Shown one piece after another: positions 1-64,000 of a stretch of DNA of 64,000 bases. A program made the position numbers and the translations under genes. How positions within the stretch are numbered: the stretch's first letter is position 1; each line of letters opens with the position of its first letter. The notes under the pieces are model-generated. The model had not been told where the DNA came from and did not search any database. It saw nothing but the letters and a program-made list of their open reading frames with translations. This DNA comes from Azolla caroliniana (taxonomy: Eukaryota > Plantae > Polypodiophyta). Where the stretch lies: positions 7,626,001 to 7,690,000 of the forward strand of contig JBHGNT010000002.1 of the NCBI GenBank assembly GCA_043228905.1, read 5' to 3'.

Positions 1-253
1 GGGCAATCATACGGTTGATGGTGAGGAAGCGTATTGGCTTGTACGTTATCGAACACATCGCCATAATGATGATACTTCTTTGGAAGTTGAATGGTGGACT
101 CCTCTTTAGTGGTGTCGGAGGGTTTTACTGATATTGTGAAGAGAAACATTTCTTCCTTGCGTCCTTTTTCCCGCAATTGATGTAGCGAAATGATTGCAAT
201 CTTATGAGTAGATCCTCAGGCTTGTCGATACTGGATTTCTCTTGTTCTCCAAT

Positions 254-1788
254 CTATGTATGGGTTATTCGAACCATGGTAATCCTAAAATAATGGGATG
301 TTCTAGATGATACTACACACGCTAGATTATCTAGGACAATATTAACGAGCACTGACTCTTCTATGCTATTTCCGGAAGCAATGGGACGACCATCAATGAC
401 TACTATAGAGGCTGGACACGAGAGGTTTTTGGGAGATATTTGATGAGCTTGGGCAAACTTCCTATCCATGAAGCAAGAATTAGCTCCGGAATCTAGAAGT
501 GCTAAGACATGTACTAGAGGGGTACTTTTAGTATTAACTCTTACTTGGGCTACAAACACATTGCCAACTTGCTTAGAGGGAATGGAACCACTAATAGGTT
601 GCACAGATCTAGGGCTGTCCAACCAAACGGCTCCTATTTTGGCCGGACTTAGTGGTTTAACTCTTCTCCTAACTGACTAAGGACATCAAATTTGTTCGCT
701 AGATTTGGGCTATTAGTACTATTAGGACTATGGGATATTCCTACTGAAATAGACTTGGGTTTAGTACAATTAGAACTAGCAACTATTTGGTTTACCTGTC
801 TTCTTAGCCTATGGGGACAATTTACTACAATATGCCTGGGTCCACCGCAATAAAGACATAGTCTATTTGCTCGACGTCATTGCTTTTCTTCTTCCGATAA
901 TGGTCTGCAACGACATGTAGTGTCAATCTCCATCGGAGTCGGAGTATTCGGTGGAGACGCATTATATGACTCCCTCGGAAAAGGTTTCGCTACCACTGAG
1001 GCGTAGGTGGGGTCGGATCTTGCCCTCGGCATCTAGAATTGTCATTTTGAACGTCGTTCGAAAAGGCGGTTGTCGCATCTCACCGCGCGACTGATTGCTT
1101 CTATTAATGACTTTGGTTCTTCGGGGAAGGTCAAGAGTAAATCCTTGACATCGTTGCGTAAACCATAACGAAATTGCTCCATCAATGCTTGATCATCCCA
1201 AGGGATATCGGTGGCAAGTAGGCGGAAATCTACATCGTATGTGGAGGCTGAACGATCACCTTGGCGTAATCGTCGGATTTTGTTGATTGCTATCCTTATG
1301 TTATCAGTATCTCCAAAATAGGCTTTAAACTCACTTATAAATTCTTCAAAATTATTTCGTAATGGAGATTCCTTCAATAACAACATAGAAAACCATGCCA
1401 ATGCTGAGCCACTACGTAGAGTGCCTACTAGTCCCACTCGTGATGCATCAGTAGGATATTGAGAAGGATGCATTTGAATCACTAAACGTACCTAGCACAG
1501 AAAACCTCTAAAATGTGATCGGGTCGCATCAAATTTTGCAGGAAGACCGATCTTGGGTTCTTTGTGAATCCTTTGAGTGCTTGATCCTTGTTGTTATAGT
1601 GATACAATAGTCACTTCAAGTTGTTGTACACGTAACGTCAGCTCACCGTGTTGTTGTTTTTCCAACGCTATTTGTTGAAGATCCCCCAACAAACGGTGAT
1701 TTTCTTGTTCTAGTGCTACAAATTTCTCTTTTAAGCATTGGAGCTCCGAGAAAACATATTGGTATTCCTGAGCACTAATAGTTTCCAT
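254..1788 (-). pseudogene. Degenerate gag and protease of G0
   Basis: Fragments METISAQEY..., MHPSQYPTDASRV..., CLYCGGPRH knuckle and LLDSGANSCF are collinear with G1 and G2. Confidence 0.88.
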
Positions 1789-1887
1789 TTTACTAGGGAG
1801 GATAAGAGGATTAGTATGAAGGAAAAAAGGGGTAAGAAGATAAGGGAAACCGGAAAGAAGACCGGGAAAAAGGGGATATGTAAGAAG

Positions 1888-2282
1888 TGTTGAGTGGCAA
1901 CCTCAACTAGATCCGGATCGGTTGAATAAGCCTGAGCCGGATCGGCATCCAGAAGGGCAAGCCGATGAGCTGGGGAGCTGGTTAGCTGGATCAAGCAGTA
2001 ACTGGAAGCCAAGTAGCAACTAGTCTACTAGGGAGTTAATATCTCGTAGTTAGTGTCAGAAGCTCGTGTGAGCATTGAAGTACACCGTACTTTTGTCAGT
2101 CTGGATGGACTTGTATAAAAGTGTTCACTGAACACATACGATGTACAGACTGAGTAGTATTTTTTGAATTGAGTTTCTGTGTGCTCTTTCTCTCTATCTC
2201 TCCCGTGTACTGTTAAGCTCTCCATTAAACCTGTTTTTTGTTTTTTGTTTTCTATTGCTTCCGTACGCTATTTGTTTCTATA
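1888..2282 (+). repeat. 5' LTR of copia A
   Basis: Direct repeat of 12279-12642; starts TGTTGA and is followed by the PBS. Confidence 0.93.
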
Positions 2283-2391
2283 TGGTATCAGAGCGCGAGG
2301 GTTGAGAACCTCTACAGCCGACATTCTCTTTCGCAAGAAGAAAACCTAACCTTTGTAAAGAACAAAGAAAAAAAAACAAATGCATAGAGGA

Positions 2392-5300
2392 ATGGCTAGC
2401 TGCAACTGAACTTTCTCCGGATTCCTGTATTTTGCAGATAACCGGTGGAGAAGCTCGACAGATCCAACTACGCATCTTGGTCATACAAGATGCACCAATA
2501 CCTGCTTGGGCATGATTACTGAAGCTATGTCGACGGAGCTAACGACACAACACCTGATGCGACACACAAGGACTTCCCGGTGTGGGAACAATCGACAAGC
2601 AGAGTGATGTACTACTTTGCGTCCAATGTCGGAGACCAGCTGTTGAGCCACGTCCGAGATGCCAAGACGCCGAAAGAGGCTTAGGGAAACCTAAAGAAGG
2701 TGTTCGCCGCAAGCACCATAGCCCGGAAGCTGCAACTCCGACAGGAGTTGAGCAATGTCCGGTAGAAGGACATGTCGGTGGCTGATTACACGGCCCGAAT
2801 CAAAGAGATCTGTGATTCGCTTGCCTTTATCAACGTCACTGTAGAGGAAGACGAGATGGTACGGGTCTGTCTTGGGGGCCTGGTGTCTAAGTTCTGAGCT
2901 TTCCGGACAACGATATGTACGAGGGAGAATACACTGTCATTGTAGAGGAGAACCATGCCGGTGCATCAACAAGTGCACCTACCGACAACCGGATGCTGTA
3001 CACGGAGACGGATCGACCCCGTGGGCGTGGTGGACGAGGTGGGTCGGCACGAAATGGAGGCGGCCGGCAAGGGCAAGACCGACGACACAGAGACCATGCC
3101 GATAGTAGTTCCGGGACCTCCACAACCAGGGGGAGTCAAGGTGGCGCCGGAGGCCGGCGAGACAAATCTGCCATGGAATGCTGGTATTGTGGCAAAAAGG
3201 GCCATAGAGAAAGTGAGTGTTGGAAGAAGCGCGCTGATTCGAACTGATCTGGATCCGACAAAACCGGTCGGGAGAACCGGCAAAGCTCGCACTACGTGCA
3301 AGGATCGAAAGGATCCAGAACCAGGAAGACCGGTAATGGGCCAACCTTGGTGATTAAGCACGAGGCAAATTCGATGAAGAAGACCACTTCCAAATTGGAG
3401 GAAGTGTGGTACGTTGATTCCGGTGCATCAAATCACATGACGAACCACAAAGAGTGGTTCTCCTTCCTGGAGAAACCGGAACAACCGGGAGTTGTCGAAA
3501 CCGGAGATGACACTCCTCACCCAATCGTGCATGTCGGTGAAGTCCCTTTGAGCCTTGTCGAACAGAGGGGGAAGATGATGAATGTATTACACGTTCCAAC
3601 TATCACGAAGAACCTGGTGTCGATCAGACAGATCGTCGACCAGGGAATGCAGGTGCAGTTTACGTACGTCGGGTGCTTCATCAAGTAGGAGGGCCATATT
3701 ATTACGCAAGGGTGCAGAGACGAGAGGATGTTCATCCTCGGCACCACTTTGTTCACCAAAGGACAGAAGATTGAATCGAACATCGATCTCTAGCACAAGC
3801 GGATCGGCCACGTCAATTACCAGAGGCTTCAGAACCTGCAAACGAAACAAGTTGTTTTTGGTTTGCCGAAGTTCAGTGGTCGGAAGGCCCAAGTATGTGA
3901 AGCCTGCCAACTCGGGAAGCAACACTAGCTTCCATTCCCCACCGAACGAAACCGTAGCCGTAACAAGATCGACCTTATTCATTCGGATGTATGGGGACTG
4001 GCACAGAATGTGAGTCTTGGCGGGAGTCGATACTTCGTCTCCTTCATCGACAACTATAGCCGGCACACATGGATCTACGTCATTGAACGGAAGAGCGAAG
4101 TCTTCGACTGTTTCCGGAACCTGCAAAGCAAGGTGGAACGGGAATCAGAGAGGAAGATCAAGTGCCTGCGGTCAGATGGCGGAAAAGAATATTTTTCCGG
4201 CCAATTCAACAGTTATCTGCAAAATACAGGAATCCGGAGAAAGTTCAGTTGCAGATACACATCGGAACAAAACGGTGTGGCCGAAAGGAAGAACCAGTCG
4301 TTTGTCGACGCGGCAAGGGCAATGCTGGAAGAGAAGAGCATGCCCCACTTCTATTGGGCGGAGGCGGTCCGGACGACCATCTACATCCAAAACCGGATCG
4401 GTGACAAGGTGTCCGCGCATGAGTTGTATTTCGAGCGCAAGCCGAACTTGAGACACCTTCGGATTTTTAGTAGCATAGCATATGTGCATGTGCCGGATGA
4501 GAAGCGGAGGAAGTTGGATGCAAAATTGGAGAAGTGCATCCTCGTTGGCTACTCACATGAGCAAAAGGGGTATAAGTGTTATAACCCCCGGACGAAGCAG
4601 GTCTGAGTTAGCCACGATGTTGAGTTTGATGAGATGGCGTCGTGGTATGCCTTACCGGCTCCGACTTCTGACCCTGACCCGATATCAGAGGATGAGGCTA
4701 GTGAGCTTGAACCGGTCTAGATAGAAGATGTTGACTCCGGGACTCAAAAAGAGAGTTTGGAATCGTTTCGGTTGAGTGGGCTGAACGAGAGACTGGGTCA
4801 ATCCGACCAGTCAGAAAACGAATCGACGAGTAGTGAAGACTTTGTCATCCTCTCCCCGCGCAAGGAACCGAGGAGACGGTTCACGCGCAAAGAGAAGGGG
4901 AAGAAGAAGATGTCGGATTATGAAACCGATAATGATTAGTCGAATCAGAACGGATCTGACTCCGAACAGGAAAATGACGGCTCTTTGGCACCGAAGACCG
5001 AACCGGCCAAGAAGGGCCTCGAATCGGGTAACGGTGGGTTACGTTGGTCAACCTGCCAGTAGGAACCTATTAAGCGGTATGGGTACAATGAGTACATGGC
5101 GCATCACTATGCATACATGACCAAGGTGATGGAAGTGCGTGAGCCGGAGAGCTATGCAAAAGCAGGAAAGGATGCACATTGGCGTGCCGCTATGGAAGAA
5201 GAGATGCGGGCACTTGATGCCAACGAGACATGGGACCTGGTTGACCCTCCCCGTCACTATAAACCAATAGGATGCAAGTGGGTGTACAAGGTAAGGTACA

Positions 5301-6365
5301 ATGTTGACGGTTCAATTAACCGGTACAAGGCCCGGTTAGTGGCAAAGGGATACGCGCAGACCCACGGAATCATCTACGACGAGACCTTCGCTCCGGTAGC
5401 GAAGATGATGACGATTTGTGTGGTGTTGGCGGTTGTTGTGGCAAGGGAGTGGCATCTTCACCAGATGGACGTGAAGAATGCATTTCTTCAAGGCGATCTA
5501 GAAGAAGAGGTCTTTATGACCCAACTTCCCGGTTTTTAGTCGAAGATGAACAAGTCGGTTGTATGCCGGCTGAAGAAGTCACTTTATGGCCTGAAGCAAG
5601 CCCCCTGAGCTTGGAATGCAAAGTTGGGGTTTGCGGCCTCCAAGTCCGACTCTTCATTGTTCATCCGGCAAGGTCTGGACAGTCCGGTTTGCATCTTGTT
5701 GTATGTTGATGATCTACTCATCACCGGACCCGGACTCGATGAAATCAACTGAGTCAAGTCCCAACTGTCGGACGCATTTGAGATGAAGGACCTAGGGGAC
5801 CTTCACTATTTCCTTGGGATCAAGGTGATTCGAACCCCCGACGGCATATTGCTCTCACAAAGACACTATGTGTTGAATATGTTGTACAAGTTCGGCATGA
5901 CGAATGCCGCCCTATTTCTACACCCTTGGACCGGAAATAGAAGCTCTATCCCAACTCCGGACCAGCCTGCAATGAGAAACGGTTCTGACAAATTGTCGGA
6001 AGCCTTATATATTTGACCATCACCCGACCCAACATCAGCTATCTGGTTGGTGTGATTAGTCAATTCATGCAGAAGCCGACCGTCGAGCATCTTCAGTGCG
6101 CGCACCGAATACTACGGTATGTGAGTGGCACGAAGGACCGGGGACTGTTATACCAGCGAGGCATGACCAAAGAGCTAGTCGGCTACATGGATGCTGACTG
6201 GGCCGATGATGCATCAGATCGTCGTTCCACTTCCGGCTATATGTTTTCCCTTGGTAGCGCGGTTGTTGCGTGGAGCAACAAAAAGCAGCCAACAGTGGCT
6301 CTGTCGAGCACTGAGGCTGAATACCGGGGCACTACCGTTGCCACATGTGAAGCCATTTGGCTTCG
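2392..6365 (+). pseudogene. Copia A gag-pol, disrupted
   Basis: CWYCGKKGH knuckle, WYVDSGASNHM protease, integrase LRSDGGKEY and [22 protein letters not shown] and LYVDDL, RNase H ADWA...RRSTSGY. Many stops and frameshifts. Confidence 0.92.
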
Positions 6366-7236
6366 AACACGTTTGCGTTCACAAGTGGAAGGATCGCGCA
6401 CAAGTGGAAGGATAAGGAATATTCTGTTTGATTTTGGGGTTTTTTTTGCCATTTCACAAAACATCTTGATACTAGTATCACATGTTCTCCAAAACTTGAT
6501 GAAAAAGTTGAAAAATTCACCATTTGGTAAAATTGAAAAATGCCAAATTTGGGTAAAATATGAAAAGTAACTTTGTGGATTTTTAAAGAAAAATGACAAC
6601 TAATAAGTTTTTAGATCTTAAAGAAATCAAAGTAGAATATTTCAAAACAATGAACGTTTTTATTCCATTCGATAAAATGTTGTCTAAATTTGTTACATAT
6701 AGTTGCACAACAAATACATTTGGGAGTTATTTGCATGACTATCATCATTCTTTTCATGATAATCACTACTATAGATAATATACAATTGTGACTCTTCCTC
6801 CTCATCTTCTAATATACCAATCAAATCATTGTCTTCACCAAATGGTATCTCCAAATTTTGTGCAATAAATCTTCTTCGTCTTCAATCTGAGATATCTTCT
6901 AGACTTGCTAATATCTCTTTTATTATGCATATCGTTGTTGTCCTTATACATCCAACTTTTATTTGTGTAAAGTCATACATAATGATATCCACCTCATTAA
7001 TGTCAATGATAGATGTATTACAAAGGTTTTATGCATCATCACGTCCAAAACTTTACCAATGCAGAATTGGTACCCTAGGTCATGGCCATCTACATGTGTA
7101 GCTATTAATATCCTCACCTTGACTTCTTGCAAGTTTCCTTGTCACCTGAGTTATGCTTGTGTTGTCATCATTCGTTCCAACTATAAAGATCAACATTAAG
7201 TAGTGATTGAGAACCACACGAACACTTTATGGACCG

Positions 7237-10200
7237 TGTAAATGGCATTTGCAAGGTTCAATTACCATCAACACAATTATTAATAGTTTTTTGTTAATCA
7301 ATGATGCACATGTTTACCATAAAGTATCTTATTGTACAACATACTTGTTTGCACTATCGATATGCATCTTTTTCTCTTGTAAAAACAAAGATTTTAGTAC
7401 GATTCAAGTTCATGTTTAAAAAACCTCTTTTATCTGAAAAACAACAAGATTTTAAACATTAAGTCGATATGTTATATCGAGTTGATGTAAAAAATAGAGT
7501 TTTCATCATAATTCCATACAATGTATTGAATTATTGCTCAAAGTTTTTTTTACTAGATTTTAAAAAAAATAATAATAATAAATTGTGCTTGAGTTCATCT
7601 AGAAAACCATAATTTTCATCACAATTCGATATAATGTATTGAGTTCATGCTTAAAATAATTTTTTCTAATTGTTTTCAATTTTGTTTCAATTTTTTTCAA
7701 TTTTTTATAGTTTTCTATTGATTTTGTTTTATTTTTTAAACATCAATTTGATACATTGTATCGACTTGTGATAAAAGCTTTGGTTTTTTGATCACTTATT
7801 CAAGCTCAATTTTGTTTTAGAAAAAAAAACAAAGTACCAAAATAAAATAGAAAAAAATGTAATTATTTTTTTAAAAAAATCTAAAATTAAACTTTTCATG
7901 TCATGATATGGTAGGACTCGAAACCATGACCTTATGTTACATGGGTCAAGCTCTTGACAATTAAACCATACATTGTAATACATAAAATATTATTTTTATC
8001 ACTTCTTAAAGCTCAATTTTTTTTTAGAAAAAAAACAAAACACCATAATAAAATAGGAAAAAATGTAATTATTTTTAAAAAAACATCCGAAATAAAACTT
8101 TAAACATGAACTCGATACATCGTGTCAGGTTCATGTAAAAAAGTTAGCTTTTCAACATGAACTCGATACGCCGTATCGGGTTCATGTAAAAAAGTTAGTA
8201 TCGAGTTCTTGTAAAAGAGGTAACTTTTTTATATGTCATGATATGGTAGGACTTGAACCCATGACCTTCTGCTACATGGGTGGAGCTCTTGACCATTAGA
8301 CCATGCATTGTAATACATAAATTATTATTATTATCACTTATTAAAGCTTTATTTTATTTTAGGAAAAAAACAAAACACCATAATAAAATAGGAAAAAATG
8401 TAATTATTTAAATAAAAAAATCTGAGTATCGAGTTCATGTAAAAAAGTTAGCTTTTCAACATTATCGAGTTCATGTAAAAAAGTTAGCTTTTCAACATGA
8501 ACTCGATACGGCGTATCGAGTTCATGTTTAAAAGGGGTATCGAGTTCATGTAAAAGAGTTAGCTTAGTTCATGACATGATATAGTAGGACTTGAACCCAT
8601 GACCTTCTGCTACATAGGTGAGGCTCTTAACCATTAGACCATACATTGTAATACATAAACTATTATTTTTATCACTTATTAGAGCTTAATTTGTTTTTAG
8701 AAAACAAACAAAACACCATAATAAAATAGGAAAAAATGTAATTATTTTAAAAAAAAAATCCGAAATAAAACTTTAAACATGAATTCGATACGCCGTATCG
8801 AGTTCATGTAAAAAAGTTAGCTTTTCAACATGATATAGTAGGACTCAAACCCATGACCTTCTGCTACATAGGTGAGGCTCTTAACCATTAGACCATACAT
8901 TATAATACACAAACTATTATTTTTATCACTTATTAGAGCTTAATTTGTTTTTAGAAAACAAACAAAACACCATAATAAAATAGGAAAAAATGTAATTATT
9001 TTTTAAAAAAAATCCGAAATAAAACTTTAAACATGAATTCGATACGCCGTATCGAGTTCATGTAAAAAAGTTAGCTTTTCAACATGAACACGATACGGCG
9101 TATCGAGTTCATGTTTAAAAGGGGTATCGAGTTCATGTAAAAGAGTTAGCTTAGTTCATGACATGATATAGTAGGACTCGAACCCATGACCTTCTGCTAC
9201 ATAGGTGAGGCTCTTAACCATTAGACCATACATTGTAATACATAAACTATTATTTTTATCACTTATTAGAGCTCAATTTGTTTTTAGAAAACAAACAAAA
9301 CACCATAATAAAATAGGAAAAAATGTAATTATTTTTAAAAAAAATCCGAAATAAAACTTTAAACATGAATTCGATACGCCGTATCGAGTTCATGTAAAAA
9401 AGTTAGCTTTTCAACATGAACTCGATACGGCGTATCGAGTTCATGTTGAAAAGGGGTATCGAGTTCATGTAAAAATTTTAGCTTAGTTGATGATATGATA
9501 TGCTAGGACATAAACCCTTGACCTTGTGCTGCATGGGTGGAGCTCTTAACCATTAGACCATACATTGTAATACATAAAATATTATTTTCATCACTTATTA
9601 AATCTAAAAGTTTTTTAGAAAAAAAACAAAATACCAAAATAAAATAGGAAAAATGTAATTATTAAAAAAAATAAATCAGAAATAAAACTTTAAACATGAA
9701 CTCGATACGCCGTATCGAGTTCATGTAAAAAAGTTAGACTTTAAACATGAACTCGATACGCCGTATCGAGTTCATGTAAAAAAGTTAACTTAGTTCATGT
9801 CGTGATATGTAGGACTTGAACCCATGACATTATGTTACATGGGTCAAGCTCTTGACCATTAGACGATACATTGTAATACATAAAATATTATTTTCCTCAC
9901 TTATTAAAGCTCAAAGCCTTTTAGAGAAAAAAACAAAATACCAAAATAAAATAGGAAAAAATGTAATTATTTAAAAAAATAAATCGGAAATAACACTTTC
10001 AACATGAACTCGATACGTCGTAGATTAACTCATGTCATCATCATTCCCTCTCAGTCCCTCTCTCTCTCTCACTCTCTCTCTCTCTTCTTTTCTCAAGTGT
10101 TCTACACCTTAAATTCTTCTTAGTACTAATATTTCTCTCTTAGTACTAATTTCGTCTCTGTCTTAGAATTTTGTTTTTGAGCTTTAATAAGTGATGAAAA

Positions 10201-10758
10201 AACCTGAGTTTTTATCACAAGTTGATACAATGTATCAAGTTCATGTTTAAAATTATTATTTTCTCCATAAAAAATAAAAAAAAATAAAAAAAATAAAAAA
10301 AAATAAAAGAAATTAAAAGGAACAAAAAGTAACAAAAAAAAATTGAAAAAAAATAAAAAAAATTGAAACAAATTGAAAATGTTTTTTTTTTTAAATTAGA
10401 AAAAATTACTTTAAACATGAACTCGATACATTGTATTGAATTGTGATGAAAAATCTGGTTTTTCTATGAACTCAAGCTTAATTTATTATTATTATTATTA
10501 TTTAAATCCGGTAAAAAAACTTTGAACATGAATTTAATATATTGTATAGAGTTATGATGAAAACTCTATTTTTTACGTCAATTCAATACAACATATCGTG
10601 TTCATGTTTAAAACTCTTGTTGTTTTTCAAATAAAAGAGGTTTTTAAAGATGTATGTTGCACAACAAGATACCTTATGGTAAATATGTGCTTCATTTATT
10701 AGAAGAAAACCATTAATAATTGTGTTGATGGTAATTGAACTTTGCAAATGCCATTTAC
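7237..10758. repeat. Internal long inverted repeat, arms about 7237-7800 and 10190-10758
   Basis: GTAAATGGCATTTGCAAGGTTCAATTACCATCAACACAATT at 7237 matches the reverse complement of the sequence ending at 10758. Similarity continues inward for about 550 bp. Confidence 0.85.
7899..10020 (+). repeat. Tandem array of 7 units of about 255-340 bp: gypsy-LTR 5' segment, AT-rich spacer and 33-bp palindromes
   Basis: Units start near 7899, 8234, 8572, 8827, 9159, 9491 and 9798 (TGTCATGATATGGTAGGACTCGAACCCATGACC...). The palindrome ACATGAACTCGATACG-N-CGTATCGAGTTCATGT recurs. Confidence 0.92.
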
Positions 10759-11384
10759 TTCACAAATTTTGAAGGGGAATTCTTATAAGGAAGGAGATTA
10801 TAACATTGTAGATACCTTGATAACTATGTGTTATGTTCAAATTGATATATTAATGTTCACATCTAAAGTTTGACAATTTATGAATATCGTCTACATTTTA
10901 GGAGTTGTGGATTTATCAAAATTGTTTATGAATATTGTCTACAAATTTTCTTGAGTTGTGAATTTATGGATGTTAATGAGCACTAATTTATAGATGATGA
11001 CATTAAGGATTGCAATATTACCTTTTATACTTAAAACATTTTCAAGTCTAACAATAGATGTAACCTTAATCTTCTCAAGACGGTGAAACCATTAATCTTA
11101 ACTTGTGCCTTGAGTTGACCATAATTGTGATTTTCTTTAAGTTAACTACATTTCATAGCTGCAAACCATCAACATTTAAACATTATCCCTAAACTATTCA
11201 ATTTTAGAAATTATCATTTAGAAATTTGTTAAATCTCAAAAAATTAGCAAAATTTACATGCTATTTAAAACATGTGATACTAGTGTATCAAGTTTTTGGA
11301 AATTGTCTAAAATCGCAAGATTATAAAAGGAATCTATAAGTGGAATGCGCAATCCTTCCACTTGTGAATGCAAAGGTGTTTTCG

Positions 11385-12035
11385 GCGACTGCTGCAAGAC
11401 ATGCGGATCGTGGTGCTGACCCCGATCCTGATCTACTGCGACAACATAAGCAACACGCCAAGAACCCCATATTCCATGCTCGCACAAAGCACATCGAAGT
11501 GCACTACCACTTCGTGCGTGAGCGTGTCCTGAGCGGTGAAGTCGAACTTCGGTATGTTCATACAGATCAGCAAGTTGCTGACATCTTCACCAAACCGCTC
11601 GGATTGGACAAGTTGCAGCACTTCACCGAAATGCTTGGTGTTCAGCATCTCGATGTGCCACACTTGAGGGGGAGAATGGGCAAAGACACCACCGGAATGG
11701 GCAAAGGCAAAGAGACTGCCGATTGCGCTAGTGGGGGAAGAACCGACAAGGGGAGAGACAGGAAAAGAGCCGACACATCCGAACAAGTCGGAACAAGCGG
11801 CAATAGAGGCAGAGTCAAGATGGACAGAGCCGACCAGAAGAAGAAGGCCAAGACCCGGACATGGTCCGATGTGGTGAAGGGCCTGGAACCAGAAGACAAA
11901 TCGGGAGCAACCGATTCGGACAAGAGTTGGAACGAATCAGAGACAACTGATTCGGTTCTACAAAATGATTCGGAAGAACCGAATCGATACAAGGCCAAGA
12001 GGACAAGAAGGCAGCAAAAGTCGACGCCAACATGA
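11385..12035 (+). pseudogene. Copia A RNase H 3' part and charged C-terminal tail
   Basis: AKNPIFHARTKHIEVHYHFVRE...ADIFTKPL continues the frame broken at 6365. Confidence 0.88.
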
Positions 12036-12278
12036 AGGGATTGGTGAATCGGCAAAAGCCAAAGTCACAACAGCAAGGGAGCTGAATTGGGCCTGTTGAG
12101 CAGACAAGTCGACCAAGGAAGTCGAGGTGCGCAGGAACAGAAGGGTTGCGGCAAACGGGACAGGACCGGACGAGGAGCACGAGCGAGGCGGAGTGACGCT
12201 AGAAGGAGCCAAGTGGAAGGACCAGCTGCCATAGAGACTGACACTACGATCCGACCTCAAATTGAGCTTGAGGGGGAG

Positions 12279-12642
12279 TGTTGAGCAGCAAGCTCAACCG
12301 GATCCGGATCGGCATCCAAAAGGGTGAGCCAGTGAGCTGGGGAGCCAGTTAGCTGGATCAAGCAATAACCGGAAGCCAAGTAGTAGCTAGTCTACTAGGG
12401 AGTTAATATCTCGTAGTTAGTGTCAGACACTCGTGTGAGCATTGAAGTACACCGTACTTCTGTCAGTCCGGATGGACTTGTATAAAAGTGTTCACTGAAC
12501 ACATACGATGTACAGACTGAGTAGTATTTTTTGAATTGAGTTTCTGTGTGCTCTCTCTCTCTGCCTCTCCCGCGTACTGTTAAGCTCTCCATTAAATCTG
12601 TTTTCTATTTTCTATTGCTTCCGCACGCTATTTGTTTCTACA
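12279..12642 (+). repeat. 3' LTR of copia A
   Basis: TG...CA, preceded by the PPT and followed by TSD AGAAG. Confidence 0.93.
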
Positions 12643-12700
12643 AGAAGATAAAAGGAAGAGGAGGAAAGGAGAAGACGGAAGGAGGAAAATCGGTTCAAAC

Positions 12701-13114
12701 TGTTAGGAATAGTATTGAGAGAGAGAAGAAATTAGTACTAAGAGAGGAATATTAGTACTAAGAGGAATAGAGGGTATAGAACACTCGAGAAGGAGAGTGA
12801 TAGATCAAGGGAGAGAAAATGATGATGACAGTGATATATTATGTGAGAAGAATATATAAGGAAGGTTAGGAGGCTTAAGACGGCGTTGAACTGATTTGGT
12901 TCGAAATAATGCCTTGTGCCTCCTTTTATAGTGTTCTCAGGAGTAGTCTTGAAGCTTCTAGAATGTTCCAGAGAAATCTGCAATACACGTTAATTTTCTA
13001 TAGTAAAACTTAAATAAAAATAATATCCTATATATTACAATAGATAGTCTAATGATCAAGAGCTCGACCCATGTAACATAAGGTCATGGGTTTGATTCTT
13101 GTCATATCATGACA
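12701..13114 (-). repeat. 5' LTR of G0
   Basis: TGTCA...TAACA on the minus strand, similar to 38680-39097, followed by the non-tRNA PBS GTTTGAACCGATTT. Confidence 0.85.
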
Positions 13115-15452
13115 CATTCCATTTATCATTAGACACATATATTGCTCTAGTTTGTTTATTAGCTTGTCCCTATGGTGCATAGCTCTCTTTCACTCTAATG
13201 CTTGGGCTTCTCAATGGTCCAGTAAAAATTTCTTATTGATGTCTTCCTCCATTGTTGTCTTCGCCCCTTTATCCACTCTCTTAAGGCTTGCACAAATTGA
13301 ACAATACCCCATGCGTACTTTTCGAGGTATAATAACGTTACTAAACTGTGATGTGCACAATCTAACATGTATTCTATGTTTAGAGTATTTTTTAGAGTAC
13401 TCTAAAGGATTCTACACATATTCTACGTTTTAGAACTGCCATTTTTAAAAATTTGACATATTCTACATATTTAACAAGTATTTATCATTTAAAAAATTAT
13501 TTTTATTTTTATTTTGAAAAAAAAACTTTAAATTTTAAGAGTTATGTAATGTATTTTACATGTATTCTAACTTCTAAGTATTCTATGTATGTTGTTGAGA
13601 ATCAAGGCCAACCTAGTCTAGTGTATAAACACATCCTTTGAGAATGTATGAGCATTCAAAGGTTATCACTAATTCTCCACCATTAACTATGTATGTGTCA
13701 TAGAATCATATTTTATGACACATAACTAATGAGGTCCCACATTCCCCATGACATATGAGCTTCTATAGCTACTAGAAAGAGAGAGTGGGCACTTTAATGT
13801 AGAGAAAGGGTGACTTTATATAAAGCACCCTCTTTCCTTTGTATTCGTGGACCGTGGGTTGTTTTTCTATTGTATTTTGTACTCCTTGTTAATATACATT
13901 TGAGTCTTTTTATTCTATCTTGTGTCTCTTCTCTCGTCTTTCACACACATCTCTAATCTATTTACATGACATACTTACTCTACCTAATTATTTAGCCAAT
14001 ATAATGGCCTCATGGGCGGATTCGATGGAGTTGAAAGACAACGACTAACCTTCATCCAACAATGGTCGCCCTCTTGTTTGCTTGAGTCAATGGGCATCCA
14101 TAGAAGATGGAACTATTACCTCCCTATAGGGATTTATATATAACAATTTTATTTGTAAAATTTTATAACTAATGGAAGGAGTTCTTTTTGGAAAACGAAA
14201 ACTTTACTAGATGTTGGTTGATGTCTATTGCTAAGTCTCAAACAACTTCACCTAACGATAAGTAAAAAAGTGCTCCCTATGTATTTGGTTTGTGACGAAA
14301 ATTATTATGATGCAAATAAAGCTAATTGTGTCATTGCTATGAGAATCGAAACACTTTATAGTTGGCGAGACACTCAAGAGAACCATATTCTTAGATTGAC
14401 TCTCCATTAAACGAGAAAAATATATTAATGAGAAAAACTTAACATAATGTTATTCATTAAACAACTTAGAGATTATGACATAACTTGAATCTTCTTGCAC
14501 AATTTACAATGTTCTTTTTGTCTCCATACATCACTTACTCTCCTCAAATTATAATTGTTCTCTCTATGTCATATCTAATAATCTTGCTTTCTTACTAATT
14601 CAGATTATATCATTCATTCATGAATGTAGATGGTGGCCTTGTTGGGCCTTCATTTTCTATTTTTGGTGGATTGGTTTTCTTGAGTGTCATTTAAGGAACT
14701 ATACTATCATGTATACCAATTAAATGTGGACTCTCATTTATGTAAATTTTTATGTTCTATCTAATTTTGGGTATAAGTTATAAATACCCTCTCAAGATGG
14801 ATGCATAAGATTTTTTTTATGACCCTATATACCACAACTCTTCAATTATAAAGCTAGAAAACTGATGGTGTTTTGGATGGTTGACAAACCCACAAAGTTT
14901 ATCCCCCAACAAATTTCGTATGCTTTTACTTTAAAAACATTTATGTAAACTATTGACATGATTGAATGCAAGATTGGACAATTGTAGAGTTAAAGATAGG
15001 TTTTTTGAAGTTTATGATGCTTGTAGAATGTATGTCCTTAAGGATTTAAAAGGAAAATTGACAATTCTCAACGCTTAAATAACATTTCTTATTTTGTTGA
15101 TGAGATAATGGTCTAGTATTGTTTTATCACAAATCATGGCAAACACTTCTACACATTTACGTCACAAAATAAATGGATATATAATTTGGAACTTACAATT
15201 TGTATGGAAATAAAAGCCAAGGTGGCCAAGATTAGATATCATGAATAAGGGAGATGAGATTGCAAAATGAGCATAGAAAAATATGATGACTTTGCATGAG
15301 ATTGGGTGTGGATGCATGCAAAAAAATATAATGTACTATGTAGATGACTAAAGCTAACTAGCATTATTGAACCACATATAAAGTGAATAATTCAAATGAG
15401 AGGTATAAATTAGCAAGGTATGCTAGAGTTACACTAAGAGATTAGTATGCCT

Positions 15453-15483
<31 letters not shown>

Positions 15484-15497
15484 AAGAGAGAGAGAGA
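15453..15497. repeat. (AG)n microsatellite just 3' of the dirigent stop
   Basis: Seen directly. Confidence 0.9.
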
Positions 15498-15509
15498 TAA
15501 TGATGATGA

Positions 15510-16058
15510 TTACATGAAAAAGAGAGAGTGATGGTAGACAAGGTAAGGCAAGGTGTTATTAACAACAATGTCAATAAAGGCGTAACCACGAACACCTCGG
15601 AACGAACCCGTTCCCCCAACAATTGCAATCTCATTAGGGGCATTCTCGATGATCCCTTGCAACATAATTGTGCCTTTCAACCCATTTCCATCATCGTAAG
15701 TCAACACCTCGACCTCCACATCTCGGCTCGCGCTGGCACTTAGCAAGTAGCTCGTTTGTATCGTAAAGCCTCGTACAGAGCCCACATTCCGCGCTGTGGT
15801 GCGGTCGACGCCGTCAGTTATGTTGAGATTGAACACATCGATCTCACCAAATTGGGCATTCGATGGGTGGGACGTGTGGTTCAATCCGGGGAGGTCGATG
15901 CCGAAATCGGAGGCGCCAAGCTCTACTTGCACATAATAGTCTATGGATGGTATTGTTCTCTCATGGTGAATAACTCTCTCTCCAAGTGTGAAAATGGCCC
16001 CACATATTGTTGTAATGTAAATGTATACCAAAGTGCCTAATATCAATAATATCTTCAT
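15510..16058 (-). CDS. Dirigent (DIR-like) protein, 182 aa, secreted
   Basis: Intronless ATG-TAA ORF with a hydrophobic signal peptide. Dirigent motifs: FGEIDVFN..IT.G, VGSVRGF, GTIMLQG, EIAIVGGTGSFRGVRGYA. Confidence 0.88.
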   Translation of the reverse strand: MKILLILGTLVYIYITTICGAIFTLGERVIHHERTIPSIDYYVQVELGASDFGIDLPGLNHTSHPSNAQFGEIDVFNLNITDGVDRTTARNVGSVRGFTIQTSYLLSASASRDVEVEVLTYDDGNGLKGTIMLQGIIENAPNEIAIVGGTGSFRGVRGYAFIDIVVNNTLPYLVYHHSLFFM

Positions 16059-17067
16059 GATTTGTAACTAATGTCACTATAGGATTTATATTGAATGTAT
16101 CTTAACTCCACTTATGGTGTATCTCAACTCCACTTGTTATTCACCTTCTTGTCCTTTTCTCTATTTGCCTCTAATTTTTGGCATCTATTTATTGGGTTCT
16201 TTAAGCTAAGTATAGAGGAGGAGAGAAAGCAAGACGTACAATAATAATTAGAGGAGCCAAGAAAAGCACCATTTTCAAAAACCCACTAAGTACTAGGTGA
16301 AAAAAAACCACCTATAGCCCAAATAGAAAGAAGCCTAATTTGAAAAGCTAAAGTATCCATTTATAGATAGGGAAAGGAAAATGCTCTATTTTTTTTTTTA
16401 ATGTGAAAAGGGCCAAATTTGAGTGTAATAGAAATGGCAAATCCTTAGAATACCCAAAGTTTTTCCAGAAATTTTACAACTTTATCCATATACAATTAAT
16501 GTTTTCCCACACGAGAGATGTTATGGTAACATTCAAAACTTGGGGAAAACTTACTAAACGCCATACATAGTAGGAATTGTTTAACTTTGGGGAAACTTAC
16601 TAGATTACCATTATGTAACAACGTGATTATATTAACCTAGAATGAAGCATTTTAATTTTCTGAATAAACCTACTTGCAATTTCATTTATATAAGCATTGG
16701 AATTCAAATTACTTTAAGTTTCATGTGTATGCACACAATATTTTGCTAATTGATAAATGAGTAATAGCATTCCTATTTAAGTTTAGGATTTTTTCATGAA
16801 GTATCTTCTATATTTCTTTAGTATTGCAAGTTTGCATGATGTAGATCCTTACAAATAATTTATGACTTGGATTTGTTAATGTCACACATTATGCTTGAAT
16901 ATCTATGCAAATGTTGTCTCGCCTCAATTTGATTGGGTGATTGAACAAGAAATTAAGCCAATGAGAAGCATTATATCAAACATTTGATGTGGGTTTTCTT
17001 TGAACATTTCAAATTTTATACATAGCTTTTGTGTGGTCCTTGGTTTATCATGACAATTTGTGTTTGC

Positions 17068-20000
17068 CTACTCCCAACCAACAATATAATCTAAAACTGC
17101 AACAAGTGCAAGTGATAAAGGATACAATGGAAGTATGATGAATGCCATCCATAGAGGGAAAGTTTTTCGAACAGAGGTAAGCAATCCCATTATAATTGTT
17201 ACAAGTGCAATGATCAAAACCTCAGCTGTAAACTCCCATACCAAATGTCGCCCATATACAATTGCCAAAAATACTCCCAAACTCAATGTATTGTTCAATG
17301 TGACCCCACCATAGATCTACATGTGCCAAAAGAGAGACAAATTGTGATATGTCATTGCTTCCCATGTTAACATGACATTAGGTGTTAGCATAATGTGAAA
17401 ACACAACCATTACAAGTTATCATTAAAACAGTGTCAAAGCTTTTACTTTTTCAACCCTAAGGTCGTGGATTCAAGTCTCTTAAGAAATGAGTCTAATATA
17501 AGTTATAACCTTCATCCTTAAAAGTGTTCTTATTTTGATTTTATAAATGGGTCTGGAGTTTGTGAAATTCTTAAAATGTTGTTCAACATTTCAAAAACTC
17601 TCAAAATCCATTCTAGCTTGTCGTGAATGCCATTTTGGAAATTATGACAAAACTTCATTAGACAATTTATCATTTCTCCAATTAAAAATCCCCCAAAAAG
17701 GAAATGGCATTGGGAGAACATCATTGCCACTTTGGGAGTTATTGACAACTACATTCACATTTCGATAAATTTGCATTCTTTTTTAAAGAACCCAAATTAA
17801 AAGATTGGATGAGGCAAAAACATACCTGAGAGTAAGTCATGGACATGTTCATTTTCCTTTTCCGAGATGCGAAAATGATGGAAGAGATTCCTTCGCTTGC
17901 ATTCGAGGCAAATGGAAGCAAAACAAAAGACAAAAAGAAAGGAGGAATGTGGCTAGCTCTCGAGAATCCGGCCACCGAATCCACTAATGGATCTGCGAAA
18001 AAGACTGCCATAATCGCCCCTCCTATCAATAAACCGGATGCTTTCCAAATAGTCTTTCCCCAATAAAGAGGCTCATATTCTTTTTTTTCTTCTTCTGCAA
18101 CCTCATGGAATTGCTCCATGAACTTTTCTAACTAGATGACCAAAAAATAGTAAATACCATACTTTGGGTCCTTAGGAACACATAAACACAAATTAATACA
18201 TGTTTTGATGTTCCCCTAAAAATGTATGCATACATTGTATAAAGAAACATGCCATTCATAGGGAGAAGAAAAACTAATACCTTTATCTCATCTATGATTG
18301 GAAATTAGAACCAAGATTTTAACTCACCACATATCCTCTCTCATGTCGACCATTCTTGAGCTTAACATCTTTGCACCATTTCATTAATCCCTCTTCAAAC
18401 TCATTCAACGAGATACCATCACTTCGATCTTTGTCAAAATATTTCATAAAGTTACTCACTACACCCTCTGGTAATTTGTGGTTGAACTCCAAGACAACTA
18501 ATGCTACTCTGACTTCATCTGGAATCAAGCTTCCATCTTTATTTGTATCTATTTTGTCGAATATTCTACAATACCCATATTCCAGAATTTGTAAAATGAT
18601 AAACATTGAATTCATGTTGGACATATTTTATAACACTCACTGTTTGATTGCAATTTTGTTCACCTTTCCTTCCATATCCACAAGCCGATCATTGGGGTCA
18701 ATGAGTTGTTGAAAAGAATATAAAACAAATTGTTTCCAATGTCGTTTCATTGCCCACATCTTATGGAACTTAGATCTCATTGCCTGGAGTTTTTCAATTA
18801 CAATGCAATTTACTAGTTGTACTCATAACTCAACTCACAAACTTTTCCTAGACTTGCAAAGAGATCAAACCTGGTAACTGCAAGAAGCAATCGCCCCACC
18901 CAGAGATATCACACATGCAAGAAGAACACAAATATTGCTTCTTGCCGAGAAACGGAAAATTATCGGCAATTCGGCGACAATGAAGGGAATAACAGTGAGA
19001 CACATTATCCCCGCAGAAACCTTTGTTACATTGTTTGTTTCAACTCCTGTGCCTGTTACAGAAAACAATGCATAAAATCCAGAAATCCATAAAAAAAAAA
19101 AGGCAAAACGGGGAAAATATCCATGACTTGGTTGGGTATTTTACAGAATCCCCCTTTAATTTTCAAATGATACAAAACAGAAACCCCCTATATACTTCTC
19201 TACAAGTGTGTGGTTTGGTAAGCTTTAAAGACTTGGCAGTATTCTGCTAAATACACAACTAGTTAAATTCTGGTGTTTTACACTAAACAAAATGGGCACT
19301 ACTTTTGTTTCACAATGAATAATGAATAATGAGTAAGATAAATACCAGAAAGACCAAATTTTCTAGTTAATGTTTTGTCCTTAGCCTTAAGCAGTCCATT
19401 GGAATCATGCTCAAAGTCGCAACGCCCCAGAATGAGACAAGTTCCCCACAAGAGTGTTAAAAGCATGACATTTGATCCAGCGAGCAACCCGATACCCACA
19501 AGCACATGCTCTTGAGCTTTGGCTTTGCTACCACCCAAGCCAGAGACTGCAAATTCAAGGAGCAAAAATCAATCTCTTGGTAAAGGTATAGCCCTAAGAA
19601 TGACACTTCAAACTTGATATGTATGTGTGCATTATGTCCATACAAAACACCATGGTTGATACCTCAAGTGATATCCTGATACCTTAGGTTTACTTTTATT
19701 TTTACATAGAAAATACATACATACATATATAGTTGCCTATGGTTTGTTAGAATTTACCAAAATTTCCTTGTCAATGTCACTAATGATCTTCTTGATGACA
19801 TATATTGTGCTAGTGACACGCATCATTAGCATGAACTCATATTGAACAAACACTCAATCTATGCCAATGCAAGTCTTTAATCATGCTTAATTATGCCAAT
19901 GCAAGTTTTTAATCATGCTCAATTGTTAACATATAAATAATGCACTTGTTTGCTTTTTCCATTCATTAGTAGCTAGTGCCAACCATTGTTAACATGATTA

Positions 20001-20593
20001 AAACATCTCAAAAAACAAAGGAATCACGAAAAACCTATGCCAATGCAAAGTCTAATCCAATATATTAGCATCTTCAATTCAGAATGTATATGAGACAATT
20101 AATTTTCTGGTTTTTTTGTGTGTTACTAGCAAGTGGCCACCATTATATCAGTCAATCACTAAACCCGGAAAAGGTCTATATACAAGAAGCTACCTGCAAC
20201 AAGGATAGTATCTGGAAGCACACCGACAATAGGTAGAAGAAGACCTCCAACAACACCCGGATCCAGAACAATGAGTAAAAGCTCACTACCTTCAGATAAC
20301 ATGGTTGCAGATTTATACATGAAGTATCCATAAATCATAAGTAAAAACAGATTCCCAATCAGTGTTGAAGAACAGGGCAATAATCCATATGTATGATCAC
20401 ACAGAACATCCCTCTCTATGATACCAGAAACAGCGAAATGTTCATCTCCTAAAGGATTGCTGGAGATGAAGGCTTGCTTTTTACTCAGAAGCAACCGATG
20501 AAGAGGAACAGGGGAGGAAGTTCCTTGTGCTTCTGCAGAGATGTGAGAAATGGTGGAAGCAAGAAGAATCAGAGTGAGAGGAATGGAGCCCAT
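17068..20593 (-). CDS. NCL: EF-hand Na+/Ca2+ exchanger-like protein (NCL/EF-CAX), 7 exons, about 572 aa
   Basis: Exons 20593-20194, 19546-19346, 19052-18871, 18783-18641, 18565-18328, 18131-17826 and 17316-17068. All introns are GT-AG and phase-consistent, total 1719 nt. Motifs: CDHTYGLLPC, GLLAGSNVMLLT, EF-hands DKIDTNKDG and DKDRSDGISLNEF, PFASNASE, YSQIYGGVTLNN. Confidence 0.95.
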
Positions 20594-21369
20594 GTCTAAG
20601 AATTAGTTTACAGCGGAGATGGGTTGTTTTCAAAATGGGCGATGGAGAAGGAAGGTTTTGCAGCAGAAGAAAGTGGAGCGCCATAGGCATGAGAGGAGGC
20701 AAGGTATTGTTTACAGCGTGTATGGTGTATGTATGAAGCAATCTAGATTCTCTGCTATGGTGCAGGCAAATCTATGGCTTACAGATTTCTATGCTCCATA
20801 CAGATTAAGCATCTCTGATTATGCGTCTGACATTACCCGTCGATTGATTAAGAACTATCCAACTTCCTAATGAGAGCCTCCATCAAAAACATTTAGCTCC
20901 TAATTTGATTGATTAAGATAAACTCACACTCCTATGATTAAAGAGCGATTAATCATTAAATCTTGTTGTTAGTAGAGCTCATTTTGTAAGTTGCAAAAAA
21001 ACAAGAGATCCTATTTCTGATTGATTAGGATAAAGTCACTTTGTGATTAACAAGCGATTAATAATTAAATCGACCTTCTTTTGCTAATTGTGTTTCTTAA
21101 TTGCATTATGTTAGTTTTCATGCCCTCTTAGGAGGCCCAACATGTCGGTCTTTCGATGATTTCTCCTCGTGTATATCTATTTGAATTCAAAATCGAATGG
21201 GAGAAATTAAATATTTCACTTTAAAATGAAGATAAGTATTGATCTTAGCTCTTAGAAGTGGCTAGCACCCGAGCTTAGAACTTGGCATCACATTTGTCAA
21301 AATCAAGATGGTATGGTGGTATGTGTGTCGTTGCTTTTTTTGTGTCTTTCTTAAACCCAAAATGGTAAC

Positions 21370-22226
21370 TATTTAGCATTTTCTTACAAAGTTTCTAGAA
21401 GTTAAAAAAGAAACATCATACACCCTCCTCTTACTTGAAATAGGACCACTTTGCATTGGCATCATGGCCATGGAAAGGGGTTGTTGAATACATGCTTAAG
21501 GTTCAAAAAAATCCCTCGCATCAACTTCCTAGAATCGCATGGGAAGCAAGCAAAAAGATCTAAAAGGCACATAAAAGCAAAATTTTGTGTTCTAGTTAGA
21601 TTCAATATATAGAAAAATGGTTTGGTAGATGTGACGCAACACACTTGCTTCATGATGCATCACTAGATTCCTTTGTAAATGAGTCCTTTTTGCGACATGA
21701 ATGTATCAGGACATGAGAAAAATATGGATGCTACCTTCACTCATTATACTAAAAATGTTGCACCTAACTATGAAACCATATTCTTCATCAAATGGGGAAA
21801 CCATACACATCGATACATGTTAGAGCCCATCCCGTTGATGCCATCTAAACCTTTGCTTCCATGCACCTTAGCTCACATGCATTGTGATATAAGACAAGGC
21901 ATTGGGGCACAAGTGATGAGAGTTGTCGACAATACACACTTTGCATGAAAAAGTTCAGGCATTTGGGTATCACACTTTGATACAATGCTCTACCTTTGAT
22001 CATATTCAACTATGCTTTCCACACATCTCTGACCAAACCTAATCTTTGCACAAATTTCTCTCACAATCACAAATTCTCTTTTGATTGCTATTGGTAAGGT
22101 TCTAGAATGCTAAGAGTTGCTATTCACTGACACATGTATTGTGTGAAATTTAATATTTTTGGTCTCATAGGTCATATTTGACCTCTGAAGACGATAATAG
22201 AATTTATCTATCTGTCTATCTATCTA
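21370..22226 (+). mobile_element. Decayed 3' end of a non-LTR retrotransposon (RTE/RTEX/L2-like) with a (TATC)n tail
   Basis: Homologous to the reverse complement of 51830-52661. Ends GACCTCTGAAGACGATAAT followed by TATC repeats. Confidence 0.7.
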
Positions 22227-22557
22227 GTCCCACCACATAGCCATTTCCTATGGTTGGGTACACATCCGAACCATAACATATTTTGTACCACATTAAAACA
22301 TTCTTTGTATCTATGTTTATTTTATTTTTATTTTCGATGGTTGGGTACACATTCCATTACTATAACCAATTGTCTTATGGGCCAATTTGATCTTATAAGA
22401 CGTAAATATATCTTTCTTTCTTTTCTTTTCCTCTCTCTAGAGATCTGTCCTTATTTATTGTATCTATTTTCTCTTCCGTTTCGTCTCCTATGTCTTTTGA
22501 GGCATAGATTTTGTCAAGACACGTGTTAGTTTTTCCTCTCCTATGTGTGTGTGTGTG

Positions 22558-22960
22558 TGTCACGGACACACCAAACGCAGACTAGGACGGAGCACAGATG
22601 ACAAGGCTACGAGGAACTTAAGAAGCTAGGAACGACATAAGAGAATGAAGACAGAGGTGAAGCAGGAGACAAGATGGAATGAAATGAGAATACTAGATTG
22701 ATATGTCAATGACTGGTGTTGAATCCCTTGAAAGGGACCAAGGATGTTACAAGTATTTATACAATTTTCGAGATTGAATATCTCTAGAATATACTCGAGA
22801 AATATCTCGAGAATATACCCTTTTACAATATACCATAGAATAATTCTAGAATATACTAACAACTAGAATATTCTCGAATATACTATACACTAGACTCTAC
22901 AATATATACAAGTTCACAATCGAATGTGGATAGTTCAGAAGAGTTTCCATATGTTTAACA
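22558..22960 (-). repeat. Solo or truncated gypsy-type LTR (G4) related to the G1/G2 LTRs
   Basis: TGACA end on the minus strand, TCTAGA/HSE repeats, TATAAATA at 22754-22761 and the conserved TCAACACCAGTC motif. No TSD found and the right boundary is uncertain. Confidence 0.6.
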
Positions 22961-23418
22961 CAATACAATGCACTATGTGTGTTAAAAGTCAAAGGTTTGA
23001 GTCTAGAATGTGAGTCTTTTGGTTGAACCCCTTCACAACCAATCTTGCCTTGTATCTTGGGTGTGAGCAATGTTCCTCGGTCTTGAGCCTGTAAACCTAT
23101 TTGTTTTTCAGTGCTCTCTTGCCCTTAGGCAGCTTTACAAGATCATAACTATGATTGTCTTGCAAATACTTCATCTCATCCTTCATGGCGTCAAGTCATT
23201 CCTCCTTATGATCATTTGCCATAACTTCTCTAAAGCTTTCTGGCTCTCCTCCATCTAAAATCATCACATATTCATGTGGGTTGTATCTATTAGAAGGTCT
23301 TCTTTGTCTCATAGACCTTCTAACCTCTTCCTCTTCTAGAGGAGCTGTTGAAATGTCACCTAGAGTATGATGGTCATGATTTTGCCCATCATCATCGTCG
23401 GCTTCATCATCAACTGTA

Positions 23419-24750
23419 TCATCCATGAACTTGTGTGTCTGGGGCAGGTATTGGGTGTTTGGTGACTGAAAAATCAGGGGTGAGATCCGGCATTTCATTC
23501 GGTTTCGGATTTTGTAAGGTCTGATCCTCAAGGAATACCACATCCCTATTTCTAATGACCTTCTTCTCTGCTGGGTCATAAAGTCTATAGTTGAATTCCT
23601 CATGGCCGTATCCCAAGAATATGCATGGTTTGCATTTGTCATCAAGCTTGGATCTTTCATCTTTTGGGATGTGAACGTAGGCCCTACAACCGAACACTCT
23701 CAAATGTTTGTATGAGACATCTTTACCTATCCAAACCCTCTCGAGAACATCGTCATCCAAGGGCGCTGACGGAGACAGGTTTATGAGGTCAATTGCAGTC
23801 CTCATTGCTTCACCCCAAAAGGATGTAGGCAAATTTGAGTGGGATAACATACATCTTATCTGCTCACAAATTGTCCTATTCGTCCTCTCAACCACACCAT
23901 TGTGTTGAGGTGTTTTCGGGACACTTCTCTCTAGTCTAATACCATGCTCACAAGAATATTCCTCAAATCGTCCCTGATATTCACCGCCGTTATCAGCACG
24001 GATACATTTAAGCTTTCTTCTAGTTTCTTTTTCCACACTTACATGAAAGTTCCTAAAGATTTCAAACACTTGATCTTTACTCTTTAATGCAAAGCACCAC
24101 AACTTCCTCGAGAAGTCATCGATAAATGTGGCAAAGTACAATGCTCCCCCAAGAGTTCTACCTTTCATATAGCACAAGTCCGTGTGCACCAATTCCAATG
24201 GCTGAAATTTTCTTTTGGGGGGTAGATGTTGAAAGGCAACTCTGTGTTGTTTTCCGGCCAAGCAATCAACACAAGTTTCCAAGTGCATACCTTTTATGTT
24301 CGGCAGGATGTTCTTCCTTGCTAGAACATCGAGTCCCTTTTGACTCATGTGCCCAAGTCTCTTATGCCATAGCTCAATCGAGGCATCCTTGTTGGCTACA
24401 TTTACCTCTCCGCCGGACACTAGAACATGAAGTACATAGAGGGAATTCTGTTTTAGACATTTTGCTAATACTAGCGAGCCTTTGATAAGCTTCCATTTTC
24501 CGTCACCAAAGGAATTTGTGTAACCCTCATCATCAAGCTTACCAGCTGAAATAATATTTAGCCGAATGTATGGTACAAGCCTAGCATCTTTTAATACTAG
24601 TTTGCAACCCATGTCATTGGTCAGAATTATATTTCCTATCCCAACAACCTTAGTCACGCTGTGGTTAGCCATTTTGACTTTTCCAAAGTCACCACTAGCA
24701 TATGACGAGAACATTTCCCGATATGGGGTAATGTGGTATGAGGCTCCCAA
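23419..24750 (-). pseudogene. Copia D protease, GAG-pre-integrase and integrase segment
   Basis: GASYH, LWHKRLGH..C..C, FIDDFSR, RADNGGEY, PQHNGVVER. Confidence 0.9.
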
Positions 24751-25323
24751 ATCGATAATCCAATCAATTTCTTGGGATGTTAAACTTACACAAGCATCAT
24801 CACACGCGATGATGATATCACCATCACATATGACTATCGTGGAATCATTTTTCTTGTTGTCAGTAGTTCCACTCTTTTGGTCCCTCTTTTTCTTCCTACA
24901 ATCTCTTTCATAGTGGTTTGGACCACCAGAATAATGACATGTGAAGTCTTTCTTAGAGTCTTTCCTATTTCTAGATTTAGACCTCCCCTTAGAATTATTT
25001 CTGTGATTTTGTGGACCCCTAGCATGGTTTCTTCCTCTAGAGGAGTTGTTTTCTATGACTAAGGCTTTATGGTCAAAGTTGGACTCATGCTCCTTTTGTC
25101 ATGCTGCTTCATGTAGAAGACTCGACTTAAGCATGTCCAATGTTAGGTCCTTTTGTTGCGTTGCAGTCCCAAGTGTCACAACAAGGGTTTCCCAACTATC
25201 TGGGAGAGAGCCTAATAATAACAAGGTCAACACCTCATTTGCTAGAGGTATATCTAGCGAGACAGTTTGACTTATAAGTCCTTGAAATGTATTAAAATGC
25301 TCTGCCATACTAGAACCATCTTG

Positions 25324-25732
25324 TGTCAGAACCAAGGATAAAAGATAGAGTGATGGAAGAAGGATAGAGAAGAATGGATGTATAAGATAGAGAAAGAAAG
25401 AGAATGGATACAAGATATGTAATGAGAGCTAAAGACTGGTGTTGATTCGAATTGATTTGAGAATACATGTATGCGCTTATTTATAGGTTCCTATAGAATA
25501 GCTTAGAGATTTCTAGAATGTTTTAGAATGTTCTAGACCTAGAATGCTCTAGGACATTCTAGAACATTCTAGAATAATCTAGAGTTTTTACAATAATCAA
25601 TGTAATACAAGAAGTAGCTTTTATTGTTTGATATAACAATAAGCTATCTTAATGGTTGAGATTTTCAAGTATGAATTACAAGGTTCGAGGTTCAAGTCCG
25701 GGTGACGCCATAATGGTCATGTGTTCATGGCA
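25324..25732 (-). repeat. 3' LTR of G2
   Basis: Direct repeat of 30629-31037. Confidence 0.95.
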
Positions 25733-27150
25733 CTATCTCTCCTTCGAGAACGCTGAGTGGAAGTCGGCATTAACATTGTTGGGCCGGGCTTGTTTGGATA
25801 GTGACGATGGAAGTCGTTGACCAGAGCTTCAGCATTACAAACGTTATCGATGGGTTCCCAAGTGTGATCACTCGGAGGATTACCAAGCCAATCAACTAGA
25901 TAATAAAGCTTATTGCGCACAATCTTAGAATCGAGAATAGCAGCTACCTCGTATTCGGGGCCATCCACAAGTTGTACAGAAGGCGGTGGTGGCACGACAC
26001 GATCAGGAATTAAAGAGGTGTGGCAAGGTTCCAAAAGAGAGCTATGAAAGACAGGGTGAAGCCGCATATGTGCAAGAAGGTTAAGACGAAATGTTGCATC
26101 ATTAATCTGCGCCGTGATGACAAAAGGACCTAAGTGTTGATAGTCAAGCTTAGCACATGGTCGGGTAGTCTTGATGTGACGACGAAGCAACCATACACGG
26201 TCACCAACCTTAAACGGAGACTTAAGACGATGTCGATCGGCATTGCTCTTATGGTGTGCTTGCGCTTTCTGACGATGTGACGATAACTCGAACTGGATTT
26301 GTTGTAGTCGGTGGAGGTGATGCGCCGCACTAGGGTTTCGTGACACCTCGGGAAGATCCAGTATACACCATCGAGGGTGGTTGCCGGTGTAGGCAAAGAA
26401 AGGTGTAACTTTGGTAGAAGAGTGGACCATGTTGTTGTATGCAAATTCAGCAAGATGTAAAATTTTACTCCAATCATCTTGTTGATAACTAATGAAACAT
26501 CGAAGATATTGCTCGAGCGTTTGATTTGTGCGCTCTGTTTGTCCGTCAATTTGTGGATGATAAACTGAAGAGAGTTTGCAAGAGATTTTGAGGCCTACCC
26601 ATAGGTGCTTCCAAAAGTGTGAGATAAATTGAGGACCTCGATCGCTAATAATATCATTCGGGAGACCATGATGGCGAAACACTTCACGCATAATGAGATC
26701 TGCAGTTTCTTCACTATTGATGGTCTTTACACATGGTACAAAATGTGCCATCTTGGTGAACCGATCCACTACTGTTAAAATAGTATCAAAGCCTTTGGAA
26801 GGTGGCAGATCCGTAATGAAATCCATAGAAATAGATTGCCATGGCTTGTTGGGAGGGGGTAATGGTTGTAGTAAGCCATAAGGGTGATGCCGGGGTATTT
26901 TGGCACGACAGCAGGTGTCACAAGTGCGAACATAATCTTCGACAAATTTTTGCAAGTGAGGCCACCAAAACGAACGTTTCACCAGCTCAATGGTCTTGGA
27001 AATACCAAAATGTCCAGCCATGGGGGCATCATGACAATGTTCCAACACTTGAAGTCGGGGTGATCCGTCGGGGACGCAAAGGAGATTCTTGTAGAAGAGT
27101 AAACCATCTTGCCACTTGAAGTCCTGATAATGTTGAGATGACCCTGGCAA
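25717..27150 (-). CDS. G2 pol: integrase and C-terminal chromodomain
   Basis: HHCC zinc finger, SMDFITDLP, SDRGPQF, DGQTER, GPF motif, YEVAAILDSK...YLVDW...TWEP. The stop lies inside the 3' LTR. Confidence 0.92.
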   Translation of the reverse strand: MPGSSQHYQDFKWQDGLLFYKNLLCVPDGSPRLQVLEHCHDAPMAGHFGISKTIELVKRSFWWPHLQKFVEDYVRTCDTCCRAKIPRHHPYGLLQPLPPPNKPWQSISMDFITDLPPSKGFDTILTVVDRFTKMAHFVPCVKTINSEETADLIMREVFRHHGLPNDIISDRGPQFISHFWKHLWVGLKISCKLSSVYHPQIDGQTERTNQTLEQYLRCFISYQQDDWSKILHLAEFAYNNMVHSSTKVTPFFAYTGNHPRWCILDLPEVSRNPSAAHHLHRLQQIQFELSSHRQKAQAHHKSNADRHRLKSPFKVGDRVWLLRRHIKTTRPCAKLDYQHLGPFVITAQINDATFRLNLLAHMRLHPVFHSSLLEPCHTSLIPDRVVPPPPSVQLVDGPEYEVAAILDSKIVRNKLYYLVDWLGNPPSDHTWEPIDNVCNAEALVNDFHRHYPNKPGPTMLMPTSTQRSRRRDSAMNT

Positions 27151-27507
27151 TGTGGAGCAAGATGGACGACTTGAACCACAATGGGCTAAGACATCCTTAG
27201 CAAAATCATCCGAATGAAGTTGTTGCCGAATAGTGTCAAGAAGGGTAGAATCAAGTGGTGTGGCATAAATTGTTGTTACCTGTAGCTTTGATGGCCCGAG
27301 GAGAGTTTGCTTTTGATTGTCAAAGGCCGGATCTCCAGGTCGAAGTGCTAGATACGAACGCCGAGACAGAGCATCTGCTTTCCCTTGTTGTTTTCCAGGG
27401 CGAAAAATGATCTTGAAATCGAAACGCGTTAGAAATTGGGCCCACCGAGCTTGTCGTCTATTTAATACTCGAGCTGTTTGAAAATATGTGAGATTTTTGT
27501 GATCACT

Positions 27508-29346
27508 TTAAATGATAATCTGATGAGGTGATCCTTCTAGAAAATGACGCCATTGCTCGAATGAGTCAACCACAGCTAGTAACTCCTTGTCATGCACCTC
27601 ATAGTTTATCTCCGAAACAGTAAACTTTCTCGAGTGAAACGCGACTGGATGTATCTGCCCGTCCTCGCCTGGTTGCGATAGGATACTCCCCAATGCAAAG
27701 TCTGATGCATCCGCCTCAATAGTAAATGGCTTTTCAGGATCAATATGTGCTAGGATGGGTGCTGATGTGAATGCCTCTTTTAGCTGCGTAAAATCCTTGT
27801 CCGCTTCGATACTCCAAAAAAATGCTTGATTTTTCTTGGTGAGTTGAGTAAGGGGCAACACAATGCTTGAATAATTATGTATGAATTTGCGATAGAAGTT
27901 CGCAAATTCGAGGAAACACTGGACATCCCGAACTGAGCATGGGGGTTTCCATTCCAATATTGTTTGAACTTTTGCCGGGTCCATGAAAACACCCTGGGAT
28001 GAAATAGTGTATCCCAAAAATTCGACTTGTTTGCAATCAAAACTGCATTTCTCAAGTTTGACGTAAAGACCATACTTCCTTAGGCGTTCAAGTACTTGCC
28101 GCACATGTATATCATGCTCCCCCTGTGTTTTAGAGTAAATCAATAGATCATCTAGGTAGATGATTAGAAAAATATCCAAGAAATCCCGGAAGATGTCATT
28201 TGCCATATGTTGGAATACGGCAGGTGCATTTGTGAGCCCGAAAGGCATGACTGTATACTTGAAATGACCATACTGAGTACGAAATGTTGTTTTCCACTCA
28301 TCTCCCGGCCGAATTCGAACAAGATTATATGCACCCCTTAGATCAATTTTGGTAAAATGCTTTGCCCCACCAATGCGTTCTAAGAGATTGGAGATTAAAG
28401 GTAAAGCATACCTATTCCTTATGGTGACTTTATTTAAGCCTCGATAGTCCACGACCAAACGAAGGGAGCCGTCCTTTTTCTTCACAAAAAAGATAGGAGC
28501 ACCAGCTGGAGACTTTGAATGTCGAATAAACCCATGTGCAAGATTTTCCTCGATGTATTCTCGAAGAACCTCAAGCTCAGTGGGTGATAAATTGTAAATC
28601 GGACCCCACGGAGGCTCTTTTCCTGGTTGGAGATCAATAGGACAGTCGTACGGCCGATGCTTTGGAAGAACACTAGCTTTGACTTTGTCGAAAACATTAG
28701 CATAGTCTTGATATTTTTTGGGAATTTGGATGTCTGAATTCCCTTGAGTGACACTAGAAGGTGTCATTGATACTGCAAATAAGAAAAGGTCCTCCTTGCC
28801 TCCCATTTGGTGCAATTGTTGCAATGTGATGGCTGAAATTTGATGAGAAGGATATGGTGCATCGGTAGAACTATATACTTTGGGAGGATAATCCCGAGTT
28901 CGATCCTTGACAATGATATTTTCTGCTAAAGAGCACCTAATTTCTCGCTTCCTCCAATCGATTCTAGGGTTATGTAGCTCGAACCATGGCAAACCGAGGA
29001 CAATTGGATGCTCAGGACTACGGATTATGTTAAAGGAAACTACACATCCTAAATCACCCAAGAGTATGTGTATTGGCTCAGACTCTTCAAATATCTTCCC
29101 GGAAGCTATGGGGCGTCCATCAATCACTAGTACGGAAACTGGACAAGGAAGTGTATGCAAGGATATTTGGTGTTTTTGGGCAAAATCTCTATCCATGAAA
29201 CAAGAATTGGCTCCAGTATCTAAGAGGGCTTGGACTTGAAGTTGACAACTGGGTGTCCTAACTTGTACTAGGGCTGAGAAGACTCTACTAACATGCTTGG
29301 AAGAAATGGAACCCACACTAGGTTGTACATATCTAGGGTTGTCCAA
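27508..29346 (-). CDS. G2 pol: protease, RT and RNase H; ends at a premature stop
   Basis: LLDTGA, KIDLRGAY, YLDD, EADASDFALG, YEVHDKELLA. Confidence 0.9.
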   Translation of the reverse strand: MDNPRYVQPSVGSISSKHVSRVFSALVQVRTPSCQLQVQALLDTGANSCFMDRDFAQKHQISLHTLPCPVSVLVIDGRPIASGKIFEESEPIHILLGDLGCVVSFNIIRSPEHPIVLGLPWFELHNPRIDWRKREIRCSLAENIIVKDRTRDYPPKVYSSTDAPYPSHQISAITLQQLHQMGGKEDLFLFAVSMTPSSVTQGNSDIQIPKKYQDYANVFDKVKASVLPKHRPYDCPIDLQPGKEPPWGPIYNLSPTELEVLREYIEENLAHGFIRHSKSPAGAPIFFVKKKDGSLRLVVDYRGLNKVTIRNRYALPLISNLLERIGGAKHFTKIDLRGAYNLVRIRPGDEWKTTFRTQYGHFKYTVMPFGLTNAPAVFQHMANDIFRDFLDIFLIIYLDDLLIYSKTQGEHDIHVRQVLERLRKYGLYVKLEKCSFDCKQVEFLGYTISSQGVFMDPAKVQTILEWKPPCSVRDVQCFLEFANFYRKFIHNYSSIVLPLTQLTKKNQAFFWSIEADKDFTQLKEAFTSAPILAHIDPEKPFTIEADASDFALGSILSQPGEDGQIHPVAFHSRKFTVSEINYEVHDKELLAVVDSFEQWRHFLEGSPHQIII

Positions 29347-29372
29347 CCAAATGGCTCCTATTTTGGCCGGAC

Positions 29373-30536
29373 TTATTCGTTTGACTCCTCTTCTAATTGG
29401 CTTAGGACTTCAAATTTATTGGACAAGGGTGGTTTATTCATAATATTAGATTCACTAACTACTTCTAAAATGTTGGACTCATTTTTATTGTCATAGTGAA
29501 TTTGATTTACCTGACGTCTCGGCCTACGGGAGCAATGAATGGCTATATGTCCTGGACCTCCACAATATAAGCACAGATGGTTTTCTCGATGACGTTGCTT
29601 CTCTTCGTCTGACAACGGTCCTCGTCGTTGAGTCATATCGATCTCCATGGGTGTAGGACTATCCATTGGGACTGGACTACGTGTTTGCCTTGGAGTTGGA
29701 GCAGGGCTATACATTTGCCTTGGGGATGATTGCGCCGTTACTGATGCATAAGTTGGTGTGAATCTAGATCTTGTTATTTGTTGTTGTCGCTCTCATCGAC
29801 GCTCAAAAAGGCGATTATCACACCGTATTGCTCGACTAATAGCTTCTGTAAGTGACCTTGGATCCTCGGGGAAGGTAAGAAGTAAGTCTTTGACATCACT
29901 ACGAAGGCCTGAACGGAATTGCTCCATTAGGGCTTGTTCATCCCAAGGAATATTGCTTGCGATGAGACGAAAATTGGCAGCATATGTTGAAGCTGGTTGA
30001 TCACCTTGACGAAGTGTACGAATCTTGTTGATAGCTGTTCTCGCCCCATCAGTATCTCCGAAACAAGCCTTAAATTCCTTGATAAATTCCTCGAAATTAT
30101 TCAGTAGAGGAGAATTGGTTTCTAGCAATGGAGCAAACCACGACAACGCTATGCCAGTCAATAAAGTGCCCACTAGCCCGACTCGTGATGCGTCTGTTGG
30201 ATAACGTGCGGGATGCATTTGAATCACCAACCGTACTTGATTCAAAAAACCTCGGAAATGCGCCCTCGACCCATCAAATTTAGATGGGAGGCTAATTTTG
30301 GGCTCCTTGATAAGTCCCTGACCTTCAACCCTTTGTTGTTGTAACACGACGATTGTCGACTCTAACTGTTGCACTCGTCGCGTGAACTCCTCTTGTTGTT
30401 GTTGCTTCTCTATAGTAACCTTTTGTAGATCCCCAAGTAGACGTTGATTCTCTACTTCAAGAGATGCGAACTTGGATTTAAGGTTCTCCATTTCTGCAAC
30501 AAGGGTGAGATATTCTTCTGAGTTAATGGCAGCCAT
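29373..30536 (-). pseudogene. G2 gag with an internal stop near 29793
   Basis: MAAINSEEY coiled coil, PSKFDGSR, CLYCGGPGH zinc knuckle. Confidence 0.88.
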
Positions 30537-30561
30537 GGTTTTAGGATGGTTACAAAGGAGG

Positions 30562-30563
<2 letters not shown>

Positions 30564-30614
<51 letters not shown>
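30564..30614. repeat. (GA)n microsatellite in the G2 5' UTR
   Basis: Seen directly. Confidence 0.9.
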
Positions 30615-30619
<5 letters not shown>

Positions 30620-30628
30620 GAATCAAAC

Positions 30629-31037
30629 TGTCAGAACCAAGGATAAAAGATAGAGTGATGGAAGAAGGATAGAGAAGAATGGATGTATAAGATAGAGAAA
30701 GAAAGAGAATGGATACAAGATATGTAATGAGAGCTAAAGACTGGTGTTGATTCGAATTGATTTGAGAATACATGTATGCGCTTATTTATAGGTTCCTATA
30801 GAATAGCTTAGAGATTTCTAGAATGTTCTAGAATGTTCTAGACCTAGAATGCTCTAGGACATTCTAGAACATTCTAGAATAATCTAGAGTTTTTACAATA
30901 ATCAATGTAATACAAGAAGTAGCTTTTATTGTTTGATATAACAATAAGCTATCTTAATGGTTGAGGTTTTCAAGTATGAATTACAAGGTTCAAGGTTCAA
31001 GTCCGGGTGATGCCATAATGGTCATGTGTTCATGACA
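30629..31037 (-). repeat. 5' LTR of G2
   Basis: Direct repeat of 25324-25732; TGTCA...TGACA termini. Confidence 0.95.
30783..30879 (-). promoter_or_regulatory. G2 LTR promoter: heat-shock element arrays and TATA box
   Basis: TTCtaGAAtgTTCtaGAAtgTTC at 30816-30838, TTCtaGAAcaTTCtaGAA at 30862-30879, and TATAAATA on the minus strand at 30783-30790. Confidence 0.75.
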
Positions 31038-31419
31038 TCTTGATACCTAAGTCTTACAAGTTTCCTAAACACGAAGACTCTATTCAAAGCATTTTTGGTC
31101 TGAAACATACTCTCGATTTTTCTCCATAACTCGTTTGCTTTGGTTTCATCACCAAAATTGTTATATAGACTCATGACTATGAAACATCAGATGTCTGCAG
31201 ATGTCTTTAGATGCATGGCATCCCAAGTTAATGTATCTATGTTCTCGGGTTTGCTCATACCATGTAATACGGGCAACCACAAGTCCTTGCATACTAGCAT
31301 GTCCCTCATTTTGGACTTCCAAATGGAGTAGTTGGGTTCGGTCAACTTAATCATCCCGCCTAATGACTCATCCATATTCCAAATTTGCGGAGGGTATGAA
31401 CCTCGGCTCTGATACCACT

Positions 31420-32166
31420 TGTTAGGAATATGGATCCGAATCGGAATGATTTGGATTGCCAACTCAATCAAGAAAAATTAAACAATAGATGAAACCACAA
31501 GACAGAAAATGAGAGTACACCAGAAATTTTGACGTGGAAAACCCAAAATAGGGAAAAACCACGGAACCCCTTTGGGTTCAAAACAATTTCACTATTTTTC
31601 TTAGTACAAACGAATACAACCTCTCTAGCTTTGACTAGAGGGATGTATAAGCTAAGATAGTAGCCTTTATTACAATTCCTCACCCAACTGGGTGGATAGA
31701 AAAACTAACAAAAATGGAAACAAGAAAAAACATGAAACAAAGAAACTTGATGCAAAGTAGACAGGATAGTTGTTGTTCAATTGTGGTTCTTTGATAGCAC
31801 AAACAACCCCTCGTAGGTCTCTCTCTCCACTTTTGCACTTTGGTAGAGCACTCGTCCTCTTGCTCTCACTCTTTCGTTCTCTGTTTTTCTCTCACTTTGT
31901 TTTCTGTTTTTCTGTGTTAAAAACAGGTCACACACTCTCTGTTTTTCTTTTCTCTGTTTTTCTCTTTTTTTGTCTTCTTGTAGTCCAACGTCTATATCTG
32001 TGTTCACACACACAAAAGACACACACCTAAAAGAAAACATACAAAAAGAAAAAGGCATACATATAAATACAACTAATTATAACTTTTCTTATCATTTGCC
32101 CTAAGCCTGTTCGGCTTTTAGCCGACTCAATGTTGTGGGCTCCACTTGAGTGGGCAAGCCCCAACA
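31420..32166 (-). repeat. 5' LTR of copia D
   Basis: TG...CA termini next to the PBS; the partner LTR is absent. Confidence 0.75.
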
Positions 32167-33992
32167 ATTTCTTCTTTTAGCTGGTCTTGCCCATAGCTAC
32201 CATACTTTTCATCCTCCTCTGGTCTAGCACTCCTCTTCTGCTACATCAAACATTGTCAGCCCCATAATGTGGACACATGGTGAATTGTGAAAGAAATTAT
32301 AGCAGTTTGACCACCGCCATCATTTCATTCGTCGTCCTGCTTGTCGGATTCCAGGTGACTGTTCTCATGTATGCCTACCATGTCACTACCCTCTAGTAAT
32401 TCCACGACTATCATACCTAAGAATAAACAACCTTAATATCATCAAATTTAATGTACAAAATACTTGGTACCATCCATGCTTCTGTTAGTTTCTAATGCAT
32501 GACCATACATAATTTTGGATGGTTCAGATTTTGCATAATTAAATTGTATGATATCAGAATTTTATATCTATGAATGATTGAGATCAATACTTATCCATTG
32601 CTATTGTCTAATAACCATTTTTGTCTAACTTTTGTAATCAAAACTTATATCTAGGAATGTTGGATTTAGGTAGGACGCATGCTTTATGATCTTGATACAT
32701 TATATTCTTAGTATTATGTTGCTTTTGTATAACATCATCAATATTTAGCGTAAACATCATGCTTGCAACAACACATTCTGTTAAATTAATGCATCCATAA
32801 ATTCAAATCGACATTGTTTTATACATAACATTAATAGTGGGCACGTCTAATTTTAGCTGAATTGAGATTGTTATTTGTAAAAACAGGTATTGGATTGCAT
32901 TCAGATTTAGTTTGTGTGATTCCGAACTGAATTAGAGATCAGGCTTTTGTTTGTATATCTAATTGGAATGAATTGGATTATGGTTTAGATTGAATAAGAA
33001 CGAGTTGACTAGATTCAGGATTTGTGCCTTTAATGTAGAATAAATTAGATTAAGAATTTGTTTAAAGTTCGAAGAACCCACATTATATTGTTTGCATACC
33101 CACAACCCCAAATTGGATTAAGTTGTATAGGATTCGATTAAACCCCAAATTGGAATATTGGATTGGATTAGGTCAACAAATTGATAAATGTAAAGCCATC
33201 AGAGATACCTATTCATTGTGAGCCATAGTAGGCACCCTTCGCCTCTCACATGTGCAGGGTATAAGGCTATGGATGACGCGATGGTCAACAAAATTCCTTT
33301 GTGATTAGAAAATTAGTGAAAAGGCACTTTATTTGAAGCTCTCAAATTCCCTTTAATGTTTCCTTCATGAGGGGGGAGGGATCGCATACATATATATATG
33401 TAATGATATATCGATACAAAATGATAAACTCATGGAGTTAAGCCACAAAGCTTCCACTAACAACAATACAATTAAAGTGGTTGGATCATAGTTTTCTATG
33501 GAGATTAGATATAGAAACATAGAATTAAGGACAAGCTAAGGAGGAGGAGGAAGGAGGAGCGATGGTGGAAGGTTTTGGAAAATTTTGGTGGTTACTTACT
33601 AAAATGGCATTGAGGTGAGAAAATTGGCTCTCAAATCCAAAGTTAGGGCTACTATTCTAACAACTCGCGAGTAAGGTAAGGCAATTACGATAGAAAAAAA
33701 AGAGATTCACATGGTTTGGAAAAGGTACCCACTTGTGACCCGTATAGGACACACGACACTTCAAAAATATATGCTCACATTCTTAAGATACTCATTCATA
33801 TAATTTTTTTAAGGGAAAAGTACTCGGATACCCCTGGAGGTTCGTCTATTTACCAGAATGCCCCTGGAAGTTCCAAATTTACCAAACTACCCCTATGTCC
33901 AAAAAAATACACTTTCTAAAGTAATTATACACTCAAATCCACAAGCCCTATTTACCAGAATACCCTTCAAAAACAAATTTCTTTTTACCATA

Positions 33993-34070
33993 CCCCCCCC
34001 CCCCCCCCCCCCTCTCATTATGTATGTATGTATGTATGTATGTATGTGTATGTGTGTGTGTATATATACA
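33993..34070. repeat. Poly-C tract and (TATG)n/(TG)n microsatellite
   Basis: Seen directly. Confidence 0.85.
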
Positions 34071-34079
34071 TAGAGAGAA

Positions 34080-35094
34080 ACATAGTAGTAGTCATTTGTA
34101 GAGGCAATTGATACGAGCTCAGTTGCTGATAGCCATAGCCGATTCAACTTATGCTTCCTATCAACGATGAGCACGCTCGCAAAATCCTCTAACGATATAC
34201 TATGATTACTTGCATGGTTTCCCCCATCATTAATCTGTAGAACTAACCCTAGCTTTGCTTGTATCACGAGAAGAACATAATCAATTATACTAGATTGCAA
34301 ATTAGGCAATGAGCAATAATTACAGGCTGAAGAGTTGAATCATGAATGAATCACTTGTGTTTTACCTGGGCCAAGGTGGACAATTCATCGACTCCGAAGA
34401 AATTGGCGGCATGGATGAGCTCGAGGAAGATATGGATACCATAGTGCACAACAAAGTAACTGTAATTGTAATTAACATTGTAGGTCATTGGATTAGCAGT
34501 GGCAGGTGGTAGATTGTAGTGATGGGGCAGTGCGGGGCCTAGTATTTCAGTAGAGGATGGATCGATGATCAATTGGCCAATGTAGAGGAAGCGAATCAAA
34601 GCAACAAATGCATTGTATGAGACTATATTGATGGGAATGACATCTATGTCCCCATGGATTTGAGCTGCGCCGGCCTCCCAGTTACTCAATATGCCTGTTG
34701 GAGAATTGCTAGCGGGGCTCCCAACGGTAGAGGAAGAAACAATCTGGTTCTAGCCCTGAAGATTAGACTGTTGTTGGTGAGGGTAGCATTGGCTCACAAA
34801 GATGCTACTTGCATAGTGATTCTGGGAGGCGGGTGGGGAATGAGATTCAGGTGGATGAAAGGAGGAGGCAGGCAAATCGCAAGATTCGGAGGAGGAAGAA
34901 GAAGCAAAAGAGGAAGAGGAGGAGAAGATGAGGCGGAAGAAGGGGCTGCAAGCCGACAGGATGCAACGGTGGGCGTAGATGAGGGCATTAATCCAGCCGT
35001 CTATGCAGAAGGCAATGTCAGTGAATCGGTCAGGGCCATAGTCCAGAAGGGTGAGGTAATCTAAAGATAAGCTCCTCAGGCTACTACTCAGCAT
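34080..35094 (-). pseudogene. BOP: BLADE-ON-PETIOLE/NPR-family BTB/POZ gene, truncated, likely a pseudogene
   Basis: SLRSLSLDYLTLL..FTDIAF..AHRCILSACSPFFR; VIPINIVSYNAF..FLYIGQ; AANFFGVDELSTLAQ|GT at the BOP intron position; SLEDFASVL..RKHKLNRLW. In-frame TAG at 34750-34752, doubtful splice acceptor, no ankyrin repeats. Confidence 0.8.
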
Positions 35095-35310
35095 GAATGG
35101 GCCACCTCCATTGACTTCTATATATATGTATGCTCTCACTCACTCTCACACACAGACACAAATAGATGGATGGATAATTAGGGTAGACAGGTAGAAAGAT
35201 TAGTGATTGTAATGGTAATGGTCACTAACTACAACTATGTTTAACCTTTTTCTTCTTCTTCTTCTTCTGCTGCTGTTGCACTCCATGTTTGTAATCAATT
35301 CACTCCTTCC

Positions 35311-35344
<34 letters not shown>

Positions 35345-35960
35345 AAATAATGTTTAGAAGGTTGGCCAAATCAAGGTGGGAGAGTGTTCTGCAAAGTGTT
35401 TGGAAAGACATTCTTTAAGAGACTTATTGAATTGTTCCTTCAATTTATTTATCAACCTCAAAATGGTTTTATTGCAAACTTTAAATATATTGCATAATGT
35501 ATTGAATGTTCAAATAACTATGGATTGTGCTCCACATATATACATCAACAAATGATTTTGGTGCTATTAGATTTGGAAACAACATATGATTATGTTAATT
35601 GGTCTCATTTTCTCCAGAGTGATGTATAATATGAGGTTTGGTACTCATATATGTCAACTTATTATTTTGCTAGGCTGAAATCAAACATCTTGTGGGATAC
35701 TTAGTGGTGGAGTTACTCCCAAATTTTCTCTTAATAGATCGATGAAGCAAGAATGGCTGCTAGAGTCTAACTAATTAATTAAGCATAATGTAAACAATTA
35801 TAGACCAAACCATCTTAGTACCCCCTAGCAACAGGGTGAGACAAACCATGGTTGTAACATACGTAGCATACCGTACGCGTACAATATGTATGTTACGTAT
35901 TTTATAAGTATTCTAATTTTTTTTTATAAGTTCTTAGAATACATAATTAAAGGTAAAATA

Positions 35961-36387
35961 CAACTCCAGTGCCTGTTACAGAAAACAATGCATAAAATCC
36001 AGAAATCCATCAAGAAAGAAAAGGCAAAACAGGGAAAATATCCATGACTTGGTTGGGTATTTTACAGAATACCCCTTTAATTTTCAAATGATACAAAACA
36101 GAAACCCCCTATATACTTCTCTACAAGTGTCTGGTTTGGTAAGCTTTAAAGACTTGGCAGTATTCTGGTAAATACACATCTAGTTAAATTCTATTGTTTT
36201 ACCCTAAACAAAATGGGCACTACTTTTGTTTCACAATGAATAATGAATAATGAGTAAGATAAATACCAGAAAGACTAAATTTTCTAGTTAATGTTTTGTC
36301 CTTAGCCTTAAGCAGTCCATTGGAATCATGCTCAAAGTCGCAACGCCCCAGAATGAGACAAGTTCCCCACAAGAGTGTTAAAAGCAT
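35961..36387 (-). pseudogene. Duplicated NCL fragment (part of exon 2, intron 2 and the start of exon 3)
   Basis: Near-identical copy of 19041-19466 in the same orientation. Confidence 0.93.
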
Positions 36388-38679
36388 TCGTCCGAATGGA
36401 GAATAAACATTCGGCCTTCCTTTCTTGTTCTGGCTATGAGTCGGTCATTCTTTTCTATAAAGCATCCTCCTTTGTTGAAAGAGACTTGCATGCCTTGGTC
36501 CACGATTTGGCCAACCGGTACCAGATTCTTTGTTATTAATAATTATAAGAACATGCAAGACATTCTTGATACAATTGTTTTTTCTTTCTTTGTTGAATGG
36601 AACATTGCCAGTGTGCCGAATGGGATGTGTGGTGTCGTCTCCCGTATCTATGTAGCTAGGTCGATTCGACATTCTTAAGTCACGAAACCATTTGTTGTGT
36701 GACTTCATATGATTTGAGGCACCAAAGTTGACGAACCACACATCTTCCGAGTCGGAAGTGCATGTGGAGTCAGAGGCCGACATAGTGGTCCTATTTGGTC
36801 AGCCTTTTGGGCCTTGGCTTTTCGATTCTTTTGACTTTGCCTTTTTGGCTTGTCAGATTGGGTTGGTCCTTGACTTTCCTTCTACTACTATTTGTTTGAC
36901 TTTCTTCTGTTCAGTCGCTTGTTGTAGTCCAATCATTTTCCTCAGTGTTCCGAAACGTTGTGCTAGGAGTGGCTTTGTCAGTCAATCGACGATGTTCACC
37001 TCAACGTTGATCTTCCGAACTTCAAGCTTCTTTTCTTTTACAAGCTCCTAGATACGATGAAACCATTCCTCAATGTGTTTCGTCTTCACATGATAGACAA
37101 GATTCCTAATGAGGTGTATTGTGCTCTCTTAGTCACAATAGATGGTCGGCATTAAAAGATCGATTCTACTTGTAGGCAAAAAATCGGCAGATAGTCGGTG
37201 CAGCCAGACTGCTTCCTTCACTGCTTCCAACACTGTTATGTACTCTGCCTCTTTAGTAGATAGGGTTGTGCACTGCCTCCCAATGCTTCCATCCTATGTT
37301 CGACATGTACTGGCAAACAATCCCTATGACATAGGCAAGGTCGGGTCGGGCTACCACCATAATTTGTGTACATGATACTTCCTATGGCCGATGCATAGAG
37401 TATTTTTCCATTGAACTTTCTCTGCTCATTTGTCGAAGGAGAGTCTTTGTCCGATAGTATGATAGACCGCTTTAGCACCTTACAAATATAGTCGGATTGG
37501 GAGAGTTGGAGAGTCTTTGTCGTCCAACTTCGCTTGATCCTCATGCTAAGTATGTGTCGAGCTTTTCCGAGTTCCTTCATCACAAATTTTCCATGAAGGC
37601 TCTTGTTTAGTTTTCCGATCTCTACTTGATTACTCCCTGCAATGAGCATGTCATTGACGCATAGGATTAGATAGATACGAGACTTGTCAGCCAATTCCTA
37701 GATATAGAAACATGGGTTGGAGTTGGACCGGCGGTAGCCAAGCTACTGAATGTAGGTTCAGATCCTTCAATCGGCTTTGTTCGCTGATCGACATTGGTTG
37801 AACTGTCCTCAAGATTCCTTCTGAATGACTCACCTATACAATAGGATTTCGGTGATGTTGAGTCATCCTCCCCTTCTTTAGGATTGATTGACGGATTGAC
37901 TAGTACCTTGGTTGGTTCTATGCGACCTTTTGGTAACTTGGGCCTATTTGGGTGATTTGGTCATTTCAACTCTGTCTCTTTCACCTCTTGTAAATCTCTT
38001 AGTCAAATCAATTCTGACTAGTGGACCTCTTGCCGATTTGGATTCGATAAAGTGGTTGCTGGCTTGGTTTTCTTCGACTGTTTCTTGAGTCGCTAGTTCG
38101 GCCCGATGGGTTGGTCCTTCTATGACATCTTTGTTGATTTTGAAGGAAACCTTTTTGCCAACCGTTTTTGGTTGGTTCCTTTTTAGAGAGAATCAAGTCT
38201 TCATTGAAGACTACGTCACTACTCCGGATCAAATTCTGGTTCTCTAGATCTCGTGGCCTATAGCCATATTCCCCATTGGTTTCATAATTGAGAAATATGC
38301 ACTTTGTTGCATGGGGCGCTGACTTGGTCCTTTACTCCCTGGGGATAAATGCATAAGCTTCACATTCCGCCACTCCATTCTGCATGGGTTGATCCATTCT
38401 GTTGGATTGTTTGGTTGATCCATTTTGCCACTCTATTTTGCATGGGTGTGTAAGGAAAAGTCTTTTGGTGTCGAATCACTTTGTTAGGCAGGTAATGCAT
38501 GAAGCCTCGGGAGGTATATTCGCCTCCATTGTCGAATCAGAGTATGTTTGCTTTTTATCCTGATAAGTTCTCCACTTCAACTGTCCACCGAGTGAAGACC
38601 TCGAGGGCTTCATCTTTTGACCTAATCGAGTAGGCCCAGACCTTCAGTGTATAGTCATCTACAAATGTCATGAAGTACT

Positions 38680-39097
38680 TGTCATAATATGGCAAGACTC
38701 GAACCCATGACCTTATGCTACATGGGTCGAGCTCTTGACCATTAGACTATACATTGTAATACGTAGAATATTATTTTCTTTTATGTTTTATTATAGAAAA
38801 TTGATGTATATTCTAGATTTCTCTGGAACATTCTAGAAACTTCAGGAGTATTCCTTAGAACACTATAAAAGGAGGGACAAGGCATTATTTCGAACCAAAT
38901 CGGTTCAACGCCAGTCTTAAGCCTCCTAGCTACTGTACATTTTCTTCACATAATATATATCTTTTCTTATCATCACTCTCTCTCTCTCTCTCTCTCGATC
39001 TCTCTCTCCCTCCCTCTCACTCACTCTTTCCTTCTCTCGAGAGTTCTTCACCTCTCATAGTACTAATTCCTTCTCTGTCTTAGTACCGTTCCTGACA
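38680..39097 (+). repeat. 5' LTR of G1
   Basis: TGTCA...TGACA; repeat of 45365-45792. Confidence 0.94.
38826..38870 (+). promoter_or_regulatory. G1 LTR promoter: HSE and TATA box
   Basis: GAAcaTTCtaGAAacTTC at 38826-38843; TATAAAA at 38864-38870. Confidence 0.7.
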
Positions 39098-39118
39098 GTT
39101 TGAACCGATTTTCCCTAC

Positions 39119-39866
39119 TGATAGGGTGTATAAGATAATAGATAGTTATACACTATATGAGGGCTTGACCAAACCGATTAGATGGAGTTGAAAATCATAA
39201 TATATTATATAGCTCTAGGTAATTATGATTAAAGAGTATAACTCAAGAAACTAAGAAAAAAGATAGAGAAAACGAGCAAGAAATAAGAATGTTCTGATAT
39301 TCCAACATCAAGAGAATACAAAGGAGACAAACTCCACATTGAACTAAAACCAAAGACCTTCCTCTTCTAAGACACTTTCTCTTCCACAAAGACACTTCTT
39401 CCTAACACTCCTCATCCACTCTTTGGCCTTCCCTCTTAGCCCCCTTCTCACTAATATCACTTCTTCTTTTATAACCTTCCTCTTCTTATCCACGGTCATG
39501 CTATTTTTAGAAGCTTTTTATCTCCCTATTTTTAGCTATGACACATCGACCTTCTAATCGTCATATCTCCCTCATCCGATATCCAAATTAAGCGATTTAA
39601 AAAGCTATAGAAAGCTCTTTTTACAAGCTTTCTAATCCATATTTAAACGTGATATTTGGATAAACAACGAGGGAGTTATGACCATTCTATTTTTACTGTT
39701 TTTTATAGTCTGCGTTTTCTCTTTTTACTTTTCTCTTGGTCTCGTACTTTTACTTTTGACTTCTTCCCTAAGGTCTTAGTTCGTGTTCTTATCCTCAAAA
39801 GGTGAATTATCTATACTTTATATTCTCCCAATGTTCAATGGCTTAGATTCTAAAAACACTTTCACA
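39119..39866. mobile_element. Solo LTR, 748 bp, inserted in the G1 5' UTR
   Basis: TG...CA ends; TSD CCTAC at 39114-39118 and 39867-39871; no coding sequence. Confidence 0.8.
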
Positions 39867-39924
39867 CCTACCTTCTGTCTCTCTCATTTCCTACTAATCT
39901 CTTATTCCTCTTTTCTTTCATCCC

Positions 39925-42900
39925 ATGGCCACTGTTAGCGCTGAAGAATATCAATCTGTTTTCTCGGAATTTCAATGCTTGAAAGAGAAGTTCCATGCTT
40001 TGGAACAAGAAAACCAACGGTTGCTGAGGGATCTTCAACAAATCTCCTTAGAAAAGCAACAAACACAACAACAACATGGGGAACTTGCGTTACGCGTGCA
40101 ACAACTCGAAGCAACCATCGTAGCGATGCAACAACAAGGGCCCGGAACACAAGGGATTCATAAAGAACCCAAGATTGGCCTTCCTATGAAGTTCGATGGA
40201 ACGCGATCGCAGTTTAGAGGGTTCCTTAACCAGGTACGATTAGTTATTTAAATGCATCCTTCCCGATATCCCACCGATGCATCACGAGTGGGTTTAGTAG
40301 GCACTTTGTTAAGTGGCTCAGCGTTGGCATGGTTCGCTCCGCTATTAGAAAAGGAATCTCCGTTACTCAACAATTTTGAAGAGTTTCTAGGTGAGTTTAA
40401 AGCATGTTTCGGAGATACTGACAGCATCAGGACCGCAATCAACAAAATTCGGCGATTACGCCAAGGTGACCGTCCAGCCTCCGCATACGCTGTAGATTTT
40501 TGCCTACTCGCCGCCGATATCCCTTGGGATGATTAAGCGTTGATGGAGCAATTCCGTTATGGTTTACACAACGACGTCAAGGATTTACTCTTGACCTTCC
40601 CCGAAGAGCCAAAGTCCTTAACAGAAGCAATCAGTCGTGCGGTGAGATGTGACAACCGCCTCTTTGAGCGACGTTCGGAACGACAGCTACAGATGCCGAG
40701 GGTTAGATCAAAGCCCACCTACGCCTCAATGGTAGCAAGACCTATTTCGAGGGAGTCAGATAATGCGCCTCCAGCGAATACTCCGACTCCGATGGAGATT
40801 GACACTACACGTCGTCGAGGGCCATTATCCGAGGAAGAAAAGTAGCGACGCCGTACAAATCGACTATGTCTTTACTGCGGTGGACCAGGACATATTGCAA
40901 TAAATTGCCCCCATAGGCCAAGAAGACAGGTAAACCAAATAGTCGCTAGTTCTAATTGTACTAAACCTGAGCCTATTTCAGTAGGGATATCTGATAGTCC
41001 TAATAGTACTAATAGCCCAGATCTAGCGAACAGATTTGATGTCCTTAGTCAGTTAGAAGAAGAGTTAAACGACTAAGTCCAGCCAAAATAGGAGCCGTTT
41101 GGTTGGATAGCCCTAGATCTGTGCAACCCATTATTGGTTCCATTCCCTCTAAGAAAGTTAGTGATGTGTTCGTAGCCCAAGTGATAGTTAGTACTAAAAG
41201 TACCCCTCCAGTACATGTCCTAGCACTCCTAGATTCTGGAGCTAACTCTTGCTTTATGGATAAGAAATTTGCTCAAGCTCATAAGATATCCCTAAGAAAA
41301 CTCCAGTGTCCAGCCTCTGTAGTAGTCATTGATGGACGTCCCATTGCTTCCGGAAATATCATAGAAGAGTCAGAGCCCATTAATATTGTCCTAGATAACT
41401 TAGCATGTGTAGTATCATTTAATATTATTAGTATCCCAGAACATCCCATAGTTTTAGGATTGCCGTGGTTCAAGTTACATAACCCATACATAGATTGGAG
41501 AACAAGAGAAATCCGGTGTCGACAAACCCAAGGGTCAACTCAGAAGATGGCAACCATTTCGCTACATCAGTTGCGTAAAGAAGGGCGCAAGGAGGAAATG
41601 TAAACCCCTCCAGTACCACTAAAGAAGAATCCACCGTTCAACTTCCCGAGAAGTATCGTCATTACGCCGATGTGTTCGATAAAGTACAAGCCAACACACT
41701 TCCTCATCATTGACCGTACGATTGCCCCATCGATTTACAACCGGAAAAAGAGCCGCCATGGGGACCGATCTACAATTTGTCACCAACCGAGCTGGAAGTC
41801 CTTCGGGCATATATAGAAGAGAATTTGGAAAATGGTTTCATTCGGCATTCAAAATCTCCAGCCGGCGCGCACATTTTCTTCATCAAGAAAAAGGATGGAT
41901 CCCTTCGTCTCGTTGTAGATTACCGTGGCCTGAATAAGGTTACAATCAGGAATAGGTAATGCTCTTCCCCTTATCTCAAGTCTTTTTGAACGGATCAATG
42001 GTGCCAGGTTCTTCACGAAGATCGACTTATGGGCAGCATATAACCTCGTACGGATCCGACCAGGAGACGAATGGAAGACCGCGTTTCGTACCAGATATGG
42101 GCACTTCGAGAATACGGTCATGCCGTTCGGCCTCACTAATGCACCGACAGTCCTCCAGGACATGGCTAATGATATATTCCAAGATCTATTGGATGATTGT
42201 TTGATCATCTATTTGGATGAATTACTGGTTTATTCAAAGACCTAAGAAGAACATGATTCTCATGTACTATTAGTACTAAAACGACTTCGAGAACATGGTC
42301 TGTATGCAAAGCTGGAAAAATGTAGTTTCGGGTGCAACCAAGTGGAATTTCTTGACTACATCATTTCGTCAGAAGGCATCTCCATGGACCCAGCTAAGGT
42401 CAAAACAGTGGTAGAATGGCAGACTCCGCGTTCGGTGCGGGATGTGCAATGCTTCCTAGGCTTTGCCAATTTTTACCGGAAGTTCATACAAGATTACTCA
42501 AAGGTCGTTCTACCTCTCACACAACTTACCAGGAAGGGACAACCGTTCATCTAGTCTGAAGAAACGGACATGGCTTTCGAGAGTCTTAAAAGGGCATTTA
42601 CATCGGCTCCAATTCTAGCTCATGTCGATATGGAAAAACCATTCATTATCGAAGCTGACGCATCGGATTTTGCATTGGGGAGCATTTTGTCACAACAAGG
42701 GAATGATGAGAAGCTACATCCTATGGCTTTTCACTCACGCAAGTTTGACGCCGCCGAAATCAACTACGAAATTCATGATAAGGAGCTATTGGCAATAGTG
42801 GATTCTTTTATGCAATGGAGGCATTTTCTGGAGGGATCCTCTCATCCGGTCACCGTATTTAGTAACCACAAGAACCTTGCCTACTTTCAAGATGCTCGTG

Positions 42901-45372
42901 TGTTGAATCGACGTCAAGCTCGGTGGGCCCACTTCCTCATGCGTTTCGACTTCAAAATTACATATCGTCCGGGGAAGCACCAAGGGAAGGCATATGCATT
43001 ATCACGACGTTGGTATCTAGCACCCCATCCCGGCGAGGCAGCTTTCGATAACCAAAAACAAGTCATCTTGGGACCGGCACGACTACACGCAACACATATC
43101 TTTGACATGCCCATGGATTCCCGCGTTATCGATACCATACGCGAAGACTTGAAGACAGATGCGTTCGCCCAAGCTATACTAGCACAAATTGATCCCTCTT
43201 GAGCGTCGTGTTCATAGTCGCAACCACCAGGTACGGACTATCAACAATTTAAATACCATGATGGATTACTCTTCTTTAAAGAACGTTTGTACGTTCCTAA
43301 TGGTTCTTGCCGCCTTCAAGTAGTACAAAACTGTCATGACACATATACAACTGGGCATTTTGGTAGTACTAAAACGTTACATTTAGTACAACGATCATTC
43401 TGGTAGCCCTGTATGCGACAATTTGTCGAGGATTTTGTTCGAACGTGTAATACATGCTGCAAAGCGAAAATGCCAAGGCATCATCCATATGGTTTATTAC
43501 AACCATTACCAATTCCAAGCAAGCCGTGGCAATCCATTGCTCTAGACTTCATCACAGATCTTCCCGTTGTCGTGCCTTTCGGCTCCGGATCGTTGCGTGA
43601 GTCGGGTGGGAACCACTGGGGTTTTGGACTAGGAAGAGGAGAGTTTTAAGGCTAATAAGAATATAAATATGTTGTAAGAAAGAGTTATAGCAAACTCGTG
43701 AATCCCACGAGTGTATTGTATTAGATTAATCAATATGAATATAAGAATATAAACTTCGGTTGAAAGAGAATGATATAGAATTCTCGTGAATCCCACGAGT
43801 ATAGTTTATTAATTGGTGTTTTTTAGAAACATATCCAGTTTCCAAGTATTTCACACACAATTACATTGTGCTCCCCATCCTTATGTAGTGATGAGGAAGT
43901 CTTAGTAATCCATGCTTTTTCTCTAACTATAGACCCCATGCTTTTCCTATAGATAGACTATATGCTTTATCTAAAGTGATCATGCTTTTTTCTAACTTGT
44001 GCGTTTTTTATCATGCACGCTAGATGTGTATGTGTAGCTTTTTCTTTTGTTATGCGTTTTTCTAATGTTTATCCTAGCGTGAATTTACCTTTCTATGTGG
44101 GACATCTATGCTTTAACACTAATGAAATGCTAGTGTAATGGTAAGACATTACATTATTAACATGGAGGTGCAAGGTTTGAATCTTGCCCTATGCATGTTC
44201 CATTTATTTTGCTATTTTCTTCTATTTCTTCATTTTTTATTGAATCTAATACTATATACGTTTTTCACGTAGTGTACAAAATACACTACGACACCGTCTC
44301 TAAGGGGTTCAATGCGATTCTAACGGTGTTCGATCGATATACAAAGATGGCTCATTTCTTGCCATGTACTAAGGAGATCTCCAATGAAGACATTGCCGAA
44401 ATTGTCATGTGTGAAGTATGTCGGCATCATGGACTTCCCGATAGTATCATCAACGACCGTGGACCCCAGTTCGTGTCAAAATTCTGGAAGCACCTTTTTA
44501 ACATGCTCAAGGTCACTTGTAACCTCTCCTCCGGCTACCACCCACAAACCGATGGCCAAGCCGAACGAACCAATCAAACGTTGGAGCAGTATCTACGGTG
44601 CTTTCTCAGCTATCATTAGGATGACTGGGCAGATATTCTCCACTTCACTGAATTTGCCTATAACAACTCTATCCACGCATCCACTAAAGTTACGCCATTT
44701 TATGCTTATACGGGAAGTCACCCCCGGTGGTGTGTACTTGAAACCCTAGAGGTGTCCACAAATCCTTGCGCAGAGGATCGTTTGGAGAGGTTACGCAAGA
44801 TACAAGCGGATTTATCTACTCATCTCCAACAAGCTCAAGAAACACACAAGGTTTATGTGGATCGTCATCGACTCCCATCTAGTTTTAACATTGGAGATCG
44901 GGTATGGCTACTCCGACGACACATCAAGACTACTCGCCCATGCGAGAAGTTGGATTATCGGCGATTACGTCCCTTCCGTATTATAGGAAAGATTAATGAT
45001 GTCGCTTTTCGTCTTGATCTACCTCCACAACTTCGGATACATCCGGTGTTTCATAGTTCTCTCCTTGAACCTTATCAAGAGAGTACCATCCCAGGACGTA
45101 TTACACAACCTCCACCCTCGATCGAGCTTGAAGATGGACTTGAGTACGAGGTTGCCGCCATCCTTGATTCCAAGCTTGTTCACAACAAGCTCTACTATCT
45201 AGTCGATTGGGTAGGATATAGTCCCATCGAGCGTACTTGGGAACCGATAGAGAATGTCACCAATGCTCGTGCTCTTTTTGAAGACTTCCATCGTCAATAT
45301 CCAAACAAACCGGGTCCTCAATCCAAAACGACTTGTTGCACTGGTCGTTTTAAAAGGGGGATAGTGTCATGA
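39925..45372 (+). pseudogene. G1 gag-pol, disrupted
   Basis: Fragments are collinear with G2, with many stops and frameshifts and an insertion at 43568-44293. Confidence 0.92.
43568..44293. mobile_element. Solo LTR G3, 726 bp, inserted in the G1 integrase
   Basis: TGTCGT...ACGACA termini; 4-bp TSD CCGT; removing it restores DLPVSKG. Confidence 0.88.
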
Positions 45373-45792
45373 TATGGCAAGACTCGAACCCATGACCTTA
45401 TGCTACATGGGTCGAGCTCTTGACCATTAAACTATACATTGTAATACGTAAAATATTATTTTCTTTTATATTTTATTATAGAAAATTGATGTATATTCCA
45501 GATTTCTCTAGAACATTCTAGAAACTTCAGGAGTATTCCTTAGAACACTATAAAAGGAGGGACAAGGCATTATTTCGAACCAAATCGGTTCAATGCCAGT
45601 CTTAAGCCTCCTAGCTACTGTACATTTTCTTCACATAATATATATCTTTTCTTATCATCACTCTCTCTCTCTCTCTCTCTCCCTCCCTCCCTCTCTCTCA
45701 CTCTTTCCTTCTCTCGAGAGTTCTTCACCTCTCGTAGTACTAATACTTCTTTTAGTACTAATTCCTTCTCTGTCTTAGTAATGTTCCTGATA
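45365..45792 (+). repeat. 3' LTR of G1
   Basis: Follows the PPT; terminal CA is mutated to TA; followed by the TSD. Confidence 0.93.
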
Positions 45793-46539
45793 GTACTGGG
45801 AGCTTGCTAATGCCATAGGTTTGAGTCCCACGATTTGGCTATGCTCACGGCCCTTGCTAGACTGATTGTCATAAGTGGATACAAGTTATTATATTTGTAT
45901 CCATTTCCTATCCTCATATCTCCTCAGTTGATCATCCATGATGAGTCATTGAGAGTTGTTTTGTACCTAGCTTCGGCTAGCATGCCGATGGAGACTAGAC
46001 TCCTTTTCAGCGTGGGTACATGCCAAACTTGGTGCAGGGTGACGGTATTGCCATTTAGCAATTCAATAGGGACCTCTTTGATCCCTGCGATTATGCACTC
46101 TTGCCCGTTTCCTAGTTGGATTGTGCGGCTAGCATTGGCCGAATAGTTCAAAAACCATTCGATATTTGGGGTCACGTGAAATGTGGCACCGGAGTCTAGT
46201 AACCATGTTCGTGTGTCTTGCACATTGTATAGGACTTCTCTGATCATCAAGTCTAGCAGGGAGAGAATTTCTCTCGATGGGGAGTTAGTAACATTGATTT
46301 GGTTGCCTAGTGGAAAACGGTTCAAGTCAGATTGTCCTGAGTTCCGCTTGAATCGCCGACCATTCTCCTTCCTATTGATTGACCAACAATCAAAAGCATT
46401 GTGACTAGTTTTTTTGCAATGAGTGCAATAATCACTTGATTGAATGCAGTAATCACCTGATTGACTATTCCTCGACTTCGATCGTTGTTGGTCTCCGCAC
46501 TTGCATAAGGTCAAGCCCTCAGTAGGAGGGCAATGGCAT

Positions 46540-48108
46540 GATAGTCTTAGGTGGTTTTTTAATTAAGATTTTCCATTACCTAAGTCCAATGTTGGATCAT
46601 TACGTTTCTTTAGTGGATTTTTTCGGGCATGGGAAACTCTACGGCAAGCGCTTGTTTTCTTGCCACCGAAAAATTATCATCAATTCATGTGTCAACCTTT
46701 GATCTGGAATCCTTTATTTACAGACGAAGCTGCATGTGTTTTGGGTCTACGACCGAGGTTATCTTGGGCGGCAATGAACAGTGGGCTAGCCCGTACAGTT
46801 GCGGACAGGATAAAGTTTCTACAAACTTCAGCACACGACCAAAAGAGTATGTTGTCTAATTTAAGAGGTGCAAGGATAATGTTCTCTCAATTGTCCATGG
46901 TGTATCAGGTCACACTACCAACTTTGCAGTTTGATTATGTTCAAAGTTGGTACGGTATGTTTTCGACATTTAATATACTAATAGGAGCTCATTTATATCA
47001 TCATAATGCCAATTTTTATTGTTACGAAGTTTTGGACAATGGTAGATTGATATTAGTGGCGGAGGAGTCTTCAATTATGTCCAATGCAAAGCAGTTGCCA
47101 GTGAGAGTAATTGCTAGATTAGATAAAAAAATATTTTCCGATCCTAGACCGTTAATTGCTAACTATGCATCTCATATTTGGGTTTTACACTCTAGGTCAC
47201 TTGTCGATCTGCAGTGGGACCCATCAGATTATGGTTGGAAAGTGTCCATGTCTGACGCAACGAATAAGATTCTACCATTCTTCTCATATTCGGTGGCATT
47301 GGGTAGAAACTTTATGTTGAATCAGACCGAGTTTGTCCCAGCAAGAAAAAAGTATTGGGAGGAAGGTAATGTCTCCTCCTCTCATATGAGGATGCTTTGG
47401 AAAAGGTTTTGGGTAACTAAATGTATGAATAAGATATTGCATTTCCGTTGGTTGATGATTCACAATGCATTGCCAGTAGGTGAACTATTGAGGGGTCCTG
47501 TGAGTGATCGGTCATGTGTTATGTGTGGGTTTGCATCTGAGTCACTGCATCATGTATTTTGGGAGTGTGTGTTCGCTAAAAGGTTTTGGTTTCGAATTCT
47601 TAGACTTTTAGGTCGTAAGTATACCTCCACTATCTTCACGTGGGGTGCAGTCTTTTGGGGAATGTTGGATCAACAAACGGCCTTTTATCATTATCAGCAT
47701 TCTTCTTTGTCTATACATGTGAGAAGTTTTCAAGTATTCCAAGTATATGCTACCTCAAGTTCCTTGTAGGGAATCAAGTTCTTTTCGTGGAGTTATGTGT
47801 GGCAAATTGTTTCCTCTTTGGGTTTATGGGTTCTTTGGAAAGTTAGGTGTTCCAAACTATACAAGGATGAAAATACTCATGTTGTAGAACAAGTTAAGTC
47901 TTTTTGGGACTTATTGGTTCATACGGTTAAAGGTGATTATGACAGTTGTAAGGGATCAGGAAACACAACTAGTCAAAAAAGGAGAATTAGAAGAGTTTGG
48001 TCATCTATTCCTATCATGTTGGATGTAGAGACTAATGTTAAGTGGAATTACATACCACCTCGTTGGTTGTTCCCGCCACCAGCACCGTCCTTAGAGCATA
48101 CAACATGA
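46540..48108 (+). mobile_element. L1-type LINE, 5'-truncated ORF2 C-terminus (zf-RVT)
   Basis: KILHFRWLMIHNALPV...CVMCG...ESLHHVFWEC...W, then LWVLWKVRC; one break near 47769. Confidence 0.8.
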
Positions 48109-48366
48109 CTCAACATGGAAGAGGTGATTGGGGTGCATAGTAAGAGTTTTTTCATAAAAGAATTTTTTCTCGGTAATCTCCGATATGTTTGGTGCGGATA
48201 GTGAAGCACTTTACCTTACATAGGGATGATGATCTTCATCCCTTAGATAGGATGAATGATAAGGTTGTTTCATAAGGACAACAGTGTATGCATTCATTTT
48301 TGTTTATGTAGGTTTAAGCTATTGGGGATACTCGATAACAGTGAGCTGATTGATGGGGAACTTCGT

Positions 48367-48990
48367 GGACATTGGCAAGATGCTAATACGCGAGATGGCT
48401 GATGTGGACTGAATGAAGAAATTTTGCCTGTGATAAGGATGAGTGAAGATGATAGGGGTGTTGTAGCCGACTATCATGAATGGGTGAGGTTTTTTCATGG
48501 ACATTGGCATGAGGCTAATCAGCTAGACGGTTGATGTGGACTGAACGAAGAAATTTTTCTGTGATTAGGATAAGTGAAGATGGTGGGGAGGTCGAAGCCG
48601 ACTAGCACGACTGGGTGAGAAAATGTTTAGACTAATTTTTTGTTCATTAATATAGGATATGCATGGACACTGGCACCATGTTAATCGGTGAGATGGCTGA
48701 TGTCAACTGAACGAAGAAATTTTTCTAGGTTAAGGATGAGTGAAGATGGTGGGGAGGGTCGAAGCCAATTATCAGGAGTGGGTGAGGAAATGTTTAGACT
48801 AATTTTCGTTGATTAATACAGGATATGCGTGGACATTGGAACCATGTTAATCGGTGAGATGACTGATGTCGACTAAATGAAGAAATATTTGTTGTGTTAA
48901 GGATGAGTGAAGATGGTGGGGAGGGTTGAAGCCAATTATCAGGAGTGGGTGAGGAAACTTTTGGACTGATTTTGTTCTTAACACAGGATT
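48367..48990 (+). repeat. Four diverged tandem units of 132-166 bp
   Basis: GGACATTGG...GGATGAGTGAAGATG units start at 48367, 48499, 48665 and 48831. Confidence 0.8.
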
Positions 48991-49026
48991 ACCAACAAGA
49001 TATAATCCCAATTCAAAACCAGGTTC

Positions 49027-49260
49027 AATCTTGCATTGGAAAAAGGCAGAGAAAGGTATATAAAGACTGAGAAGATGGGCAGGCTGAAGAGAAAGCAGGT
49101 TTTTTGGCAATGTTTAAGCCGATGTTTACAGGTCCAAGAGTTTGGACAGGTTATGAATCTTGCATTGGAAAAAGGCAGAGAAAGATATATAAAGACTGAG
49201 AAGATCGGCAGGCTGAAGAGAAACCAGGTTTTTTGGCAATGTTTAAGCCGATGTTTACAG
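49027..49260 (+). repeat. Direct duplication of about 105 bp
   Basis: AATCTTGCATTGGAAAAAGG...GATGTTTACAG at 49027-49131 and 49156-49260. Confidence 0.9.
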
Positions 49261-52200
49261 AGCTAGAAGAAGACTACGACCAAGAAGCAGCAGATTACCT
49301 CAGCAACTTGATTGGAGAGAGGGGATTTTTACTGCCAAACTAATAGAAAAGGACACATCACATGGGAAAGTTAAAGGCCAAGAAACGGGCACAAAACTGA
49401 GTGTTATTCTGCATGACATTGAGCCATTTTAATCTGTCTTATTCTGTATGAGATTGAGCCAGTTTCTGTAGGAGATTGAAGAAAAGCAGATGGGATGCCA
49501 AAGAGAAACTAGTTGAGTATGTGATGAATACCCAATTGTTTTCAAGGGAAAGAAGGAGGTGGCAGTATTATGGGCTTTCATTATGGGTTTTGTTGGCTGT
49601 TTGATTTGTTCTATGGCTGCCTCATCGAGACGTCTCCAAAACATCGTACATTTTCAGCATATGATCCCATGGAATATAAATCAATGGTAGTGGCAAAGAA
49701 GTTAAATGGCAGAGAATGGTTTTGGTTGGACAATGTCCCACATGTTCAAGCAAAGGTGAATGGAAAAGAGGTGAGAGAATGGTTCGTGCTAAAGTGGAGG
49801 CCTTCTCAAGGTTTATATGTGGTCTTATAGCTCGACGTAGCAATGGAAGTTTCTCAAGGTTTATATGTGCTCTGCTAGCAAAGGTGTTATTGGCAACAAT
49901 GTAGTTTTTTTGATAATATGTATTTGTGCAGAGGAAACAGTATTATGTACTATTTGTATATTGCCTTTGGCTTTTTATTAATACTAATGGAGCATATTTT
50001 TATGGAAAAAAAAAAAACTTGTCAATGGTTCTCATCCTCTGACCACAATACCTTGATCTGGATACTAAAGGAGTAAGTATCCGACCCCGTGTTACTAAGG
50101 AGCAATAACAAAATTGACCGCCCACCGTTGAGTGACGAAATTGTTGATCCAGATTAAAAGGCTCACACATGGGGATGGGGAATGCCGCAATGCATATGGT
50201 CTCATTCGTTCGTTGTCCTATCATTAGTTGGTTGTTGAGAACATCAGTGAACCAGCAAGAAAAAATTCAACTGAACCCCCCAATCGCTCAAGACTTCAAT
50301 CAACAAATAGATTATCTTTTCATCGGAAATTCAGAAAGTGTTGACATCCACATGAGGCGATGTGATGGGCTAGCAAGGGATGTTTACATTTTGAACTATG
50401 AGAAACCATCCCTCACTCATCATGGGGAGTAGGGGACCTTGGGGTTTTGTGGAACTCTTGTTCAACCCTCTAAGGAAGAGGCTAGTGACCTTTTGCTAGC
50501 CTCCCCAAGCAAGCAAAGAAGAAAGTTAATATGAACCCATTTGTTCGACATGAAAATACGATATCTTAACCACTAGAAAAAAGGGACTTGGCTTTGAAAA
50601 CTTGATGAAGATGTCCTTGAATCCAACTAGATGTTTATGGGAAGAGGTTAAAGCACTATGATTTGTAGTAAATCCTCTCAATCCTATGACCTTTGGGTTA
50701 AGCATTTCCTACTATCTATAGGATGCATAGTCTCCACAATTCTACATACAAAATTTTTGGGCTTCAAAATGCCTAGATGACTCAAAAGTTCATATGTTCA
50801 GAGAAGTTTTAGGCAATAAGGTAAATAGGTAGGCTACAATTCTTGTTCAATCTGTGGACAGAGATATGCCACAAGAAGCCATAAGAAGCATAGCCAAAGA
50901 CGTGAAAAAGGACGGAGTGAAAGGTTACCCGCCCAATACACGAAAATAATCGAGGTGACAGGATTCAAACATATGGCCCTCTGTACCCAAAACAGATGCA
51001 CTACCAGACAACGCTACACCTCAGGGTTGGTTGGTTGCTTACTATGTGGGCCATCCCTAGTAGTAATGGTTGACAGTGTAACAGTTAAAGTGCGGAAGCT
51101 TGTACACAACAGACACAAGTGGCTTAGCCCAATAACAGTTCACAGTTAGGTATACACAAAATGAGGGTGAGAGAGAGAGAGATTGAGTTAGCAGAAAACA
51201 AAAAACTCTATTACAAAACTCTCAGTACAATCAATAAGCTCACAAAGCACTTTACATACAAGCCCCTAACAGTGGCCTAACACAAGTACTGACAAAGTAA
51301 TTAATGCTCTTCATGAGCTTTGACACCTAATTAAACATACCATTCGTAATACTATGTTAGGCCTCATGGCCCTATATACTAATGGCCTTGTTAGCCTATC
51401 GGCTTCCTCAGCCGATCCTTCAAGCCGATTTAGCTTCATGTTGATCTCACTTGTTACTCAAGAAGGAACCAACAAAAGTTATTTATTAGAGCCTAAGCCG
51501 CTTGGTTGGCACCTAATCTCTCATCAGTAAATCTCGGGAAGGGAAAAGGTCCAAGAAAGAAAGTCTTATGTCCTCGCATCAAGCAAGCAAGTTGCATCAA
51601 CCAAGCAGGAACCCTGTCGCATAGATCTTGATCCTCTATGGATATGGCGGTGTTTAGCGAGTGTACCTCCACGTTCTCCTTCTAATCTGACCTCCGAGAT
51701 TGACCGGTGATGAGGAGGGGAGGTGGGAGCTTTAGGCACCATAGCTATGGATGCCATTGGCTTTAGGTTTGATTTGCACTAGCACATACCCACACACATA
51801 GGCGTACACGCAACATAGACATAGAGACGCAATAGATAGATAGATTATATTATCGTCTTCGGAGGTCAAATATGACCTATGAGACAAAAAATCTTACATT
51901 TCACATGATACTTGTGAAAGTGAGTAGCGACTCTCGATTGTCAAGAACTTTACCAATGAATGTTGCGATCGAGAGTGCACATCGTGGTTGTGAGAGAAAT
52001 TCGTGCAAGGATTGGGCTTGGTCGAAGAGATGTGGAAAGCATAGTCAAATATGATCAAAGGCAGAGCATTGTATCAAAGTGTGATACTCAGACTCTCGAA
52101 CTTGTTTGGCAAAGTGTGCATAGCTGGCCACTCTCATCAGTTGTGCCCCAACGCCCCGTCTCACATCGCAATGCATGCGAGCTAAGTCGCATGGAAGCAA

Positions 52201-52661
52201 CGATTCGAATGACAGATATCAGGATGAGCTCTAACATGTATCGATGTGTATGGCTTTCCTGTTCCACAAAGAATATGGTTTTATAGTTAGGTGCAACATT
52301 TGTAGTATAATGTGTGAAGCATGAGCCTCTACATTTTTCCCACGTCATGATACATTGACGTTGTAAAAAGGCCTCATTTACAAAGGAATCGAGTGATGTA
52401 TCATGAAGCAAGTGTCTTGCATCCGATCTACCAAACCATTTTTCTAAATCTTGCATCCAACTGGAACACAAAATTTTGCTTTTATGTGTCTTTTGGATAT
52501 TTTTGCTTACTTCCCATGCAATTCTAGGAAGTCGATGTGAGGGGCCTTTTTGAACCTTACGCATGTATTCAACAACCCTTTCCATGGCCATGATCTCAAT
52601 GGGAAGCAATCCCGTCTTAAGGAGGAGGGTGTAGGGCGTTTGTTTCTTAGCTTGTAGAAAC

Positions 52662-53031
52662 TGTAGAAAGTAGCGTGCGGAAGCAAGTATGAAGACAGAA
52701 CAGAAGGAAGAACACTCAGGTTTAATGGAGAGCTTGAGCTTATGTAGTATACGCGGGAGAGACAGAGAGAGTGAGAGAGAAGACACTAGAAAAAAATATA
52801 TTCAAGAAAAACAACCATACATATATGTGTTCAATGAACTCTTTGTACAAGTCCTAGAAGGACTGACCGAAGTACTGACAGTACTTCAATGCTCATTAAG
52901 AGCTCCTACACTAACTCCCAAATATATTCCTCACGGAATATCTTTCCTAACGGCCTAACTGATCGGTCCCAACCGATCCGGTCCTTGGCTTCTTCAACCG
53001 ATCCGGCCGATGTTGAGCTTGTCTCTCAACA
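52662..53031 (-). repeat. 3' LTR of copia B
   Basis: Repeat of 63510-63862, which lacks 17 bp between two AAGTA micro-repeats. Confidence 0.94.
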
Positions 53032-53292
53032 CTCCCCCTCAAGCTCAACTTGAGGCTCTTCGGGATCTTCACAGCTCCGGTTCCTCTTGGCTTCACGCCT
53101 CGCTCGCGCTCCTCGACCTGTTCGACTCCGCGCGCTTCGACCCTTCCGGTCGGCTTGTCTGTTCATGTGGCCCTTATCAGCTCTTCTGCTGTTGCGGCGT
53201 CGACACTTCTTCCGCTGCCTTTTCTTCCGCTTGGGCCTCGGTTGATTCAACGTGTCTGAATCAAACATCCGAACCGACTCGGCTACCTCCGA

Positions 53293-56168
53293 TCAGTTTT
53301 CGCTCTTGTCCGAGTTGGCTATCTCCAACTCGTCTTCGGTCTTCTCGCCCTCGATGGCATCATCTCCCCCATGTGTGGTTGGCTTCGGCTCTCTCCTTCG
53401 GCTGCTCCCCTTCTGTCCGCTTCCGAACTTTTCCGCGGGTCCGCCCTCGGCTTCTTCAGCCGATCCGAAGTCGAACTCGACAACCGACTCGGTGTCCCGG
53501 TCTCCGCTCCTTTCCTGCTGCCTTGCTTGGTCGTTCGGAACTATTCTCCCCCTCAAGTTTGGCACATCGAGGTGACGCAATCCGAGTGCACCTGAGAATT
53601 GCCGCAACTTGTCCAAACCAAGAGGCTTGGTGAAGATGTCGGCAATCTGCCGATCCGTCGGCATGTACTGAAGTTCGACTTCACCGGAAAGGACACGCTC
53701 ACAGACAAAATGGTAGTGCACCTCAATGTGCTTGGTCCGTGCGTGGAAAATGGGGTTCTTCGCGAGCTGGATGCTGCTGAGGTTGTCGCAGTAGATCGTT
53801 GTCGGATTTGACACCTCCGCTTGCAGGTCCTTAAGTAGCCGCTTCAACCATATGGCTTCGCATGTCGCGACAGCCGCTCCTCGGTACTCAGTTTCGGTGC
53901 TCAACAGTGCAACTGTCGGCTGCTTCTTACTGCTCCACGCGATCGCGGCACTCCCGAGGGAGAACGCGTATCCGGACGTGGATTGGCGATCGGCGGCGTT
54001 GCTAGCCCAATCAGCATCGGTGTAGCTGACTAACTGCGCGGCTGCATCGGTCCGATATAGGAGTCCGCGGTCCTTAGTGCTGCTTACGTACCGCAGTACG
54101 TGTTGCGCACACTGAAGGTGCTCCTCGGTAGGTCGCGCCATGAACTGACTGATCACCCCGACCGGATAACTGAGGTCGGGTCGGGTGATGGTCAAGTATA
54201 TGAGGCTTCCGACAATTTGTCGGAACCTCGTCGGGTCGCATACCTTTCCCGTATCGGGACAAAGCTTGATGGTTTTGTCCAGAGGAGTCGAGACGGACTT
54301 ACAATCGGCCATCCCGAGTTTGAAGAGCATACCCAACACGTAATGACGTTGGCTGATCAATATGCCTTCGGGGGTACGGATCACTTCGATCCCGAGGAAG
54401 TAATGAAGGTCCCCCAGATCCTTCACGTCGAACGATGCCGCTAGCTGGAGCTTCACGCGGTCGATTTCACCTAGGTCAGCGCCGGTGATGACCAAGTCAT
54501 CGACATATAGTAGAATACTAACCGGTCTGAGTCGACCTTTCCGGATGAATAGGGAAGAGTTCGATTTTGATGTGATGAAGCCTATGCGACGCAGTTATTG
54601 CGTGATCTTCGCATTCCAGGCACGCGAGGCTTGCTTCAGTCCGTAAAGGGACTTCTTCAGTCGGCATACTGCCGAGGAGTTCGTTCCGGAGTGAAATCCG
54701 GGGGGCTGTACCATGTACACTTGTTCCTCAAGGTCACCTTGCAGGAACGCATTCTTTACATCCACTTGATGTAGGTGCCACCCCTTGGCCACGGCTACTA
54801 CGAGCAAAACACGGACGGTCGTCATTTTCGCGACCAACGCAAATGTCTCATCGTAGTCGATGTCGTGTTTCTGCGCGTAGCCCTTTGCCACTAGCCGAGC
54901 CTTGTACCGGTTGACCGAGCCATCGGTGTTGTACTTGACTTTGTACACCCACCTACACCCGATCGGTTTTACCCCTCTTGGTGCGTCAACCAGGTCCCAG
55001 GTCTCGTTCTCCACCAATGCGTGCATCTCTTCCTCCATTGCGGCACGCCAAGTCGCGTCTTTAGCCGCTTCTACGTAGCTCTCCGGCTCACGCACTTCCG
55101 CTACACGGGTCATGTATGCATAATGATGCGCCATGTATTCGTTGTATCCGAACCGCAAAACAGGATTCTTCTAGCGGGTAGATTGGCGTAATCTCGCATT
55201 AGCCGATGTCGAGGCCTTCTCGGTCGACGCGGACTTCACTTTTAAAGACCGGTCACCGGTTCCCTTGGAGTCGGACTCGTGTTGGTTTGACTCGTTCCTA
55301 TCTGTGCCGGAATCCGACACCTTCTTCTTCCCTTTCTCTTTGCGCGTAAGCCGTCTCCTCGGCTTCCTACGCGGGGAATGCACGGCCGAGTCTCCACTAC
55401 TCGCCGACTCTTCATCGGACTGGTCGTACCGACTCAGTCGTCCAATCGATCCACTTAACCGGAGTGAAATCGGACTCTCTGCGCGGGTCTCGATTTCGGG
55501 CTCATCCGGAGGCATCTCGGCCTCGCTGACCTCATCGTCAGAGCTCGGATTGGGGGTAGGGTTCGGAGTCGGGAGTAGGTACCAGGACGCGGACTCGTCA
55601 AACACAACGTCGCGGTTGACACGCGCTTGTTTGGTGCGAGGGTTATAGCACTTATAACCCTTCTGCTCGTCCGAGTAACCAACCAAGATGCATTTCTCGG
55701 CCTTTGCGTCCAGCTTCCTCCTTTTCTCCTTCGGTATATGCACATACGCAATGCTACCAAACACCCTCAAGTGTCACAAGTTCGGCTTCGTTCCGAAATA
55801 TAGCTCGTGCGCCGACACTTTGTCTCCGATCCGGTTCTGGATGTATACCGCGGTCCTTACTGCCTCGGCCCATCAGAACTTGGGCAAGCTCTTCTCCTCC
55901 AGCATTGCCCGTGCCGCTTCCACAACTAACCGATTCTTCCTCTCGGCCACGCCGTTCTGCTCCGGCGTGTATCTCCAACTGAATTCGCGCCAAATTCCCA
56001 TTTGTTGTAGATAACCATTGAATTGACCGGAGAAGTACTCTTTCCTGCCATCCGACTGCAGACACTTGATCTTTCGTCCCGTTTCCATTTCCACGAACCC
56101 TTTGAGGTCCCGAAAGCAGTCGAAGACTTCGCTCTTCCTCTCAATGAGGTAGATCCACGTGTGCCGCG
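53293..56168 (-). pseudogene. Copia B integrase core, RT and RNase H, with stops and a frameshift
   Basis: [42 protein letters not shown]. Confidence 0.92.
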
Positions 56169-56922
56169 TGTTGGGAGACAGGTCCCTCCGGATGGGAAGG
56201 GAGAAGAACATAACCGGATGATACAGACCCGGTATGAACCGGATGAGGAGTACCCGGCTACGAAGAGCCGGATGATGCAGGCCCGGTATGAACCGGATGA
56301 GGAGTACCCGGCTACGGAGAGCCGGATGGTGCAGGCCTGGTATGAACTAGATGAGGAGTACTCGGCTACGGAGAGCCGGATGGTGCAGGCCCGGTATGAA
56401 CCGGATGAGGAGTACCCGGCTACGGAGAGCCGGATGATACAGGCCCGGTATGAACCGGATGAGGAGACATATTCGTAAATATGTTTCTGAGAGCCTATCG
56501 AGGCTACATTTGTAAATAGCCGAAAAGTCATATTAGTATAAATATGACTTAGGGCAAACTTTTAGTAATAGTTGTTGTCATTTTTCCTTGTTGGTGCAAG
56601 AAGAAGAGAGAGTGCGTAACTGTACAGAGAGAGAGAGAGAGAGAGACGAGGTCGTTGCTTCTGTTGTAACCGCCGCCTGTGGCGAAGATCTGTGAGCACG
56701 AGGTTGTTGCCTCAGTGAACTCACTGTTGTATATTCCTACATAGTGACAATTTGCAGCCTGTGGGCTGCCGTGGTTTTTTCCCCTAGTTTGGGGTTTTCC
56801 ACGTAAACCTCCTGTGTATTCTCTCCCTCTTTGTGTCGCGTTTTATTTCCCGTTTTTCTGTGTATCATTCTAAGCTCGGTTGTGGCCGAGTGTTGCGCAT
56901 AAGGAACGTTGCGTTCCCGTCA
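56169..56922 (+). repeat. 5' LTR of copia C, with a 57-bp tandem repeat at about 56213-56466
   Basis: Repeat of 61014-61763; about 4.5 copies of CCGGATG..CAGGCCCGGTATGAACCGGATGAGGAGTACCCGGCTACGGAGAG. Confidence 0.95.
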
Positions 56923-56972
56923 AGTGGTATCAGAGCGAAATCGACACAGAAAATAGACGAATCATTTGGCGG

Positions 56973-59900
56973 CATGTTCAAGCTCACCGGCCCCAACTAT
57001 TCAGTATGGAAGTCGAAGATGAGGGACATGCTCGTTGTTAAAGACCTCTGGCTGCCGGTTCAGTTCGGGGACAAGAGACCGGACAAAATCGACGCCGCGA
57101 TATGGGAGGTGATGCACATGAAGACAACGGCGTACATACGGTGCTTCATCGACATGAGCCTGTACAACAACTTCAATGAAGAGAGCAAGGCTCATGAGCT
57201 CTGGGAGAAGATCGGCATAATGTTTCAAAACAAAAATGTTGTTAATCAGGTTTCAGTATTCCGGAAGCTAGTAAGACTCCGGTACCAAGATGGCTCCAGC
57301 ATGGCGGAGCATATGAATGCCTTCCAGGGGCTGATACACCAGGCAACGTCATTGGAAGTACCTCTTGCCGATGAGGTACTAGCGCTACTCCTGCTCGGTT
57401 CCCTCCCGGATAGCTGGGAGACGTTGGTTGTCACTTTGGGCAACACCGGGCCGGAAGGAAAACGGTTATCCCTAGCAAGAGTAAAGTCGAGCTTGCTAGA
57501 TGAGGAGGCGCGTCGGAAGGATAAAGATACGAGCTCCGACTCCAAAGCGCTCCTTACCGAATCGGAACGCGGAAGACATAGAAACCGTAGTCCCTAGAAC
57601 CAGGAGATGTTGGGGACACGGTCAAAGTCAAGAGGGAGGCCTACTTGCTTCTATTGCGGCAAACCGGGACACTTCCAAAAGAACTGTCGGCATTTCCGTA
57701 AAGACAAGGAAACCGACGGTACCGATTCGAAGCAAACCCTAGACCGAAACGGTAAAGACCGAAATGGTAAAGACCGGAGGGGGCTGGACCGGAAGGGAAC
57801 GACGGCAATCGCGGCAAGTGAAGAAGAGTTGATGCTCATCACCGAGGAGAGTGAAATAAACCTTGCCGGCGACGAGATGACCTGGGTGGTAGACTCCGGA
57901 GCGTCGTTCCACCTTACCCTGGACCGGAAATGCTTCTCATCCTACTCAGCCGATGACCACGGTTGTGTCCGGATGGGGAATGAAGGTACATGCCGAATTG
58001 TCGTCATGGGAGATGTGTGGCTGTCAACACCAACCAGATGCAAGTTGCTGCTGAAGGATGTCCGACACGTTCCGGAGGTTCGTCTGAACCTGATATTAGC
58101 CGGTCGGCTAGATGATGAAGGCTACATGGGTAGCATCCGGAACGGTGTCATGAAGTTCAGCAAAGGGAGCCTGATTGTGGCTCGGGCCCGGAAGGTCAAC
58201 ACGCTGTACCTGATGAATGCCCGGTTATGTCCGGAAGGAGTGAACGTGGCATCCGACACTGCTAGTGAGCTGTGGCACAAGAGGTTGTGTCATATGAGCG
58301 AGAAGGGGATGAAGAGGCTTGCAGACGACAACCTCATTCCAGTGAAGAACGTGCACTTACAGAAGTGCACTAATTGTCTGGCCGGTAAGCAGAACTGGAC
58401 CTCTTTCCGACCAAAGCCACCGATGAGACGTAATGCACCACTGGAGTTGGTGCATACGGATGTGTGTCAAGTAGACACAAAGTCACATGCCGGAGTGTAG
58501 TACTTCGTGACGTTCATAGATGACCACAGCCGGAAGTTGTGGGCCACACCGTTGAAGACAAAAGATCAGGTGTTATCCGTCTTCAAAGAGCTCCATGCGA
58601 GAGTGGAAAGAGAAACCGGCCGGAAGCTGAAGGCAGTTCGAGCAGATAACGGAGGAGAATACTGGGGGCAGTTCGAGGAGTACTGCCGCTCGAAGGGAAT
58701 CCGGCTCGAATTTACCGTGCCGAAGACGCCAGAACTAAACGGACTTGCCGAGAGGATGAACCGGACCATAATGGAGAGGGTCCGGAGTATGCTAGCACAT
58801 GCAAAACTACCCAAGAAGTTTTGGGCTGAGGCATTGTCGACGGCGACATATGTGATAAACAGATCACCCTCAGTACCCTTGGACGGAGACACGCCACAGA
58901 GAGTGTGGACCGGTAAGGAAGTATCCTACCGGCATCTGAAGGTGTTCGGGTGTCTTGCTTATGTACATGTAGCTAAGGACCGGAGAGGTAAGTTAGATCC
59001 AAAGACCCGGCCATGCATATTCCTCGGTTACGGTGACGATGAGTTCGGCTACCGAGTGTGGGACCCGGTTGACAAGAAGGTATTCCGGAGTCGAGATATT
59101 ATCTTCATGGAGGACAAGATGCTCGCCGACTGGGAGTCGGAGAAGAAGATAATGAACTCTGAGTCGACCGGTAAGGATAGACTCTACGATGAGCAGACCC
59201 AACCGGCAAGAGACCGGTTAGCACTCGAGGAACCAGCCGGTTACGGTGAGGATACCGAACCGGCAGATGAAGAGGTAGAGGAAGCTGAGACCGGAACCGG
59301 CCAAGACCCCGAATCGGATTCGGATGAAGAGCAAATGGAGGAGCCGGTTACCGAAGCCCGAAGACGGAGATATCCTCTCAGAGAGAGAAGGGCCCCCCGG
59401 AGATTTCCGGATGCAGAGCATGTTCTGCCGACCAATGAGGGGGAGCCGGAAAGCTTCGAAGAAGTGAGGGAAGACACCCACAACCGAAAATGGTTAAGTG
59501 CCATGCAGGATGAGATGGATTCCCTGCATGAGAACCATACATACAAATTGGTGGAGTTGCTGAAAGGAAAGCGGGCACTCCGAAACAAGTGGGTGTACAA
59601 GTTGAAACCGGGAGATGCCGGAAACCCCCCGAGATACAAAGCCAGGATCGTGGTGAAGGGGTTCCAACAGAAGAAGGGCGTGGACTTCGACGAGATATTT
59701 GCCCCGGTAGTAAAGATGACCTCCATCCGGATGGTGATGAGTATAGCGGCAAGCATGGACCTCGAGGTAGAGCAGCTGGACGTGAAGACGGCATTCCTTC
59801 ACGGCGACCTCGAAGAGGAGATCTACATGCAGCAACCGGAAGGATTTGTGGAGAAAGGGAAGGAGCACCTGGTATGCCGGTTGAAGAAGAGCCTGTACGG

Positions 59901-61003
59901 ACTGAAGCAGGCTCCCCGGCAATGGTACCGGAAGTTCGACTCCTTCATGACCGATCAAGGGTACCACAAGACGTAGGCCGACCACTGCGTGTTTTTGAAG
60001 AAGTTTGAAAGAGGCGACTTCCTGATACTCCTTCTATACGTGGACGACATGTTGATCGTCGGACGGGACCAAGTCAAAATACGGATGCTGAAGAAGGCTC
60101 TCAACCGGACCTTCTCAATGAAAGACTTGGGTCTGGCAAGACATATGTTGGGGATGCACACCATCCGGAACCGGTCAGCGAAGCAATTATGGCTGTCACA
60201 GGAGAAGTATATGACAAAGGTGCTTCACCGGTTCAACATGTCAGATGCGAAACCGGTTGGATCGACACTTCCGGCAAACTGCAAGCTATCCGGTAAGCAA
60301 AGCCCGAAGACGAAAGCAGAGAAGGCGGATATGATGAAGATCCCATACGCCTCTGCCGTCGGGAGCTTGATGTACGCAATGGTTTGTACCCGACCGGACA
60401 TTGGATACGCAGTCGGAGTGGTGAGCCGGTTTATGAGCAATCCCGGCAAGGAGCACTGGAACGCGGTCAAGTGGATACTCCGGTACTTGAAGGGCACTTC
60501 AAATATGTGTCTCCGATTCGGCTCCGGAAAACCTCAACTGGACGGTTTCACCGATGCGGACATGTCGACTGATGTGGATACCAGCCGGTCTACATCCGGG
60601 CATGTGATGACATATGCGGGGGGGAGTTATTTCGTGACAGAAGACGGTTGCATTGTCAACCACAGAGACGGAGTACATGGCGGCTGTGGAAGCCGGCAAG
60701 GAAATATTATGGATGAAGGACTTCATCGGAGAGCTCGGTATCCGGCAAGAGGAATACCGACTCTACTGCGACAGTCAAAGTGCCATCCACCTTGCTAAGA
60801 ATGCGGCCTACCATTCTCGGACGAAGCATATCCAGTGAAGATATCACTGGATCCGGGAAAGAGTAGATGACCAGGAGTTCTCACTGACGAAGATCCACAC
60901 GGCAGAGAACGGATCAGATATGCTGACCAAAGTGCTGACACCTGACAAGCTGGACGCATGCCAGAAGAGAATCGGACTGGTAAGACACCCCATGCCGGAG
61001 TGA
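56973..61003 (+). pseudogene. Copia C gag-pol with premature stops and an RNase H deletion
   Basis: CFYCGKPGH, WVVDSGASFH, FIDDHSR, QLDVKTAFL, LYVDDML. Stops at 57595, 58498, 59974 and 60836; frameshift near 60630. Confidence 0.93.
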
Positions 61004-61013
61004 AGGGGGAGTT

Positions 61014-61763
61014 TGTTGGGAGACAGGTCCCTCCGGATGGGAAGGGAGAAGAACAGAACCGGATGATACAGACCCGGTATGAACCGGATGAAGAGTACCC
61101 GGCTACGGAGAGTCGGATGATGCAGGCCCGGTATGAACCGGATGAGGAGTACCCGGCTACGGAGAGCCGGATGGTGCAGGCCCGGTATGAACCGGATGAG
61201 GAGTACTCGGCTACGGAGAGCCGGATGGTGCAGGCCCGGTATGAACCGGATGAGGAGTACCCGGCTACGGAGAGCCGGATGATACAGGCCCGGTATGAAC
61301 CGGATGAGGAGACATATTCGTAAATATGTTTCTGAGAGCCTATCGAGGCTACATTTGTAAATAGCCGAAAAGTCATATTAGTATAAATATGACTTAGGGC
61401 AAACTTTTAGTAATAGTTGTTGTCATTTTTCCTTGTTGGTGCAAGAAGAAGAGAGAGTGCTTAACTGTACAGAGAGAGAGAGAGAGACGAGGTTGTTGCC
61501 TCTGTTGTAACCGCCGCCTGTGGCGAAGATCTATGAGCACGAGGTTGTTGCCTCAGTGAACTCACTGTTGTATATTCCTACATAGTGACAGTTTGCAGCG
61601 TGTGGGCTACCGTGGTTTTTTCCCCTAGTTTGGGGTTTTCCACGTAAACCTCCTGTGTATTCTCTCCCTCTTTGTGTCACGTTTTATTTCCCGTTTTTCT
61701 GTGTATCATTCTAAGCTCGGTTGTGGCCGAGCGTTGCACATAAGGAACGTTGCGTTCCCGTCA
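61014..61763 (+). repeat. 3' LTR of copia C
   Basis: Follows the PPT; ends TCA followed by the TSD. Confidence 0.95.
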
Positions 61764-63434
61764 CCGCGTGTGGTTGTCGATGAAGGAGACGAAATATTGG
61801 CTCCCGCCAAGACTAACGTTTTGTGCCGGCCCCCATACATCAGAGTGTATAAGGTCGAGGTTGTTCCGGCTCCGGTTTCGCTCGTTGGGGAAAGGAAGTC
61901 GGTGTTGCTTCCCGAGCTGGCAGGCTTCACAAATTTGTGCCTTTCGGCCACTAAATTTGGGCAATCCGAACACTACCTGTTTCGATTGCAGATCTTGAAG
62001 CCGCTGGTGGTTGACGTGGCCTATCCGCTTGTGCCACAAGTCGATGTCCAACTCGGATTTTGTTCCCTTCGCGAACATTGCGGTGCCGCCGTCAGTGGAG
62101 TCGAGGATGAACATCCTCTCGTCTCTGCGCCCTTGCGCAATCACACGACCTTCTTCCTCAATGAAGCACCCGAGGTGTGTAAACCGAACCTCCATCCCTT
62201 GGTCGACAATCTGTCCGACCGAGACCATGTTTTTCGTGATTGTCGGAACATGCAACACGTTCATGAGTTTCCCTTTCTGCCCGACATGGCTAAGGGGAAC
62301 TTCTCCGACATTCGCGATCGGATGCAGAGTGTCGTCTTCAGTTGCGACTACTCCAGGTTGTATCGGTTTTTCAAGGTACGAGAACCACTCCTTATGGCTC
62401 GTCATGTGGTTTGACGCGCCGGAGTCTACATACCACACCTCGTCCGATCTCGGGGTGCTCTGTTTCATTGAGTTTGCTTCGTGTCTCGTCACGAAGGCAG
62501 ACCCTTCTCCGGCTCTCCCGGAGTCTTCGGCGTAGTGCAATCGCTGCCGATTTCCCTTGTCGATATGTCTGGAGCCGTTTCCGGAACCGGTTCTCTCCGA
62601 ATCGGCGCGCTTCTTCCAGCACTCACTTTCCCTGTGGCCTTTCTTGCCACAGTACCAGCACTCCGCGATGGCCTTCCCTTGCCGGTTCTCATCGCTTCGA
62701 CTCCCCCTGTTTCCGGAGGGTTCGAAGTTGCTGTTGGCATCACTTCGGTGCCTTCTTCCTTGATCTCGTCGGCCGCCTCCATTGCACGCCGACTCGCCTC
62801 GTCCTCCACGTCCACGGGGCCTATCACCCTCCGTGCACAGCATTCTGCTGTCGGCGTGCGTGCTTGTAGATGCACCCGTGTGGTTCTCCTCTACTAGGAG
62901 CATTGACTGTAAGTCAAAAAAGGACGACGTATTCTCCTGGGTACACACAGCCGTTCGGAACGCTCCGAACTTCGACGCCAAACCTCCGAGACAGATCTGG
63001 ACCATCTCGCTCTCCTCAATGTTTACCTCTATGGAGGCGAGGGAGTCGTAGATATCCTTGATCTTCGAGGTATAGTCCGCCACCAACAAGTCGCATTGTC
63101 GTAGGTTGCTCAACTCCAGTCGGAGCTGAAGCTTCCTGGCTGTGGTGCTCGCGGCGAAAATCTTCTTCAGATTTTCCCACGCATCCTTCAGCGTCTTTGC
63201 ATCCCGAACATAGCTCAATAGTTGTTTGCCCACACACGACGCGAAGCAGTATAATACCCTGCTCGCCGATTGCTCCCACGACGGGAAGTCTCTATGTGTC
63301 GATTCGGGTGCTGCGTCATTAGCTACTTTGACATAACTCCAGTAGCCGTGCCCGGGTAGGTACTGGTGCATCTTGTAGGACCAAGACGCGTAGTTGGTTC
63401 TGTCGAGCTTCTCTGTTGGAAGCGAGCTCGCCAT
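61764..63434 (-). CDS. Copia B gag, protease and integrase N-terminus; interrupted by C
   Basis: MASSLPTEKLDRTNY, CWYCGKKGH, WYVDSGASNHM, LWHKRIGH, HSDVWGP, FIDNHTR. Confidence 0.9.
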
Positions 63435-63509
63435 GCCTCTATCCATCGTTCTTCTTCGTCAAGCTGTGTCGGCTGCAGAGAGGTTCTCAACCCTCGCGCT
63501 CTGATACCA

Positions 63510-63862
63510 TGTAGAAAGTATGAAGAAAGAATAGAAGGAAGAACACTCAGGTTTAATGGAGAGCTTGAGCTTACGCAGTATACGCGGGAGAGACAGAGAG
63601 AGTGAGAGAGAAGACACTAGAAAAAAATATATTCAAGAAAAACAACCATACATATATGTGTTCAATGAACTCTTTGTACAAGTCCTAGAAGGACTGACCG
63701 AAGTACTGACAGTACTTCAATGCTCATTAAGAGCTCCTACACTAACTCCCAAATATATTCCTCACGGAATATCTTTCCTAATGGCCTAACCGATCGGTCC
63801 CAACCGATCCGGTCCTCGGCTTCTTCAACCGATCCGGTCGATGTTGAGCTTGTCTCTCAACA
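63510..63862 (-). repeat. 5' LTR of copia B
   Basis: Adjacent to the PBS and the TSD. Confidence 0.94.
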
Positions 63863-64000
63863 GAAACTTTGTAAGAAAATGTTTTTGGACATTTTCAAAC
63901 TCTTTCCACGTAGATTTAGGGATGCTACCGCCCCATACTTCCACCCCATAGAGAAGAACCAGGGTCACCAAAGTGTTGAAAAGATATTTCTTGAGGACCC

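Follow-up and report, generated by a model that had tools for sequence, protein, structure and literature searches.

Antisense tRNA-type Pol III promoter boxes at the outer LTR ends of Tcn1-like chromoviruses in Azolla caroliniana

The window analysed here, i.e. the whole 64,000-nucleotide stretch of Azolla caroliniana DNA, contains two coding LTR retrotransposons (G1 and G2), a relative of the former (G0) and a solo LTR (G3). In all of their LTR copies (6/6), a tRNA-type A box and a B box, 44-45 nt apart, lie in antisense orientation near the outer LTR end, and we refer to this arrangement as the module. The relevant features are listed below, with T8 belonging to the A box, scores given out of 15 and shuffles being the number of 200 dinucleotide shuffles that matched the antisense score.

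38680-45792, plus strand: G1 element, TSD GTACT
38680..39097, plus strand: G1 5' LTR, TG...CA, with HSE-like nTTCnnGAAn array at about 38826-38843, TATA at 38864 and self-primer complement at 38897-38908
38696..38749, minus strand: module of the G1 5' LTR (A box 38739-38749, variable-loop AGGTC 38709-38713, B box 38696-38704; T8 at 38749); 15/15, 0/200 shuffles
38750..38809, minus strand: AT-rich tract upstream of the A box in the G1 5' LTR, 60 nt, 83% AT; predicted TFIIIB/TBP platform
39100..39111, plus strand: G1 self-priming site, 12 nt complementary to the R start; no tRNA PBS
39898..45369, plus strand: G1 gag-pol, interrupted by stops, frameshifts and the G3 insertion, with SH3 and chromodomain at its end
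45381..45434, minus strand: module of the G1 3' LTR (LTR 45365-45792; T8 at 45434), with a copy-specific T4 at 45352-45355; 15/15, 0/200 shuffles
25324-31037, minus strand: G2 element, TSD CAAGA, LTR pair 98.8% identical
25720..30638, minus strand: G2 gag and PR-RT-RH-IN-chromodomain frames
25645..25698, plus strand: module of the G2 3' LTR (LTR 25324-25732 on minus; T8 at 25645); 14/15, 0/200 shuffles
30950..31003, plus strand: module of the G2 5' LTR (LTR 30629-31037 on minus; T8 at 30950); 14/15, 0/200 shuffles
13045..13098, plus strand: module of the G0 5' LTR (LTR 12701-13114 on minus; T8 at 13045); 13/15, 1/200 shuffles
44131..44183, plus strand: module of the G3 solo LTR (LTR 43568-44293, presumably on minus; T8 at 44131), 110 nt from the LTR tip; 14/15, 0/200 shuffles
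7899..9895, minus strand: tandem array with seven copies of the outer 100-120 nt of a G1-type LTR, arranged head to tail, with T8 at 7968, 8303, 8641, 8895, 9228, 9560 and 9866

Both G1 and G2 encode gag and PR-RT-RH-IN-SH3-chromodomain, and the module-bearing coding elements here span 5.7-7.1 kb. Their integrases carry a group I chromodomain, with Pfam Chromo matches at E-values of 2e-12 and 4e-12, and its three aromatic positions read, by eye, Y/W/Y in G1, with N at the third position in the examined G2 copy. Neither G1 nor G2 has a tRNA PBS; an exact 12-nt self-priming complement is present in G1, in G2 and in two of the relatives described below (L002 and L004). In G0, a G1-family element (86% identical over 300 nt) with a Copia insertion between 5' LTR and gag, this site occurs as well, though with an exact match of only 6 nt. 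Judged by their sequence, G1 and G2 belong to the Tcn1-like chromoviruses, being self-priming and of autonomous type, whereby the likeness to SM-Tcn1 was assessed by eye and our tree is one without named Tcn1 references. Namely, they share with the Tcn1 chromoviruses of non-seed plants the Gag-PR-RT-RH-IN-chromodomain order, self-priming and LTRs of about 410-460 bp (PMC2864245, PMC6317226, PMC3350952), where self-priming of Tcn1 is a prediction (PMC6317226), and the R-start motif is, by eye, common to SM-Tcn1 and the coding elements studied here (PMC2864245). As a separate observation, the sequence following the 5' LTR of SM-Tcn1 appears by eye to be complementary to the R start, as in G2, though the original report states that there is no self-priming site (PMC2864245).

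G3 is a 726-bp solo LTR within the G1 integrase, with a 4-bp TSD (CCGT) as opposed to 5 bp in G1 and G2. It is devoid of the R-start motif present in the other seven LTRs compared, carries an internal 71-nt duplication and matches none of the other LTRs or loci by blastn; its internal sequence is absent, and its minus orientation is read from the pyrimidine-rich 3' end. Because of the 4-bp TSD and the missing R-start motif, G3 can be placed in neither Gypsy nor Tcn1 with confidence. The preliminary description, which had spoken of Gypsy LTRs of three families, is right for G1/G0 and G2, but goes too far for G3. Were G3 not a Tcn1 element, the module would have moved between lineages.

Going inwards from the outer tip of the G1 LTR, one encounters the att end, the B box, AGGTC, the A box, 60 nt of AT-rich sequence, the HSE-like array, the TATA box and the R start, which places the Pol III-type module and the Pol II promoter back to back. 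The module lies within 16-49 nt of the cDNA end in 7/8 LTRs, and the Pol II TATA is found 115-184 nt further in than the AT-rich tract. The AT fraction of the tract upstream of the A box is 0.77-0.83 in 7/8 LTRs vs 0.60-0.69 LTR-wide, the exception being G3 with 0.63. In other words, the features of a type 2 Pol III promoter are present, namely A and B boxes at tRNA spacing and, in 7/8 LTRs (not G3), an AT-rich upstream tract such as is described for plant tRNA genes (PMC7544208). The HSE-like nTTCnnGAAn arrays are an observation in their own right: they occur in U3 of G0, G1, G2, L001 and L018 (window sites 38826-38843, 25500-25580 and 30815-30880) and are absent from G3, L003, L004, L005 and L006, and the Physcomitrium element RLG2 has been reported to be heat-induced (PMC7466625).

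How special is this arrangement of boxes? The module was scored over the first 200 nt of each LTR against a consensus set a priori from the generally known patterns, i.e. TRGYNNARNGG for the A box and GTTCRANNC for the B box, with 15 informative positions and 43-47 nt between the boxes. These patterns are consistent with PMC10886601. The antisense scores of 13-15 contrast with only 9-11 on the sense strands of the same six LTRs, and the Copia LTRs remain at chance, scoring 9-10 and being equalled by 160-200 of 200 shuffles in five tests on four families. Over both strands of the entire window, 22 sites score at least 13, of which 13 are module copies and 9 are background, while every one of the five perfect-score sites is a module copy. 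The sequences, strands and spacings of the boxes described earlier for G0, G1, G2 and G3 are correct, with 45 nt between T8 and G53 in G0, G1 and G2 and 44 nt in G3, and the possibility raised at that time, that shuffled LTRs would yield similar matches just as often, does not materialize: at most one of 200 shuffles does as well.

That earlier list of copies, although confirmed as far as it went, overlooked the seven at 7899-9895. These belong to a tandem array with units of 254-338 nt, in which the LTR-tip copies are followed by a piece of the LTR 3' part. All seven modules score 13-15, each has a T4-T6 run at +80 to +87 from T8, and the array is enclosed by inverted repeats at 7238-7350 and 10646-10758. 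The region 7238-10758 as a whole looks like a foldback-like element with long inverted repeats, to which the units add 51-nt palindromic subrepeats, and each unit, with its T-run, resembles a complete Pol III unit. Loose contig ends in read-derived runs look like a continuation of the array, hinting at further copies elsewhere.

To what extent are the boxes kept relative to their surroundings? We compared seven families, leaving out L001, which is 80% identical to G2. Column agreement is 6.75 of 7 families in the fixed A-box positions, 6.5 in the B box and 6.0 in the variable loop (44-48), and falls to 3.9-4.0 in the 40 upstream columns and in positions 22-43, 49-52 and 62-69; the boxes are thus better kept than their flanks, a comparison proposed in the preliminary description. 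The difference between boxes and other columns corresponds to a Mann-Whitney P of 3e-7, a value to be read in light of the fact that columns are not independent. Moreover, since it was by their boxes that the modules were found, some of the contrast for the boxes follows from the procedure; this circularity does not affect the variable loop, the shuffles or the leave-one-out tests given below. The sequence between the boxes, earlier called unrelated, is indeed diverged over most of its length, but the variable-loop AGGT is conserved. At the level of single positions, R9, Y11 and R57 are kept in 7/7 families, G10 in 3/7 and C56 in 5/7. Over the first 110 nt, blastn finds no match between families except for the close pair G2/L001; interfamily matches sit further in, at the HSE-like arrays and R, and the integrase ends differ between families at up to about half of their residues. 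Within the G1 family, variants at a level of at least 4% in any of four runs hit 4/15 box positions, three of them within the degenerate code and one (G10) breaking the consensus. Set against the 12/39 other module positions that vary, this single break among 15 box positions gives a Fisher P of 0.06, where contig ends can hide variants, and the LTR likewise shows no variation over its first 16 nt.

Relatives of the elements were sought by aligning integrase-end proteins against a metagenome collection, covering 5/64 of its parts; 79 loci were retrieved from the best 80 of 569 confirmed matches. The LTR start was located by a PPT-plus-TG rule, making 41/79 loci scorable, with a check by eye restricted to the nearest loci and some distant ones. 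In the eight loci of at least 52% identity, the scores are 14 for the near-identical L001 and L002, 13 for L003, 15 for L004, 13 for L005, 14 for L017 and 12 for L018, and in the six tested they are equalled by 0-1 of 200 shuffles each; in L006, with 10/15, the module is absent. L025 is too short to score, and L069 has no PPT. None of 33 more distant LTR starts reaches 13 and four of these reach 12, while the sense strands of all 41 scorable starts never exceed 11. A profile built from eight modules and run over 550,479 bases yields 21 matches at E<=2e-5, all of which are module copies (13 in the window and 8 in the loci, including L025), and nothing beyond these below E=0.14. If one family at a time is left out, the profile regains the omitted module in 7/8 tests at E<=0.007, L005 giving only E=1.2. 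Viral contigs contain no relative by single-protein query and four distant ones by alignment query, prokaryote genomes contain 17 distant loci related to the integrase end, probably contaminants, and in neither group does the module profile match any locus below E=5.

The module is confined to one clade of relatives plus one basal element. Namely, in a tree of 36 integrase ends (G1, G2 and 34 of 100 loci, i.e. the closest plus outgroups), a clade with support of 100/97 has the module in 8/8 rows; it is also present in L005, and absent from the outgroups. L005, with the module, and L006, without it, branch at the base of the clade in unresolved order, which fits a single gain, with or without one loss. 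By eye, the LTR of the Selaginella element SM-Tcn1 has no boxes (PMC2864245). As for abundance, thousands of contigs in the runs labelled as organisms A, B and C match the G1-type LTR, as do 831 contigs in D. The boxes, their spacing, orientation and position, the restriction to a clade, and the conservation as opposed to diverged spacer and flanks are all directly established; the motif is real and clade-wide, and probably kept under selection. The original proposal of a retained Pol III-type promoter module is in this sense backed by the contrast between boxes and flanks, by the shuffle test and by presence across a clade of relatives.

The module is not a functional tRNA gene and its cloverleaf is mostly lost. 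A tRNA search at relaxed cutoff, as suggested previously, comes out negative: ARAGORN and Rfam at E<=10 call no tRNA at the module, be it in the window or in eight loci. Watson-Crick pairing amounts to 12/49 in the acceptor stem, 14/28 in the D stem, 15/35 in the anticodon stem and 8/28 in the T stem. Pairing in the acceptor and T stems does not exceed that of permutations and the D stem is marginal (P=0.10), while the anticodon stem retains a trace (9.1 expected from permutations, P=0.0125 uncorrected for eight stem tests; slid controls 7-12). Pooling all stems gives P=0.007 for Watson-Crick pairs and 0.054 with G-U. There is no conserved anticodon and, by eye, no CAA at a common position. 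Strong hairpins are seen at the module in G1 and G3 (z of about -4 to -6) and are absent in 6/8 LTRs; the G1 hairpin was accordingly rejected as a cause of the conservation, as only 2/8 LTRs fold.

What about a defined transcript? Over 12 LTRs, the first T4 run occurs anywhere from +65 to +1080 nt from T8, lying at 110 nt or less in 6/12, with a T5 in 1/12, so that no oligo-T terminator is common to them. The TTTT at 45352-45355, formerly put forward as a terminator supplied by the complement of the PPT, does exist in the G1 copy, but is copy-specific, as about 90% of the depth reads G at position 45355 in all three high-depth runs (X1, X13 and X17). With T4 missing from most of the depth and first T4 positions scattered, we rejected a PPT-complement terminator as a family trait, and the RNA of 90-100 nt predicted from it is likewise unsupported as such. 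Among RNA runs, X15 gives four matching contigs (one spanning 38688-38809) and X16 three; such contigs carry no strand, start or level, and are neutral on the question of transcription.

Pol III promoters in LTRs are not without precedent. Helenus (TRIMp3), one family of which is found in Selaginella, has tRNA-derived A and B boxes in its LTRs, as described in an analysis restricted to TRIMs of less than 1000 bp (Kojima 2024, PMC10886601). The likeness is considerable: in both cases a tRNA-derived stretch resides in both LTRs and is kept around the boxes in the absence of a functional tRNA, for Helenus a SINE capture has been proposed, and in Helenus-1_SMo of Selaginella AGGTC precedes the B box, just as in the present module (PMC10886601). 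That said, Helenus comprises TRIMs without coding capacity, 311-1263 bp in length and equipped with a tRNA PBS, whereas here the hosts are coding, self-priming chromoviruses with a Pol II TATA; furthermore, the Helenus boxes are in sense orientation in the three complete LTRs compared, the text of the paper giving no orientation, and could drive element RNA, whereas here they are antisense and face outwards. Cassandra and Ajax also have a long-retained internal Pol III promoter in their LTRs, but one of the 5S type 1, in non-autonomous TRIMs and, for Cassandra, with a demonstrated RNA start, as opposed to the predicted tRNA type 2, antisense promoter of autonomous elements here (PMC10886601, PMC12786077). 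Given Helenus and Cassandra, the arrangement is less unprecedented than first thought. The preliminary description knew of no account of it, and this holds for the antisense form in autonomous elements, but not for LTR Pol III promoters as such (PMC10886601). In particular, we found no report of an antisense A/B-box module in the LTRs of autonomous Tcn1 elements in the largely open-access literature searched, the accessible parts of PMC13570524, PMC12786077, PMC11963269 and PMC5911963 included; similarly, the portions consulted of the papers on Tcn1 and Physcomitrium RLG1 mention no Pol III element (PMC2864245, PMC6317226, PMC3350952, PMC7466625). What appears to be new is the capture of a Pol III promoter by LTR elements in antisense, outward form and by autonomous hosts, with a presumed function.

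The reading that we place first, giving it an even chance, is that a tRNA- or SINE-derived promoter was captured and has been kept as a TFIIIC/TFIIIB site on DNA that would shield the Pol II promoter of the LTR. The boxes would have come from a tRNA gene or a tRNA-derived SINE and were likely captured once, by an ancestor of the Tcn1-like clade. TFIIIC would bind them and place TFIIIB on the AT-rich tract that lies inwards of the A box, which would maintain a boundary poor in nucleosomes that separates the LTR promoter from the flank. The element itself is expected to be steered into heterochromatin by its chromodomain. An outward Pol III transcript, if any, would be a by-product of variable length. 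Acceptor and T stems at the level of permutations, together with the lack of a shared terminator, fit a DNA signal better than a defined RNA. Moreover, an outward promoter cannot make the element genome and self-priming removes the need for a primer, which is why we rank a DNA-level site first. Parts of this scheme have parallels: TFIIIC and Pol III sites of yeast work as barriers and Pol II roadblocks (PMC4228148), the chromodomain of MAGGY, from group I, binds H3K9me and targets heterochromatin (PMC3350952), and chromodomain targeting has been suggested for RLG1 (PMC7466625). The module most likely works like the tDNA and ETC/COC boundaries of yeast, where boxes occupied by TFIIIC serve as barriers, insulators or roadblocks to Pol II, whether Pol III is present or not; the difference is that these are host loci, beside which Ty elements insert, whereas here the putative site is carried by the element itself (PMC4228148, PMC4370569).

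Several findings speak against such a shield. Heterochromatic, clustered tRNA genes of Arabidopsis are methylated and silent though their boxes are intact (PMC7544208), meaning that boxes need not make a barrier in plants. In the 3' LTR, Pol II would have to traverse the module, and a roadblock of the kind known from yeast (PMC4228148) would there be expected to cost full-length RNA. The incomplete retention of G10 and C56 across families also counts against it, and, with L006 and, by eye, SM-Tcn1 having no module, Tcn1 elements can evidently do without. Finally, a site consisting of a B box only needs neither an A box, nor the spacing, nor AGGT. All three are kept here, beyond what such a site demands, and this points towards transcription. 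Indeed, it is possible, although in our opinion unlikely, that the module works as a Pol III promoter and yields a meaningful antisense RNA, which would restrain the element, feed siRNA production or fold as a partial tRNA mimic; from the 3' LTR, such a transcript would cross the PPT into the integrase end. The joint retention of A box, B box, exact tRNA spacing, AT-rich tract and AGGT, the residual pairing in the anticodon stem, by an uncorrected P, and in the pooled stems, more so for Watson-Crick pairs than with G-U, and the T-runs in 7/7 array copies are all in line with this. Against it are the scatter of the first T4 runs and the absence of the G1 run from about nine-tenths of the depth, as well as the lack of conservation in anticodon, acceptor and T stem, of a common CAA (by eye) and of any Rfam tRNA match at E<=10. 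The shielding function and a meaningful antisense RNA can, in any case, both hold.

We assign a low probability to a role in the retrotransposon cycle, be it annealing of a host tRNA in strand transfer, TFIIIC on cDNA ends aiding nuclear entry or integration, or U3 hairpins affecting plus-strand priming. The proximity of the module to the cDNA end in 7/8 LTRs, the strong hairpins in G1 and G3, and the cooperation of several Ty3/Gypsy integrases with Pol III factors (PMC5911963) would agree with such a role. However, these elements self-prime and need no tRNA, the kept positions are those common to all tRNAs and are too few and too scattered for stable annealing, 6/8 LTRs have no hairpin, and the insertion sites of G1, G2 and G3 adjoin no tRNA gene, the sole one found in the window being at 50950. 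About equally improbable, we believe, is that the module is a neutral remnant, by now without function, of a SINE or tRNA that long ago inserted in an ancestral LTR. Kojima proposes that Helenus arose from just such insertions and states that many Repbase LTRs contain tRNA-like pieces (PMC10886601); the faint trace of a cloverleaf, the borderline within-family test and the equally invariant first 16 nt would also be expected of a relic. Decay, on the other hand, would not spare the box positions and the 44-45 nt spacing while spacer and flanks drop to about 4/7, in families that are so diverged that blastn finds nothing to match in the first 110 nt, bar G2/L001, and that differ at up to about half of the integrase-end residues.

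Taking the shield a step further, we can tentatively envisage, with less confidence than in the shield itself, a clade of autonomous, heterochromatin-seeking chromoviruses that carry an outward-facing tRNA-gene decoy at each LTR tip and use the Pol III machinery of the host as a portable chromatin barrier for their Pol II promoter. Thousands of LTRs would in this way seed TFIIIC sites in the genomes of non-seed plants, and the module may have spread to the lineage of G3 and to the terminator-bearing array. If true, the capture of Pol III promoters would reach beyond miniature parasites to autonomous elements, which would put it to another, outward-facing use; the genomes of non-seed plants could owe a large number of TFIIIC sites to these LTRs; and whereas Ty elements insert next to tRNA genes of the host, the situation here would be reversed. 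It is an open question how transcription persists in retrotransposons that target heterochromatin, and a clade-wide module of two boxes that can be mutated at single points makes one answer to it testable. Testability would be greatest if the module were also borne by RLG1 of Physcomitrium, which has 5092 complete copies and is expressed in protonema (PMC7466625).

The rest of the window deserves a few remarks. At 50950-51023 on the minus strand there is a tRNA-Pro(TGG) gene or pseudogene (37.9 bits) with an altered B box, where the module profile does not match and which we take to be organelle-like in appearance. At 17434-17478 on the plus strand, a B-box-like GGATTCAAGTC follows AGGTC in an intron or flank of a gene at about 17071-18627 (minus), whose exons resemble, by eye, an EF-hand Na+/Ca2+ exchanger; it is possibly a decayed module or SINE head, but with a profile E of 0.14 and no clear A box it was not counted as a module copy. 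A dirigent-family gene (PF03018 relatives) at 15513-16058 on the minus strand has metagenome relatives at 91-93%, the best named relatives, from ferns, being at 38-48%, a pattern that by itself suggests a non-seed land plant as host. Across positions 1-64000, insertions are nested throughout: a Copia element sits in the G0 leader and itself contains an AT-rich insertion that holds a foldback element, G2 lies within a second Copia, G3 lies within G1, and a Copia with 54-nt LTR repeats (56169-61763) lies within another.
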